Origin: Alphaproteobacteria bacterium
GTDB lineage: Bacteria > Pseudomonadota > Alphaproteobacteria > Bin95
Direction: 5' to 3'
NCBI GenBank assembly: GCA_963665325.3
Contig: CAXXWS020000003.1
Location: 800,001-864,000, forward strand
Length of the DNA stretch: 64,000 nt
Under the pieces are notes generated by a model. The model was not told where the DNA came from. It ran no database searches and saw only the letters and a list, made by a program, of their open reading frames with translations. Shown piece by piece: positions 1 to 64,000 of this stretch. Each line of letters begins with the position of its first letter. Position 1 is the first letter of the stretch. Made by a program: the position numbers and the translations under genes.

Positions 1-266
1 TCTGCCTCGGCGCCGCCATCCGCATCCACACCGGTTCGGTGCTCTGGCGCGACCCGTCCCATACCGGCGAGGCTACCGAGACCATGTGCGCCGTCTACAC
101 CCGGCTCGCCGGCATCGACACCGGCGCCCGGGAACAGGACGCGGCGGTTTCCGAGCCTCATCTGAACGGCCTCATCGAATGGAACGACTCGGACGAGCGT
201 TCCTGGCGGGACATCCGCGAACTCACCGCCGCCGTTCTGCGCCACCTCGACGCGCAACGCTGGTGA
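1..266 (+). CDS. hypothetical protein, probably 5'-truncated by the window edge
   Basis: ORF 39..266 has coding-like codon usage and is open towards the window start; followed by a GC-rich hairpin. Confidence 0.5.
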   Translation, partial: CLGAAIRIHTGSVLWRDPSHTGEATETMCAVYTRLAGIDTGAREQDAAVSEPHLNGLIEWNDSDERSWRDIRELTAAVLRHLDAQRW

Positions 267-418
267 CCGCGGCCTCCGAAGGCCGCGCCCCCTCTCCACT
301 TGGTCCCTCCCTGCCGCGCCCTCCGTGCGCCGCCCCGCCCGGAGTCCGGCCAGCCGGCGGCGCGGCGCGGGAGTTCCGCCGTGCCGGACGCTCATGCCCT
401 TACAGCCCGGAGACCGCC

Positions 419-952
419 ATGCTCCACCGGATCACCGGCCGCGCCACCAAGTGCGGCCCCTCCGCAATCTCCGCGATCGCCGGCGTGCCGACCCACGAGG
501 CCGCCGCCGTCATCCGCCGCCTGTTCGACCGGCCCTCGGTCAACGGCGTCCATACGGACGAGCTCGCGGCTGCCCTCGAAGAGTTCGGCTTCGTTCCCGA
601 CTACGCGATCCGCCATCCGAAGTACCGCGAGCGCCGCCATGCGCGCCGCGAAGAGGTCTGGGACCGCATCTTCGCGGACGTCCCGTTCGAGGCGCGCGCC
701 ATCACGCTCGGGACGTTCCTCGACCCCGCGCCCGCTGGGACCTGGGCGATTTCGGCGAGCCATCACTTCGTGGCCTATGCGGACGGCTTCGTCGCGGATT
801 CCGGTGCGTGGTTTTCACGCAAGCCGGTCTTCTGGTTCCGCGCCATTCCCGACCATGACCGGGTCGCCCTGCGGCGCGTCCGGGAGGCGGTCCGGTTCGT
901 GCACGCGCCCGGAATCGCCGTCCGGCGCAACCCATCCTCCCAGGAGCGCTGA
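419..952 (+). CDS. hypothetical protein, possible papain-like/C39-type peptidase fold
   Basis: GGAG RBS then ATG 419; motifs KCGPSAIS...HHFVAY...VADSG resemble a Cys-His-Asp triad. Confidence 0.55.
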   Translation: MLHRITGRATKCGPSAISAIAGVPTHEAAAVIRRLFDRPSVNGVHTDELAAALEEFGFVPDYAIRHPKYRERRHARREEVWDRIFADVPFEARAITLGTFLDPAPAGTWAISASHHFVAYADGFVADSGAWFSRKPVFWFRAIPDHDRVALRRVREAVRFVHAPGIAVRRNPSSQER

Positions 953-954
953 CC

Positions 955-1599
955 ATGCCCCAGGTTATCGAGACCACGGTCTACACGATCGACGAGCTCT
1001 CCGACGCCGCGAAGGAGAACGCCCGCATCTGGTATCGCGACCAGGGCCTTCACGACGAGTGGTACGACTTCGTCTGCGAGGACTTCCTGACCATCTGCCG
1101 GATCCTCGGCGTGACGCTCGCCACCAGCCCGGTGCGCCTCTATGGCGGCGGAACCCGCGACAAGCCGCACATCTTTTTCAGGCTCTCGTGGAGCCAGGGG
1201 GATGGCGCGAGCTTCGCTGGCCGGTACAGCTACGCCCGAGGCGCCGCCAACGCTATCCGCGCCCACGCGCCGCAGGACGCGGAGCTGCACCGGATCGCGG
1301 ACGAGTTGCAGGCGGTCCAGCGGCGCAATTTCCACCAGCTTCACGCCACCGTCCGGCAACAGGGCTGCTATTGCCATGAGTACACCATGACGATCGGGGT
1401 CGAACGCGACAGCCCGACCTGGCAACCGCCAACGGACGGCGCGGAAGAGACCGTGACCGAGGCGCTGCGCGATCTCGCGCGCTGGCTCTACCGCCAGCTG
1501 CGCTCGGAATACGAGCACCAGACCTCCGACGAAGCCGTCGACGAGATCGTCTCGATCAACGAGTGGACCTTCAAGGCGGATGGCACACGATTTGGCTGA
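955..1599 (+). CDS. conserved ICE/plasmid backbone protein (family often labelled 'antitoxin of toxin-antitoxin stability system')
   Basis: 214 aa, MPQVIETTVYTIDELSDAAKENARIWYR...FWSQGDGA-like motif, recognised from memory of alphaproteobacterial backbones. Confidence 0.65.
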   Translation: MPQVIETTVYTIDELSDAAKENARIWYRDQGLHDEWYDFVCEDFLTICRILGVTLATSPVRLYGGGTRDKPHIFFRLSWSQGDGASFAGRYSYARGAANAIRAHAPQDAELHRIADELQAVQRRNFHQLHATVRQQGCYCHEYTMTIGVERDSPTWQPPTDGAEETVTEALRDLARWLYRQLRSEYEHQTSDEAVDEIVSINEWTFKADGTRFG

Positions 1600-1787
1600 C
1601 GCCGCCGGTTGGCCGCACCGGGCGCTGACCCTGGCGGTCTGACCGAACCGCCTCTTCCTTCCTGAACCCGTCCGCGCGCCCGCATGCGCGTCCGGCTCCG
1701 CCGACGCGCCCGGCGCCGGCGGGAGTCCGGCCAGCCGGCCGGGGGCGGTCGGCGGGACGGGGCGGGAGTTCCCGTTCCGCGCCTGCC

Positions 1788-1847
1788 GCCTGCCCCGGAC
1801 CACGATCCGGGAGCCTGCCCCGGACCACGATCCGGGGGCCTGCCCGG
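1788..1847 (+). repeat. tandem 25-bp REP-like palindromic unit GCCTGCCCCGGACCACGATCCGGG(A/G), 2 full copies plus a partial
   Basis: Copies at 1788-1812, 1813-1837 and partial 1838-1847. Confidence 0.9.
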
Positions 1848-1870
1848 TCCCTTCCCTGACGGAGCCTGCC

Positions 1871-4800
1871 ATGCTTGACGCCAATCCGGCGCCGGACGCC
1901 CTCGCGCGTCCGCCCCTTCCCGCCACCGCCATCGACCCGCCCGCATCGCCGGTCCGTCCGATCCAGGGCGATGCCATTTTCGCCGCGGCCCATGCCCTGC
2001 TGCCGGTCCTGGAGGCGGGCAAGCCGCTCGACGCCGCAACCCTCCGGGACGCCATGACGGATGCCTTCGGCGGTTCCGATTCCTCGGGCGCCTGGGTCTG
2101 GAAGGACGCCTACGAGGCCGCCGAGGCGGCGTGCGTGCTGTTCCTCCAGCGCTACGGCCGTGGCATGCGCCGCACTTGCGGCGCCGGATCGGACGGCCCG
2201 CGCCGCATGCTGGCGATGCTGGAGGCGGTCGCCGCGCTGGAGCCCTCCCACACCAGGCGCTCGGAGGAGCAGGTCCGGCTGCAACAGTTCTCGACGCCGC
2301 TGTCACTCGCCTATGCCGCCCTCCAGGCCGCCGCGATCCGGCCCGGCGACGTCGTGCTGGAGCCCTCGGCCGGCACCGGCATGCTCGCCGTCATGGCGCA
2401 GTGCGCGCTGGGCAATTCCGCCACCGGCAATCTCCATCTCAACGAATACGCGCAGACGCGGGCGCGGCTTCTGACCAGGCTGTTCCCGCAGGCCGTGGTG
2501 ACGGCGTTCAACGCCGAGGCCATCGCCGACCGGCTGCGCGACGTCCACCCGACCGTGGTGCTGATGAACCCGCCGTTTTCGGCAACGCCCGGTGTGGACC
2601 GCATCACCCGCGACGCCGACCTGCGCCATGTCCGCTCGGCCGCCTCGATGCTGCCGCCGGGAGGCCGGCTGGTGACGATCACCTCGGCCCATTGCGCGCC
2701 GGGCGACACCGTCGGCCGTCTCGATCCCCCGGCGCGCTGCATCTTCACCATGGCGATCGACGGGCGCGCCTATGCGCGCCGGGGCACCGGGTTCGACACC
2801 CGCCTCACCGTGCTGGAGCGCGGCGCTGGACCCGAAGTGGATCTGGACGGAACGGTCCGCGCCGCCAACGCCGCAGCGCTGCTCGAAGCCGTCATCGCGC
2901 AGGTGCCGAAGCGGCAGCCGATCGCGCCGATGCCAGTGCCGGCCGGTCCGTCGCGCGACCTGTTCGGCAAGCCGGTCGCGCCGAAACCGGCGAAGCGCGG
3001 TCCCAAGCCCGCATCGACGCCCGAGACCCGGCAGGCCCATGACTGGGGGCCGGTTACGGAACTGGCCGTCGAGACCGGCCCGGTCGAGCCGCTTGCCGAT
3101 TCCCCTGACAACAACGCCGGCCCCTACGCCCCCTGGCGGCCGGGCGTCGTGCGGGCGCCGGGCGCGGTCGAGCATCCGACCCCGCTGGTGCAATCCGCGG
3201 CGATGGCCGCCGTGCCGCACCCGGCGCCGGCGTACCGGCCGATGCTCCCGGATCGCGTAGTGACGGAAGCCCAGCTGTCCGACGCCCAGCTGGAGAGCGT
3301 CGTCCTGGCTGGGGAAGCCCATTCGCGCCACCTCGCGGCGCAGTACCGCATCGGCTCCCAGTGGGAGACCGTCCACCGCTGCCCGGAAGACGGTGAGGAC
3401 GAGGAAGAGATCGACACCTCCCTTGTCACCCAGGAAGGCGAGACCCTGTCGGAACCGGTGTGCTTCCGCCGGGGCTGGATGCTGGGCGACGGCACCGGCT
3501 GCGGCAAGGGCAGGCAGGTCGCGGCGATCATCCTCGACAACCGCCTCCGTGGCAGGAAGCGCGCCCTCTGGCTGTCACAGTCCGACAAGCTGCTGGAGGA
3601 CGCGCGCCGCGACTGGACCGCGCTGGGCGGGCTGGAGAGCGACGTCATCCCGCTGGGGAACTTCCGCCAGGGGATGGAGATACCCCTCGACGAGGGGATT
3701 CTCTTCGCCACCTACGCCACGCTGCGCTCGCCGTCCCGCCAGGGCCGGCCCTCGCGACTCGACCAGATTGTGCAGTGGCTGGCCGGCTCATTGGACGAGG
3801 AGGACCGCCACGCCTTCGACGGGGTCATCGTGTTCGACGAGGCGCATGCGATGGCGAACGCGGCCGGCTCGAAGTCCGAGCGCGGCGAGGTGAAGCCCTC
3901 GCAGCAGGGCCGCGCCGGGCTGCGGTTGCAGAATGCATTGCCGGATGCCCGGATCGCCTATGTGTCCGCCACCGGCGCCACCACGCTGCCGGGTTTGGCG
4001 TATGCGGGGCGGCTCGGTCTGTGGGCCGCCGGCGAGACGCCGTTCGAGAGCCGCGTCGAGTTCGTTTCCGCCATGGAGGCGGGCGGCGTCGCCGCCATGG
4101 AAGTGGTGGCGCGCGATCTCAAAGCGCTCGGCCTCTACCAGGCAAGGGCGCTTGCCTATGACGGCATCGAGGTCGACATCCTCGAACACCCGCTCACCCC
4201 CGAGCAGCGGCGCATCTACGACGCCTATGCCGACGCCTTCAAGGTGATCCACGCCAACATCGAGGAAGCGCTGAAGGCCACCGGCATCGTCCAGGGCGAG
4301 GACACGCTCAACAGGAATGCAAAATCGGCGGCATTGTCGGCCTTCGAGGGGACCAAGCAGCGCTTCTTCGGCCATCTGCTGACCGGCATGAAGTGCCCCT
4401 CGACCATCCGTGCGATCGACGCCGACCTCGCGGCACACAGATCCTCTGTGGTCCAGCTGGTCTCGACCGGCGAGGCGCTGATGGAACGCCGCATCGCCGA
4501 CGTCCCGGCCTCGGAGTGGGACGACCTCAATATCGACCTCACCCCGCGCGACGCCATCCTGTCCTACCTGATGCACGCCTTCCCGGTGCAGTTGCAGGAA
4601 CCCTTCACCGACGACGGCGGCAATCTGCTCAGCCGGCCCGCCAGGGATGACGATGGCAACCCGGTGATCTGCCGCGAGGCCGAGGATCGGCGCGACGCGC
4701 TGATCGAGAAGCTCGCGGCCCTGCCGCCGGTGCCGACGGCGCTGGACCAGATCGTGCAGCATTTCGGGCACGAGGCCGTCGCGGAGGTCACCGGCCGGTC

Positions 4801-6382
4801 GCGGCGCGTGCTACGCATTACGGATGCCAAGGGCGAGCGTCTGGCGCTGCGCAGCCGGCCCGCTTCGGCCAATCTCGCCGAGACCGCCGCGTTCATGGAC
4901 GGCGAGAAGCGCATCCTCGTGTTCTCCATGGCCGGCGGGACCGGCAGGAGCTACCACGCGGATCTGTCCTGCGGGAACACCGAGCGGCGCATCCACTACC
5001 TGCTGGAGCCGGGCTGGCGCGCCGACCAGGCGATCCAGGGGCTGGGCAGGACCCACCGCACGCACCAGGCCTCCGCGCCGATGTTCCGGCCCGTCACCAC
5101 CGACGTGAAGGGCGAGCGCAGGTTCATCGCCACCATCGCCAGAAGGTTGGACAGCCTGGGCGCCATCACGCGCGGCCAGCGGGATTCGCAGACCGCGATG
5201 GGCGGCAGCGACGCCGTGCTGTTCCGCGAGAGCGACAATCTGGAGAGCCTCTACGCCAGGGCGGCATTGCGCCAGTTCTACGGCGCGCTCTGGCGCGGCA
5301 GCATCGAGGGCTGGAACCTGGAGCGCTTCGAGAAGGCCACCGGACTGAAGCTCACCTGGGAGGGCTCGCTCAAGGAAGACCTGCCGCCCATGCCCAGGTT
5401 CCTCAACCGGCTGCTGGCGCTTCCCATCGCCGAGCAGAACCAGCTCTTCGCCGAGCTGGAGAGCCGCATCGCTTCCAACATCGAGCAGGCGATCGAGGCC
5501 GGCAGCTACGAGGTCGGCGTCGAGACCGTCACCGCCGACTCGCTCGCCGTCGCCGGACGGGAGACGCTCTACGAGCATCCCGGCACCGGTGCGGCGACCG
5601 AGCTGGTCGAGATCGTCCGACGAGACAGGCTGGTGCCGCTTTCGGCCGAATCGGCGCTGGAGATCGGTCAGCAGGATCCCGGTCCGGACGGCCTGCCCCG
5701 GACTGGATCCGGGGGCAAGCCGCGCCTCACCGTCAACGCCCGCTCGAAGCGCGCCGCCGTCATCCTGCCGGCGTCGTCGCGCATGCTGGACGACGGCGGG
5801 GTGCGGGAACGGGTGCGCCTGATCCGGCCCGCCACCGGCGAGACGATGGCCCGGGCCGAGCTCGACGCCTCCAACTGGCGCCCCGCCGACGAAGCGCGGT
5901 GGCGCCGCGTGTGGGACGCTGAGATCGCCGGGCTGCCGTCGCACCGGGAGACGCGCTTCTGGCTCGCCTCCGGCCTGCTGCTGCCGGTCTGGGACCGGCT
6001 GCCGGCCGAGAACATGCGGGTCAGGCGGCTCACGTCGGATGACGGTATCTCCCTCATCGGGCGCGTGCTCGACGCGGAGCAGGTGCGCGCCGTGCGCGCC
6101 GGCTTCGGCCTCGACGGCGGTCCCGCCATGACCGGCGCCGAGGCCTTCGAGGCCGTCATGGGACGGGGCAACGCGCTGCCGCTGGCCAACGGCTGGCGGC
6201 TCGCGCGCCGCCGCCTGATGGGCGCCGACCGGATCGAGATCGAGGGGCCGGCGGACACCGACATGGCCGTGCTGAAGCGCATGGGCTGCGTCACCGAGAT
6301 CGTCTCATGGCGAACCCGTGTGTTCGCGCCAAATGCGGACGTCGTTGCACGCCTCCTCGACCGCTGGCCGCTCGCCGCCTGA
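1871..6382 (+). CDS. strawberry-notch family methyltransferase/helicase fusion
   Basis: 1503 aa; LEPSAGTG and NPPF methylase motifs, GDGTGCGKGRQ Walker A, FDEAH, SATG, QGLGRTHRT. Confidence 0.93.
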   Translation: MLDANPAPDALARPPLPATAIDPPASPVRPIQGDAIFAAAHALLPVLEAGKPLDAATLRDAMTDAFGGSDSSGAWVWKDAYEAAEAACVLFLQRYGRGMRRTCGAGSDGPRRMLAMLEAVAALEPSHTRRSEEQVRLQQFSTPLSLAYAALQAAAIRPGDVVLEPSAGTGMLAVMAQCALGNSATGNLHLNEYAQTRARLLTRLFPQAVVTAFNAEAIADRLRDVHPTVVLMNPPFSATPGVDRITRDADLRHVRSAASMLPPGGRLVTITSAHCAPGDTVGRLDPPARCIFTMAIDGRAYARRGTGFDTRLTVLERGAGPEVDLDGTVRAANAAALLEAVIAQVPKRQPIAPMPVPAGPSRDLFGKPVAPKPAKRGPKPASTPETRQAHDWGPVTELAVETGPVEPLADSPDNNAGPYAPWRPGVVRAPGAVEHPTPLVQSAAMAAVPHPAPAYRPMLPDRVVTEAQLSDAQLESVVLAGEAHSRHLAAQYRIGSQWETVHRCPEDGEDEEEIDTSLVTQEGETLSEPVCFRRGWMLGDGTGCGKGRQVAAIILDNRLRGRKRALWLSQSDKLLEDARRDWTALGGLESDVIPLGNFRQGMEIPLDEGILFATYATLRSPSRQGRPSRLDQIVQWLAGSLDEEDRHAFDGVIVFDEAHAMANAAGSKSERGEVKPSQQGRAGLRLQNALPDARIAYVSATGATTLPGLAYAGRLGLWAAGETPFESRVEFVSAMEAGGVAAMEVVARDLKALGLYQARALAYDGIEVDILEHPLTPEQRRIYDAYADAFKVIHANIEEALKATGIVQGEDTLNRNAKSAALSAFEGTKQRFFGHLLTGMKCPSTIRAIDADLAAHRSSVVQLVSTGEALMERRIADVPASEWDDLNIDLTPRDAILSYLMHAFPVQLQEPFTDDGGNLLSRPARDDDGNPVICREAEDRRDALIEKLAALPPVPTALDQIVQHFGHEAVAEVTGRSRRVLRITDAKGERLALRSRPASANLAETAAFMDGEKRILVFSMAGGTGRSYHADLSCGNTERRIHYLLEPGWRADQAIQGLGRTHRTHQASAPMFRPVTTDVKGERRFIATIARRLDSLGAITRGQRDSQTAMGGSDAVLFRESDNLESLYARAALRQFYGALWRGSIEGWNLERFEKATGLKLTWEGSLKEDLPPMPRFLNRLLALPIAEQNQLFAELESRIASNIEQAIEAGSYEVGVETVTADSLAVAGRETLYEHPGTGAATELVEIVRRDRLVPLSAESALEIGQQDPGPDGLPRTGSGGKPRLTVNARSKRAAVILPASSRMLDDGGVRERVRLIRPATGETMARAELDASNWRPADEARWRRVWDAEIAGLPSHRETRFWLASGLLLPVWDRLPAENMRVRRLTSDDGISLIGRVLDAEQVRAVRAGFGLDGGPAMTGAEAFEAVMGRGNALPLANGWRLARRRLMGADRIEIEGPADTDMAVLKRMGCVTEIVSWRTRVFAPNADVVARLLDRWPLAA

Positions 6383-6501
6383 GCAGCACGCATGATACGT
6401 ATGGCCGGCTCGCCGCCCGCCGTTATTCCATCGCCGGTGCGCCGGGGGGTACCGCCGGCCCGCCGCCCGCCGATCCCATTCAGCGCACAAGGAGAGCCGC
6501 C

Positions 6502-6771
6502 ATGACCGCGCAGACCCTCCCGGACGAGCCGAACTTCTGTTTCGTGCCCGCCTACGATGTCGAAACCGACGTGCAGCAGATCAGAATCGTGATCGAGGGC
6601 CTCGCCGGGCATGTCCCCACCGCGCTGATCGCGCTCGATCTGGACGATGCTCTCGCCATTTGCGACAAGCTGAACCGAAGGATCGGTTACGACCGCGAGG
6701 CCTGGACCGCCATGGTGGCCGCCTCCATGCAGGCCGAGGACGACGATCCGGAGATCGACCCCTGGCACTGA
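6502..6771 (+). CDS. hypothetical 89-aa protein, copy 1
   Basis: AAGGAG RBS; about 78% aa identity (69/89 counted by hand) to 11042-11311. Confidence 0.8.
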   Translation: MTAQTLPDEPNFCFVPAYDVETDVQQIRIVIEGLAGHVPTALIALDLDDALAICDKLNRRIGYDREAWTAMVAASMQAEDDDPEIDPWH

Positions 6772-6953
6772 GGCCGCCATCCCGCAAACGCCACTCCACG
6801 TGTCGGCGCTCGGGGAGCTGTTTTCCCTACAGCGCCCGCAAGTTCTTCCGGAGCAATGCGCTGCCGCGACAGGCAGCCCGATACGCCCATTCCGTCCCTG
6901 TGCAATGCCCACGGCGCACCCGGGGTTCACGCAGCAACCACCTCCCGGGAGCG

Positions 6954-7691
6954 TCAGGCCTTGGGACCCTCAAACCAGTCGGGAATCGGGTGTTTCCGTA
7001 TCCCCGTTTCCCGGGCGAACTCCCGGATATGGCGCCACTTTTGCAGGAAGACCTTGCAAAAGGGATTTCTCGCGCCGAGGTCGAAGATGCCTCGGCCAAG
7101 ACATTCAACGGCAACATCGTCGTCCAGCAATGGCGCCGGGCTCCAGTTGTCATAAATGACCAGCCAGTTGTTCCGGTATTTCGCGAAGCCCTGCTTTCTG
7201 AACCTTTCCCCCTTTTCTTCAACGCGATCCAACACGGCCTCGACCCAGTTGCGCTCTATCGAGTTTCCCATGTCAGGAACAGCCTGTATCTGTCCCCTCG
7301 CGACCTTCTCGATCTCGGACCTCGAACGAGGCGGTTCACTGACCCGGTGGGGCGGGATGTAGCGGACGCCATGGATTCCTTTCTCCTCGGAATAGGCCCT
7401 AACCCGGGCCCAATCCTGGGGGACTACCTGGCTGATCTCGACTCCCACCCGTCCAGTAGGAGGCGTCAGAACGAGATCGGGTCTTTCGCTTGTCTCGACT
7501 CGCAGAGGGTATTCCAGGAGACCGGCTTGGGCGGTCGCGCCAAGGAAACGACACGTAATCCATCTCTCGGAACGCACCTTTCGATCCCGGCCCCGACCGC
7601 GCCCCGGTGGAGGAACCCGAACATCGTTGGCGCGAAGCTTCGCGGCGAGTTCCGACGACGACCCAACCTGGAACGGCCTCATTTTTCGCAT
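6954..7691 (-). CDS. hypothetical protein, possible PD-(D/E)xK nuclease fold
   Basis: 245 aa; ERPDLVL...GRVGVEIS motif; lower-GC cargo. Confidence 0.55.
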   Translation of the reverse strand: MRKMRPFQVGSSSELAAKLRANDVRVPPPGRGRGRDRKVRSERWITCRFLGATAQAGLLEYPLRVETSERPDLVLTPPTGRVGVEISQVVPQDWARVRAYSEEKGIHGVRYIPPHRVSEPPRSRSEIEKVARGQIQAVPDMGNSIERNWVEAVLDRVEEKGERFRKQGFAKYRNNWLVIYDNWSPAPLLDDDVAVECLGRGIFDLGARNPFCKVFLQKWRHIREFARETGIRKHPIPDWFEGPKA

Positions 7692-7850
7692 CGCCTTCAG
7701 ATCTCCCGGCCTATCGACTGCAACGGTCTACGCATTTCTGGCATTAGAATGCCGTGCAGCCCTACGATCCTTACTCCATGGTCCGAACGCTGCGAGCCAC
7801 GCAGGCGGCCCGGGCTCCGGCCATTTGTTTCCGGTCGCGTCGTTCGCACC

Positions 7851-7965
7851 AGCTACAGGAAACGTCTTCCCCGACGAGCATGTCCTGAAGGCCGACCTTG
7901 TCGACCGCATCGACGCCGTCCTCCGGCAGCAGGCTATCGCCAGGGCCAATGCCCGGCGGCCTGAC
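7851..7965 (+). pseudogene. remnant of an XRE/HTH_37-type antitoxin
   Basis: Frame reads TGNVFPDEHVLKADLVDRIDAVLRQQAIARANARR, like the SGNVFADLG..EHLLKAELV.RI N-terminus; no start codon and no intact HTH. Confidence 0.5.
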
Positions 7966-8255
7966 GCAAAGCCCTATTGGAAGATCCGTAGCGTGACGAC
8001 GCTTCGATCTTGCCACTCGAGGTCCGGACCCGCTCAACCCGACCGTCTCAGCGCCTGAGGTGAAGCGCCGTGTCGCCGTGGGCAAGGGATGATCAGGCCG
8101 AGCGCTCAATGTTTCGTCGAATACAGGGGCTCCACCTCGGATGAAGCGCGGCATGAAGGGTTGCGCAGGCGCCCGGATCGCCGCGATCCCGAAGCAGGTC
8201 ACCGCCCCTACCGACGATCCGTGTCTGACAGCGATGGAAATCGCCGACGTCTCCA

Positions 8256-8451
8256 CCTGAATTCAGGACTTGCGACGGGGCCTGCAATCCTCTATGGAAG
8301 CCCTTCTGGCTCGCGACGAGCCTTTGGTTGCCACGAAAGCGTCCGCGCCGGCAAACGAATCGTCGCAAAATGCGGTTCTCGCATTCACTAACGGTTTTCC
8401 AGTTCTGGCCTTGCGCAAGCGGACGTGTGCAATTTGCGCTGGAGAACCGCT
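8256..8451 (+). promoter_or_regulatory. putative sigma70 promoter with adjacent palindrome and a structured leader of about 145 nt
   Basis: CCTGAATTCAGG palindrome 8256-8267; TTGCGA(8270)-N17-TATGGA(8293); several complementary segments that include the RBS. Confidence 0.5.
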
Positions 8452-10257
8452 ATGGCTCGGCAGAACCCCAACAAGTTCCTTCCGTTTGACAAGTACCATG
8501 TCGCCCCCATCGGCGGCATTGACCAAGACTCCCTGAAGAAAGCCGCCAAGCTCGCGCGAACCAAATATCGCGACGATGAACGCAAGCTGTCCCACAGCCT
8601 CGTTCTGAACCACATCGCCAAGTCTCTGGGATTTCGCGGAGGCTTCGGCGGATATGTCCGCGACTACAAGGACCGGCTGGAAGTGTTCATGCGGGAGCAC
8701 GGCCTCGTTTCCAGATCCGACGTGTTCGCTCCCCTTCCCCTTGCCGGCGACGCCGTCGTCGCGTTGACATACAGGCAGATCGCCGACCGTCTGTTTTCCT
8801 CCGGGCGTCCCATGCCCAAACGGATATTCGTGGGCGCGGGAGTCGCCGTTTTCGACCTGCTGGAGGCAGCACCGGCCCAAGGGCTCAAAGTAGGGTTCAT
8901 GACGTCGGGCAAGAGCCTGGCTTTCACGGACGTCAACCCCGCCAGGATCGACCGCACCGTACCGCCTGCCAGCTACTCCATACACAGTCCCGAGGCGGAA
9001 CTGTGCCTATCGGAAGCAAAGTTCTCGTTCGGCAATCTCATCGGGGACCAACTCTGCGATGCGGGCAGCGGCGCCCGCATCGTCGCTCAGGCCTACAACA
9101 TCGATGACGTCAGGCGCGAGCGGCTGCAGGCGTCCGGCAGGCTCCTGCGTCGCATCCTGGATGCCTGTCCCTCCGGATGGGTGGAAGTCATCCCCTACAA
9201 CGACCGCCTCGCCTTCCTGAAAGGTCCCGGCGGCGGATACGAGTTCGTCTTCAAGGGCATGCGCGACGCCGCGTTCAGACGGAATGTCCATGCCCCGTTT
9301 CTCCGCAACAAGGACGTCTCCAAGTCGGAGGACGCAAACGATTTCGAACTCCACCTCTACTTCGAGTATCGCGATTGGCTCGAATCCGACCGGCATGAAG
9401 CCGAGACGGCCTTCTATGCAAACGGCGGTTCGACGCTCACCTACCCCGGACAGGATGAGATATTGAAGGCTCATCTTGCCCGGAACGGAAGCTATGTACC
9501 GCCTATAAAGAAGGCCCCTAGGCGGCCCCCTTACACCCTGGCCGAACGGGCCGGGCACAGGCTCTGCTTCTCGGAACTCGTCACGGTCGAGCAGTTCAAC
9601 CGCTTTCTCGATCGCAATCACGACTATGTGGAGCACAGGCGGCGCGTTCTCGGTGACGAACCTCTGGAGACCGTCAACGATGAGCCTCCGCACTTGCCGG
9701 CCGCCACGACCTGGTACGACGCGAAAGCCTACGCCAGATGGATCAAGCGCACCCAAATGCTTCCCGTCCGGCTGCCCACCGAAGAAGAGTACCTCGTCCT
9801 CGCCGCCGACCTCATCCCCGACCAAATCTCCGGTGAAGAACTCAGGGAAGCCCTCGGGAAACGCCTCTGCGTCTTCTTCGATGCCCAAGGCAACAGGTTC
9901 GACGGGCATCCGCCCTACATGTCCCGGCCCGAATTCGCGCGTTTGCAATGCCGCTACGACCGGGACCGCATCGAGTGGGCTGAAGCAGCGACAGGGCTGA
10001 AAACCATCCGCTCCGCCTGGTTCGGCGAGTGGCTCTTGCCTGTTGGAGCGGCGATCAACGGCCGGTTCATGTGTTCCCAATACGATGTCCACCTCGCGGC
10101 CCAAATGAGAATTTCCGCAGAGAGAGGTCGTTTCGCTGCATGGAGCACCGGCAAGTACAAGTCGATGAAGATCGGTTTCCGCCTCGTTTACGAGGCGGAT
10201 ATCGGAAGTTCTAACACCCGCCGCGCTTCGGGTCGCACCGGGGATGCCGGGCGATGA
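8452..10257 (+). CDS. SUMF1/FGE-sulfatase (C-type lectin fold) domain protein with an N-terminal glyoxalase-superfamily-like helical motif
   Basis: GGAG RBS; ELVTVEQFNRF, TWYDAKAYARW, RLPTEEEY, GEW, IGFRLV; N-terminal LSHSLVLNHIAKSLGF. Confidence 0.75.
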   Translation: MARQNPNKFLPFDKYHVAPIGGIDQDSLKKAAKLARTKYRDDERKLSHSLVLNHIAKSLGFRGGFGGYVRDYKDRLEVFMREHGLVSRSDVFAPLPLAGDAVVALTYRQIADRLFSSGRPMPKRIFVGAGVAVFDLLEAAPAQGLKVGFMTSGKSLAFTDVNPARIDRTVPPASYSIHSPEAELCLSEAKFSFGNLIGDQLCDAGSGARIVAQAYNIDDVRRERLQASGRLLRRILDACPSGWVEVIPYNDRLAFLKGPGGGYEFVFKGMRDAAFRRNVHAPFLRNKDVSKSEDANDFELHLYFEYRDWLESDRHEAETAFYANGGSTLTYPGQDEILKAHLARNGSYVPPIKKAPRRPPYTLAERAGHRLCFSELVTVEQFNRFLDRNHDYVEHRRRVLGDEPLETVNDEPPHLPAATTWYDAKAYARWIKRTQMLPVRLPTEEEYLVLAADLIPDQISGEELREALGKRLCVFFDAQGNRFDGHPPYMSRPEFARLQCRYDRDRIEWAEAATGLKTIRSAWFGEWLLPVGAAINGRFMCSQYDVHLAAQMRISAERGRFAAWSTGKYKSMKIGFRLVYEADIGSSNTRRASGRTGDAGR

Positions 10258-10493
10258 AGGACAGCAGTTCGAAAGAGATAGACGTTTTGGTCCGTGAGAA
10301 GGTTCGTTCGGGATGGACCTTCCGTCGCGGCAGAAAACACGGTCGGATATATGCTCCGGGCAGCAAGCACTTTGTTACGGTGCCGATTTCTCCGAGCGAC
10401 CGGCGAAGCCGCAATAACTTCGAACGGGACTTGCGACGGATGAGCAGCGGAGAGCGGGTTCCCGAACGGTCTTCTTCGGAGGATCGAGCGTGA
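10254..10493 (+). CDS. HicA-like putative RNase toxin
   Basis: 79 aa, basic; GWTFRRGRKHGRI..VTVPISPSD.R..N...DLRR; ATGA overlap with the upstream stop codon. Confidence 0.65.
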   Translation: MKDSSSKEIDVLVREKVRSGWTFRRGRKHGRIYAPGSKHFVTVPISPSDRRSRNNFERDLRRMSSGERVPERSSSEDRA

Positions 10494-10774
10494 CCCGGGC
10501 ATGACGATCACGGAGGAGGCAGGCGCAGCGGCGATCCTGGCCAACGCCGCGACTTCCGATCCGAAATGCCGGTGTACACTACTCCACTGCGAGACGAGGC
10601 GCCCGCCAATGCCGTCGCGCCCACCGCTTCATGCAGGACAGCGGTCGCGCCGGCCGCGTGCAGAGGACTCTCCGCACCCCCCTGCTGCGCTGCCCGCTTG
10701 GCGACCGCCGTTCCCGACCTCCCGGCCGCCTTGGCTTCCGAGCGGGAACGCCGCCGCTATTGCGCAGCGGTCGG

Positions 10775-10965
10775 GATGGGGCCACCCGCGCTGCGCTTGG
10801 AACAAGTATTCGCTTGCCACTTGGAAGCTGCGCGCGCGCGGAACGTTGCGATACTCGGTGTGGCAGCCGGTCGGCCGGTCGATGCGGTCGCCACTTGGAG
10901 CGAAGCCGGGCCTGTCGCCGGCGGCACGGGCCTGACCATCCGCCGGCCCGCCGACCGCGGGCGCG
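10775..10965 (+). pseudogene. frameshifted remnant of a SLOG-family gene (paralogue of 12764-13300)
   Basis: Two frames give GHPRCAWNKYSLATWKLRAR and RNVAILGVAAGRPVDAVATWSEAGPVAGGTGLTIR, versus LHPAWDRCSPAVRKLHARNAAVVTGGNLDRPVHAVVAWSAEGRAEGGTGMAIR. Confidence 0.7.
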
Positions 10966-11041
10966 GCGCCGCCATGCCGGGGAGCACGTGCCGCCGGCCC
11001 ACCGCCGGCGGATACCGTCACACCCGAGGGAACCATCCGCC

Positions 11042-11311
11042 ATGACCGTGCAGACCCTGCCCGACGAACCCAATTTCTGTGTGGTGCCGGCCTACGACGT
11101 CGAGGCCGACGTTCAGCAGATCCACTTCGTCATCGACGGCATGGCGGGCCATGTGCCCACGGCATTGGAGGCCCTGACGATGGACGATGCCCTGAACATC
11201 TGCGGCAAGCTGAACCGCAGCCTTGGCTATGAACGCGAGGCTTGGACCGCCATGGCGGCGGCCTCCATGCGCGCCGAGGACGACGATCCCGACAGCGACG
11301 CTTGGCATTGA
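11042..11311 (+). CDS. hypothetical 89-aa protein, copy 2
   Basis: Paralogue of 6502-6771. Confidence 0.8.
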   Translation: MTVQTLPDEPNFCVVPAYDVEADVQQIHFVIDGMAGHVPTALEALTMDDALNICGKLNRSLGYEREAWTAMAAASMRAEDDDPDSDAWH

Positions 11312-11432
11312 GGGCCGTTCATTGCTCCGCAGCCGGCCCGCCGTCCGCCCGCGGCTTGTCGGCTGTCTACACAATTGCTATATCCAGAAGCCAAGGCAAC
11401 GCCCCCGCCAAACCCGGAAGAGGGAGACCGCC

Positions 11433-11690
11433 ATGCCCCAGGTGAACCTGCGCACGTCCAGCGAGCGCCTGGCCGTGATCGACCGCGCGGCGGCGATCCG
11501 GGGCGTCAGCCGAACCGAGTTCGTGCTGCGCTCCAGCGAGGCGGCGGCGATCGAGATCCTGAACGAGCGCCCCGTCATCGCCCTCGACGACGAGGCCTGG
11601 GACGACTTCGCCGCCGCGCTCGACGCGCCCGTGGAGATCGACCCCGCCGTGAAGGCGCGCTACGCGCGCCGGCCCCAGTGGGACCGCTAG
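11433..11690 (+). CDS. DUF1778 RHH antitoxin (TacA/AtaR type)
   Basis: VNLRTS...IDRAAAIRGVSRTEFVL..AA...IALDDEAWDDFAAALDAP. Confidence 0.9.
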   Translation: MPQVNLRTSSERLAVIDRAAAIRGVSRTEFVLRSSEAAAIEILNERPVIALDDEAWDDFAAALDAPVEIDPAVKARYARRPQWDR

Positions 11691-12181
11691 GCCCGCCCGA
11701 GCCGCTCGCGTCCCGCCACGACATCTCACAGTTCTCCTCGGGCGTCCCCACCCTCGATGCATGGCTCCGGGGCAAGGCGCGGCTGAACGAGGCCAGGGGC
11801 GGCGCGCGCACCTATGTCGCCTGCGACGGCGACCGCGTCGCCGGGTTCTACAGCCTCGCCGCCAGCGCCGTGGAACGGCGCCGGGTGTCGTCCCGGATCG
11901 GCCGCAACATGCCGGACCCGGTTCCGGTCATCCTTCTCGGCCAACTCGCTGTGGACGAGGCCTGGCGCGGCCGGCGCCTCGGCTCGGACCTCCTGATCGA
12001 CGCGGCCAGGCGTTCCCTGGCAGCCGCCGGCACGGTCGGCGCCCGCGCCGTCGTCGTGCAGGCCATCGACGAACGCGCGCGCGCCTTCTACGAACGGTTC
12101 GGCTTCCGCCCGTTCTCGGAGCGCGAGCCGCTCATGCTGGTCCTGCGCATGTCCGAGATCGCCGGCCTGCTGGACGCGTGA
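11678..12181 (+). CDS. GNAT acetyltransferase toxin (TacT/AtaT type)
   Basis: GTG start overlapping the antitoxin; HDISQFSSGVPTLDAWL, GFYSL, LGQLAVD..RGRRLG, FYERFGF. Confidence 0.9.
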   Translation: MGPLGPPEPLASRHDISQFSSGVPTLDAWLRGKARLNEARGGARTYVACDGDRVAGFYSLAASAVERRRVSSRIGRNMPDPVPVILLGQLAVDEAWRGRRLGSDLLIDAARRSLAAAGTVGARAVVVQAIDERARAFYERFGFRPFSEREPLMLVLRMSEIAGLLDA

Positions 12182-12211
12182 GCTGCGCAGCCGGCCCGCC
12201 GTCCGCCGGCA

Positions 12212-12625
12212 TCAGCCGCGCCGGGCCAGCCACCACCAGGCGCCCCATACCGGCAGGCTGAGCACGATCGCACAGACAGCGATCGCGAGCGGTCCCAGCA
12301 GTCCCGCGACCACCGACGCCGCGACCGTGACCGCGCCCGACCCGATGCCCGCCAACCACGCGCCGCGCCGGTAGCCCAGCCGCCAGAGGCGCCGGCAGCC
12401 CAGCCGCCAGAGGCGCCGGCAGCCCAGCGCGAGCGGCAGACCGCAGGGAACGACCGGGATCAGCCATCCGGCTGCCATCGGCAGCGACGGCCACATGTGC
12501 GGGTCTCCGGTCACGACCGTTCCCGGACCGAACCGCAGCGCCGCCTGCGCGAGCACCCCGGCCGGCAGCCACAGCAATGCCAGCGGCCAGAACCCGTGCC
12601 GCGCGATCCATCCCCGCCCGTTCAT
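12212..12625 (-). CDS. small membrane protein with an internal 24-bp tandem duplication
   Basis: Several hydrophobic segments; CRRLWRLG twice (12373-12420). Confidence 0.65.
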   Translation of the reverse strand: MNGRGWIARHGFWPLALLWLPAGVLAQAALRFGPGTVVTGDPHMWPSLPMAAGWLIPVVPCGLPLALGCRRLWRLGCRRLWRLGYRRGAWLAGIGSGAVTVAASVVAGLLGPLAIAVCAIVLSLPVWGAWWWLARRG

Positions 12626-12763
12626 GCCATAGCGATGCACCCGCCGCGGCGGCAATGCAAGCACCCCGGAACCACCGCAGCCGAAGAGGAAGAGGAGAGC
12701 GGACCGGGAGCGAAGCCGCTGTCGGAGAGGGAGCGGCGGCAATCGCAACCGGGGAGATCGGAC

Positions 12764-13300
12764 ATGGCGACATTGACCTATGCAGGGATCGGGGCGCGGG
12801 CGACACCAGAGGTCGTGCTGTCCGATATGACCGTAATGGCAGGGTGGCTGGCGCGGACCGGCTGGCATCTTGCGAGCGGCGGCGCAGCCGGAGCCGACAG
12901 CGCATTCGCCGCGGGAGCGCCGGCCGGACAGCGGACGGTCTGGCTGCCGTGGCGGGGCTACAACGGGCGTCGCGGGCCGGACTGCCGGGTGCTGTCTGCG
13001 GTGGCGATGGTGGCATCCATGGAGGTCGCTGCCGGCCTGCATCCCGCGTGGGACCGGTGTTCGCCCGCCGTCCGCAAGCTGCATGCCAGGAACGCGGCCG
13101 TGGTTACGGGTGGAAATCTCGACCGCCCCGTCCATGCAGTCGTAGCGTGGTCGGCCGAAGGACGCGCTGAGGGCGGAACCGGCATGGCCATCCGCATCGC
13201 CGAGGCCCGCGGCATCCCGGTATTCAATCTGGGGTCGATGTCGCCACGGGCCGTGTGCGAACGGCTGCTGGAAATTCGTCGTTCCGTCACCGGTTCGTAG
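12764..13300 (+). CDS. SLOG-superfamily (DprA/Smf-like nucleotide-binding) protein
   Basis: YAGIGARATP, SGGAAGADSAF, HARN, GGTGMAIRIA, IPVFNL. Confidence 0.85.
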   Translation: MATLTYAGIGARATPEVVLSDMTVMAGWLARTGWHLASGGAAGADSAFAAGAPAGQRTVWLPWRGYNGRRGPDCRVLSAVAMVASMEVAAGLHPAWDRCSPAVRKLHARNAAVVTGGNLDRPVHAVVAWSAEGRAEGGTGMAIRIAEARGIPVFNLGSMSPRAVCERLLEIRRSVTGS

Positions 13301-13422
13301 AGCAGGAGAAGAGCGCCTGTCGGGCGAGTGTCCGGCAGGCCGGAGGAGAGGGTCCTCCGCGCCCACCCCGGATCGGTGTCCGGGGCAGGTCGCCGGGCAG
13401 GCAACGGCAGAGGAGTTCCCCC

Positions 13423-13671
13423 ATGTTTCTTTCCGCCCATTCTCTCGAACCCGGCAGCAGCGACCTGCTCGCCGAACTCGGCATCGACCCGCTGACCGTC
13501 CGCGAGGTCATCGACGACGACCGTGCGATGCGCTGTCCGGACCACGCTGCGGTGTTTCCCGCATACGGCTTCACGAGCCTCTCCCCGGAACCGCAGCTGG
13601 ACTACGGCCTGCACGAGCCGGCGCCGGCGGATCCCTGGGACCCGGCGTCGTCGCTGCCTCTGGCGGACTAG
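13423..13671 (+). CDS. hypothetical acidic protein
   Basis: AGGAG RBS, 82 aa, in line with the neighbouring backbone genes. Confidence 0.55.
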   Translation: MFLSAHSLEPGSSDLLAELGIDPLTVREVIDDDRAMRCPDHAAVFPAYGFTSLSPEPQLDYGLHEPAPADPWDPASSLPLAD

Positions 13672-13780
13672 AGGTGGAGGAGGGCTTGGAGAGATTGAAC
13701 GGTCGGGGGTTCGGGGGAGTGAACCCGGCCCCGGTCGTTCGCAACCCATCGTCAACACTTGGACCCATGAGGAGATCGTC

Positions 13781-14239
13781 ATGGCCTTCGGATTGAACAA
13801 GGTGCAGATCATCGGCCGCCTCGGCGCCGACGTCACCGTCAACCACCTCACCTCGGGCGGCCGCGTCGCCAATCTGAGCATTGCGACCGACGAGTCGTAT
13901 ATCGATCGCAATTCCGGGAACAAAATCGACAAGACCGAGTGGCACCGGGTCGTCACCTTCCAGGACGGACTGATCGACATGCTGGTGAAGCATGCGAAGA
14001 AGAGCCGCCTGGTCTATGTCGACGGCAAGCTCCAGACCCGGCGCTGGTCGAAGCCCGGCGAGGACGGCGACCGCTTCTCGACCGAGATCCTGCTCGTGCC
14101 CGGCGGCCGGGTGCAATTCCTGGACAAGCCGAAGGACGACGCACCGGCGCAGGCCGCCGATCCCGCGATGTCGGGCGACGGCGGCGGCATGCCGGCCGGC
14201 GGCGCGCCCGCGGACCTGGACGACGACATCCCGTTCTAA
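13781..14239 (+). CDS. ssb: single-stranded DNA-binding protein
   Basis: LNKVQIIGRLGAD, TEWHRVV, VYVDGKLQTR, C-terminal DDDIPF. Confidence 0.95.
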   Translation: MAFGLNKVQIIGRLGADVTVNHLTSGGRVANLSIATDESYIDRNSGNKIDKTEWHRVVTFQDGLIDMLVKHAKKSRLVYVDGKLQTRRWSKPGEDGDRFSTEILLVPGGRVQFLDKPKDDAPAQAADPAMSGDGGGMPAGGAPADLDDDIPF

Positions 14240-14260
14240 GCGGCCCATTGCCGAAACTGT

Positions 14261-14300
14261 AAAGCCCGTGGGGTCAACACCCTGCGGGCTTTCGTTTCTT
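14261..14300 (+). terminator. rho-independent terminator
   Basis: AAAGCCCGTGGGGT-CAAC-ACCCTGCGGGCTTT followed by a T-rich tail. Confidence 0.75.
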
Positions 14301-14548
14301 ACACTCTCCCACTCCGTAACGTTTCCCCTCCCGACATCGTTCCGGCGGGCCCCTCCCTCCCGCCGACCCTGGCCGGTTCCGCGTTCCTCCCGCGCGGGAC
14401 CGGCCATTTTTTATGCAGCCGGTCCAGAGCCGTCCCCGGCCGGACGGCACGGCTCGCGCTTCGCGCATCGCCCGCCGTCCCGGCGCCGGCCGGAGGCGGA
14501 GGCCGGCCGGTATCGGGCGTCCCGCATGGAATGGAAGGAAGGCCCCGC

Positions 14549-15640
14549 ATGCAGCACGAACCGTCTCCCGCCGCCGCCATCGCCGCGGCGCTCGCCGCGC
14601 GCGCCGAGGACGTCTGCCGGCGCTATCTCCCCAACGGACGCAGGCTGGGCCGCTACTGGATCTGCGGCGACCTCGACGGCGCCCGCGGCCGCTCGCTCTT
14701 CGTCCGCCTCTCCGGGTCCGGCAAGTCCGGTGGCTGGACGGACGCAGCAACGGGGCAGCACGGCGACCTGCTCGACCTCATCCGCTACCGCACCAACGCG
14801 CCGACGCTGCGCGCCGCGCTCGACGAGGCGCGGGCGTTCCTCGCCCTGCCGCCTGTGGCGACACCTGCTTCGGACGAGCCGTATGACGCGACCGAGGCGG
14901 CGCGGCGCCTGTGGCGGCGCTGCCGCGCCGTCGCCGGCAGCCATGCCGAGCGCTATCTCCAGGCGCGGGGTCTGTCGCGCTGCCGCTTTGCGGCGCTACG
15001 CTTCCATCCCGAGCTTCGCTACCGCGAAGGCTCCACCGTGCGCCGCTTCCCGGCGCTGGTCGCCGCCGTCACCGCCAGCGACGGCGCGATTACCGGCGTG
15101 CAGCGGACCTGGCTCGATCCGCGCCGGCCCGCCAAGGCGGGCGTCGCGACCCCGCGCAAGGCGCTCGGCCGCATTCACGGCCTCGCGGTGCGCTTCGGCG
15201 CGCCTTCCGGCCTCGCTCCACTCGTCGTCGGCGAGGGCATCGAGACCGTCCTGTCGCTGATCACCGCCGTGCCGGAGATCCGCGCGGCCGCCGCGCTATC
15301 GGCCGGCAGCCTCGGCGCGTTCGCGCCGCCGCCCGGTGTCGCCCGCCTGGTCATCGCCCGCGACAACGACGAGGACGGCGCGCTCGCCGCCGAACGTCTC
15401 GCCCGGCGCTGCGCGCGGGCCGGCGTCGCCGCCACGATCGTCGTCCCCGTCGGCAACGACTTCAACGACGACCTGGTCGACCTCGGCGCACTGGCTCTGC
15501 GCGCCCGGTTGGCGCCGCTGTTCCGCTGCGGGGCCTGCCCCGGATCCCGGATCGCGTCCTGGACAGGCTCCCGATCCGGGGGAGGAGGAGAAGAGCGGAA
15601 GGTCGGGCGAGCCGACCCGAGGAGAGGAGAGAGTCGATGA
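14549..15640 (+). CDS. TOPRIM-domain primase-like protein
   Basis: WTDAATGQHGDLLDLI, YLQARG, VQRTWLD, VVGEGIET, IARDND, NDFNDDL. Confidence 0.9.
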   Translation: MQHEPSPAAAIAAALAARAEDVCRRYLPNGRRLGRYWICGDLDGARGRSLFVRLSGSGKSGGWTDAATGQHGDLLDLIRYRTNAPTLRAALDEARAFLALPPVATPASDEPYDATEAARRLWRRCRAVAGSHAERYLQARGLSRCRFAALRFHPELRYREGSTVRRFPALVAAVTASDGAITGVQRTWLDPRRPAKAGVATPRKALGRIHGLAVRFGAPSGLAPLVVGEGIETVLSLITAVPEIRAAAALSAGSLGAFAPPPGVARLVIARDNDEDGALAAERLARRCARAGVAATIVVPVGNDFNDDLVDLGALALRARLAPLFRCGACPGSRIASWTGSRSGGGGEERKVGRADPRRGESR

Positions 15641-15978
15641 GCGCCGTCATCAATCTCAGGCACGAGCCGAAGCTGCGCGAGGAATTCGAATATGCGCATG
15701 TCGTAAACAACACCGTGCTGATCGACCGCCGCACGAAGTGGGGAAACCCGTTTCGAGTCGGTCGCGGCCAAACTGCCGGGCAGGCGGTCGCGCGCTACCG
15801 CGTCCATCTCTGGGAGCGCATCCGCGCGGGCGAGATTCCCCTGGAGGAGCTTGCCGAACTGGAATCCTGCTGGTTGGCATGTTGGTGCTCGGGGGATGGG
15901 CATCCCTGCCACGGCGAGGTGCTCGAACGCGCGGCAACCTGGGCAGCGCGGGTGCTGGCTGAGCGGGCCGATGCGTGA
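15637..15978 (+). CDS. DUF4326 domain protein
   Basis: IDRRTKWGNPF...LACWC..PCHGEVL. Confidence 0.85.
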   Translation: MSAVINLRHEPKLREEFEYAHVVNNTVLIDRRTKWGNPFRVGRGQTAGQAVARYRVHLWERIRAGEIPLEELAELESCWLACWCSGDGHPCHGEVLERAATWAARVLAERADA

Positions 15979-16148
15979 CGCGCCTCCGTGCCTCCTCCCG
16001 AACGCCGTGCCGGGCCGAACCGCCGATGGGGTCGGTGCAGGGGGAGAGAATTGGCTGCCTGCTGTGCTGGTTCATTGTGCCACACGTGCTCCCTCCGCCA
16101 ACCCCTGCGGGGTCCTCCGCTGCGCTCCGGCGCGGGGAGGTTCCGCTA

Positions 16149-16257
16149 GGCGCCGCGCCGGGGCGACCGTGGCTCAGGCCCAAGCTCCGCCAAGGCTCGT
16201 TCCTCGCCAGGCTCCACTAGGGCCTTGCGCCCGCACCACTCGCCCCGGCGCGGCGCC
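16149..16257. repeat. long inverted repeat (18-bp perfect arms); candidate ssDNA promoter or ssi hairpin
   Basis: GGCGCCGCGCCGGGGCGA 16149-16166 / TCGCCCCGGCGCGGCGCC 16240-16257, with an inner AGGCCC/GGGCCT pair. Confidence 0.7.
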
Positions 16258-16362
16258 AAGCTCCACCAACCCCGCGTGGCTGCGGTCCGCGCGCGTGACC
16301 CAAAAAACCATCACATCGGGGCACACGCTCCGAACCGTGCAACCCAGGATCGGGAGATCGTC

Positions 16363-17286
16363 ATGACCATCATCGAGAACATCGAAACCGCCGAGCAGTC
16401 CGTCACCGCGACCGTCTGCGAGAACGCCGCCCTCTACGGCGCTGCCCCCGAGCGCGACGAGTTCGACACCCGGGACGTCTGGGACGCCGACGACGCGACC
16501 GACGCGGTGCTCGAGTCCTTCCGCATCCTCTGCGAAGGCGTCGGGCCGGACGGGTTCCAGCTCGCCGACGAGCGCGAGAGCCTGCTCTGGGGCTTCGTCA
16601 ACATGTTCGACGCCCAGACCCAGCGCCTCGACCGCGCCGCCGACAAGCTGATGCCCGACCTCCGCGACCTCCAGCGCGAGCAGGACGGCACCGAGATCAA
16701 GTCGCGCGAGCTGGAGCTGACGACCGACCGGGCGCAGAACCTCACCGCCCGGCGCGATGCGTTCGAGCGGATGCGCGACGAAGCCGCCGAGGCATACCGC
16801 AGCGAGACCGGCGGCATGTGGCGGCCCCGGCGCGGATCGCATGCGAGCCAGACCGGCAAGCTGACCTCCGCCGCCATCGACGCCCGCGACTACCAGCGCG
16901 CGAGGAAGGACCGCAAGACCATGGCGCACCTGCCGCAGGGCACCCTCGTCGCCATCGCCGGCGGAAAGGACATCGCCAACCCGGCGGCGGTGATCGAGCG
17001 CCTGGAGAAAGCCCGCGAGAAATACGCAGACATGGTGCTCGTGCATGGCGGCGGACCCGGCGTCGAGAAGATCGCGGCAAGCTGGGCCGAGCGCAACGGC
17101 GTCCACCAGATCGTCTGCAAGCCGGACTGGGACCGCCACGGACGCGCCGCACCGTTCCGCCGCAACGACGAGCTGCTGAACCTCCTGCCGAAGGGCGTCA
17201 TCGCGTTCCCCGGCTCCGGCATCACCGAGAACCTCGTCGACAAGGCCCGGCAGCTCGGTATCCCGGTCCAGCGCATCGCAGCCTGA
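16363..17286 (+). CDS. DUF2493 (YspA/SLOG) domain protein
   Basis: VAIAGG, LVHGGGPG.E.IA..WA, PDW.RHGRAAPFRRND, FPGSGITENLVDKA. Confidence 0.9.
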   Translation: MTIIENIETAEQSVTATVCENAALYGAAPERDEFDTRDVWDADDATDAVLESFRILCEGVGPDGFQLADERESLLWGFVNMFDAQTQRLDRAADKLMPDLRDLQREQDGTEIKSRELELTTDRAQNLTARRDAFERMRDEAAEAYRSETGGMWRPRRGSHASQTGKLTSAAIDARDYQRARKDRKTMAHLPQGTLVAIAGGKDIANPAAVIERLEKAREKYADMVLVHGGGPGVEKIAASWAERNGVHQIVCKPDWDRHGRAAPFRRNDELLNLLPKGVIAFPGSGITENLVDKARQLGIPVQRIAA

Positions 17287-17299
17287 CCGCAACATCTCG

Positions 17300-17340
17300 C
17301 GGGCCGCGTCGTCTTCCGGGCGGCGCGGCCCGTTTCGTTT
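17300..17340 (+). terminator. rho-independent terminator
   Basis: CGGGCCGCGTCG...CGGCGCGGCCCG followed by TTTCGTTT. Confidence 0.7.
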
Positions 17341-18183
17341 CCGACAAACGGTGTTGCGGCGGCACCGTCGTCCTCGCGCGCGCTTCGCGCCGCGCTCGCG
17401 ACCGCCGCGCCACTCGATTGCAGATGCACTTCACCGCGCATCGGTGCCGTCGGCACTGCCGGCGCTCGTGACCGGTGCTCCGGTCACTCGCCGCTGCACC
17501 ATGCTGCACATGAGTGCATCGCCTGCTGCGCCGATCCTGGCGCACCGCCGCTCGCATCGCTCGCGGCATTCGTGCAGGCGCGCCCGCGGAGCCCGCCGTC
17601 ACTGCGCTCGACACTTCGTCCCTTCGCAGTGTCCGCATCGTCCGCCGCTCAATCGCCGCTGCGGCTCCGATCCGCCGGGTCCTCCGGCGTCGATCTTCCC
17701 GATCTCCCGTACAGCATGAATCGTCTGTCTGACCCGCCGGGCGGGCCTTGGGTTTCACACCTGACGCAGTTCCTCTGCGGTCATGGCGGAGGCTGCGAAT
17801 GACTGCGATGGGCTGCGCAGGCCTGCGATTCTGCGCAGCGCTGTCATGCCGGGAAAAGTCCGCCGCTACAGCGCGCCTGGCCTTGCGGTCAGGCCGCGCA
17901 GTGAGAGCGGCGAGAATTCAGGGGCTTGACTGGCCCCCGCTGCAACGCTCCGTTCGCACCGCCGTCAGAGCGCATATCCTCTGTCCGATAGAGGGCGGTT
18001 CAGCGGCGTGCGCTGGCGTGCGCACCGCCATGACGAGGGCACTTCCGCGGCGCTCGGCTTGACATTGCTTTGCGCCGGGTGGAAGCGTTCGTCTCATGCC
18101 AGGATGTCCAGCATTGGCTTGAATTGCCGAGAAGATCGGGACGGTGACCGTGGTCGCGATCGAGCAGGAAAAGGGACAGGAAG
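17341..18183. other. long hairpin-rich non-coding region, candidate oriT
   Basis: About 840 bp with no convincing ORF and many inverted repeats; lies just upstream of an RHH-like gene; nic site not identified. Confidence 0.35.
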
Positions 18184-18519
18184 ATGGAAAAACCGGCTGA
18201 GCAGCTGCTGGAGAAGCGCATCCGCGTATCGGCCAGCCAATGGGATCGCCTGCATGTGGCGGCCCAGACGACCAGCCTCACCGCGAATCAGCTCTTGGTC
18301 GAGCTTGCGATCGAGGCTCTCGACCGGCGGGAATGGCCGCACACCGAGGCTGAGATCCGCATGTACCGTGCCAACCTGTTCACCGCGCAGGTGCTCGCGC
18401 GGGAACTGATCGATACCGGGCGCGAGGAAAAACTCGCGGAAATCCGCCGCCATGTCTCGCAGCTGGCTCCCGAATTGCGGACAAAGACATTCGATTCTAC
18501 GCCGTCCGACGCCCGGTAG
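18184..18519 (+). CDS. small RHH-like DNA-binding protein, possible relaxosome accessory factor
   Basis: KRIRVS (strand) followed by two predicted helices QWDRLHVAA / ANQLLVELAIEAL; AGGAAG upstream. Confidence 0.55.
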   Translation: MEKPAEQLLEKRIRVSASQWDRLHVAAQTTSLTANQLLVELAIEALDRREWPHTEAEIRMYRANLFTAQVLARELIDTGREEKLAEIRRHVSQLAPELRTKTFDSTPSDAR

Positions 18520-18628
18520 CCCACGCGGCAGTGGCCCACATGCCCCGGATGCTACGTACGTACGCGGGCTGCCGGCCCGTCGGGCCTGACAATGCTTCAA
18601 TGAGGCCGGCGCGTGCCCACCAGGTGGC
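18519..18628 (-). CRISPR. degenerate single-spacer mini-array (crRNA-like RNA) upstream of cas3
   Basis: On +, GCTTCAATGAGGCCGG (18594-18609) equals the first 16 nt of the repeat and GCCCCGGATGC (18542-18552) equals repeat positions 26-36; about 40-nt spacer between them. Confidence 0.8.
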
Positions 18629-18784
18629 GATCGCGTTTCTGATCGTACACAGCGTCATCGCTCCTCTCCCGGCCTTCGCAAGTTCCGGGCTATGCTCAAC
18701 CAAATCTTGATCGCGCCGGACAATGAGGGAGTGAAAAGCGACCGGACCATTCACCGGGCAACATGATCTCCAGCGGAGGATAGC

Positions 18785-21320
18785 TTGGACGGAACAGCGA
18801 TCTATCGAATTGCTCTCGGCGACAACAAACAGCCAGACCCTTGGCAGCATGACCTCATGAAGGGCGAGTGGCCGCAAGTACTGATCGCGCCCACCGGCTC
18901 GGGCAAGACAGCGGCTGTCACTCTCGGCTGGGCCGCGCATCGACTGCGATCGCCCGGTACGACGCCGCTCCGCCTGGTGTGGTGCTTGCCGATGCGTACC
19001 CTGGTGGAGCAGACTGCGGGCGACATCAGAGGTTGGTTTGGCAAGCTGACCGAGGAGACGGATAGTCCAAAGGCGTTGCCCGGCCCAGAGGATGTGCATG
19101 TCCTTATGGGTGGCGTCGAGGCTGGCGACTGGCTTGCAAAACCCGAACAACCTGCGGTGCTCGTAGGCACTCAGGACATGCTCCTCAGCCGCGCGCTCAT
19201 GCGGGGCTACGCCACCTCGCGGGCCAAATGGCCGATGGAATTCGCACTGCTTCATGACGACGCACAATGGGTCTTCGATGAGGTCCAGCTCATGGGGGCG
19301 GGCCGCCCGACATCGGCCCAACTCGAAGCATTTCGCCGATGCGAGGCTGTGCGAGCCGCAAGGGCGCATCGCTCCTACGGTCGTCCTGCCCGAAGTCTCT
19401 GGATCTCGGCTACCCTCGATCCGGCTTGGCTCGAGACCGTGGATCATGCCGAACCACCGCCGGAAGCCGTGGTGCAGGTCGATCCGGGAGCGGCGATCGA
19501 CGGCCGGCTGGCGCGCCTCGCCAAGGCGAGCAAGACACTTCGCCGATCCGACGTCGCGCCAGCGTCCCCAAAGTCCGGTGACGTCGATCATTATATCGCG
19601 GAGATCGCGGAATCCATCCTGGCTGCTCACCGTCCCGGGCATATGACCCTCGCGATCCTTAACCGGGTGGCGAGAGCGCAAGCCCTATATGCGGCGATCA
19701 AACGATTGCTCCGACACCAGGAACCACCGCCACCGACACTGGCTCTCGTCCATTCGCGCTTCCGCTTGGCTGAGCGCGAACAGGAGATGGGTAAGGTTGC
19801 CAGAGGCGAGTCGAATGACGTCATCGTCGTCGCCACGCAAGCCATCGAAGCCGGACTCGACATCTCCGCCGCCGTTATGTTCACCGAGCTGGCGCCCTGG
19901 TCCTCCATGGTGCAGCGCTTCGGTCGCGCGAACCGGCACGCGGAGCTCGATGGCGGGGCAGAGATTCACTGGATCGGCGTGCTCGACGAAGCGAACGACG
20001 AGAAGGCCAAGCGCGTCTTGGCGCTTCCCTACGCGGCCGAGGAGCTTCATTCGGCGCGGGAACGACTCGCGTCGTTGGTCGACGCGGCTCCTGCAAATCT
20101 TCCACCGCCGAATGACATCGATCCCCCGCGTCGTGTCATCCGTAGGAAGGATCTTGACGATCTTTTCGATACGGACCCAGACCTGACCGGCTTCGATGTC
20201 GACGTCTCCCCCTACGTCCGCGATGTGGACGACACCGATATCCGCGTTTTCTGGCGCGATCTGCGCGATCGGTCCGGCACCGACCAGGTGCCGCCCCCGC
20301 CCCATGCGGGCGAGCTGTGCGCCGCTCCGATCGGCTGGGCTAAGGACTGGCTGAGGACGGTGCGAAGGAAAAGTTCCGACGATCTCGTCTTCGTACGTGA
20401 TCCGCAATGGCGGAGCGCGGAGAGTTCGGCTGGTGCAGCGCCGCCCGGCTGGCGGCCCTTTCGGGATGACCCGTGGCCGGGGATGACCCTGCTCGTCGAT
20501 ACCACGGCCGGCGGATACGATGAATCCATCGGATTCACAGGCGATCCCAAACACGTTCCGGCGCCGATCGCCGGCTCGACGGATTCTACGACCGCATCGG
20601 CTCCGTCACCGGCTACGGACGAGGAAGGTCACGACGAAGATCCGCGAAGCGCAATCGGAGTACCGGTGCTGCTCACCGATCACCTTGAGCATGTCGCCGC
20701 GGAGGCCAAGGCCCTCTGCTGCGCACTCGCCGTCGACCCCGAGACCCGCAGAGCCATCGTTCGGGCGGCGAGCTGGCACGACTTGGGCAAGGCGCACGCG
20801 GTCTTCCAGGACACCATGCAGCGAGGGCTCCTCGCACCCGATGCAATTAGAGGTGGGCTCCTCGCCAAGACGGTCGGGACTAACCTACGTCATGGTCGTG
20901 CCTTCTTCCGGCACGAGCTCGCCTCCGCCCTCGCATTCCTTGACCACGAACGCTGGTCGCGCGATGCCGATCTGGTGACCTATCTAATCGCCGCCCATCA
21001 TGGGATGGTCCGGATGAACCTTCGGGCACTGCCGCGCGAGCGCGCGCCAACGGGGGAGCGGGCAGGCGCACACTTCGCCCGCGGGGTATGGGAGGGCGAC
21101 GAGCTGCCGAGCGTCGATCTGGGCGCTGGCGAACGCTGGGCAGGCGGAACCCTTACCCTGTCGGTCATGGAGCTCGGCTGGGACGAGGCGACGCGCGAGA
21201 GCTGGGCCGAGCGCACGCGGGAACTGCTGGTGCGCTTCGGCCCCTTCCGGCTCGCCTGGATGGAGACCATCGTCCGCCTTGCCGACTGGCGGGCATCGGC
21301 TAAGGAACGGGAGGGAGGTT

Positions 21321-21334
<14 letters not shown>
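18785..21334 (+). CDS. cas3: type I-G Cas3 (N-terminal helicase, C-terminal HD nuclease)
   Basis: GGAGGA RBS, TTG start; APTGSGKT, DEVQ, SAT, QRFGRANR; C-terminal WHDLGKAH, RHE, AHHG, LADW. Confidence 0.95.
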
Positions 21335-24762
<3,428 letters not shown>

Positions 24763-24766
24763 AGGA

Positions 24767-26368
24767 ATGTTTGCCCTCACGTTCCGTTTTCCAGCCGGTC
24801 GCTACCACGCGACGCCGTGGGGCCGCAACGTCAACGAGGCGGATATCGCGTGGCCGCCAGAGCCTTGGCGGCTGTTGCGAACGCTCATCGCCGCTTGGTG
24901 GCGCAAGGGCGATCACGAGCGCTGGTCGAAGAGCGATCTTGCCGCCCTCATCGACACGCTGGCCGAGACCCCGCCCGACTACCACCTACCCGAAGGGGCG
25001 ATCCACGCCCACACACGCCACTACATGCCCCAAGGAAAGTTAGACAAGGGGAGAGAGAGAACGGCGCTCGTCTTTGACGGGTTCGTTCACCTGCCGAGAG
25101 GGGCGGAAATCGTGGCGGTGTGGCCCGACCTGGCTCTGAACGGGGATCTGTTCGAGTTGGCGGCCGATCTCGCCGAATCAGTCGGCTATCTCGGCCGCGC
25201 AGAGAGTTGGACCGAATGTCGGGCCGTGGACCACTGGAACGGCAACGCAAACTGTCGAGTCGTGGGAACCGAGGGCGCCGGAACTTCGATCCGTGTGATC
25301 GCGCCGCGCTCGCCCGCGGCGTATGCGGCCGAACGACAGCGCCTGATCGCGAATGCCAAGCAGGAAACAGCCGGCGCGGCGTTTCGGAGCAAAGCGACCG
25401 GTGCAGACACCCTGCCGGCGCGGCTCGTCGATGCGCTGGCGCTCGATACCGCAGACTATCAGGATCGGGGATGGAGTCGTCCGCCGGCGGCGCGCGAAGT
25501 CGTCTACATGTGCGCCGCAGACGCGAGCCCCGGGGTTATTCCCCGCGTGTTCGTCGGACGTCGCCACGCCATCCGGAGCGAGGATCGGCCGACTGTCGCC
25601 CGGTATCTGGTGGCCGGACGGCCCCTTCCCCGCATTGAAGATGCTGTGAAGCTCGGAGAGCTCATGCGCCGCGCCGCGCTCGCCCAGTTCGGCTGGAGGA
25701 AGGACGAGGTGATCGGCCGCTCGATTCCCAACGCGCCGTGGCAGATCTCGGGACGGGGCGTCGATGGTCGGCCTCTTGCGGATCCATCACATCCCCATGC
25801 TTTCTGGCTGCCGGAGGACGCGGATTCGGATGGCTGGATTGACCATATCTCGGTCTACATCGAGAGTGGCATCGACGATGAAGCCCGCGTCCGGCTCGAC
25901 CGGATCACCCGTCTCTGGCTCGCACCGAGGCAGCGCCCGAGCCACGATGAGCCCGATCCCGCGACTGTGAAGGAATGGCGGCTCGCGCTGGAGGGATTCG
26001 GCCGTCCAGCCGACTTCGCCGGGAGCGCGCGCATCTTCGGAATCGCGACCAAGTGGCGAAGCATGACCCCGTTTCTGGCCGCTGGGCACCTCAAGGCATC
26101 CGGCTACCCGGGCGAGGTTCTCCGCCTGCTCAGACGCCGCGGCCTGGATGCGGACGGAGTGGAGGTCGAGGAGCTGAAGAGCATCGCCGTCGGCGGAACC
26201 GAGCGCCGTGCCCTCCATTTCCACCGATTCCGTTCCCGGGGCGGCGAGAAGCAGCCCGACACGGCCGGCGCCCTCCTGCGCATCGTCTTTCCGCAACCGA
26301 TCACCGGGCCGCTTGCCATCGGATTCGGCAGCCATTTTGGCCTTGGGCTCTTCACGCCCGACGATTGA
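24767..26368 (+). CDS. csb2: type I-G Cas5/Cas6 fusion Csb2
   Basis: GRYHATPWG, WPPEPWRLLR, YLGRAESW, HPHAFWLPED, GPLAIGFGSHFGLGLF. Confidence 0.95.
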   Translation: MFALTFRFPAGRYHATPWGRNVNEADIAWPPEPWRLLRTLIAAWWRKGDHERWSKSDLAALIDTLAETPPDYHLPEGAIHAHTRHYMPQGKLDKGRERTALVFDGFVHLPRGAEIVAVWPDLALNGDLFELAADLAESVGYLGRAESWTECRAVDHWNGNANCRVVGTEGAGTSIRVIAPRSPAAYAAERQRLIANAKQETAGAAFRSKATGADTLPARLVDALALDTADYQDRGWSRPPAAREVVYMCAADASPGVIPRVFVGRRHAIRSEDRPTVARYLVAGRPLPRIEDAVKLGELMRRAALAQFGWRKDEVIGRSIPNAPWQISGRGVDGRPLADPSHPHAFWLPEDADSDGWIDHISVYIESGIDDEARVRLDRITRLWLAPRQRPSHDEPDPATVKEWRLALEGFGRPADFAGSARIFGIATKWRSMTPFLAAGHLKASGYPGEVLRLLRRRGLDADGVEVEELKSIAVGGTERRALHFHRFRSRGGEKQPDTAGALLRIVFPQPITGPLAIGFGSHFGLGLFTPDD

Positions 26369-26440
26369 GCAGAAATGTCACGGCGCGTATTCGCTGGGAT
26401 GCTCCACCATGGCGGGATTGTCAGTGTTTATCACGGGCGA

Positions 26441-27417
26441 GCTTCAATGAGGCCGGGGCCGGTCCGCCGACAGGTCCGCCGGCGTGCCGTCGCTTCAATG
26501 AGGCCGGGGCGCGCGCGCCCCGGATGCTTGCATCCGCTTCTCGAACGGCCGGGAGAGGAAATAGCTTCAATGAGGCCGGGGCGCGCGCGCCCCGGATGCC
26601 CTGAAGCAGCACGGCATCGTCATCATCGAGCCCGAAACCGAGCTTCAATGAGGCCGGGGCGCGCGCGCCCCGGATGCCGCCGTCATCAGGCCGCGTGCGA
26701 GGCGGCGACAAGGGCGCTTCAATGAGGCCGGGGCGCGCGCGCCCCGGATGCCCCGGAACTCGCGGCGGCGGTGGACGTGCCGACGCTGATGCTTCAATGA
26801 GGCCGGGGCGCGCGCGCCCCGGATGCCGGCCCGTCGACGTGGAAATGGTCGCCCGCGCGCAGCTGCTTCAATGAGGCCGGGGCGCGCGCGCCCCGGATGC
26901 CCATCGACGTCCCATCGGGACCAAGCCTCCACTGCGTGCTTCAATGAGGCCGGGGCGCGCGCGCCCCGGATGCCCTGGAACTCGGCGACGCCATCGGCGT
27001 CCGTCTTGCCGTGCTTCAATGAGGCCGGGGCGCGCGCGCCCCGGATGCCCCGGCTGGAAATAACCAGCGTCGGGCGGCATGAAGTCGCTTCAATGAGGCC
27101 GGGGCGCGCGCGCCCCGGATGCCGCGTCGCCCTGGGCGTCGACCGTCAGGAACTCGAGCTTGCTTCAATGAGGCCGGGGCGCGCGCGCCCCGGATGCCTG
27201 CGCTTCCGAACGCCTGGGCCGATCCGCAAGGCACGCTTCAATGAGGCCGGGGCGCGCGCGCCCCGGATGCCGCCGGACGCCACGGAAGGGCCGCTAAACT
27301 GCGGAGGGCTTCAATGAGGCCGGGGCGCGCGCGCCCCGGATGCCAGGTCGCATATGAAATCACCAAGCGCCGCAGACCGGGCTTCAATGAGGCCGGGGCG
27401 CGCGCGCCCCGGATGCC
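26441..27417 (-). CRISPR. CRISPR array: 13 full 37-bp repeats plus one truncated trailer repeat; complete spacers 35-41 nt
   Basis: Repeat on minus strand GGCATCCGGGGCGCGCGCGCCCCGGCCTCATTGAAGC; + starts at 26441 (truncated), 26492, 26564, 26642, 26716, 26791, 26865, 26938, 27013, 27087, 27162, 27235, 27308, 27381; a possible further decayed repeat near 26369-26403. Confidence 0.98.
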
Positions 27418-27682
27418 AGGCACCATACAACTTGTTGGTAGCCAAGACAAAATCCAGTCGATTTCGAGCGGTTCGGGAATTTCCTTGCAGCAGGCATCCT
27501 TTTGGCCCCTCGCGTGTCCTGGCGAGCGCCCCAAATCTCCCAGCTATCAACATGTTGCACAGATTCGAGCGATTCCCGGTATTTCTGCGTTGCTTCGCCA
27601 CTCGAACCGACTCGGCGGACCTCGCAACGGCTGATTTCAGTGTCAGGCATCGGATTCGCAATCCCTTGAAGCGAGCACATCA
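27418..27682 (-). promoter_or_regulatory. CRISPR leader
   Basis: AT-richer non-coding DNA between cas2 and the non-degenerate end of the array. Confidence 0.75.
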
Positions 27683-27976
27683 TCATACAACAACCGCTTG
27701 ACGCTCGATCGCTGAAAATGTCTTGCCGATGCTCATGACGGCGATATCGGTCTTATCTGCCGGCCCTATGTCGATCACCAGAACGTGGTCCTCGCCCGCC
27801 TTGATAAGTTCGCGCAGCTTCGTTTCCAGTTCAGCGCGACGACGACGCGACAGGCGGCACTGGAACACCGATAGCTGGAGCCATTCCCCAAAGCCGTGCA
27901 TGGTCTTGAAAACGCGCCGCCAGCGTCGCGTATCTGAGATGTCGTATGTGACGATGTAGGTGCGCTCATCGCTCAT
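27683..27976 (-). CDS. cas2: CRISPR-associated Cas2
   Basis: YIVTYDISD.RRWRRVFK...GEWLQLSVFQC. Confidence 0.95.
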   Translation of the reverse strand: MSDERTYIVTYDISDTRRWRRVFKTMHGFGEWLQLSVFQCRLSRRRRAELETKLRELIKAGEDHVLVIDIGPADKTDIAVMSIGKTFSAIERQAVVV

Positions 27977-27988
27977 GGTGACCACCTG

Positions 27989-29725
27989 TCATCGGGGAAG
28001 GTAGTGCGGATAATCGGGCAGTTCGCCCAGCAGATGGCGGCACAGCAGGCGCGCCTGGAGCAGCAGAAGCCGCCGCATGCTGAGCCGGTAGCCGAACAGC
28101 GGGTGGGTGGTTTCCTGAGAGAGCCGGCGCTCGAACGCGCCGACGAAACGGCGGCGCCCTGCTTGTGTCAGGGACGTGCCGGTGGGAGCGCTGACAAAGT
28201 CCCCCGGCGAGACCTCGCCGGTGTTGACCGCCGACAGGACCACCGAGTCCGCGATGATCGGCCGAAACGGCTCCATCACGTCGAGGGCGAGCGCGGGCTT
28301 TCCGTATCGCGGCGCATGGAAGAAGCCCCGATAGGGATCGAGACCAACCGTTGCTAGCGCGACGGTCAGATGGCGCGTCAGCATGGCGTATGCGAGCGAC
28401 AGCATGGCATTTACGGGATCGGTCGGAGGACGCCGGTTGCGGGCGTCGAAACGGAACGGCGCCAAGCTATCCCCAGCTTCCGCCGATTCCTTGGTGCCCG
28501 GTGGCGTCAGTAGATCGGAAAATGCACGGAAGTACGTTGCTGCCGCGTCCCCTTCCAGTCCGAGCAACGCGCTCACCGCAGTCGCGCGCTTCGTCGACCT
28601 CCGGGCGGCGTTGAGCCGGTCCAGCACGACCTTGCGCTGCTCGCGGTCGCCGCGCCAGTTGCGGCGCACAATGGTCCGCTGGTTCACGATCTTCGCGGCG
28701 ACCAGATCGCGGGCGAAGGCCAGGCAATAGGCAGGGTCGAAGCTGCGCTGGTACTGCGCCGTTCGGACTTCCACATTGCGGTGGCCAACTCCGTGGGCGA
28801 TGCCCCGAAACCAGCCGCCATGGCTGTGGAAGGCGACCGGGATTTCGCGGTCCATGAGTGCGGCAAGCGCGGGCGTGGTGATCGAGACGTTACCGAACAG
28901 CGCCACGTCGGACACATCGTTCAACCGGACGGTGGTATCGCCCTGCTCCTCGTCGGCGACCTTCAGTGTTTCGCCTTCTTTCGAGACCCGCGCCCTCTGC
29001 GACTGGACAACCAGCGGCAGGGCCTCGTCCGCCCCGATGGCGATGGGGCGGGGCGCCAGATCGGAGCCCCCGAGCGCGCGCATCTCGTCCGGAAGGCAAA
29101 TGGACACTAGCGCACAGCGTGGGCATTTCGGGCTGTCCCGTAAGGGTGGCGGAATGCGGCCGTGGGCGACCGTCAGACGCAGCCGGCTCACCGCCTCCCG
29201 TGCGGCGAGGCGGAGTTCATCGTCCAGGACAATCCGGACTCGCTCGCGGCTCTCGGCATACCAGATGGCGCCTTCCTCAACCCTGTAGCCGTGCTCTTCG
29301 AGCAGCAGCGCCTGAAGGCAAACCTGGACACGCTCCGGCTCGTAGGCGCCCTTCTCGACATGGGGCCGCTTTCCGCGCTTATAGTCGACCGGCGTAACCG
29401 CGCCGTTCTCGGCCTCGGCAATGTCGATTTTCGCGATAACACCGAGCTTCTCGGACGAGAGCGTCAGAGAGCGGCTGACAACCTTGGTATCGTCGCTCTC
29501 CAGAGCTTCGGGATCGGGCAACGGTTTGTTGGGTCGGTCGACTCGAGTATGCACCCGCCGCCCGTCCACCGTGTCGCCGGTCTCCGCCCATTCGGCCTGA
29601 CCCCACATGAGATAGGCGAGGCGCGGGCAATAGACGAACTCGTTCACCATCCTTGCCGGCACCAGCGGATGCTCGCCGGTCGCCGACGGCGCGGGAAGAT
29701 GGAGTTCAAGTTGCTTGGTTGTCAT
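27989..29725 (-). CDS. cas4/cas1: Cas4/Cas1 fusion
   Basis: YCPR, KIDI, VDYKRG, CPRCALVSIC (Cas4); LEGDAA, RNRRPPTDPVNAMLS, ALDVMEPFR (Cas1). Confidence 0.96.
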   Translation of the reverse strand: MTTKQLELHLPAPSATGEHPLVPARMVNEFVYCPRLAYLMWGQAEWAETGDTVDGRRVHTRVDRPNKPLPDPEALESDDTKVVSRSLTLSSEKLGVIAKIDIAEAENGAVTPVDYKRGKRPHVEKGAYEPERVQVCLQALLLEEHGYRVEEGAIWYAESRERVRIVLDDELRLAAREAVSRLRLTVAHGRIPPPLRDSPKCPRCALVSICLPDEMRALGGSDLAPRPIAIGADEALPLVVQSQRARVSKEGETLKVADEEQGDTTVRLNDVSDVALFGNVSITTPALAALMDREIPVAFHSHGGWFRGIAHGVGHRNVEVRTAQYQRSFDPAYCLAFARDLVAAKIVNQRTIVRRNWRGDREQRKVVLDRLNAARRSTKRATAVSALLGLEGDAAATYFRAFSDLLTPPGTKESAEAGDSLAPFRFDARNRRPPTDPVNAMLSLAYAMLTRHLTVALATVGLDPYRGFFHAPRYGKPALALDVMEPFRPIIADSVVLSAVNTGEVSPGDFVSAPTGTSLTQAGRRRFVGAFERRLSQETTHPLFGYRLSMRRLLLLQARLLCRHLLGELPDYPHYLPR

Positions 29726-29920
29726 CCGGCGGCTATCTGCTCCGAACGTCGGCGACGAGACCGTACCTCCAGATGCCCATAGTGCGCGTTTCTTTCAAAC
29801 TGGACACCCACTAATCCCCTGGCAGGGACAAACTAGAGCTGAATGACGCTGACGAGGCTTCCCTACCGATCACACCACGGTATTAGCCCGTGCCCCCAAG
29901 GCACAAACACTGGCATTGGA

Positions 29921-32860
29921 TCATAGGCTGAGATCGCGCTCGATGTGCTTCCGGGCGCCGGCCTCCCCGATTTCTGGCTCTCGCGTGCGATCCCGCTCTG
30001 GCGATATCGAAGCTCCGCTTTCCCGAACACTGTTGAGGCCCGCTTCCCGCCCCTTCGCCTGCTCCGGCCCGACCGCCTCCAGCGCCGCGATCCTCTCGCC
30101 GGTTGCCGTTTCGAGCTGCTCGCGCAGCGCCGCCCTGTCGTCGGTGACCAGTTCCGCCCGGTCGCGGGCCCGGCTGATCTCGACATAGAGCATCCGCTGC
30201 GTCGTCAGGTTGGGATGTTTCGCTTCCATTGCCGCGATTACCGTATCGACGGTGCGGCCCTGGAACGAATGCACGGTCGAGGCCCAGGCGCGGTCGACAT
30301 GGCGGAGCTGCGGATCGCCGGGAGCGAGATCGAGAGACCGCCCGTCCTCGAGCCGGAACGTGACCTTGCCGTCCCTCACCGCGGCGACCTCGGCGGCGCC
30401 GCTGTTCACCAGTCCCAGACCGGCATCATTGCGGGTCCAGCGGACGCGGTCGCCGGCGCGCAGTTCCATCTCCATGACCCTGTAGACCTCGACCCCGCCG
30501 CTCCGTGCCGCAATCCGCTCCGGCTCCCAGGCGACTGACCGGCCGTCCGCGCCGGCCAGTTCGACCGTGTGCGCCTTGTGATCGACGCCGGCGACCCGCA
30601 GCTCGTCGCCCTTCTCGACGCCGAGGCGCTTGTAGGGGCGGTGGAAGGCGACGACGTCGCCCGGCGCGTAGTTCGCCGCCAGCGCCTTCTCCGCATTCGT
30701 GTATCCCTGCGAGACCAGCCGCTCGGCGGTGACGGCGGGGCCGTGGACGACGCCGTCGCGCACCAGGCGCTCGCGGACGATGGCGTTGATGTCCTCGCGG
30801 ATGGCGTGGCTCGGCGCCATCAGCCCGGCACTGGCGCGCTCCTCCGGCGACAGCCGGAGCCAGCGCGCGGCGGCGGCGCCGGCGAGGTTGTCGGGCTTCA
30901 CCTCGGCGACGTTCGGCCCGAGCTTCCCGAAGGCGCGTCCGATGTCGCCGGCGAGGCTGGCCTCGACGGCGGCCTTCAGGTCGGGATCGCGCTGGCGGCG
31001 GATCTCGTCCATCAGGGCGGTCTCCATGCCGGCGGCCTGCAACTGGGCGAAGGGTTTCCCGGCGTCGACCGCGCCGAGCTGCTTCTCGTCGCCGACCAGC
31101 ACCACGCGGGGGATGCGCAGCGCATCGGCGATCCTGAGCAGGTCCCGGGCCTGGACGGTGGAGGCCAGCGAGCCCTCGTCGACCACCAGCGCGGTCCTGG
31201 CGAACGCGGCGCGCATCTCCTTCCCGCCCTTCCTCGTCAGCCGCCCTTCGGCGACGCCGGCATTGCGGGCGAGGAAGCGCTGCAGGGTCTCGGATTCGAT
31301 CCCGGCCTCGTCGCCGAGCGTCCGCGCCGCCGAGGCCGACGGCGCAAGCCCCCGGACCTGCCAGCCGCGCTTCTCGAGCAGCGCGCGGGCGCGGTTCAGC
31401 ATGGTGGTCTTGCCTGTGCCGGCATAGCCCTGTACCCCGACCGTGCGGTCGTCCGAGGCGAGGATCAGCTTCACCGCCGCCTTCTGCCCGGCCGTGAGCG
31501 GCCCGTTGCGGAGCGCCTTGTCGACCGCGCGGGCGCGCATCGGTGCCGCGATCCGTCCCCGGCCGGCGCGCATGAGCGCGACGGTCTCGGTCTCGTCGGC
31601 GACCGCCCGGTCGGTGGTCAGGCGGTCTTCGGCGCCCGGTAGCCGCGCCGCGAGCAGCGTCCCGGCCTTCTCCAGCGCGGCGACCTCGCGTTCGGCCTCG
31701 GCGATGGTCACCGCGCCGGTGCGCCAGGAGAGCGCCGCGGCGAGCAGATCGGTGCGGGCGAACACCGCCTCGCGCTCGGCCAGATGCGCCACCGCCCAGG
31801 CCATCGCCTCGGCGGCCGGGTCGGGGTGCTCCGCCGGCGTTTCCGGGGAGGCGATCTTACCCTCTACGGCCGCCGGTCCGGTTTCCGCCTCCACCGCAGG
31901 AGCCGCTTCGCGCACCGCATCCGTCCGCCCGGCCTCCTTCGCCGCCTGGGCGACCAACCCGCAGGCATCGAAGCCGAGATCGGCGGCCTGTTTCTCCCAG
32001 ATGCCCCGGAGTTCCGCCCGGTCGACATCGCGCTTCCCGGCGCGGGTCATCAGCGCGGCGCGCTGGGCGAGACGCTGGTTCTCCGCCGGGGTCCCCAGGC
32101 CGCGGGCGTCCATGGCCGCCTCGATCTCGGCGCGCCGCGTCGAAAAGGCCTCCACGACCGCGCGGGACACCCCGGCGATCTCGAAACGGCCGTCGGCGTG
32201 GGTCTTCTCGATGCCGTAGCCGAGCCGCGAGAGCCCGCGCGCCAGCTCGCTGCGGTAGAGCGCGCCGAGCAGCATCTTCGATTCGTAGAGCCTCTCGTTG
32301 GCCATGGTCCGCCATTTGCCGTCCTCCCCCTTCACCATGTTGGCGAGAACCGCGTGGGTGTGGAGCTGGGGATCGAGATTGCGGGACGTGTCATGCCGGA
32401 ACGTGGCGGCGATGATCTTCTGGTTGCCGGCGCGCACCATCCTGCCCGTGTCCGGATCCTTCATGCGGGTCTCGGCGGCGTTTCTCTCGACCCAGTCGAG
32501 CGCCGCCTTCACCGCCCGGTCGTGGGCCTCGGCGATGCGGGCGTCGCCGCCGACCAGCGCGGCGAGGGATACCGATTTCGGGGCGGAGAAGGTGAGGTCG
32601 CGGCCGGGACGGTGGGCGATCCCGCCGTCCGGGCCGCGTTTGCCCAGCTGCCGGCCGGTGCCGTCGGGCACCTTCCCTTCGAGCACGCCCCGGAACGCCT
32701 CCGGATCGACCGGGCCCTTCAGCCCGAGGTCTTCCGCGCCCCTGCCGAACCAGGCGCTGGCGTCGCGATGCTCCGGGTCGTCCCTGGCATAGTAGCCATC
32801 GCGCTCGTAGTAGCTCGCGCCCTGGGCGGCCGAGGCCAGCGCCCCGATCGAGGCCACCAT
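29921..32860 (-). CDS. traI: MOBF (TrwC/TraI-type) relaxase-helicase
   Basis: SYYERDGYY, DLTFSAPKSVS, HDTSRNLDPQLHTH, GYAGTGKT, VDEGS; true start MVASIG at 32860. Confidence 0.95.
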   Translation of the reverse strand: MVASIGALASAAQGASYYERDGYYARDDPEHRDASAWFGRGAEDLGLKGPVDPEAFRGVLEGKVPDGTGRQLGKRGPDGGIAHRPGRDLTFSAPKSVSLAALVGGDARIAEAHDRAVKAALDWVERNAAETRMKDPDTGRMVRAGNQKIIAATFRHDTSRNLDPQLHTHAVLANMVKGEDGKWRTMANERLYESKMLLGALYRSELARGLSRLGYGIEKTHADGRFEIAGVSRAVVEAFSTRRAEIEAAMDARGLGTPAENQRLAQRAALMTRAGKRDVDRAELRGIWEKQAADLGFDACGLVAQAAKEAGRTDAVREAAPAVEAETGPAAVEGKIASPETPAEHPDPAAEAMAWAVAHLAEREAVFARTDLLAAALSWRTGAVTIAEAEREVAALEKAGTLLAARLPGAEDRLTTDRAVADETETVALMRAGRGRIAAPMRARAVDKALRNGPLTAGQKAAVKLILASDDRTVGVQGYAGTGKTTMLNRARALLEKRGWQVRGLAPSASAARTLGDEAGIESETLQRFLARNAGVAEGRLTRKGGKEMRAAFARTALVVDEGSLASTVQARDLLRIADALRIPRVVLVGDEKQLGAVDAGKPFAQLQAAGMETALMDEIRRQRDPDLKAAVEASLAGDIGRAFGKLGPNVAEVKPDNLAGAAAARWLRLSPEERASAGLMAPSHAIREDINAIVRERLVRDGVVHGPAVTAERLVSQGYTNAEKALAANYAPGDVVAFHRPYKRLGVEKGDELRVAGVDHKAHTVELAGADGRSVAWEPERIAARSGGVEVYRVMEMELRAGDRVRWTRNDAGLGLVNSGAAEVAAVRDGKVTFRLEDGRSLDLAPGDPQLRHVDRAWASTVHSFQGRTVDTVIAAMEAKHPNLTTQRMLYVEISRARDRAELVTDDRAALREQLETATGERIAALEAVGPEQAKGREAGLNSVRESGASISPERDRTREPEIGEAGARKHIERDLSL

Positions 32861-32877
32861 ACCGGACCTCCCCGGGG

Positions 32878-34911
32878 TCAGATCTCGACGGGGCCGGTCC
32901 GGGCGGCCTCGACGGGCGTTCCGGAATCCGCGCCGCCGGCCGCCCGGCCGCCGTTCGCTTCGGGCGCCGGCACCGTTTCCGTTTCGGCGGTTTTCGGTTC
33001 CGGGGCCGCTGCCTCGACCGCGCCGTCCTCCGCGACGAGCGCTTCGAGAGGCAGGCAGCCCTGGAGCGGTTCGGGTTCGGCCCCGGACGCCGGTTCGGGC
33101 TTCGCGGATTCCGCCCCGACCGCCGGTCCGGCCGCTGCCCGGGCGCTCTTGCGCGGCGCGAACCGCTCGGCGGCCCTGGGCCGCGCGACATAGTCGAGCT
33201 CGATGCTCGCGGCCGGAAGCGGGCCGGGGAACTTGAGATAGCCGGTGAGGTTGGGCAGCTGCATGATCTCGGAGGCGAGCGCCAGCGGGCGCAGCTCGCG
33301 CTTCGGCGTCAGCGAGACGCCGTCGCGGATGGTGTTGGCGCCGTAGGAGAAGCCCTCCGCGACCTCCTCGATCTCGGCCCGGCCGAGGCTCTCGGCGGAC
33401 CATGCGGCGGTGTCCTTGTCGGGCGCCGCGAGCACCACGCGGGTGCCGCAGAGCCCGGAGATGGTCTCGGCGCCGTTGCGGCCGTAGAGGTCGCGCAGCG
33501 ACGAGATCACCTGGATGCCGAGCACGAAGCAGCCGCCGAACTGGCGCGACTCGGCGAGGCCCGGCTGGAGCGACGGCACCTGGTGCAGGGTCGGCAGCTC
33601 GTCGAGCACGATCCAGACGCGCCGCCCGTCCTGCTGGTCGAGCGACAGCAGGGCGTTGACCGCGATCTCGATCCAGGTCGAGATCAGGCCCCTGAGGCTG
33701 GCGTGCTGGTCGCCGCGCGAGGTCAGGAACAGGAAGCTGCCGCCGTCCCCGGCGGCACCGGGGCGGCCGTCCTCCCGGGCGATCCAGTCGCGGATCGAGA
33801 ACGGCCCGCCGGTGTCCGGGAGGGTTTCGAGGGCGCCTATGTTGGCGGTCAGCATGGCGCGCACGCTGAGCGCGGTCTTCGGGTTCTCCGGGTCGACGAT
33901 CGACTGCGCGACGGTGCCCTCCATGGCCTCGGCGAGCGCGGTCAGGTCGGTCTTGAGCAGATGGTCGACCAGCACCCTGTTGTCGGTGACGCCGCGCTCC
34001 CGGAGCACGGCGGCGCCGTTGGCGAACAGCTGCCGCGCGGCGGTGACCCAGAACGGGTCCACCGTGTCCTTCTGCTGCGGGATCAGCGCCGCGGCCATGG
34101 TGTCGAAGTCGCGGGGATTGCGCGCCTCGAAGAACGGCGACCAGCGGGGGCTGCGGGCGTCGAGCGGGTTGAGCAGCACGTCGCGATCCGGATCGAAGAA
34201 CGAGCGGGTGTAGCTGCCCATCTTGTCGTAGATCACGCAGCGCTCGCCGCGGGCCCGGATCTGCGCCACCAAGTCCGAGATCAGCACGGTCTTGCCCGAG
34301 CCGGTGGTGCCCGAGACGATCGTGTGCTGGGTCTCGGCGCGCGCCGGATACGGCACCCCGGCGATGCGGCAGGACGCGAGCCGGGGCGACAGCGACAGCG
34401 CCGCCAGCAGCCGCGCATGGGGCGGCTCGACCCGGCGGCGCAGCTCCCGCGCCGTGACCAGCTCGGCGCCGCGCAGCCGATGCTTCCGGTTGAGCTGGAG
34501 GCCCCGGTACCAGAACAGCGCCAGGAACGCGGCGATCACGCCGGCGCCGATTTTGACGCCGAGCCACGCGCCGGCGAAGACCTCGCGCTTCAGCCGCTCG
34601 CGCACCGCCAGCGCCGGGCGCGAGGCGGCGATGTCGCGGATCGCCAGCACCGCGAGCGTGCCGTCCCGGCGGCGGACCTCCTGGCCCGAGTCCGGGCTGT
34701 AGCCCAGCGCGAGCTTGGCCTCTGCGAGCGTCACCATGCCGGCGGCGTACCATTCCGCGCCCGAGCCGTGGCGCCAGGCGTTCCAGGCCGGCACCGCGAC
34801 CACCAGCAGGGCTGCGGTCATCAGCGCCGCCTTGAACAGCTGGCTCCACATGCGCACCGCGTGAAAGAGCGTCTGGCCGCCCCGGAGCGTGCTGCTTCCC
34901 ATGCTTCTCAT
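32878..34911 (-). CDS. traD: type IV coupling protein TraD
   Basis: Two TM segments, GTTGSGKT, LNPLDARS, LDELP, ESRQFGG; GGAGG RBS. Confidence 0.95.
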   Translation of the reverse strand: MRSMGSSTLRGGQTLFHAVRMWSQLFKAALMTAALLVVAVPAWNAWRHGSGAEWYAAGMVTLAEAKLALGYSPDSGQEVRRRDGTLAVLAIRDIAASRPALAVRERLKREVFAGAWLGVKIGAGVIAAFLALFWYRGLQLNRKHRLRGAELVTARELRRRVEPPHARLLAALSLSPRLASCRIAGVPYPARAETQHTIVSGTTGSGKTVLISDLVAQIRARGERCVIYDKMGSYTRSFFDPDRDVLLNPLDARSPRWSPFFEARNPRDFDTMAAALIPQQKDTVDPFWVTAARQLFANGAAVLRERGVTDNRVLVDHLLKTDLTALAEAMEGTVAQSIVDPENPKTALSVRAMLTANIGALETLPDTGGPFSIRDWIAREDGRPGAAGDGGSFLFLTSRGDQHASLRGLISTWIEIAVNALLSLDQQDGRRVWIVLDELPTLHQVPSLQPGLAESRQFGGCFVLGIQVISSLRDLYGRNGAETISGLCGTRVVLAAPDKDTAAWSAESLGRAEIEEVAEGFSYGANTIRDGVSLTPKRELRPLALASEIMQLPNLTGYLKFPGPLPAASIELDYVARPRAAERFAPRKSARAAAGPAVGAESAKPEPASGAEPEPLQGCLPLEALVAEDGAVEAAAPEPKTAETETVPAPEANGGRAAGGADSGTPVEAARTGPVEI

Positions 34912-35109
34912 GCCGATGTCCTCCATGGCGGTTTCGAATGCGGGTCCGCCGGGTCCGGCGCGGCGAAGGCGCGCCCCCGGGGCGTTCTCCCGCCGGAGCG
35001 CCGCGCGGAGGCGGAGTCCGGCGGGGGCCGGGGCGAAGCGGACCGGGCCGGAGAAAGGCGCCGACGGCGGCGTCCGGCCGCCCGGCCTGCAGGACAGGAG
35101 GCCGCGGCC

Positions 35110-35508
35110 ATGACACGAACGGGATGCAGCGCAGGCGGCGGCCGGGCAGCGCGGCGCGGCAACGGGGGAGGGCGCCCCGATCCGGCAGGACACTCTCCCG
35201 CGAGCATCGAACGCGCCGTCGTGCTGGCGGGGTTCGCGCCCGCGATCCTCTGCACCCTCGTGCGGCTTGTCTTCGGCGCCGGCGGCGAGCTTGCCGCCGG
35301 ACTCTGGATCTCCGCGGCGCTCTGGGCCGCGCTCGCCTCCGCCGTGCTCGCGCTCCGGCGCGGCCTCCGCCATCGCGACTGGAGCGCGTTCGCCCGCTAC
35401 CGGCTGCCGGACGGGCGCGGCGAGCGCATCGACTTCGTCTCGCAGACCGGCCAGTACGCCTGGATGCGCATCGCCGAGGAGCACGAGCGCCTGATGCGCC
35501 GCGACTAG
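35110..35508 (+). CDS. small membrane protein convergent with traG, candidate entry-exclusion factor
   Basis: AGGAGG RBS; two hydrophobic helices; the only + strand gene within the tra region. Confidence 0.55.
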   Translation: MTRTGCSAGGGRAARRGNGGGRPDPAGHSPASIERAVVLAGFAPAILCTLVRLVFGAGGELAAGLWISAALWAALASAVLALRRGLRHRDWSAFARYRLPDGRGERIDFVSQTGQYAWMRIAEEHERLMRRD

Positions 35509-35516
35509 GGGCTCCG

Positions 35517-38429
35517 TCACGGCGAGCTGTCGCCCCAGCCCCGCTCGTCGGCCGGCCGGCCCGTGTCTGCCTTCGGGGCGCCGTCCGGCGCGGCGTTCCG
35601 GGCCGAGCCGTAGAGCTTGCCGGCGAGCCAGTCGCCGATCACCGGCACGTCCTTCGCCGCATGCTCGCCGAACGGCCTGTTCACCTCGACGGCGGTCCCG
35701 GCGCGGCCTTCGGCGGCCTCCTGCTTCGTCACCGTTTCCCGCGCGCCGCGCGCGGCGCCGCGCATGACGAGATCGGTCTCGGTTTCCACGCGCTCGTCCC
35801 GCGCCCGAGCGCCGGTCTCGCCCGGCTCCGGCGCGCCGGCCGCGCGCGCACGGTCGCGCACGCCTTCCGCCCAGCCGGCATGGGCGGCCCCGGTCTCGCG
35901 CGCATAGGCGTCGCCCAGCCGGTTCCGGGCAGCGTCGTATTCGGGCTGGCCGCCGACGGACGCCGGGTCGGGACGGGCCGGCTCGGGAAAGCGTTCGGCG
36001 ACGAAGGCGGCGGCATGGTCCCGCAGCTGCTCCGCATCCTCCGCCGTCTGGGGCGAGGCGATGCGCATGGCCCCGGCGGCGCCGATCGGCCGGCCGTCGG
36101 CGCCCTCGCGCTCGGAGAGCCAGGCGAAGAAGGGCTGGCCGAGTTCGCGTTCGATCGCCTGGGCGTCGCTGCGCACCCGCGCCGCCTGGTCGGACCAGCT
36201 CTCGGACTCCTGCCGCGCGAGCGAGGCCCGTTCGCCGTAGCTGCGCATCCGCGTCAGGTTGGCGCCGAGGCTCTCCTCCAGGCTCGCCAGCTCGCTGTCG
36301 CCGGTCTGGGTCGAGTAGCGCTTCGAGGCCTCCTCGACCCGGGACCACAGCCCGGTCACCCCGTGCTGGCGGTCGTATTCCCGGATCCGGTTCCAGGCGT
36401 CCTGCTCGATGGTCTGGCCGCGCCACATGGCGGAGCCGTCGGCGCCGACCCTGACGATGAAATCCCATCCGCCCCCGATCCTGGCCTCCCCGGTGAGCGC
36501 CGCGGCCTGGTTCTTGCTGATCCCGCCGATCTCGGAGAGTTTCTCGATATGCGAATCGAGTTCCTGCGCCTGCCGGCTCTCGCTCTCGGTCGCGCCGCGC
36601 GCATGGGCCTCGCCGGTGCTGACGTCATGGGAGTAGCGCTGCACCAGGGCGGTGGCGTCGGTCGCCGCGGCGGTGCGCGCCGTGGCCGCCTCGGCGGACC
36701 AGTTCCGGGCCATGGACCGGGCCTGGCCCGCGCGCTCCTCGTGGGAGGCGGCGAGCGACTCCGACAGCCTGACCCCGGCCGCCGGAATCCGGCTGGTGGC
36801 GCTGCCGGCGTCCGCCACCGCGGTGCCGTCGCCGGTGACGGTGAATCCGGCGCCGGCCGGCGCATAGCCCGTGTAGCGGTCGGTGTCGACATGGGCCGAG
36901 GTGCGGACCTGGCGGCCTTCGAGGGTGGCGAAGCGGTGGGTGTCGGTCTGCGTGTTGGCCAGCGACAGGTTGCCGGTCGTGCCCTCATGCGCGGCCGAAC
37001 TCGCCGCGTCCTGGCCGACCGCGAGCACCGACGTGGCCAGGACCGTCGCCTTGGAGAGCCCGTAGGCCAGCGCGGCGGCCAGGAACGGCACCGACATCGA
37101 GAGATAGCCCGACATCACGGCGACGTCCGACGCCACCGCCCTGATGCCGGCCTGGGCGACCAGCGAGATGCCGATGTCGCCCCCCGGCATCGCCGCCGCC
37201 GCGCTCATCCGTTCGGCCGCCTCGCCCATCGAGATGCGGTGCAGCACGGCGTAGAGCGGGCCCCACGACTGGAGCCAGACCAGCCCCGTCACATAGGAGC
37301 GGAAGATCGCCGTCCCCGCCGGCGTCAGCATCAGCAGCACCGCCATCGGGAAGGCGCCGACATAGAGGCACTCGAAGACGATCCGGAGCAGCGGCACCCA
37401 GGTCTCGGCCTGCCTGCCGATCGCCCGGTAGGCCGAGACGGTCTGGGCTTCGGCCCTCGCTTCGGTATAGGCGCGCAGGGCGGCGGCGTTGCCGGCCTCC
37501 GCCGCCCATTGCTCGCCGGCGTCGTGGACGGCGTTCAGCACCATCTGCTGGCGCATGATCTCGCCCGCGTTGCGCGCGGCGCCGATCAGGAAGTCGTGGG
37601 CGGCCGGCAGCGCCGCCAGCAGCTCGGCGCGGGCCAGCGCCTCGGTGCGCGCGTCCGGGAAAATGCGCCGCCCGAAGATCGTGCCCGCGCGCTGGATCTC
37701 CGCATTCCACTGCCCGCCCAGCCGCGCCGCGCCGTCGCGGCAGGTGACGATGGTGCGGTCGACGGTCGTGGCGCCGCCGGCGCCGGGCGCGCCGCGCGCG
37801 GCGAACTCGAACATGCGCGCGGGCGAGGCCCCGGCCGACGGCGAGCCCGCGGCCGTCACCAGGCGCCAGACGTCGGTCGACTCCCGGAGGTCGTCGGCGG
37901 TGATGTGGCCGAGCAGCAGCGCGTGGAACACGCATTGCCGGGCATAGTTCCGGAGATTGCGCGCGAACACCGCGTCGGTCACTTCCAGCCGGGTCGCCGC
38001 CGCCGCGAGCCGGGCCCCGAAGATCAGCCCGTGGCGCTGGTAGGCGAGGTCGTTCGGCAGGGTGAAGGCCTGTTCTGTGAGCCGCGTCAGCCCGTCGCCC
38101 ACCTGGGAGGTCAGCGAGGCGAACAGCGCGAGGCCGATCGGCACGTTGGCGACCACGGCCGGCGCCAGCGCCGGATCGAGCCGGTCGACCACCCGCACGG
38201 TCGCCTTCGGCACGATCATCGCGCCCCAGACGACGACGAACAGCAGCACCCACTTCGCGTTGTCCTTCCACGAGCCGCCGAAGGCGGTGCGGAACAGCAC
38301 CCAGCCGAGACCGGCGACGCCGGCGAGCTGGGCCAGCACCATGTAGGCCCCGCCCGAGGTAATCGCGGCGACCGCGTTCAGGAGATCGACAAGATAGGTC
38401 CCGCCGCCGAGGGTGAAGAACTCGTACAT
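35517..38429 (-). CDS. traG: F-type TraG
   Basis: 970 aa; MYEFFTLGGG..L..LLNAVA, VANVPIGLA, WLQSWGPLYAVL. Confidence 0.93.
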   Translation of the reverse strand: MYEFFTLGGGTYLVDLLNAVAAITSGGAYMVLAQLAGVAGLGWVLFRTAFGGSWKDNAKWVLLFVVVWGAMIVPKATVRVVDRLDPALAPAVVANVPIGLALFASLTSQVGDGLTRLTEQAFTLPNDLAYQRHGLIFGARLAAAATRLEVTDAVFARNLRNYARQCVFHALLLGHITADDLRESTDVWRLVTAAGSPSAGASPARMFEFAARGAPGAGGATTVDRTIVTCRDGAARLGGQWNAEIQRAGTIFGRRIFPDARTEALARAELLAALPAAHDFLIGAARNAGEIMRQQMVLNAVHDAGEQWAAEAGNAAALRAYTEARAEAQTVSAYRAIGRQAETWVPLLRIVFECLYVGAFPMAVLLMLTPAGTAIFRSYVTGLVWLQSWGPLYAVLHRISMGEAAERMSAAAAMPGGDIGISLVAQAGIRAVASDVAVMSGYLSMSVPFLAAALAYGLSKATVLATSVLAVGQDAASSAAHEGTTGNLSLANTQTDTHRFATLEGRQVRTSAHVDTDRYTGYAPAGAGFTVTGDGTAVADAGSATSRIPAAGVRLSESLAASHEERAGQARSMARNWSAEAATARTAAATDATALVQRYSHDVSTGEAHARGATESESRQAQELDSHIEKLSEIGGISKNQAAALTGEARIGGGWDFIVRVGADGSAMWRGQTIEQDAWNRIREYDRQHGVTGLWSRVEEASKRYSTQTGDSELASLEESLGANLTRMRSYGERASLARQESESWSDQAARVRSDAQAIERELGQPFFAWLSEREGADGRPIGAAGAMRIASPQTAEDAEQLRDHAAAFVAERFPEPARPDPASVGGQPEYDAARNRLGDAYARETGAAHAGWAEGVRDRARAAGAPEPGETGARARDERVETETDLVMRGAARGARETVTKQEAAEGRAGTAVEVNRPFGEHAAKDVPVIGDWLAGKLYGSARNAAPDGAPKADTGRPADERGWGDSSP

Positions 38430-38441
38430 TATATATGGGGC

Positions 38442-39956
38442 CTACCGGGATCCGGCCCCGGCGCCGCCGCGCGCGAACGCCAGAGCGGCCCGCAGATCGG
38501 CGCTGAGCGCGCCAGCCAGCTCGGTCTCGATCAGCCGGAGCTTCTCGACCACCGCGAGCGCGGTGTTGAGCCGCTGGAGGCCCTGGTGGCGGTGCCGCGC
38601 CAGCGCGACGCGGTTGGACCGGAGCCCCTCGCGCCAGCGCCGGAGCTGTTCCCCGTCGGCGATGTCGAGCGTGCCGGCGCGCTCCTCGACCGTGCGGTGC
38701 AGGTCGGTGATCCAGACCTGCATGACGTCGAGCGCCACGGCCTCGGCGAGCGCGTCCATCTCCTGGTCGATCACCGCGCCGCGATAGGCCGCCGCCGTGT
38801 TGGCGACCCGGTAGACCGGCAGCGTGGTGAGGTTGACCAGCCCCAGCGCCGCGGCGGGCGGCGCGGTGTCCGTCCTGACCGCGTCGACCAGGTCGCGCAG
38901 CAGTTCGGCGACGCGCGCCCGGAAGCCGCGATTGGCGGGGACGGTCACCGTGCCGAGGGTGGGGTTGAGGCAGGCGGCTGTGGTGTCGCAGCGGTAGACC
39001 GGGAGCGCCCCGCCGCCCTCCATCAGCGTCTCGGTCACGCGCCGGTCGAGCGCGAGCGGCTCCAGGATGCGCACGCGGGGTCCCGAGGCGTCCGCATCGG
39101 AGGTCGGCGCGGTCACGATCAGGGTGCCGGTGACCGCCATGGCGAACTCGGCGAGCTGGGTGTCGCCCGCGAGGAACGCCGACGCCCGGATCGCCTTCCA
39201 GGCGTAGTTGACGTTGACCGGCACCTGGTCGGCCATCGCCCCGGAGGCCGACGCCAGGGTCGAGTTCCGCTTGCCGTCCGCGCCGCAGCCGTGCTTGGCG
39301 GCGGCATAGTCCGAGAAGATGCCCTGCGAGGTGCCGATCGCCGCGCAGATCGACGCGCTCGCCCGGTCGTTCTTCGACCAGGCGGCGCCGACCAGCGCCT
39401 GCGCGGTCTCGCAGCTGTTCAGGTTCTGGCTGTTGACCCACTGCGCCAATGCCCGGAGCTTGGCCATGGTCTCGGCGATCACCGGCGAAATGGTCTCCAG
39501 CGCGAGCTCGAAGGCGAAGCCGGCGGCGTTCTGGGCGACCGCGCGCCCAAAGGCGATGAGCTGGTCCGAGTTGATGAACGAGAACGCCCCGGCAAAGGCG
39601 TCGATGCCGCCGCAGCCGGCCCGGAAGCTCGGCAGGTTGACGGTGGCGATCTGCTCCGAGCGCACCGGGGCGCGGAGGTAGAGGTTGCCGAGCGTCCAGT
39701 GCCCGGAGGCCTGGCCCTGGAACGCCGTCGGCCCCGTCGTGTTGACCGCCGCGCCGCGCCAGAAGTTCGTCATTTCCGACAGCACGTCGGCGCGCGCCGG
39801 AGCGGCCGCAAGAAGGACGGCGGCGAGCAGGCCGGCCGATGCGGCGGCCCAGGGGATAGCCCACCGGAACCGCTGTTGTATACCGGACGGCCGCCATCGA
39901 CACGTCGAGCATACGGTATACAAACGGAACTGTATTCGGGATTCCCTAATAGTCAT
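38442..39956 (-). CDS. traH: F-type TraH (start uncertain)
   Basis: AGCGGIDAFAGAFSFIN, NSCETAQALV. Confidence 0.93.
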   Translation of the reverse strand: MTIRESRIQFRLYTVCSTCRWRPSGIQQRFRWAIPWAAASAGLLAAVLLAAAPARADVLSEMTNFWRGAAVNTTGPTAFQGQASGHWTLGNLYLRAPVRSEQIATVNLPSFRAGCGGIDAFAGAFSFINSDQLIAFGRAVAQNAAGFAFELALETISPVIAETMAKLRALAQWVNSQNLNSCETAQALVGAAWSKNDRASASICAAIGTSQGIFSDYAAAKHGCGADGKRNSTLASASGAMADQVPVNVNYAWKAIRASAFLAGDTQLAEFAMAVTGTLIVTAPTSDADASGPRVRILEPLALDRRVTETLMEGGGALPVYRCDTTAACLNPTLGTVTVPANRGFRARVAELLRDLVDAVRTDTAPPAAALGLVNLTTLPVYRVANTAAAYRGAVIDQEMDALAEAVALDVMQVWITDLHRTVEERAGTLDIADGEQLRRWREGLRSNRVALARHRHQGLQRLNTALAVVEKLRLIETELAGALSADLRAALAFARGGAGAGSR

Positions 39957-40791
39957 GGCCGGGCTCCAGGGCGGTGAGCGTGAATATCCGGTCCGCCAGC
40001 TGGTCCTCGGCCATGACGCCGAAGCCGACCGGCAGCACCTGTTTCGTCTTCGTGTCGAACAGCACGACGGCGGGCACCGGGGCGCCGGCGAGGCCGAGCT
40101 TCGCGGCGCGCCCGTTGTCGGGGACGGCCTCGGGCCAGCCCTCCAGCGCCTCGCCGCTGAGCGACACCGCCAGCACGTCGAGCCCGTGGCGCATGGCGAA
40201 GGCGCGCAGCAGCGGGCCGAACACCTTGCATCCGGCGCAGCCGGCGTGGCCGAGATAGATCAACCCGTAACGCTCCCCGAGCTTCGCCAGCGCGCCGGCC
40301 ACCGCCTTCCGCCGCCCGTCGGACCAGAGGCGCTTGGCGAGCGCGCCGACCGGGCGCTTCAGCGTGTAGTCCACCTCCGGCGTCGCCCACACCGTGCGCC
40401 GGAAGGCGTCGGAGAAGGCGGCTGCGCGCTGGAGCGTCTCCTGCTGAAGCCGCAGGTAGGCGGTCACGTTCGCGGTGGAGGGATCGAGGATCGCCGCCGC
40501 CCGCGTTTCCTCCAGGCGCTTCCGCATCTCTTCGATGAGGTCCGTCGCGGGCCGTCCGTCCGGAACGGTCGGCGCGGGCGCCGTTTCCGTTGGCTCCGGC
40601 TCGTCCTCGCGGTCGCAATAGAAATGCCAACCGAGGGAGGAACCCGATCCGGGGGCCTGCCCCGCGCTCGACCCGGGGTTGCCGCACCAGGAGCGCCACT
40701 CCGCTGCGCTCGACGAGGCGGTAGAGAGCAGCAGCGTCAGGCCCGCCCAGACGCCCATCGCCGCAACGGCGTATTTCGCGGCGCGGCCCAT
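39946..40791 (-). CDS. traF: F-type TraF (thioredoxin-like)
   Basis: LGWHFYC, AILDPS..NV..Y, CAGC, PVPAVVL. Confidence 0.9.
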   Translation of the reverse strand: MGRAAKYAVAAMGVWAGLTLLLSTASSSAAEWRSWCGNPGSSAGQAPGSGSSLGWHFYCDREDEPEPTETAPAPTVPDGRPATDLIEEMRKRLEETRAAAILDPSTANVTAYLRLQQETLQRAAAFSDAFRRTVWATPEVDYTLKRPVGALAKRLWSDGRRKAVAGALAKLGERYGLIYLGHAGCAGCKVFGPLLRAFAMRHGLDVLAVSLSGEALEGWPEAVPDNGRAAKLGLAGAPVPAVVLFDTKTKQVLPVGFGVMAEDQLADRIFTLTALEPGHDY

Positions 40792-41939
40792 TACCGGCCC
40801 CGCCTGTAGAAGTCGCGGATGCGCCCGCGCATCGCGGCCCTTGTGTCGCCGCCGTCGGGCAGCGACACCGACGGCTCCATAGACCCGTCCATCAGGTTCT
40901 CGGTGAACTCCGAGAGGTCGAGCCGGTCGAAGTCGATCCGCTCGACCTCCGCCACCGTCAGCCCCCGGCAGCTGCCCCAGCCGATGCCGAGCTGGGTGCG
41001 CCCCTGCTGCTGCAGGATGCGCCCGAGCTTCGAGCCGAACACGCACCAGGCCCGCGCCCGGCGGATGCAGACGCCGAACAGGGTGCGCTTCGCGCAGTAG
41101 GCGCCGAGATAGTGGGTGTTGCCGCCGCGGCGCTCCTTCGCCAGCTCGATCTCGTCCCGGCTGCACCCGGCCATCCCGACCAGTGCGCCGGAGTTCTTGC
41201 AGCAGTTGGCGAGCCCGAACAGGCGGATCGTGCAGGCCCGGCGCTGGCCGGTGAAGAAGCGCATGGCGCCGCGGTCGAACTCGTCGCCGCCCAGCTCGAC
41301 CGCCATGTTGAGCCGGGAGGCGGCGTCGACGAACCCGGTGTTGGCCTCGGGCCGGACGGTCTCGCAGTCCGCTCCGACGCAGTACGTCACCCGCCCGCAG
41401 GATCCGCCGGCGTCGGCATCCGCGACCCGCGCTTTGCAGTCGTCGACGCCGCCCGAGGCGAGCCCGCCCGCGCCGTGGGCGGGCGCCTGCGGGTCGGCCG
41501 CGACGGTTTCGCCGCGCGCGATCTCCGGATCGCCCGCCGCGACCGGCCTGTCCGGCCGGGTCAGCGTCCCCTCGATCACCATGCGCCCGGCCTGGCCGCC
41601 GGGATCGCCGGGGTCGGCAAGCCGCGCTCGGGCGGCGTCTTCCATGCCGCCCGCCGTCACGCTGCGCTCGGGCACGTCCGTGCCGGCGTAACCCGGGACC
41701 GTGGCGGCGTTCGAGGCGTCCCTGGCGACCGCGCCGGCCGCCGCCGCGCCCGCATTGCCGATGGCGCGGGCCGCCGCTTTCGGGTCCCCTGCCCCGGACA
41801 ACGATCCGGGGTCCGCCTGCGCGGCTCCGCCGAGGACGATCCACAGCAGGAACCCGAACACGGCCGCGATGAGCGCCCAGGCGAGCAGACGGGTCGTCCG
41901 CGGCGCCCGCGTCCTCCGGAACACACGTCGCCCGGTCAT
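40791..41939 (-). CDS. traN: TraN mating-pair stabilisation protein (short, 382 aa)
   Basis: FFTGQRRAC...NCC, YLGAYC, WCVFGSKLGRILQQQGR.QL, CRGLT, IDFDRLDLSEF. Confidence 0.9.
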   Translation of the reverse strand: MTGRRVFRRTRAPRTTRLLAWALIAAVFGFLLWIVLGGAAQADPGSLSGAGDPKAAARAIGNAGAAAAGAVARDASNAATVPGYAGTDVPERSVTAGGMEDAARARLADPGDPGGQAGRMVIEGTLTRPDRPVAAGDPEIARGETVAADPQAPAHGAGGLASGGVDDCKARVADADAGGSCGRVTYCVGADCETVRPEANTGFVDAASRLNMAVELGGDEFDRGAMRFFTGQRRACTIRLFGLANCCKNSGALVGMAGCSRDEIELAKERRGGNTHYLGAYCAKRTLFGVCIRRARAWCVFGSKLGRILQQQGRTQLGIGWGSCRGLTVAEVERIDFDRLDLSEFTENLMDGSMEPSVSLPDGGDTRAAMRGRIRDFYRRGR

Positions 41940-42721
41940 CGCCGGTCTCCGTTCATGCGTTCGAGATGCGCCTTCGCGACCTCGCGGCCCGCATCGCCCT
42001 CGGCGGCGACCGCCTCCAGTGCGGCCGCGAGGCCGATGTTCCCGGCGACGAGATCGTGCGGCGGGGCAGGATCGGCCGTGCAGCCCCGGCTCCGGCAGGG
42101 CGGGACGCCGCCCGGCGCGACGACCACGGCGGGCACGCGCCCGATGCCGAACAGGCGGAACAGGCGCGGGTCGATGGCAACGCCGGCCTTCGCCCCGCCG
42201 AGGCGCTCGCCGATCCGTTTCGCGGTGTCTGCCAGACCGCCGGCGCCGACGCCGCGCAGCACCAGCGGCGCGCCGAGGCGCGCGGCGTCGCGCGCCCACT
42301 GCCGCCAGCTCGCAGGCGGAACCGACAGGCTGGTGAAGATGAGGATTTCGGCAGTGTTGGAGCGCGACCCCGCAAACGCGGTGGAATGACGTTCGGCCGG
42401 GAGCGGGGCCGGGGAGGCTCTCCCGCCCGCGCCCTCACCGGCATCGACACCGGCATCGACCCCGGCAGCGGTCCCGGATGCCGCCTTGCCGGCCCGTTCG
42501 AGCGCACGCTCGACGATTTCGCGGGTCCACGCGCCGAGCCCGCCATCGCCCGCCTCGCGCCGCACCTCGGCCGCCAGGTCGCGGGCAAGATTTTCCGGCA
42601 CCGACGACGTGTCATCGGCCCGCACCGGACAGGCGCACGCGCCCAGCAGAAGGACGGCCGCCAGCCCGGCGAGGACGGCGCCCCTGCGGGGCGGTTTCGG
42701 CGAATTCAGAGTGCGCAGCAA
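41936..42721 (-). CDS. trbC: F-type TrbC pilus assembly protein
   Basis: IFTSLSVP, LVLRG, IDPRLFRLFGIGRVPAVV, VAGNIGLAAALE; TTG start inferred. Confidence 0.88.
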   Translation of the reverse strand: MLRTLNSPKPPRRGAVLAGLAAVLLLGACACPVRADDTSSVPENLARDLAAEVRREAGDGGLGAWTREIVERALERAGKAASGTAAGVDAGVDAGEGAGGRASPAPLPAERHSTAFAGSRSNTAEILIFTSLSVPPASWRQWARDAARLGAPLVLRGVGAGGLADTAKRIGERLGGAKAGVAIDPRLFRLFGIGRVPAVVVAPGGVPPCRSRGCTADPAPPHDLVAGNIGLAAALEAVAAEGDAGREVAKAHLERMNGDRR

Positions 42722-43710
42722 TTCCGTTTTCTCCACAGCAGGTAGCCGAAGCTCTCGCCCGAGACCGGCAGCTCGCGCAGCGTCTCCCAGAGCACGGACG
42801 AGCGCCCGGTCGGGTTGCAGCCGGTGCGCGGCGTCGTGGCCGGCACGGGCTGGGTCATCTGCCAGCGGTACTGGCTCTTCTTCATCACCGGCATCGGATA
42901 GCGCCCGCAGAGCGCGGCCGAGCCCGAGGTGCCCCAGGTGAGCCCGGCGCGGTGCAGCCGGTAGACCAGCCGCTGGGCCGCCAGCAGCGACGCCTGCACG
43001 CCGCCGACATGGGCGGCGACGTTGCCGGTCAGCGGATACATCCCGCCCTGGCAGCCGGCGCACCAGAACATGGGATCGAGCGGCAGCCCGACGGAGGAGG
43101 CCGCGCAGTCGGCCGCGCACGCGGCCTGCGCCGGCAGGTTGGCGAACAGCGCGGCTTCCGGGTTGAGCAGGAACGACAGCTCGTCGTCCAGCCAGGCCGG
43201 ATCGAGCTCCGAGGTCCAGGCGATATCCAGGCCGCCCCCTTCGAGGCAGCCGAGATCGAGCAGCGCCCCGATCCAGGACAGCAGCGGATACATGTAATAG
43301 TGCGCGTGCCAGACCGAGCCGGTGGCGCCGTCGCCGCCCGACGACCCCGTGCGCCCCCTTGCGGCCGGCAGCCCCGGATCGACGGTGAGGCCGCCCAGGT
43401 TGGGGAAGCACCAGGGTTTGCGGGTCACGTCCATCAGCCGGGCCGGCTCCCACACGCCGAGCGATATCCCGATCCGGGGAATCGGCGAGCCGCAGAGGCA
43501 GATCGGCGATCCCGGATTCGGCGTGTCCGGCGCGCCCGAAGCGCTGCCCATCCGGATCGGCCCGATCGATATCGGGAACAGGCACTCCCAGCACACGTCC
43601 GAGATCGGGTTGACGAACCGCCCGGTGCAGGCTTGCGCTGTGGCCGGGCCGGACCACAGCACGGCCGCCAGCAGGACCAGCGCCGGCAGCGGAACCACGC
43701 GGCGCATCAT
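42706..43710 (-). CDS. traU: TraU
   Basis: CTGRFVNPISDVCWECLFPI, WEP, FWCAGCQG, LWRKRNCC. Confidence 0.95.
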   Translation of the reverse strand: MMRRVVPLPALVLLAAVLWSGPATAQACTGRFVNPISDVCWECLFPISIGPIRMGSASGAPDTPNPGSPICLCGSPIPRIGISLGVWEPARLMDVTRKPWCFPNLGGLTVDPGLPAARGRTGSSGGDGATGSVWHAHYYMYPLLSWIGALLDLGCLEGGGLDIAWTSELDPAWLDDELSFLLNPEAALFANLPAQAACAADCAASSVGLPLDPMFWCAGCQGGMYPLTGNVAAHVGGVQASLLAAQRLVYRLHRAGLTWGTSGSAALCGRYPMPVMKKSQYRWQMTQPVPATTPRTGCNPTGRSSVLWETLRELPVSGESFGYLLWRKRNCCAL

Positions 43711-44111
43711 GCCTCGGCATCCGGCTCGTCGGCGCCATCCCCGGCATCATGCGTTGCGTCGGCGGACCGCCGGCCCGACAGGATGTTGACGGCGTCCTGC
43801 CGTCGGGAGACGACGATCTCGGTGATCGTCCGGTCGGTCCCTTCCGGATCGCGGAAGGTTCGCGTCGCGATCCGGCCCTCGACCATGACCGCATCGCCTT
43901 TGCGTAGCATCTTCGAGACCGGCTCGACGGCCGGCCCGTAGACCACCACCCGGTGCCACTCGGTCGCCTCGGAAGGCCGGCCCTCGCGGTCGGTCCATTT
44001 CTCGGTGGTGGCGAGCGAGAAGACCGCCGCCTTGCTACCATTCTTCAGGTCGCGGATCTTGGGATCGCGCCCGGCATGGCCCAGCAGCGTCGTCCGGTTC
44101 ATGTTCAGCAT
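43707..44111 (-). CDS. ssb: second SSB, embedded in the tra operon
   Basis: MNRTTLLGHAGRDP, FSLATTEKW, TEWHRVV, VEGRI.TR; no IPF tail. Confidence 0.9.
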   Translation of the reverse strand: MLNMNRTTLLGHAGRDPKIRDLKNGSKAAVFSLATTEKWTDREGRPSEATEWHRVVVYGPAVEPVSKMLRKGDAVMVEGRIATRTFRDPEGTDRTITEIVVSRRQDAVNILSGRRSADATHDAGDGADEPDAEA

Positions 44112-44115
44112 GGTC

Positions 44116-44775
44116 TCAGTCCTTCCCTTCTGTGTTGGGTATCTCCCGGTCCTCGACCGGGATTTCCGCAATGCGGAGCCGCGTCCCGTCCTGCGCGACC
44201 AGGCTCGGCGTGAAACGCAGACCGAAGCGCACGGCGAGGCGTCCGCCCCGGTCGAAGAAGAAAGGCCGGCCGTAACGGCGCATCAGGTCGAGCGGCCGGC
44301 CGGCGAGCAGCACGATCTTCGCGGGACGGTCATGAGAGAGCGCCCAGGCGATTTCGGCCTCGCGCCGGCCGTCGACGAACAGCAGGTCGCGCGCGAGCGC
44401 GATCCGCTCCAACGGATTGACCCGCGTTCCTGCGGCAGCGATGAGCGTGCCGTCGGAGGTTCGGATGTCCCGCGCGACCGTAATGGCGGGATCGATCAAG
44501 CGGCTGCGTTCCCTCGTGGCGGGCGCGATTCCGGGCACCGGGTCCGGTTCCTCCAGCTTTCGCCGGGCATTGGTGAGGGCCTCCTCTTGCAGCCGCGCTA
44601 ACTCGCCCGAACGCTGCATCTCCAGCAATCGCGCCTCGATCTGCGCCAGCAGGTCGGGCTCGGCCACCGGCCAGGTCGCGCCGCGCACGCCGAGATCCTT
44701 CGCGGAAACGGCGCCCGGAAGCGCGGTCGCGAACAATACGGCGGCGGCAAGCGTCGTCGGGAATGGACCCCTCAT
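44116..44775 (-). CDS. traW: TraW
   Basis: DLGVRGATWPVAEPDLL, GTRVNPL, FFFDRGG. Confidence 0.93.
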   Translation of the reverse strand: MRGPFPTTLAAAVLFATALPGAVSAKDLGVRGATWPVAEPDLLAQIEARLLEMQRSGELARLQEEALTNARRKLEEPDPVPGIAPATRERSRLIDPAITVARDIRTSDGTLIAAAGTRVNPLERIALARDLLFVDGRREAEIAWALSHDRPAKIVLLAGRPLDLMRRYGRPFFFDRGGRLAVRFGLRFTPSLVAQDGTRLRIAEIPVEDREIPNTEGKD

Positions 44776-45428
44776 TGCACCGTCTCCAGTCGATCGTCCC
44801 GGGCATTTGCTGCATCTTCCGCCTCCCTGGGCGCCTGTCCCTCGGCTGGATGCGGCAGCACCGTGGCGGCGCCGTCAGGGGACCCGGCATCGTCAGGCCC
44901 TACCAGCGGCCCCTTCAGGCCGAGCCAGGGGATGTCCGGCAGGCGGACGGCGCGTCCGAGGATGCGCCCGCGCGGCACGAGGCCGATCTCCGCGTAGCGG
45001 CTGTCATGGCTGTCCCGGTGATCGGCGTGCAGGTAGAAATGCCCCGGCGGGATGACGCCCGGCGCGATGGCTTGCAGCGACCGCCCGTCGAGCGCGTGCG
45101 TCTTGGCCCGGCCGACCGCCTCGCCGTGCAGAAAGACCGTTCTGTCCTTTCCGACCGAGACGCGCATGCCCGGCACACCGCGCACCGTCTTGAGATACGG
45201 GACTGGGGAATCGAAGGACGGAGCCTGGCCCGGCCCCTGAGGCGGGCGCGGCTCGAACAGCACCCGGTCGCCGATCTCCGGATCCGCGCCGAACAGCGGG
45301 AAGGCGGCATAGCCCCAGGCGCCGTCGGACCAGCTTGCATTGACATGGACGCGCGAGGCTCCGGCGAGCCAGAGCGCCGCCAGCGCCACCATGACCGCCA
45401 GGCCGGCATTGCGGCGCCGCGCGGTCAT
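44772..45428 (-). CDS. S26 family pilin signal peptidase (TrhF-like)
   Basis: NASWS, YLKTVRGVPG, HRDSHDSRY..IGLV. Confidence 0.88.
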   Translation of the reverse strand: MTARRRNAGLAVMVALAALWLAGASRVHVNASWSDGAWGYAAFPLFGADPEIGDRVLFEPRPPQGPGQAPSFDSPVPYLKTVRGVPGMRVSVGKDRTVFLHGEAVGRAKTHALDGRSLQAIAPGVIPPGHFYLHADHRDSHDSRYAEIGLVPRGRILGRAVRLPDIPWLGLKGPLVGPDDAGSPDGAATVLPHPAEGQAPREAEDAANARDDRLETVQ

Positions 45429-45802
45429 GGCCGCGTCCCGCGGTCCGGCGCCGCGGACCCCGCCATGGCCGCGTCCAGCGCCGCCTCGATCCCGGCGGTG
45501 AGGTCCGGCGCGCCCGCCGCGACCGCGCGGGCCGGCAGCAGCACGACCCGGTGACGGTCCGCGGTTTCCCGAAGCGTCCTTTCCAGCGCCGCCGCCCAGG
45601 CCCGGGTCCGCGCCGCGGACGCGTCCGCCGATGCCCCGCTGTCCGCCGCGCGAACGGCCCAGGCCGCGGTCAGCTCGCCCAGCCGCACGGTGGCGATGCC
45701 GGGCGCCGGCGCCGCGCCGAGACGCGTCACGGCGGCCGAGACCGCCGCCGCGACGCCGGCCGCAAGCAGCACGGCCGCGGCGAGAACCCGCAGGTCGCTC
45801 AC
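45425..45802 (-). CDS. trbI: F-type TrbI
   Basis: N-terminal TM segment, ATVRLGEL, VVLLPARAVAAGAPDLT. Confidence 0.8.
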   Translation of the reverse strand: MSDLRVLAAAVLLAAGVAAAVSAAVTRLGAAPAPGIATVRLGELTAAWAVRAADSGASADASAARTRAWAAALERTLRETADRHRVVLLPARAVAAGAPDLTAGIEAALDAAMAGSAAPDRGTRP

Positions 45803-46116
45803 CGCCGGCCTCCCGCGCCCCGCCCGGGACGGTCGCAATCCCCGGGACGGTCGCAACGCCCGCGCGCGGGCATGAAGACGTAGTCGCGCGTCTCGCGGTG
45901 CTTGAACCAGGCGACGCCCGCCTCGTCGTGGAACATGTAGAAGTAGTGGCCGGCCCAGTCGCGGTCGGACGGCCTGCCCGACAGCACCCCGGCGTCGATG
46001 GCGGCGCGGAACACCTCCTCGGCGTCCCGCACGACCCGGATCCGGGGCGGCCGCCGGCGCCGGCGCCCGCCGCCCCGTTCGACCCCTTCGTGGGCGCCAT
46101 GCCGGTCACGCCGCAT
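45799..46116 (-). CDS. hypothetical protein (start uncertain)
   Basis: RDAEEVFRAAIDAGVLS...AGHYFYMFH...FKHRETRDY; fills the operon gap and overlaps both neighbours. Confidence 0.6.
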   Translation of the reverse strand: MRRDRHGAHEGVERGGGRRRRRPPRIRVVRDAEEVFRAAIDAGVLSGRPSDRDWAGHYFYMFHDEAGVAWFKHRETRDYVFMPARGRCDRPGDCDRPGRGAGGRR

Positions 46117-46906
46117 CGCGCTCTCCCGCGCGGTCCACCCGCGCCGCTTGCGTATCTTCCTGTTCCTTCTCCGGTAGGTGCGCGACATCCCCTGTCTCCC
46201 TGTCATGGTCGGTTTCGATCCGTTCGGGCGCCCCGGCGCCGGCGTTTCCCGGCGGGCGGGCGAGCGCCTCGAAGCGTTCCAGCCACAGCGCCGCCGCCCG
46301 GTCCGGCTCCAGCGGCCGGACGCGGCGCTTGAGCGGCGGGAACGCGACCCCCGGCCCGGCGTCGCCGGCGACGGCGAGATCGCGGCGCTCGGCCGCCGCC
46401 GCCATGCGGGCGACGAAGCGCAGCAGTTCGCGATGATCGTCCGCCAGCGCCGGATCGAGCCCGGCCGCCTCGCGCATCGCCCCTTCGATGCGGGCTGCGA
46501 GACGGTTCGCCCGGTCCGCCGCCCGCTGCGATTCCGCCGTCCCGGGACCGGATCGGCCGCCGGGCCGGCCGCCGGACCGGTCCCCGAGCCAGGCGGCGGG
46601 GGCGTCGGCGAGCAGCGCATGCAGCGCCAGCGCCCGGCGGTCCTCCGCGCCGAGCCCGTCGAGCGCCTCGATCTCGGCGCTCACCAGCACCGCGTGCCCG
46701 GCGAGCGAGTGGTAGGCCGCGATCCGCCCGCCATGGCGGCAGATGTTGGCGAGCACCCGGGCGACCGCCCGGAAGTCGATATCGGCGGCCGTCACGGTTT
46801 CCGGGTCGCCGGGCCAGTCGCCGGGCCAGTTCAGGGCAGGGCCCTCCCGCCCGCCTGCCGCCGCGGACCGGTGCGTCCGCGCCCCTCTACGCCTCGTTGC
46901 GCTCAT
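46106..46906 (-). CDS. YfbR/YfdR-like HD phosphohydrolase with a degenerate active site
   Basis: DIDF..VARVLANICRHGG..YHSLAGHAV; ALLADAPAAWLGD where the family has LLHDAxEAYxGD. Confidence 0.75.
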   Translation of the reverse strand: MSATRRRGARTHRSAAAGGREGPALNWPGDWPGDPETVTAADIDFRAVARVLANICRHGGRIAAYHSLAGHAVLVSAEIEALDGLGAEDRRALALHALLADAPAAWLGDRSGGRPGGRSGPGTAESQRAADRANRLAARIEGAMREAAGLDPALADDHRELLRFVARMAAAAERRDLAVAGDAGPGVAFPPLKRRVRPLEPDRAAALWLERFEALARPPGNAGAGAPERIETDHDRETGDVAHLPEKEQEDTQAARVDRAGERDAA

Positions 46907-49580
46907 CCGCGCCTCCTTGTGTTTGTGGTTCGTTCTTCGCCGGGTTCAAGAAAATGCCGCCCGGCGGTTTCGGGGAGCCGCCCGAAGCGCTCCCGGCGGG
47001 CGCACCGCCGGCGGCGATGCGGTCGATCGCCTCGACCGTGGTCAGTCCCTCGGCCTTCAGCGTCTCGACGGCCGCGAAGGCCGGGCCGCGCGAGGAGAAG
47101 AGCGCCACCGACCAGTCATCCAGCACGAGCCGCGCGACCCGCCAGCCGTCGGGACCGTGCAGGACCAGCTCGGCCCAACGCCCGTCGGCGGTCGCGAGGC
47201 TCTTCAAGGCCCGCTCCATGCCGGGGTCGCAGTGGATGCGCTTCTCCTGCTTGAGCAGTTCCACCGACTCGTCCTTCTGGGCGAGGAAGATCACCCAGTC
47301 CGAGTTCTCCCAGGCCGCCCGCGCCGCCGGGTTGGCGTAGTAGTCGTTGACGCTCTGCGTGCCCGTAATCAGCGCGCCGCGGTATTTGCGGGCGCGCCGG
47401 GCGGCGCCTTCAAGAAAGGCGCGGCTGTCCTCGCCCGAGAGCAGGTCCCAGGCCTCGTCGATGACGATCGCCTTCGCCCGCGTGCGCGGGCCGTGATACA
47501 TGCGCTGGGTGGCGAGAAAGACCACCAGCATGAGGACCACGCCCTGGACGTCGCCGCGACCCTTCAGCTCGGCGAGCTCGAACACGGTGAGCGGGTTGTC
47601 GAGCGACGGCGTCTGCGAGCCCTCGAACAGCCGCCCCATGGCGCCGCCCGGGCGCCAGGGGCCGAGCGCGGTCGCCATGTCCTTCGCGCGCCGGTCGTCC
47701 CGGTCCGCGAGACGGCCCTGCACCGTGCCGAGGTCGGCGCCGTTGCCGGCCTCGTCCCAGGCCGCCGCGATGGCCTCGTCGATCAGCGCCGCCTCGATGT
47801 CGTCCATGGTCCCGCGCCGGCGGCACATGCGCCGGACGACGCCGGCCAGCATCGCGAGGCACTCCTCGCGGTAGTCGCCGTCATGGGCGGCGGTCGCCGC
47901 GTCGATCATGGCGAAGGGGTTGAGCCGCGCGGGATCCTTGCCGAAGGCGATGAACTCGCCGCCGAGCGCCTCGGCGGCGTGCTGGAACGAGCGGCCGTCG
48001 TCGATCACCACGGCCTCGCCGCCGGCGCCGACGATGCCGGTCACCAGCTCCTGCATCAGCACAGACTTGCCGGAGCCGGACTTGCCGGTGACCGCGACGT
48101 TGTAGTTGCCGGCCTCGTTGGCGAAGGGCGACCAGCAGGCCGGCTGTCCGCGGCGGCCGACCAGGAACAGGGCGGGCGGGGTGTCGGCCTGCGCCGCGCT
48201 GCCATGCAACCCGCCGTGCAACCCGCCATGGCCGCGCCACTCGCCATGCACCGGCGCCAGATTGACGGCGGACGAGGTCAGCAGCGTCTTCATCCTGCCG
48301 AAGCGCTCGAGGTCGGCGTCGAGCCCGCCGGCCGCCGCCATCGGCAGGCAGGCGAGCCACGACGGCAGCTGGACGTAGCGTTCGGCGGCGACGCGCCAGC
48401 CCTGGCCGTGATAGATCGCGCGCACCGCCTGCTCGGCCTCGTCGATGGCGTCGAGCGGCGCGTAGACACAAGATGTGTAGCAGGCCCGGACCAGCCGCTC
48501 GCCGTCCTTGAGGCGCTCGGTGACGATGCGCCAGTCGCGCGCCTTCTCGGGCAGCCCCGGCAGATAGCGCGCGATGCCGGTGCCGGCCTGCTGGGTCGCG
48601 CGGGCCGATTTCAGGAACGCCTTCTCGCCGGTGGCCGCATCGCCGGTCCGGACCGTCAGCGCGGTCAGCACCGGGCAGCCGGGCTGGAGGAAGTCGCGGT
48701 GGAAGTCGCCGATCAGCGCGTTGCCGCGCCAGCCCGGCCAGACCTCGGGGAAGGCCAGCGCCGAGAGCGCCCGGACCGCCACGTCCGTACCGTCGGGATC
48801 GTGGAACACCAGCCCCGCCGGCGAGACCGAGAGCGCGCGGCCGGGCGCGGCGCACTGGAGGTGGATCGGATCGCGCGGCGACCAGCGCCGGCGCGGGCGC
48901 TCCATGGCTCCGTCTTCGTATTCGGCGCCGCGCTCGCCCGGGATGCGGGGCGCGGCCAGCTCGGCGGCGAGCGCGAGCAGCGCGTCCGGCTCCAGGCGCA
49001 GCGCCGCCGCGCCGGCCGAGGCGAGCGTGCCTTCGAGCGCCCGGCGGAACGCGCCGAGCGCGGTCTCCGAGGCCGGTCCCGGTCCGGCGGAATGCCCGGT
49101 TCCGCCCGCCAGGCAGGCGGTCACGAACACCCGGTAGTCCGAGAGGGTGAAGGGCGGGCCGCCGTCGTGCAGCGGCCGCCAGCCGGCAGGGGCGAAGAGC
49201 GCCCGGCGCCGGCGCGCCATGGTCGCGCGGGCGCCGCCGCCGTCCCGCGCCGCGGCCCAGGCCGCGAGCGGCGCGCCGAAGCGCGGGCTCGCCCAGTGGA
49301 TCACCTGGATGGTGCAATGCTCCGGCGCGGCGTCGGCGAGCGTGCCGGAGAGCGCGCCCAGCGTCTCGGCGTCGATGCCGGCGAACGGCGGCAGCTCGAG
49401 AACGAAGCCGCAGCTTCGCGCGTTGACATAGAGCTCGCTCGCCGGGTCCCAGGCCCGCCACGGCAACAGCTCGTGCAGCGGCGGCGGCATCTCCGGCGGC
49501 GCCCAGGGCGCCAGCGAGTCCGGTCCCGCCATCAGCGCCGTCAGCCGCCCGAACCCGGATCGGGTCGGGGACAGGGTCAC
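46887..49580 (-). CDS. traC: TraC (VirB4) ATPase
   Basis: TGKSGSGKS, IDDGRSF, IDEAWDLL, RRARKY, TGTQS. Confidence 0.95.
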   Translation of the reverse strand: MTLSPTRSGFGRLTALMAGPDSLAPWAPPEMPPPLHELLPWRAWDPASELYVNARSCGFVLELPPFAGIDAETLGALSGTLADAAPEHCTIQVIHWASPRFGAPLAAWAAARDGGGARATMARRRRALFAPAGWRPLHDGGPPFTLSDYRVFVTACLAGGTGHSAGPGPASETALGAFRRALEGTLASAGAAALRLEPDALLALAAELAAPRIPGERGAEYEDGAMERPRRRWSPRDPIHLQCAAPGRALSVSPAGLVFHDPDGTDVAVRALSALAFPEVWPGWRGNALIGDFHRDFLQPGCPVLTALTVRTGDAATGEKAFLKSARATQQAGTGIARYLPGLPEKARDWRIVTERLKDGERLVRACYTSCVYAPLDAIDEAEQAVRAIYHGQGWRVAAERYVQLPSWLACLPMAAAGGLDADLERFGRMKTLLTSSAVNLAPVHGEWRGHGGLHGGLHGSAAQADTPPALFLVGRRGQPACWSPFANEAGNYNVAVTGKSGSGKSVLMQELVTGIVGAGGEAVVIDDGRSFQHAAEALGGEFIAFGKDPARLNPFAMIDAATAAHDGDYREECLAMLAGVVRRMCRRRGTMDDIEAALIDEAIAAAWDEAGNGADLGTVQGRLADRDDRRAKDMATALGPWRPGGAMGRLFEGSQTPSLDNPLTVFELAELKGRGDVQGVVLMLVVFLATQRMYHGPRTRAKAIVIDEAWDLLSGEDSRAFLEGAARRARKYRGALITGTQSVNDYYANPAARAAWENSDWVIFLAQKDESVELLKQEKRIHCDPGMERALKSLATADGRWAELVLHGPDGWRVARLVLDDWSVALFSSRGPAFAAVETLKAEGLTTVEAIDRIAAGGAPAGSASGGSPKPPGGIFLNPAKNEPQTQGGADERNEA

Positions 49581-50164
49581 GGCAGCCTCCAGCGGGCCGG
49601 CGCGATCACCACCCGCACCCAGCCGGCCTCGCGGTAGACGCCGGCGCCGTCGACGAAGGGCGCGATCCAGATGCGCCCGATCACCTCGCCGGTCCGCAGG
49701 CCGCCGACCCCGGAGGCCGGATCGGCCTGTGCCGCCGGATCGGCCGGGGCGACCGGGCCGGAGGCCGCGGGAGCGGCCGCGACGTCCGGCCGGGCGTCCG
49801 GAACCGACCCGTCCGGCGGTTCGTCCGCCGCCTCCGGTTCGTCGGCCGCGAACAGCCCGGCGAGCCAGGAGAACGGGTTGCAGGTTCCGGCGCAGCCGTG
49901 TCCGCCGTCGCCGGCCGCGTCCCGCTCCGCCGCCGCCGCCGCGCGGATCTCGTAGAGCGGTTCGCGGATCGCCACGGTCCGGGCGGGGCCGGGCTTGGCG
50001 ACCGCCGGGTCGGCGCCGGCGACGCTGACGCAGGCCTTGCCCTGGGCCAGCGGGCACTGCCAGTCGCTGCCGACATTGGCGCCGGTGCAGCCCGCCAGCG
50101 CCAGCGCGGCGCCCAGCGCCGCCGCGGCCCGCAGCCGGCCGCATGGTGTCTTCGCTTCGGTCAT
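49577..50164 (-). CDS. traV: TraV lipoprotein
   Basis: Lipobox LAGC, WQC..GKAC, RIWIAPFVD..G. Confidence 0.88.
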   Translation of the reverse strand: MTEAKTPCGRLRAAAALGAALALAGCTGANVGSDWQCPLAQGKACVSVAGADPAVAKPGPARTVAIREPLYEIRAAAAAERDAAGDGGHGCAGTCNPFSWLAGLFAADEPEAADEPPDGSVPDARPDVAAAPAASGPVAPADPAAQADPASGVGGLRTGEVIGRIWIAPFVDGAGVYREAGWVRVVIAPARWRLP

Positions 50165-51420
50165 CTCGATTTCTCCCTGTTCGGACGTTTCGGTTCCGTC
50201 AGCCCGTCCAGGCGGGCGCCTTCAAGGAACACCACGGAGACGCGGGTCCCGGCGCGCAGCTGGATCACCGGCTGGTACTGCTCGGCGCGGCGGATCATGT
50301 AGTCGGCGACCTTCTGCCCGGCGCTCGACGCGCCGGCGCCGAGGCCGGCCCGGCCGATATCGCCGAGACCGGTATTGGCGACCGCGGCGCCGCCGCCGGT
50401 CGCCACCGCCTGCGGCCGGAAGGCGCCGGCGACGCCCTGGCCGACGCCCGAGACCATGCCGGCGAGGAAGGCCTTCTCGACCAGCGCCCCCTCGCGGCTC
50501 ACCACCGGGCCGCGCACGCCCGCCTTGCCGGAGCCGGCGACGAAGCCCGCGACCTCGGTCTCGACCACCGTGTCCGGCGCCTCGCCGGCGCAGGTCATGG
50601 TGCGGAGCCGCACATAGACCTTCTCGGACGAGAGGTCGCCATAGGCGGCGCCGGTGACGGTGCAGCCGGCGAGATCGACCTCGAGCGCGGCGCCGTTGCC
50701 CCGGACGCCGTTGCCATGGAAATCGGTCGCAGCCGCGGTCCAGGCCGGACCGGTGAGCCGCAGCAGCACCGGGCGCGGATCGCCCTGGGACGCGACGCCG
50801 GCCGAGGCGTCGACGCCCGCCAGCACCACGGCCTCGGCATGGCTGCCGGCCGGAAGCCAGCGCCCGAGCGGCTTCGCGCCGCCGGGCGAACCGCTGCGGC
50901 CCGCGTCGTCGAGGTCGAACCGCTCGATCAGCGGCACGGGCGCGAGCTCCGGAACCGGCTTCTTTCCCGAACCGCCGGCGGACGGAGCCGCGGGCGTTGC
51001 CGGGAAGAAGCCGTCTGCCGGCGGCGAAGTCTCCGTAGCCGGCGCCTGCGCCGCCCGGCGGGTCATCTCCTCGATGACCGCGGCCTGACGGTCGATCACC
51101 GCCCGCGCGTCCTCGGCGCCGGCGCGCAGCTGCCGGCGCAGCTTCTCGTTGTCGTCCGCCAGGCGGCGGTTGGCGCCCTCCATCTCGCGCAGCCGCGATT
51201 CGATGCCGCCGATGCGCGATTCCGAACGCCGGATCCAGGTCTCCTCGGCCGTGCCCGGCCCGGCCAGCTCGGCATCGATGGCCGCGCGCGGCACGGGGGG
51301 GCTCCCGCCGCCGGCGCCGATCCAGACCGCGACGCCTGCGAGCGCAACCGCGGCGAGCCCGGAGAACAGCACGAGCTGGTTGCGGCGGTTCTGCCGCGTC
51401 GCCCGGTCTTCCGTGCTCAT
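50161..51420 (-). CDS. traB: TraB (VirB10-like)
   Basis: LPAGSHAEAVVLAGVDA, GDLSSEKVYVR, GKAGVRGPVVSR, RAEQYQPVI. Confidence 0.93.
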   Translation of the reverse strand: MSTEDRATRQNRRNQLVLFSGLAAVALAGVAVWIGAGGGSPPVPRAAIDAELAGPGTAEETWIRRSESRIGGIESRLREMEGANRRLADDNEKLRRQLRAGAEDARAVIDRQAAVIEEMTRRAAQAPATETSPPADGFFPATPAAPSAGGSGKKPVPELAPVPLIERFDLDDAGRSGSPGGAKPLGRWLPAGSHAEAVVLAGVDASAGVASQGDPRPVLLRLTGPAWTAAATDFHGNGVRGNGAALEVDLAGCTVTGAAYGDLSSEKVYVRLRTMTCAGEAPDTVVETEVAGFVAGSGKAGVRGPVVSREGALVEKAFLAGMVSGVGQGVAGAFRPQAVATGGGAAVANTGLGDIGRAGLGAGASSAGQKVADYMIRRAEQYQPVIQLRAGTRVSVVFLEGARLDGLTEPKRPNREKSR

Positions 51421-52271
51421 CGCCGCGCTCCCGCCGTTCCGTGGGCCGCGCCCCTGCCGGCCGCCCCGGACCGGGCATCGCCCGCATGGACGACCACCGC
51501 GATCCGGCCGCCCGACGGGCCGGTGCCCGGCGCCGCGAGCCACGCGGCGGCAACCCCCGCGCCTGCGGCCGCGGCGAGGCCGGCGGCGTCGGCGAAGGCG
51601 TCCGCGCCGACCTCGATCACCCGCGCCGTGAAACGCGGCCCGCGCCAGGTCTCGACGACCGTCATGGCGGCAGGATCGCCGCCCCGTTCGCCGCCCCCGG
51701 TCTCGATGACATGGCCGGGCCGCGGCTCGCGCCGCGCCACCGCGCGCACCAGCGCGGCGAGCGCGCCGATCCGGGCGCCGGACGCCGCCGCTTCGCCGGT
51801 CTCCGCGGACGCCGCGGCGGCCGGGTCGCGGATCAGGATCTGCGCCGAGGCCCGGTCCCTGACCGCCAGCGTCAGCCGGTAGGTGAAGCCCTTCTCGGTG
51901 CCGAGGAACAGCGTCACCGTCCTCTCGGGTCCGGAGAGGCGCCCCTCCGCCACGCCCGGTGCCGCTCCCGGCGCCGCGCCCGCCGCCCCGGCTGCCGCCG
52001 GGACTGCCGGGCGCAGATAGAGATCGCCCCGGGCCGGGTCGTGCTCGACCGCGAAGCCGTCCGGGGCGCGGATCACCCGCGCGATCCGGTCGTCCGCCAG
52101 CGCGATCCGGCTGACCGCCCGGCCCGAGACCTCGGCGCTCAGCTCGCCATGGTCGGTGGCCGGCAGTATCTGCATCGCCGCCGCCGGAGCGGGCGCTCCC
52201 GCGAGCAGCGCCGCGACGGCAAGCGCCGCCGGCCGGCCGGCATGGGGTCTGGTGTGAGACTCGGTGTTCAT
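51417..52271 (-). CDS. traK: TraK
   Basis: Signal peptide, SRIALADDRI, GDLYLRP, TLFLGTEKGFTY; position between traE and traB. Confidence 0.85.
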   Translation of the reverse strand: MNTESHTRPHAGRPAALAVAALLAGAPAPAAAMQILPATDHGELSAEVSGRAVSRIALADDRIARVIRAPDGFAVEHDPARGDLYLRPAVPAAAGAAGAAPGAAPGVAEGRLSGPERTVTLFLGTEKGFTYRLTLAVRDRASAQILIRDPAAAASAETGEAAASGARIGALAALVRAVARREPRPGHVIETGGGERGGDPAAMTVVETWRGPRFTARVIEVGADAFADAAGLAAAAGAGVAAAWLAAPGTGPSGGRIAVVVHAGDARSGAAGRGAAHGTAGARR

Positions 52272-52273
52272 GA

Positions 52274-52825
52274 TCAGTCCTCCAGTTCCTCGAAGCGCAG
52301 CAGCCCGAGTCGGCCGCCGTCGATGCGGAAGGCGAGCCGGTAGCGCTTCTTCTTGCGCGAGGCCTCCTCGCGCCCGATCCAGGTCGCGAGCTCGCCCGAG
52401 ACCACCGCCTCCAGCCCGTCGGGCCCGATCTCGACGTCGCCCGGGTAGAAGGCGGTCGAGAGGTCGCGCCGGGCCATCCTTGCGGCCTCCGCCGCCACCC
52501 AGGCGCCGATCGCGCCACGCGCCGAGGCGTGGCTCATCCGCGCCGCCGCGTCGGCCGCGTGGCCGGCGCTCTCCGGCGTCAGCGTCAGCAGGAGCGAGGC
52601 CGCCGTGCGCGCGGCGTCCTCCAGATAGCGCCGCCCGGCCCGGCTCTCGCCGACCTGCCATTCCGGCCCGCCGGCCGCCGGCACCAGCACCGTCACCCGG
52701 TCCCGGGTGGCGAGCCCGTGCGCCAGCACCAGGTTGGCCGCCATCGCGAGGCCCAGAAACAGCGCCAGCACCGCGCGCGAATCGCGCGCCCGGCGGCGGT
52801 CGGCATCCATCCGTGCGCGTTCCAT
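52274..52825 (-). CDS. traE: TraE
   Basis: TM segment, VTVLVP, YLEDAAR...LTLTP, FYP, GELATWIG. Confidence 0.88.
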   Translation of the reverse strand: MERARMDADRRRARDSRAVLALFLGLAMAANLVLAHGLATRDRVTVLVPAAGGPEWQVGESRAGRRYLEDAARTAASLLLTLTPESAGHAADAAARMSHASARGAIGAWVAAEAARMARRDLSTAFYPGDVEIGPDGLEAVVSGELATWIGREEASRKKKRYRLAFRIDGGRLGLLRFEELED

Positions 52826-52831
52826 CGCCGC

Positions 52832-53137
52832 TCAGCCCGCGAAGCGCCGCATGCAGCTCGGCGGCGCGGCCTTCAGGCCGAGCACGAAGCCCGGCAGGAA
52901 CCAGTAGAGCGCGTGCAGGGCGACGTTCGCCCCGCCGCCGCGCTTGGCGCGGCGCAGCGCCAGCCAGCCGAGAACGCCCGCGACCAGGCCCGGAACGAAC
53001 TGGTTGGCGGCCAGGCCCAGCACCGCCGGGCCCATCAGCGCCGCCGCTTCGTCCAGGGTCCAGAACAGCCAGCGCTCCGGATCGTCGAGGCGGCGGGGAA
53101 TCGCCCAGTGTCCCGAGGGGCGGGTGAGATCGCTCAT
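52832..53137 (-). CDS. traL: TraL
   Basis: IPRRLDDPERWLFWTLDE, YWFLP. Confidence 0.92.
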   Translation of the reverse strand: MSDLTRPSGHWAIPRRLDDPERWLFWTLDEAAALMGPAVLGLAANQFVPGLVAGVLGWLALRRAKRGGGANVALHALYWFLPGFVLGLKAAPPSCMRRFAG

Positions 53138-53143
53138 CGCCGC

Positions 53144-53503
53144 TCACACGATCGCCGTGCCGACGAGGCCGGTGACGATGCCGGTGCCGGCGCCCGCCGC
53201 CACCCCGACGCCGACCGCGCCGAGCAGCTGCATCGCGTTGAAGCGCAGGACCGAGCCGACCAGCGCCGCGCCGACGGCGAGCGCCGCGGCGAGCTGGCCG
53301 CCGGTGCCCGAGACCATGCCGGTCACCGTGCCGAGCGGACCGGCGAAGGTCGTGTCCGAGGCCGCCCAGGCGGCGCCGGCGCCGGCAAGCAGGGCGGCGG
53401 ACGCCGCCGCGGCGGACAGGATGGCGGGAAGGGCGGGACGGGCCGCACGAAACGCGCGGCCGGCCTCGATGCGGCCGGAACCGGAACCGGCGCGCCGGGT
53501 CAT
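53144..53503 (-). CDS. traA: conjugative pilin TraA
   Basis: Long leader plus two hydrophobic helices; first gene before traL. Confidence 0.75.
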   Translation of the reverse strand: MTRRAGSGSGRIEAGRAFRAARPALPAILSAAAASAALLAGAGAAWAASDTTFAGPLGTVTGMVSGTGGQLAAALAVGAALVGSVLRFNAMQLLGAVGVGVAAGAGTGIVTGLVGTAIV

Positions 53504-54240
53504 TCCGGCCTCCGGGACGGGGGACCGCCCCGGTCCGGCCGGCCGCCCCGGTCCGGGGGAGTCTGCCGGTTCGCCGAGCCGTCGTCCGAGGTCGAACGCC
53601 GGCGCCGCGCCGCCGCCCAGGCCTCGACAACGGGGCGCCAGTAGCGCACCCGGCTGCCGAACTTGTTGAACTCCGGACCCTTGCCGGTCACCCGGTAGCG
53701 GTCGAGCGTGCGGTGCGAGAGACCGAGAAAGGCCGCCGCCTCGCGGGTGCTCATGTATTCGTTGCCGTCGTCGCTCATGGCGTCGTCTCCTTCGCTACAG
53801 CCGTCGGCAACGGGGCAATGCCCCGCCGCCGCCACTTCCGCGACCCGGGCGCGGATGCGCCGGGCCTCCTCCGCGCTCGCCTGCGCCGCCATCCAGGCCC
53901 GCGCCCCGTCGACCGTCGAAAGGCGCAGCGACGCGCCCCTGAGCACGCGGACCGCCAGCGACCGGCTGCCGGTCACCGCCAGGCCGAACTCCGAGCGCTT
54001 GACGCCGGTGATCTCCAGGAACGCCGCGACCTCGCACCGGAACGCCGGGCCCATCGGCGCCAGGCCCATGAAGACCAGCAGCCGGTCGGCCGTGGCCAGC
54101 CCGGGCGTCCGCCCGTCATCCAGCCCGCCGAGGAAGGACGGGTCCTTCATCGCCGCCTGGCCGAAGGCGCTGCGGCTCATGCCGCGGGCCCGCATGAAGG
54201 CGTCGATGGCGTGGCGGAGGATGGTTTCGGAAGACTTCAT
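53500..54240 (-). CDS. tandem Cro-like HTH domains fused to an AlpA/excisionase-type HTH
   Basis: Two similar units (FM..RGMSRSAFG..A.KDPSF / FLE.TGVKRSEFG.AV); C-terminal YMSTREAAAFLGLSHRTLDRYRVTGKGPEF.KFG.RVRY. Confidence 0.85.
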   Translation of the reverse strand: MKSSETILRHAIDAFMRARGMSRSAFGQAAMKDPSFLGGLDDGRTPGLATADRLLVFMGLAPMGPAFRCEVAAFLEITGVKRSEFGLAVTGSRSLAVRVLRGASLRLSTVDGARAWMAAQASAEEARRIRARVAEVAAAGHCPVADGCSEGDDAMSDDGNEYMSTREAAAFLGLSHRTLDRYRVTGKGPEFNKFGSRVRYWRPVVEAWAAARRRRSTSDDGSANRQTPPDRGGRPDRGGPPSRRPE

Positions 54241-54330
54241 GGGCCGGAACGTAGAAAGAACATTCGGCCCTTGCAATGGCTTTTGGTATTCAATACACTA
54301 CATCAAACGACAGACCTGCGAGGTGCTGCG
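54241..54330. promoter_or_regulatory. divergent promoters sharing a palindromic -35, with an alphaproteobacterial LexA box
   Basis: TTGCAA 54271-54276; + strand N17-TACACT (54294); - strand N17-TACGTT (54253-54248); GAAC-N7-GAAC 54247-54261; GTATT-C-AATAC 54286-54296. Confidence 0.8.
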
Positions 54331-55023
54331 ATGACAAGCGACCCGGTACGACAGAAAATCAGGGACCTGCTCTGGCGGAAGGGCGTCACCATGCGCGAGG
54401 CCTCCACCGCCATCGGCCGCGGCCCCAGCTACATGCACCAGTTCCTCGAACGCCGCACCCCCGCGGTGCTCAACTACGCCGACAGCGGCAGGCTCGCCGA
54501 ACTGCTCGACTGCGAGGCCGGCGAGCTGCGCCACGACGAGGCGCCGAAGCGCCGGCGGCAGAACCGCCGCCGCCGCCACGCCCCGGCGGCGGTCCCCGGC
54601 GAACCGGTCGCGCCGGTCGCCGAGATGGCGGTCGATATCGCCGCGGGGCCCGGCGCCGTCGCCGAGGACTACACCGAGGAGGCGGCGCGCTGGTACATCC
54701 CCGAGAACATGATCCGCCACGAGGCGGGCGCCGACCCCGCCGGCCTGCGCATCCTGCGCGTGCGCGGGAATTCCATGGAGCCCGAGATGCGCGACGGCGA
54801 CCGCATCGTCGTCGATATCGCCCGGCGCCTCCCCGCCACCGGCGAGATGTTCGTGCTCTGGGACGGCGGCGGGCTGGTGGTCAAGCGCGTCGAGCTCGTG
54901 CCCCACGGCGAGCCGCCGCAACTCAGGCTCCACTCCGCCAACCCGGAATACGAAGCCTATACCTGCCTCGCCGAAGAGGCCCATGTGGTCGGCAGGGTGG
55001 TCTGGACCGTCAGCCGAGTCTGA
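54331..55023 (+). CDS. CI-like repressor (HTH + S24 autopeptidase)
   Basis: N-terminal HTH; AAG cleavage site, GNSMEP catalytic Ser, VVKR catalytic Lys. Confidence 0.92.
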   Translation: MTSDPVRQKIRDLLWRKGVTMREASTAIGRGPSYMHQFLERRTPAVLNYADSGRLAELLDCEAGELRHDEAPKRRRQNRRRRHAPAAVPGEPVAPVAEMAVDIAAGPGAVAEDYTEEAARWYIPENMIRHEAGADPAGLRILRVRGNSMEPEMRDGDRIVVDIARRLPATGEMFVLWDGGGLVVKRVELVPHGEPPQLRLHSANPEYEAYTCLAEEAHVVGRVVWTVSRV

Positions 55024-55222
55024 GCGGGCCGCCAGCGGAACGTGGAATAGACGAGTTTTCCACGGAATCCGTCGTATCGCCGACCAGCTTTGCCGATGTG
55101 AATGACTTGATCGTCGGTGTCGTCACATTTGCCGGTCCCCGGGCGGCGTCATCCTTTCCCGCGCCGTACAAGAAGAGCTCGCGTTTCGCTCAGCATCGAA
55201 TGTTGTCGGCATGCATTGCTAA

Positions 55223-57292
55223 CCCAAGTTTAACGTTTTGGTGGCCGATTTTGTCGAGGTTGGCCGGCGCGGTGTCATCAAGCCATTGATATTGCTGGAT
55301 TGAGGTTTCCGGGGGCGCAATGTAGTGCCATAATATTTTCACTTGGGGATTTCGAGACCTTGCGCCCGCTCCTATGCTGTGCGCCATGTTCATTCGCCGC
55401 ACCAGGACCGGAACCGGCGAGCGCGGCGAGGTCTATTATTCCCATCGCCTTGTTCGCTCGGAGCGCGACGGCGGGAAGATCCGCCAGCGCACCCTGCTCA
55501 ACCTGGGGAGCGACTTCCCTGTCGAGCGGCGGCACTGGGCGGTGCTGTGCAGCCGGATCCAGCAGCAGCTCGACCGCCAGGCCGAGCTGGTTTCGCTGTC
55601 CTGTCCGGAGGAGGTCGAGCGGCACGCCCAGCGCATCGCCGCGCAATTGCTCAACAGCGCGCCGTCCGGCGGGACCGGGCGCCCTGACCTGCAGACGGTG
55701 GATGTCGGCTCCCTGGAGCTGATCCGCCCGCGTTCGGTCGGCGTCGAGCATGTCGGGCTGTGGGCCATGGAGCGGCTCGGCCTGGAGGCTTTGCTGGAGC
55801 GCCTGGGCTTCAACGGCACGCAGCGCGCGCTCGCCATGGCCACCGTGATCGCGCGCATGGCGGCGCCGGGCTCGGAGCGCGCCTCCTGGCGCTGGCTGTG
55901 CGAGCGTTCGGCGCTCGGCGAGTTGCTGGGGGTGGACTTCGAGCGCATGAGCATGATGCGCCTGTACCGCGCCTCCGACGCCCTGATGGCGCAGCGCGCG
56001 GCGATCGAGGCGCATCTGTTCGATCGGGCGACGGATCTGTTCGGCCTGCGCCACACGGTGACGCTGTACGACCTGACCAACACCTTCTTCGAGGGCGCGG
56101 CGGCGGCCCAGGCCAAGGCCGAACGCGGCCATTCCAAGGAGAAGCGCTCGGATTGCCCGCTCTTGACCCTGGGGCTGGTGCTCGACGGCTCGGGCTTCGT
56201 GCGCCGCTCCGAGGTGTTCTCGGGCGCGGTCAACGAAGACAGGACCCTGGCGTCGATGCTCGGCGCCCTGGGCGCGCCGGCGGACGCGCTGGTGGTGATG
56301 GATGCGGGGATCGCCACCGAGGCCAACATCGCCTGGCTGCGCGCGAACGGCTACCGCTATCTCGCGGTCAGCCGGGAACGCACCCGCCGCTTCGATCCCG
56401 AGCTGGCGCTGGCCATCGAGACCCGGTCGCGCCAGACGGTCCATGTCCACAAGGCGGTCGACGCCGAAGCTGGAGAGGCGCGGCTCTACTGCTACTCCGA
56501 GGCGCGGGCGAAGAAGGAACAGGGCATCGCAAACCGCTTCGCCGCGCGCTTCGAGGGCGAGATGCAGAAGCTCCACGACGGCCTCAAGCGGCCGCGCACC
56601 CGCAAGCGGCTCGACCATGTCTGGCAGCGGATCGGCCGGATCAGGGAGAAGAGCCGCGGCGCCGCGGCCCACTACGACATCGACGTCATCGCCGACGAAA
56701 GCGGCGAGAAGGCCCGGGCCGTCACATGGGAGCGCCGCCCGCTCGCCGGCACCATGGCCACCCATCCCGGCGTTTACTGCCTGCGCACCAACGTCGAGGA
56801 CTGGGACGAGGAGGCGCTGTGGCGGACCTATACCTCGCTCACCGATGTGGAGGCGGTGTTCCGATCGCTCAAGTCGGAACTCGGCCTGCGCCCCATCTTC
56901 CACCAGACCCAGAGGCGCTCCGACGGCCACCTGTTCATCACCGTGATCGCCTACCAGATGGTGCAGACCATCCGCCGGCGCCTCGCCGAGCACGGCGAAC
57001 ACGCCAGCTGGGCCAGCCTGCGAGCCATCCTCGAAGGCCAGCAGCGGGTCACCGCGACCTTCAGGCGCAAGGACGGACGCACCTTGCATGTCCGCAAGGC
57101 CACACGGGCCGAGCCCGAACAGCAAGAAATCTATCGCGCGCTCGGCATCGACCCCGCCCCTGGAGGCATCAGGAAAATGATCGTCTGATCCCGAACCGGG
57201 CGAAATAACCGAAATGTAGTGCCAGACGCGAAATTATTGCTCCGTAAGGCATTGATAATCAATGATCTTCAAAATGCTCTGTTAAACTTGGG
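55223..57292 (+). mobile_element. IS1634-family insertion sequence
   Basis: 12-bp terminal IRs CCCAAGTTTAAC / GTTAAACTTGGG; CTAA duplicated at 55219-55222 and 57293-57296. Confidence 0.92.
55387..57188 (+). CDS. IS1634-family DDE transposase
   Basis: YDLTNTFFEG, GHSKEKRSD, VVMDAGI, VEAVFRSLKSELGLRPIFH. Confidence 0.93.
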
Positions 57293-57563
57293 CTAAGTGA
57301 TGAGGGCCCTGATCGCCGACGATCTGTCACATGTTGAGCAGGTGCTTGTCGTGGACAAGCTGGCCGGGTCGATATCCGACCGGAGCGATCGAGCGGGCAG
57401 CTGGTTCATCCCCCCTCGACGGAGGATCCGAGCGTTAGGTGGGACCGTCGCCACGACGATTGCATGGAGAGAGTTGGCATCGTCCGCCAACAACTGATAA
57501 TAACGAGCGTCAAGATAGGCAGCCTCACAGGTTTGCCCGTCGAGCGGTGAGGGTGAACGCTCC

Positions 57564-57773
57564 ATGGAGAAGGAACCGGGCGATGTCCTGACGATCGAAG
57601 AATTGTCCGATTATCTGAGGATATCGCGCTCGACCCTCTACAAGCTGGCGCAGGAAGGCAGGGTTCCGTGCCAGAAGGTTGGGCGGCACTGGCGGTTCCG
57701 GAAGGAGGCGATCGACCGCTGGCTGGGGCAGGGCGGCGCGAACGATATGGCAGACGTGGGAGATGGCGCGTGA
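57564..57773 (+). CDS. excisionase-family (HTH_17) DNA-binding protein leading the BREX operon
   Basis: VLTIEELSDYLRISRSTLYKLAQEGRVP..KVGRHWRF. Confidence 0.9.
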   Translation: MEKEPGDVLTIEELSDYLRISRSTLYKLAQEGRVPCQKVGRHWRFRKEAIDRWLGQGGANDMADVGDGA

Positions 57774-58246
57774 CGCACAGTCTCTCCGAGGCAGTGAACG
57801 AAAAAATTGAACATGCACGGAGGCTCTACCACCGCCTCGTCCTGCTCGTTGGCGAGCAGGGCGCGGGCAAGACTGGCGCCTTGAAGGAAGTCGCCGAGTG
57901 CACTGGCGCTACCCTCGTCAACGTGAATCTGGAACTCTCGCGTCGATTGCTCGATCTGGCCGAGCGGCAGCGCTCGCGTCATGTACAACATCTTCTTGAG
58001 GAGATCGCTGCCGGGACGGGAAGCGCTGTCGTCTTGCTCGACAATATTGAGCTTCTCTTCGAAGATTCGCTCCGTCAGGATCCGCTTCGACTATTGCAGC
58101 ATCTCTCGCGGCGCAGGACCGTGGTCGCGGCCTGGAACGGGTCCATTGAGGATGGCTCCATCCGATACTCCGAGCCAGGGCATCCCGAGTACCGGCACTA
58201 CCCGATGGAAGGCATTCTCACCGTGAGTGCGGAGGCGGTGACGTAA
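57770..58246 (+). CDS. brxF: BREX-3 P-loop protein BrxF
   Basis: [52 protein letters not shown]. Confidence 0.9.
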
Positions 58247-61200
58247 TGAAATACGAAGACCTGATCCGGTTCGATCCGATCGAGACTGTCGTACAGCTCC
58301 GCGATGCGGACGACACGACGGCAGCGCGCCATCTCGTCAATAGCTATGTCATTTCCGACGACATGGCCGATAAGCTGTCGGCCTTGGTGTTTCCCCAACT
58401 CCAGTACGACAAGCCCGCCGACAACAAGGGAATTTTGATCGTCGGCAACTACGGTACCGGCAAGTCGCACCTGATGTCGCTCATTTCGGGAATTGCCGAG
58501 CACGCCGGGTTGTCGTCAGAACTCTCCAACCCGAGGGCCGCGAAAGAAGCGAACGTGGTGGCCGGCAGGTTCAAGGTCGTCCGGACCGAGATCGGCGCCA
58601 CCACGATGTCCCTGCGCGACATCGTCCTTGGCGAACTGGAGGAGCGCCTGGACGCGCTCGGAGTGTCCTTCACCTTTCCGAGTGCCGCCGAGGTCTCCGG
58701 CAGCAAGCGCGCCTTCGAGGAGATGATGGCGGCTTTCCACGACGCCTACCCCGATCACGGGCTGCTGCTGGTCGTGGACGAGCTTCTGGACTACCTGCGC
58801 TCGCGCAAGGATCAGGAACTGATCCTGGACCTCAACTTCCTGCGCGAGATCGGGGAAGTTTGCAAGGACCTTCGGTTCCGTTTCATCGCCGGCGTGCAGG
58901 AGGCAATATTCGACAGCCCCCGCTTCGCCTTCGTCGCCGACAGCATCCGTCGCGTGAAGGACCGCTTCGAGCAAGTTCTCATCGCCCGGCGGGACGTGAA
59001 GTTCGTCGTGGCACAACGCCTGCTCCGGAAGACCGGCGAGCAACAGGTTCGCATCAGGAAATACCTGACGCCGTTCGCCCGCTTCTATGGGCACATGAAT
59101 GAGCGAATGGACGAATATGTGGACCTGTTCCCGGTTCATCCCGACTACATCGACACGTTCGAGCGGGTGACGGTGGTCGAGAAGCGCGAGATTCTCCGAA
59201 CCCTGTCTCTGGCAATGAAGGATCTGCTCGGGCGAGAGCTTCCGACGGATTACCCCGGCCTGATCGCTTATGACGGCTACTGGTCCACGTTGCGAACGGA
59301 CCCGTCCTTCCGGGTCGTTGCCGACATCAAGGCCGTTATCGATTGCAGCCAGGTGCTGGAGTCCCGGATCGATCAGGCGTTTACCAGGCCCGCCTACAAG
59401 CCCATGGCGATGCGCGTCATTCATGCATTGTCGGTGCACCGGTTGACGACCGGCGACATTCACGCCCCCCTCGGCGCCACCGCCGAGGAACTGAGGGATG
59501 GGCTGTGCCTGTACCAGCCGGGAATCGAAGATCTCGGAGGAGACCCGGCCGACGATCTCCTGTCGCAGGTCGAAACGGTTCTCCGGGAGATCCACAAGAC
59601 GGTCAGCGGTCAGTTCATTTCGTCGAACCCGGACAACCGTCAGTACTACCTCGATCTCAAGAAAATCGACGATTTCGACGCCTTGATCGAAAAGCGGGCC
59701 GAAAGCCTCGATGCGACACGGCTGGACCGCTACTACTATGACGCCCTGCGGCGGGTGATGGAGTGCACCGACCAGACCTACGTCACCGGCTACCGTATCT
59801 GGGAACACGAACTCGAATGGCGGGCGCGTAAGGCGGCGCGCCGGGGATATTTGTTCTTCGGTGCGCCGAACGAGCGGTCGACCGCGGCGCCTCCGCGCGA
59901 TTTCTACCTGTATTTCATCCAGCCACACGAGCCGCCGCGTTTCCAGGACGAGAAGGCATCTGACGAAGTCTTCTTCCATCTGACCGGCGGGGACGATCGG
60001 TTGCGGAATGTCCTGCGCGGCTATGCGGCGTCCGTCGACCTGGCATCGACCTCGTCCGGCCATGCCAAGGCCACTTACGACTCGAAGGCGTCGGGTTTCC
60101 TCCGCGATTTGGTCAACTGGCTTCAAGAACACATGGGCTCGGCGTTCGAGGTCGGCTACCATGGCCGCCGCAAGGCGTTGCTGGAATGGGCCAAGGGGCA
60201 TTCCCTTCGCGAGCTCTCGGGGACCTCTCCCGCCGAACGCATCAACTTCCGGGACCTGATCAACGCGGTTGCCGGCATTTGCCTGGAAGCGCATTTCGCC
60301 GACCAGGCACCGGACTATCCGAGCTTCTCCGTACTGATCACGTCATTCAACCGTGCTCAGGCAGCTCAGGATGCGTTGCGGTGGATCGCCGGCGCCACCA
60401 GGACGAGACAGGCCACCGCGATCCTCGATGCGCTCGATCTTCTCGACGGCGACAAGCTCGATCCTTATCGGTCGAGATATGCGAACGACATCCTCGATCA
60501 AGTGCGCAAGAAGGGCCACGGCCAGGTCGTTAACCGGCCCGAACTGATCCAGGAACTGCTCGGTGTCGAGTATTTCGCTCCGCAAACTCTGCGCCTGGAG
60601 CCCGAATGGACCGTGGTTCTGTTCGCGGCGTTGGTTCATTCCGGCGATCTCGTGCTCGCGGTGCCCGGCCGGAAATTCGATGCCACAGACCTGACCGCTC
60701 TCGCCGCCCTGCCGCTCGACGAGCTTGTCCGCTTCAAGCATATCGAGCGGCCCAAGGAATGGAATCTCCCCGCTCTCAAGGCGCTGTTCCACCTACTCGG
60801 CCTCACTCCGGGCATGGCGACCCTTGTTACCCAAGGCGAGGAGGGTCCGGTTCAGGAGCTTCAGAAGGCCGTCGGCCGAACCGTGGAAAGACTCCTCATC
60901 GCCCAACGGGCCGTCCAGGGCGGGATTCCGTTCTGGGGCAGGAGCTTGATCGAAGAGGAGGAAGCCAAGCACCTGAGCACAACTCTGGAACGGACCAAGT
61001 CCTTCCTCGAATCTCTCCAAGCCTACACCTCGCCGGGCCGTCTAAAGAATTTCCGCCCCGATGCAGCGGAGGTAAATGCCCATGCGAACGGGCTGGAATC
61101 TCTCACAGAGGTGGAAACTTTCCAGGGGATGGCTTCGGAGCTGGGTCCCGCGGCTGCCTATCTCACAGCCGCGGAAGCGGCGCTTCCCCCGTCCCACGAA

Positions 61201-61974
61201 TGGGTTGGGCAAATGAAGGAGACCCGTAACGAGGTACTGGCGGAAATCGTGCGCGCGTCCGGGCGGGATGCGCCGACGCTCCGACGTCGGTCTCTACGCA
61301 CGCTGAACGACCTGAAGCAAGCCTTCGTCGGGGTCTATCTCGATCTCCACGCCAGGGCGCGGCTCGGAGTGAACGACGACAGGAGGAAAACCGCGCTGAT
61401 GCGCGACGGGCGGCTGGCGCGAATCCAGGCGCTCTCGGCCATCGACCTCATGCCGGTCCGGCATCTGACGGACTTGCAGGAGCGCCTTGGCGCGCTGAAC
61501 AGTTGCTCCGCTCTTACCAAGGGGGAGATGGAAGTTGCTCCGGTCTGCCCGCACTGCGGGTTCAGGCCTGCCCTGGAGACAATCGCGGTCGTTGCCGGAA
61601 AGACTCTCGAGCACCTGGACGAGAAGATCGACAGGTTGCTCGCCGACTGGACGCGGACATTGCTCGCCAACCTGGACGATTCAGCGGTTCGCGAGAATCT
61701 GTCGCTGCTGGAGCCGGTGCAACGGAAGCGGGTCGACTCCTTTGTGAAGACAGGAGAACTCCCCGATCCACTGGAGCCCGAATTCATCGAGGCCCTCCGG
61801 GAGGTCCTGTCCGGTCTGGTCAAAGTTGTGGTGAAGACCGAGGACCTGAGGGCCGCGCTCCTCTCCGGCGGTTCCCCCGCGCGCCCCGACGAGATGAAGA
61901 GGCGTTTCGAGGGACACCTGGATGGCCTCACGAAGGGGCAGGAGTTGGCCAGAGTCCGGGTGGTGCTGGAGTAG
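58246..61974 (+). CDS. brxC: BREX-3 ATPase (DUF6079, BrxC-like)
   Basis: [39 protein letters not shown]-terminal CPHC. Confidence 0.88.
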
Positions 61975-61980
61975 GCGTCG

Positions 61981-63984
61981 ATGGAAAGAGAGGAATTGAT
62001 CGAACGCCTTAAGGGGTACGAATGGAACGACGTCGAGTTCAAGGAAGCGCGACGTGCTGTTCCGAAAAACGCCTACGAAACCGTTTCCGCGTTTTCCAAC
62101 ACCGGGGGCGGGTGGCTCGTGTTCGGCGTTCGGGACGGTGGCGGCGGTTTCGAGATCGTCGGAGTCCTGGAGGTCGACAAGGTCCAGAATGACTTCCTCG
62201 GCGCCTTGCGCTCCGGCCAGAAGCTCAACCGTGTCATCGCAGCGAACGAGCGGTTGATCGAGGAAGATGGCAAGGCGCTTCTCGTCTTCCATATCCCGGA
62301 GGCGCGCAGACAGGACAAGCCGGTTTACCTCAACAACGATATCCGACGGTCGTTCCTCCGCCGGGGGGCCGGCGACGAGCGATGCACGCAGGCCGAGATC
62401 GAACGTCTGCTGCGGGACGCGGCGGACGAGCGCTATGATGGGGAAGCCATAGACCTCGACCCCGAACGCTCCTTCGACGACGGATCGTTGCGCTGGTACC
62501 GCAAGCTGTTCGACGACCGGAACCCGGGCCAGGACGCCACCCTGTCGCACCTGGAGTTCCTCCATCATTGGGGGCTTGTCGTCGAAGTCGGCGGGAGGCT
62601 GTCGCCGACGCGCGCCGCGATCCTGCTGTTCGGCGCCGCGCCTGCATTCCGCCAGGTTCTGCCGCGTCCCGTCGTAGACTGGCAGTGGAGCCGCGGCGAC
62701 TGGTCGGAGGAACTGTCCGACGAACGCTGGGCCGACCGGCTGGTGATCGAAACCAACCTCGTGGAGACTTGGAAGACGCTCGTCGACCGCTATCTGCAGC
62801 GCGCCGAGAAGCCCTTCTCTGTCGACCCCGAGACCTTGCGGCGGGAAGACCGTCCGCCGGACTACATCGCCTTCCGGGAGGCTGCGATCAACCTGCTGAT
62901 GCACCAGGATTACGCGGATCACACCCGCAAGCCGGCAATTCGGATTTTCGACGACCGAACGATACTCTGGAATCCCGGCGATGCCTTCGCATCGGCCGAC
63001 GAGCTGCTCGATCCGGGCGAGAAAGAGGTCCGCAACCCCAGGATCGTCGCCGCTTTCCGCCGCATCGGTCTGAGCGAACAGGCCGGGACGGGCATCCGCG
63101 CCATAGTCGGAAACTGGCGACGACTCGGACGTGTGCCGCCGATTATCGACAATGATAGAGGGCGGAAAGCGTTTCAACTGATCCTGGTCAAGGAGGAACT
63201 CCTTTCCGAGGAACAGCTCCTGTTTCAGGCGAGCCTCGGGGTCCGCCTGGACGAGTCAGAAGCCAAGGCCTTCGCCTTCGCTTGCCGCGAAGGGAGGTTG
63301 CGTCCGCGCGACGTGCGCGCAGTCACGGGTCTGTCCGGTGCCGATGCACAGGCAGTACTGGAACGCTTGGCGGTCCAAAACCTCGTTTCCTCAATGGGAG
63401 GCGGCGAAACGTCGATCTTTGTCGTCGCAGAACATCTCAAGGGGCGACTCGGTCAGCTTGGCCGGGCCGGTGATCAGGTTGGCGCCGGATCGCCGGACTC
63501 GGCGACCGACCAAGTCCCGAAAAAGCAGGGCGGCTTGTCCACTGCACAAGCTGGTTCGGATTCGGAAGACTTGTCCACTGCACAACACGGGCTCCGACCG
63601 TCAACGACTTCGGGGTCCGGCATGCCGCTCCTGCCGGTCGCCGACCTGCGTATCGACGCCAGAACTGGAGCACCGGGCGTTGTAGCGAGGCCCGAAGCTG
63701 CCACGAAGCTTTCGGCGACTCAGGAGAAGATCGTCCGGTTTTGCGATACTCCCCGTCGGTTGGCTGAGATCATGGATGAGATCGGAGTGGCCAGCCGGGG
63801 CTATTTCAAGAAGCGTCACCTCGATCCCCTGTTGCAAGGCGGCGTGCTCCGCATGATCTATCCAGACCAAACCAACCACCCACACCAAGCCTATGTACTG
63901 ACCGAGGCTGGGATTGGGGTCAAGGCCCGCATCGTGAACCGGGATGCCGGGACGGAAAACAGGGATCGGACGAATGGCGAATAG
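61981..63984 (+). CDS. AlbA_2/Schlafen-like domain + HATPase-like (RecG C-terminal type) + winged-helix protein
   Basis: EWNDVEFKEA, SAFSNTGGG.L.FGV, REAAINLLMHQDY, NPG, RNPRI, EQAGTGI. Confidence 0.88.
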   Translation: MEREELIERLKGYEWNDVEFKEARRAVPKNAYETVSAFSNTGGGWLVFGVRDGGGGFEIVGVLEVDKVQNDFLGALRSGQKLNRVIAANERLIEEDGKALLVFHIPEARRQDKPVYLNNDIRRSFLRRGAGDERCTQAEIERLLRDAADERYDGEAIDLDPERSFDDGSLRWYRKLFDDRNPGQDATLSHLEFLHHWGLVVEVGGRLSPTRAAILLFGAAPAFRQVLPRPVVDWQWSRGDWSEELSDERWADRLVIETNLVETWKTLVDRYLQRAEKPFSVDPETLRREDRPPDYIAFREAAINLLMHQDYADHTRKPAIRIFDDRTILWNPGDAFASADELLDPGEKEVRNPRIVAAFRRIGLSEQAGTGIRAIVGNWRRLGRVPPIIDNDRGRKAFQLILVKEELLSEEQLLFQASLGVRLDESEAKAFAFACREGRLRPRDVRAVTGLSGADAQAVLERLAVQNLVSSMGGGETSIFVVAEHLKGRLGQLGRAGDQVGAGSPDSATDQVPKKQGGLSTAQAGSDSEDLSTAQHGLRPSTTSGSGMPLLPVADLRIDARTGAPGVVARPEAATKLSATQEKIVRFCDTPRRLAEIMDEIGVASRGYFKKRHLDPLLQGGVLRMIYPDQTNHPHQAYVLTEAGIGVKARIVNRDAGTENRDRTNGE

Positions 63985-64000
63985 CAAGCGGGACAGCCGA
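63974..64000 (+). CDS. start of the next gene (PglXI methyltransferase expected from BREX-3 gene order)
   Basis: ATG overlapping the upstream gene end; only 9 codons visible, identity inferred from synteny alone. Confidence 0.3.

What the first reader, a model, noticed from the sequence alone, without database searches (positions are those of the whole stretch)
18519..18785. Type I-G mini-array whose spacer partly matches the DNA upstream of cas3: candidate RNA-guided autoregulator
Seen: a degenerate repeat, a spacer of about 40 nt (18554-18593) and a second degenerate repeat, 8 kb from the main array and in the same orientation. The parts that would end up in a mature crRNA are the ones conserved: the 5' handle (CCGGCCTCATTGAAGC) and the downstream GCATCCGGGGC. 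The spacer begins ATTGTCAGGCCCGA, which matches ATTGTCCGGCGCGA on the minus strand at 18724-18711 (12/14, first 6 perfect), about 60 bp before the cas3 start. A TACGAT -10-like hexamer (minus strand, 18647-18642) lies just upstream of the mini-array. Known: CreA/CreR-type crRNA-like RNAs guide Cascade to repress promoters through short seed pairing. Inference: this is such a circuit in a mobile I-G system. Caveats: the flank is 5'-CTC rather than the TTN reported for I-G, and the mismatches fall at positions 7 and 11, not the tolerated 6 and 12.
Basis: partly seen in the sequence, partly recalled or inferred. Interest (0 to 1): 0.8.

Follow-up and report, generated by a model that had tools for sequence, protein, structure and literature searches.

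The report
Degenerate CRISPR mini-array upstream of cas3
A single CRISPR spacer flanked by two decayed repeats sits just before the cas3 gene of a type I-G system; it looks like the self-regulating guide RNAs found in related systems, but this copy lacks the features those have and is probably a broken remnant.

Summary
A CRISPR-derived unit lies on the minus strand in the 265-bp gap before type I-G cas3. It has a degenerate repeat ending in an exact 16-nt CCGGCCTCATTGAAGC, a 41-nt spacer, and an 11-nt remnant of a second repeat. That 16-mer occurs nowhere else in the 5.58-Mb genome outside the main array.

The spacer's first 14 nt match a site 61-74 nt before the cas3 start at 12/14. This is rarer than chance: 5 of 3000 shuffles reach it.

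In 80 other I-G loci I found 11 with mini-arrays upstream of cas3. Their spacers match a nearby site at 13-15 of 15 non-sixth positions, and the site is always flanked by 5'-TTN. At least 9 keep an intact hairpin in the second repeat. So this kind of circuit exists in I-G.

The window's copy fails these hallmarks:
- The flank is CTC.
- The mismatches fall at positions 7 and 11, giving 10/15, which is background level.
- The second-repeat hairpin that Csb2 binds is gone.
- No promoter-like site is found.
- The three closest loci (72-78% Cas3 identity) lack the element.

Best reading: a broken or vestigial CreR-type mini-array (about 0.5). A working regulator is not excluded (about 0.25).

The parts
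18594..18630 (-). First degenerate repeat (psiR1). The last 16 nt (18609-18594) are identical to the main-array repeat. The 8-nt would-be 5' handle ATTGAAGC is 18601-18594.
   Evidence: the only exact copy of the 16-mer outside the main array; 21/23 identical over 18616-18594, score 36 against a null maximum of 25; weak Rfam CRISPR-DR16 match at 18594-18628, 17.6 bits, below the gathering score; a small interrupted hairpin ends 10 nt before the repeat end, as in the canonical repeat.
18553..18593 (-). Spacer of 41 nt, beginning ATTGTCAGGCCCGA and ending in a (CGTA)3 run.
   Evidence: Main-array units are 72-78 nt (spacings), so spacers are 35-41 nt. No exact 20-nt match in viral contigs. No TT-flanked partial target at 13/15 or better anywhere in the genome.
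18542..18552 (-). Remnant of the second repeat (psiR2): GCATCCGGGGC, which is repeat positions 2-12. Similarity stops abruptly after it.
   Evidence: 11/11 identical, then nothing; the canonical 8-bp hairpin is absent; a different long irregular hairpin is predicted (-26.7 kcal/mol, z -0.91, no better than shuffles).
18711..18727 (-). Proposed target ATTGTCCGGCGCGA (18724-18711) with 5' flank CTC (18727-18725).
   Evidence: Matches 12/14 (5 of 3000 shuffles). Scores 10/15 when every sixth position is ignored, which is background.
18642..18647 (-). TACGAT, a -10-like hexamer with no -35 partner.
   Evidence: no promoter-like site on either strand in the gap.
18184..18519 (+). Small gene (111 aa) that ends 22 nt before the psiR2 remnant. 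By eye it resembles a ribbon-helix-helix protein; no family hit.
   Evidence: GC by codon position fits this frame; translation; no NCBIfam or Pfam hit; not present in the other I-G loci held.
18785..21334 (+). cas3g (type I-G helicase-nuclease), TTG start preceded by GGAGGA.
   Evidence: TIGR02621, 710 bits.
21279..26368 (+). Effector genes cas8g/csx17 (21279-23816), cas7g/csb1 (23752-24762) and csb2 (24767-26368).
26441..27417 (-). Main CRISPR array: 37-nt repeat GGCATCCGGGGCGCGCGCGCCCCGGCCTCATTGAAGC, 14 copies of its 3' end, with the last copy truncated. The leader side is about 27418-27600.
27683..29725 (-). Adaptation genes cas2 (27683-27985) and cas4/cas1 fusion (27989-29725), on the strand opposite to cas3-csb2.

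Best explanation
The element is a real CRISPR-derived single-spacer unit at the left edge of a type I-G cas cassette. It is most likely a broken or vestigial copy of the CreR-type self-regulating mini-arrays that other I-G systems carry upstream of cas3.

In working copies, inferred here from 11 other loci, the sequence of events would be:
- A crRNA-like RNA is cut by Csb2 at a hairpin in the second repeat.
- It is loaded into Cascade.
- It pairs through its first 14-18 nt (every sixth base unpaired) with a TTN-flanked site at the promoter.
- Transcription of the mini-array and cas3 is held down when Cascade is free.

In this window the first repeat and handle are still family-typical, and a partial match upstream of cas3 survives. 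The rest is damaged. The second repeat is cut off after 11 nt, so no Csb2 hairpin is left. The flank reads CTC, one transition away from TTC. Two paired seed positions are mismatched.

I infer that the RNA, if made, is not matured or loaded normally, and that repression is lost or at most weak.

Shown: the anatomy, the statistics and the family comparison. Inferred: the history and the loss of function.
For: - The unit derives from the array: exact 16-mer, unique outside the array; repeat alignments.
- It sits in the family-typical place. Isolated repeat ends with at most 1 mismatch lie within 800 bp upstream of cas3 in 8 of 81 sources, the window included.
- The family pattern: 11 of 80 loci have a spacer-start match of 13-15/15, all 11 with 5'-TTN. 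With the stricter motif, 6 of 11 isolated hits reach 13/15 or more, all TTN. In contrast, 0 of 4 reversed-motif hits and 0 of 55 shuffled spacers reach 13.
- At least 9 of those 11 keep a second-repeat hairpin followed by GGCCTC..TTG, read by eye.
- The window departs on each point: flank CTC and 10/15; second repeat only 11 nt with no canonical hairpin.
- Csb2 binds the 3' hairpin (KD 43 nM) and not the 8-nt handle, and it cuts 4 nt 3' of the stem (Shangguan et al. preprint, passages).
- The 12/14 match is still rarer than chance (5 of 3000 shuffles). It lies on the same strand 131 nt upstream of the spacer. Seven of the 11 family targets lie 46-107 nt upstream on the same strand. This fits a decayed former target better than coincidence.
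- The sister loci G008 (77% Cas3 identity, near-identical repeat), L103 (78%) and L023 (72%) have no such element. Their similarity to the window begins at the cas3 start codon, so the gap is a rearranged junction.
Against: - No expression or binding data exist, so loss of function is an inference.
- The parts flanking the spacer (16 nt and 11 nt) are perfectly kept while the rest of both repeats is not. Selection on a guide RNA could produce that pattern.
- First repeats of the working family members are just as degenerate.
- PAM preference differs among I-G lineages: TAN in Bifidobacterium (Pan et al., passages). I could not infer this system's own PAM, because no convincing protospacer was found.
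- One family member (L050) also has two non-sixth seed mismatches.
- A long alternative hairpin is predicted in the second-repeat region.
- Four sequencing runs hold the stretch unchanged, so no decay is visible within the species.
Confidence: 0.5

Rival explanations
1. Working CreR-like autoregulator. The minus-strand RNA is loaded into I-G Cascade and binds the CTC-flanked site 61-74 nt before cas3. There it represses cas3, and possibly its own divergent promoter, through a short seed.
For: - The handle and the start of the second repeat are perfectly kept.
- The 12/14 match is anchored at spacer position 1 (5 of 3000 shuffles).
- The site lies between the divergent mini-array and cas3. The Liu et al. 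preprint (passage) describes the CreA target in the same way, lying between divergent PcreT and Pcas8.
- A divergent I-G mini-array with a promoter-proximal target exists in L034.
- The first repeat keeps a small hairpin at the right distance from the cut site.
- I-G PAMs are not uniform.
Against: - None of the 11 family targets lacks TTN.
- Seed positions 7 and 11 are mismatched.
- The canonical Csb2 hairpin is absent from the second repeat, and Csb2 binds that hairpin rather than the handle.
- No promoter-like site is found on either strand.
- The element is absent from the three closest loci.
Confidence: 0.25
2. Plain array fragment with no regulatory past. One spacer with pieces of its flanking repeats was left at the cassette edge by recombination or deletion, and its resemblance to the upstream DNA is coincidence.
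For: - Similarity to the repeat stops abruptly on both sides, which looks like breakpoints rather than drift.
- The gap is a junction not shared with sister loci.
- In several I-G loci, whole arrays lie upstream of cas3 on the opposite strand: L025, L027, L030, L040, L041, L052, L058.
- By the guide-style score the match is at background (655 of 3000 shuffles).
- The repeat finder lists four other repeat pairs of similar quality within 500 bp.
Against: - The 12/14 match anchored at the first spacer base is rare by chance (5 of 3000 shuffles; 0 of 13 control spacers).
- Most isolated repeat ends found upstream of cas3 in other I-G loci do have a target.
- The flanks show no similarity to the main array's leader or trailer.
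Confidence: 0.17
3. Some other role. Candidates are a repeat-bearing decoy RNA that soaks up Cas proteins (Racr-like), an antisense RNA to the 3' end of the upstream small gene, or part of a small minus-strand reading frame that starts at 18657 behind a GGAGAGGAG box (CreT-like).
For: - A Shine-Dalgarno-like GGAGAGGAG followed by ATG lies at 18669-18655 on the minus strand, opening about 54 codons that run through the unit (read).
- The unit overlaps no other annotated function.
- The locus sits among conjugative-element genes.
Against: - The hairpin that a Csb2 decoy would need is missing.
- GC by codon position does not support coding on that frame.
- No promoter is predicted.
- No relatives were found to test conservation.
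Confidence: 0.08

Closest known systems
CreR (Cas-regulating RNA) mini-CRISPRs. Liu et al., bioRxiv 10.1101/2023.03.10.532045 (abstract and passages seen).
   Same: - A degenerate two-repeat unit beside the cas genes.
- The spacer start partly matches DNA next to the cas promoter region.
- The idea that Cascade represses its own genes.
- The preprint says creA-like elements were found by hand for I-U, the old name of I-G, in its Figure S7.
   Different: - CreR was tested in I-B, I-E and V-A, not in I-G.
- I did not see Figure S7 or any supplement, so I cannot say which I-U loci it shows.
- This copy lacks a valid flank, a clean seed and the second-repeat hairpin.
Type I-G mini-arrays found here upstream of cas3: L034, L050, L051, L053, L062, L081, L089, L090, L095, L096, L101.
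   Same: - Position next to cas3.
- First repeat reduced to its last 13-16 nt.
- Spacer of ordinary length.
- Target usually on the same strand, some tens of nt upstream.
   Different: - All 11 have a TTN flank and 13-15/15 matches, with mismatches mostly at positions 6 and 12.
- At least 9 keep the hairpin.
- 10 of the 11 lie on the cas3 strand, so they would be read through into cas3.
- The window's unit is on the other strand (as in L034) and fails the flank, seed and hairpin tests.
Regulatory mini-arrays of I-E, I-F1, I-D and I-B. Shmakov et al., PMC10120712 (passages and Table 1 seen).
   Same: - Mini-arrays of two repeat-like sequences near cas3.
- Partial spacer-promoter match next to a proper PAM.
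- Mismatches at position 6.
- Some are transcribed away from cas3.
[quoted passage not shown]
   Different: - For I-G that paper gives only a table row: 235 loci, 46% with a repeat-like sequence, 4% with a mini-array.
- I saw no I-G example described in its main text.
CreTA (CreA antitoxin RNA with CreT toxin RNA). Known to me from passages of the Liu et al. preprint and from the abstract of PMC9458426 (search listing).
   Same: - Degenerate repeats flank a pseudo-spacer.
- The target lies between divergent promoters.
   Different: - No toxin partner is shown here.
- The small minus-strand frame behind a strong ribosome-binding box is only a by-eye lead.
Racr and Cracr: repeat-mimicking anti-CRISPR RNAs of phages and plasmids. 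PMC10651486 (abstract in search listing); bioRxiv 10.1101/2024.10.29.618823 (passages).
   Same: Solitary repeat-like units outside arrays, on mobile DNA.
   Different: - Those are carried by invaders to disable a host system.
- This unit sits beside its own cas3.
- It lacks the hairpin a Csb2 decoy would need.

Membership tests
CreR-type regulatory mini-array (type I-G form) | Two repeat-derived sequences flanking one spacer, outside the main array and next to the cas genes | tested here: met
   First repeat 21/23 identical, second 11/11, 41-nt spacer, 152 nt between the first repeat's inner end and the cas3 start.
CreR-type regulatory mini-array (type I-G form) | Intact 8-nt 5' handle (ATTGAAGC) directly before the spacer | tested here: met
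   The handle length comes from Shangguan et al. (passages).
CreR-type regulatory mini-array (type I-G form) | Second repeat keeps the hairpin that Csb2 binds and cuts beside | tested here: not met
   only repeat positions 2-12 remain; the canonical 8-bp stem is absent. At least 9 of 11 family members keep it (by eye).
CreR-type regulatory mini-array (type I-G form) | Spacer start pairs with a nearby site, with mismatches tolerated at every sixth position | tested here: not met
   10/15, with mismatches at 7, 11 and 15-17. This level is reached in 655 of 3000 shuffles. Family members score 13-15/15. By plain count it is 12/14, which is rarer than chance.
CreR-type regulatory mini-array (type I-G form) | Target flanked by the system's PAM (5'-TTN in all 11 loci found here; TTN cited for I-G by Shangguan et al.) | tested here: not met
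   the flank is CTC. No TT-flanked site at 13/15 or better exists anywhere in the genome. The system's own PAM could not be inferred.
CreR-type regulatory mini-array (type I-G form) | Target at or beside the promoter of the cas genes | tested here: inconclusive
   The site is 61-74 nt before the cas3 start, but no sigma-70-like promoter is predicted on either strand. The scan covers one promoter type only.
CreR-type regulatory mini-array (type I-G form) | RNA is made, processed and loaded, and repression depends on Cascade | not testable with these tools
   No RNA run is listed for this stretch.
CreR-type regulatory mini-array (type I-G form) | Conserved in related loci, with spacer and target changing together | tested here: not met
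   Absent upstream of cas3 in G008 (77%), L103 (78%) and L023 (72%). Four runs of the same or a near species hold it unchanged, so they are uninformative.
Type I-G CRISPR-Cas system | Cas3g, Cas8g/Csx17, Cas7g/Csb1, Csb2, Cas4/Cas1 fusion, Cas2, and a repeat ending ATTGAAGC | tested here: met
   all six proteins score above the curated cut-offs; the repeat end GGCCTCATTGAAGC is shared with most I-G arrays found.

The most novel reading that the evidence does not exclude
The unit is a working, divergently transcribed CreR of a type I-G system carried on a conjugative element. It represses cas3 from a CTC-flanked, seed-mismatched site, and its guide is matured without the canonical Csb2 hairpin. 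That would mean regulatory binding by I-G Cascade has looser flank and processing rules than interference does. More broadly, self-repression by mini-arrays would be a regular but so far untested feature of I-G systems: 11 of 80 loci here, all with TTN-flanked targets.
Probability: 0.2. Interest if true: 0.6.

Novelty: new member of a known kind. Interest (0 to 1): 0.35.

Why it matters
Self-repression of cas genes by degenerate mini-arrays has been shown for I-B, I-E, I-F1 and V-A. For I-G I found only a table row and a mention of a supplementary figure.

The comparison made here gives a concrete, testable set of 11 I-G loci with TTN-flanked promoter targets. I-G is a special case because Cas3 rides on the effector (Shangguan et al., abstract). 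How binding is kept from becoming cutting is therefore an open point.

The window's own copy matters less. It is most likely a damaged example, useful mainly as a natural loss-of-features contrast.

Tried and rejected
Searches for the element in relatives:
- Plasmid collection with window 18000-19600: no match.
- Metagenome contigs with a 26-nt pattern spanning handle and seed: 0 hits.
- Metagenome contigs with Cas3: 1 locus, L103, which has no mini-array.
- Viral contigs with Cas3: none.
- The whole order, 37 genomes: only G008.

PAM of this system:
- Window array against phages and plasmids: only weak or repeat-level hits.
- G008 array against the same collections: repeat-level hits, plus hits to one low-complexity spacer.
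- 45 spacers of both arrays against the window's own genome: no convincing protospacer.
- A Cereibacter plasmid found through repeat similarity carries a different I-U layout, with a WYL-domain gene before cas3. I did not pursue it.

Other checks that led nowhere:
- The mini-array spacer as an ordinary spacer: no exact 20-nt match in viral contigs. The best genome sites (14/15 and 13/15, the latter including a roughly 10-copy repeat family) are what the score distribution predicts by chance.
- Leader or trailer homology of the flanks: none.
- The CCTCATTG shared by the repeat end and the target flank: below the null mean (score 16 against 17.3). Rejected as evidence for a third repeat.
- Rfam: only a sub-threshold CRISPR-DR16 hit on the first repeat.
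- Expression: no RNA holder is listed for the stretch.
- Contigs of runs X3-X6 laid on 17400-19600 hold the mini-array and the site without change, apart from 2 differing letters in one 582-nt contig of X4, one of which is at 18268. No covariation test was possible.
- Supplements of the papers were not seen. Figure S7 of the Liu et al. preprint and the supplementary tables of Shmakov et al. may already list I-G (I-U) examples.
Full report
WHAT IS THERE

The window holds a complete type I-G CRISPR-Cas locus.
- cas3g (18785-21334), cas8g/csx17 (21279-23816), cas7g (23752-24762) and csb2 (24767-26368) lie on the plus strand.
- cas4/cas1 (27989-29725) and cas2 (27683-27985) lie on the minus strand.
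- All score above the NCBIfam cut-offs.
- The main array (26441-27417) is read on the minus strand. Its 37-nt repeat is GGCATCCGGGGCGCGCGCGCCCCGGCCTCATTGAAGC, and the last copy is truncated.

GC content by codon position shows that a small plus-strand gene ends at 18519. The finding therefore lies in a 265-bp gap between that gene and cas3.

Read on the minus strand, the gap contains, in order:
- a degenerate repeat whose last 16 nt are exact (18609-18594; would-be handle ATTGAAGC at 18601-18594);
- a 41-nt spacer (18593-18553);
- GCATCCGGGGC (18552-18542), which is repeat positions 2-12. All similarity to the repeat stops after it.

The 16-mer has 15 exact copies in the 5.58-Mb genome. Fourteen are in the main array and one is here.

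THE PROPOSED TARGET

ATTGTCCGGCGCGA (18724-18711, minus strand) matches spacer positions 1-14 at 12/14. It has a 5' flank of CTC and mismatches at positions 7 and 11.

Whether the match is more than chance depends on the measure.
- As a plain anchored 12/14 match it is unusual. Five of 3000 dinucleotide shuffles of the 151-bp stretch between the first repeat and cas3 reach it. None of 13 main-array control spacers does; their best is 8-11. Genome-wide, 49 of 11,158,582 positions reach 12/14.
- Scored as a type I effector reads a guide (every sixth base not paired, first 18 nt), it is 10/15. That is reached in 655 of 3000 shuffles. Two unrelated sites in the same scan also reach 10/15.

No TT-flanked site at 13/15 or better exists anywhere in the genome, in registers -2 to +2.

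WHAT OTHER I-G LOCI SHOW

I aligned 25 Cas3g relatives and fetched 80 I-G loci from the genome collection. Their arrays nearly all end in GGCCTCATTGAAGC, so that motif can be searched for generally.

Isolated copies with at most 1 mismatch lie within 800 bp upstream of cas3 in 8 of 81 sources, the window included. Only a handful occur elsewhere outside arrays.

For eight such loci other than the window, the best non-self match of the spacer start had a 5'-TTN flank in 8 of 8. The scores were 11-15 of 15, and the mismatches fell mainly at positions 6 and 12.

A relaxed search (motif with at most 3 mismatches, site at 12/15 or better) printed 13 of 80 loci that have at least 200 bp upstream.
- Eleven have a site at 13-15/15 flanked by TTN: L034, L050, L051, L053, L062, L081, L089, L090, L095, L096 and L101.
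- I dropped two. L078 is a regular array. L025 has a 3-mismatch motif in GC-rich DNA with flank ATT.
- For L062, a second hit of equal score with flank GAG came from a 3-mismatch motif on the other strand.

In a stricter run (at most 2 mismatches, 81 sources surveyed), 6 of 11 isolated hits reached 13/15 or more, all with TTN. None of 4 reversed-motif hits and none of 55 shuffled spacers reached 13.

By eye, at least 9 of the 11 keep a full hairpin followed by GGCCTC..TTG in the second repeat. Their first repeat is reduced to its last 13-16 nt.

Two examples:
- In L034 the unit is divergent from cas3. Its TTG-flanked site begins 8 nt after a TTGATT-16-TATGAT promoter that points at cas3.
- In L089 the site (15/15, flank TTG) runs into a TTGACA hexamer that I read by eye as a -35 box. 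The consensus scan did not call that promoter.

I conclude that CreR-like circuits with a TTN flank recur in I-G systems.

WHERE THE WINDOW'S COPY DEPARTS

- The flank is CTC. It is one transition from TTC, the flank seen in L050 and L051.
- Two paired seed positions are mismatched.
- The second repeat is cut off after 11 nt, so the canonical 8-bp stem cannot form. RNAfold instead predicts a long irregular hairpin that is no better than shuffles (z -0.91). The first repeat keeps a small interrupted hairpin at the canonical distance from the cut site.
- No sigma-70-like promoter is found on either strand at 18500-18800. TACGAT at 18647-18642 exists but has no -35 partner.

According to Shangguan et al. 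(passages):
- Csb2 cuts 4 nt 3' of the stem, giving the 8-nt handle.
- It stays bound to the 3' hairpin (KD 43 nM) and does not bind the handle.
- Every sixth base of the guide is kinked out.
- I-G uses a TTN PAM.

An RNA without that hairpin is therefore not expected to be matured or assembled in the usual way. This last step is my inference.

RELATIVES

- The same-genus genome G008 has a Cas3 that is 77% identical. Its array has an almost identical repeat (GTATCC... in place of GCATCC...) and lies on the strand opposite to cas3, as in the window. It has no repeat-like motif in 3.5 kb upstream of cas3.
- L103 (78%) and L023 (72%) also lack the motif.
- Upstream of cas3, G008 and L103 share a divergent small gene instead. 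Similarity to the window starts at the cas3 start codon (by eye).
- The gap is therefore a lineage-specific junction at the edge of the cassette.
- Four public runs hold the stretch essentially unchanged, so spacer-target covariation cannot be tested.

READING

The 12/14 match, its strand and its distance fit the family geometry too well for me to call it pure chance. The missing hairpin, the wrong flank and the seed mismatches make a normally working guide unlikely.

I therefore favour a broken or vestigial CreR-type unit (0.5) over:
- a working regulator (0.25);
- a plain array fragment with a chance match (0.17);
- other roles (0.08).

Cautions:
- PAMs differ among I-G lineages. Bifidobacterium uses TAN, and there Cascade without Cas3 did not repress in a cell-free test (Pan et al., passages).
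- This system's own PAM could not be inferred.
- No expression data exist.

WHAT IS KNOWN

- CreR was shown for I-B, I-E and V-A. The same preprint states that creA-like elements were found by hand for I-D, I-C, I-E, I-F and I-U in its Figure S7, which I did not see.
- Shmakov et al. describe mini-arrays near cas3 for I-E, I-F1, I-D and I-B, with a reporter test in I-F1. For I-G they give only a table row: 235 loci, 4% with mini-arrays.
- My searches for CreR, type I-G and mini-array together found no paper that treats I-G mini-arrays in its text.

The kind is therefore known. The window's unit is a new, atypical and probably defective member. The set of 11 I-G loci is a modest addition.

Noticed in passing
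L034, L050, L051, L053, L062, L081, L089, L090, L095, L096, L101 (upstream of cas3; cas3 starts at 10001 in most of these loci): Eleven of 80 type I-G loci carry a mini-array before cas3. The spacer start matches a nearby site at 13-15 of 15 non-sixth positions, and the site is always flanked by 5'-TTN. Most keep an intact second-repeat hairpin. This is a ready test set for I-G self-repression.
   Followed up: partly
window 18184-18519 (+): A 111-aa gene lies directly before the mini-array. It has no Pfam or NCBIfam hit. Its N-terminal third looks by eye like a ribbon-helix-helix DNA-binding fold. It is absent from the other I-G loci held. It could be a regulator of the cas genes or part of the mobile element.
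   Followed up: partly
window 18655-18669 (-), running to about 18495: A strong ribosome-binding-like box, GGAGAGGAG, followed by ATG on the minus strand opens about 54 codons that run through the mini-array. GC by codon position does not support coding. It is noted only because CreT-type RNA toxins have a similar start.
   Followed up: no
window 18661-18678 (+) versus main-array spacer 12 (about 26528-26563, minus strand): A main-array spacer shares 17 of 18 nt, with one gap, with the gap upstream of cas3. Significance is marginal: 4 of 300 shuffles and 9 of 300 random genome pieces do as well. Both are ribosome-binding-like sequences.
   Followed up: partly
window 26441-29725 versus 18785-26368; G008 locus L104: The array and the adaptation genes (cas4/cas1, cas2) lie on the strand opposite to cas3-csb2, so the array converges on csb2. 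The same-genus relative G008 also has its array on the strand opposite to cas3.
   Followed up: partly
window 1871-6382 (+), 14911-15978 (+), 16225-17286 (+), 29921-35116 (-): The cas locus sits among genes typical of conjugative elements: a 1503-aa helicase with AAA_34 and Helicase_C_4 (Strawberry-notch C-terminal) domains plus weaker ResIII and methyltransferase matches, DUF4326, a YAcAr SLOG-domain protein, and a 1731-aa TrwC relaxase-helicase.
   Followed up: partly
L010 4300-4700 (G008) and L103 480-840: The two closest relatives share a divergent small gene upstream of cas3 in place of the window's small gene plus mini-array. By eye it looks like a helix-turn-helix regulator. This suggests protein-based control in those loci.
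   Followed up: no
genome C1 around 1479072-1481167, plus further copies on C1, C3 and C4: A repeat family of about 10 copies containing ATTGTCACCCCGGACGGAGCGGAG shares 13 of 15 scored positions with the mini-array spacer (flank TCA). I judged it chance from the genome-wide score distribution.
   Followed up: partly
window 17474-17769: Summed contig depth in four runs rises about 10- to 50-fold here, and many short, divergent contigs pile up. This suggests a multi-copy repeat element just upstream of the small gene.
   Followed up: no
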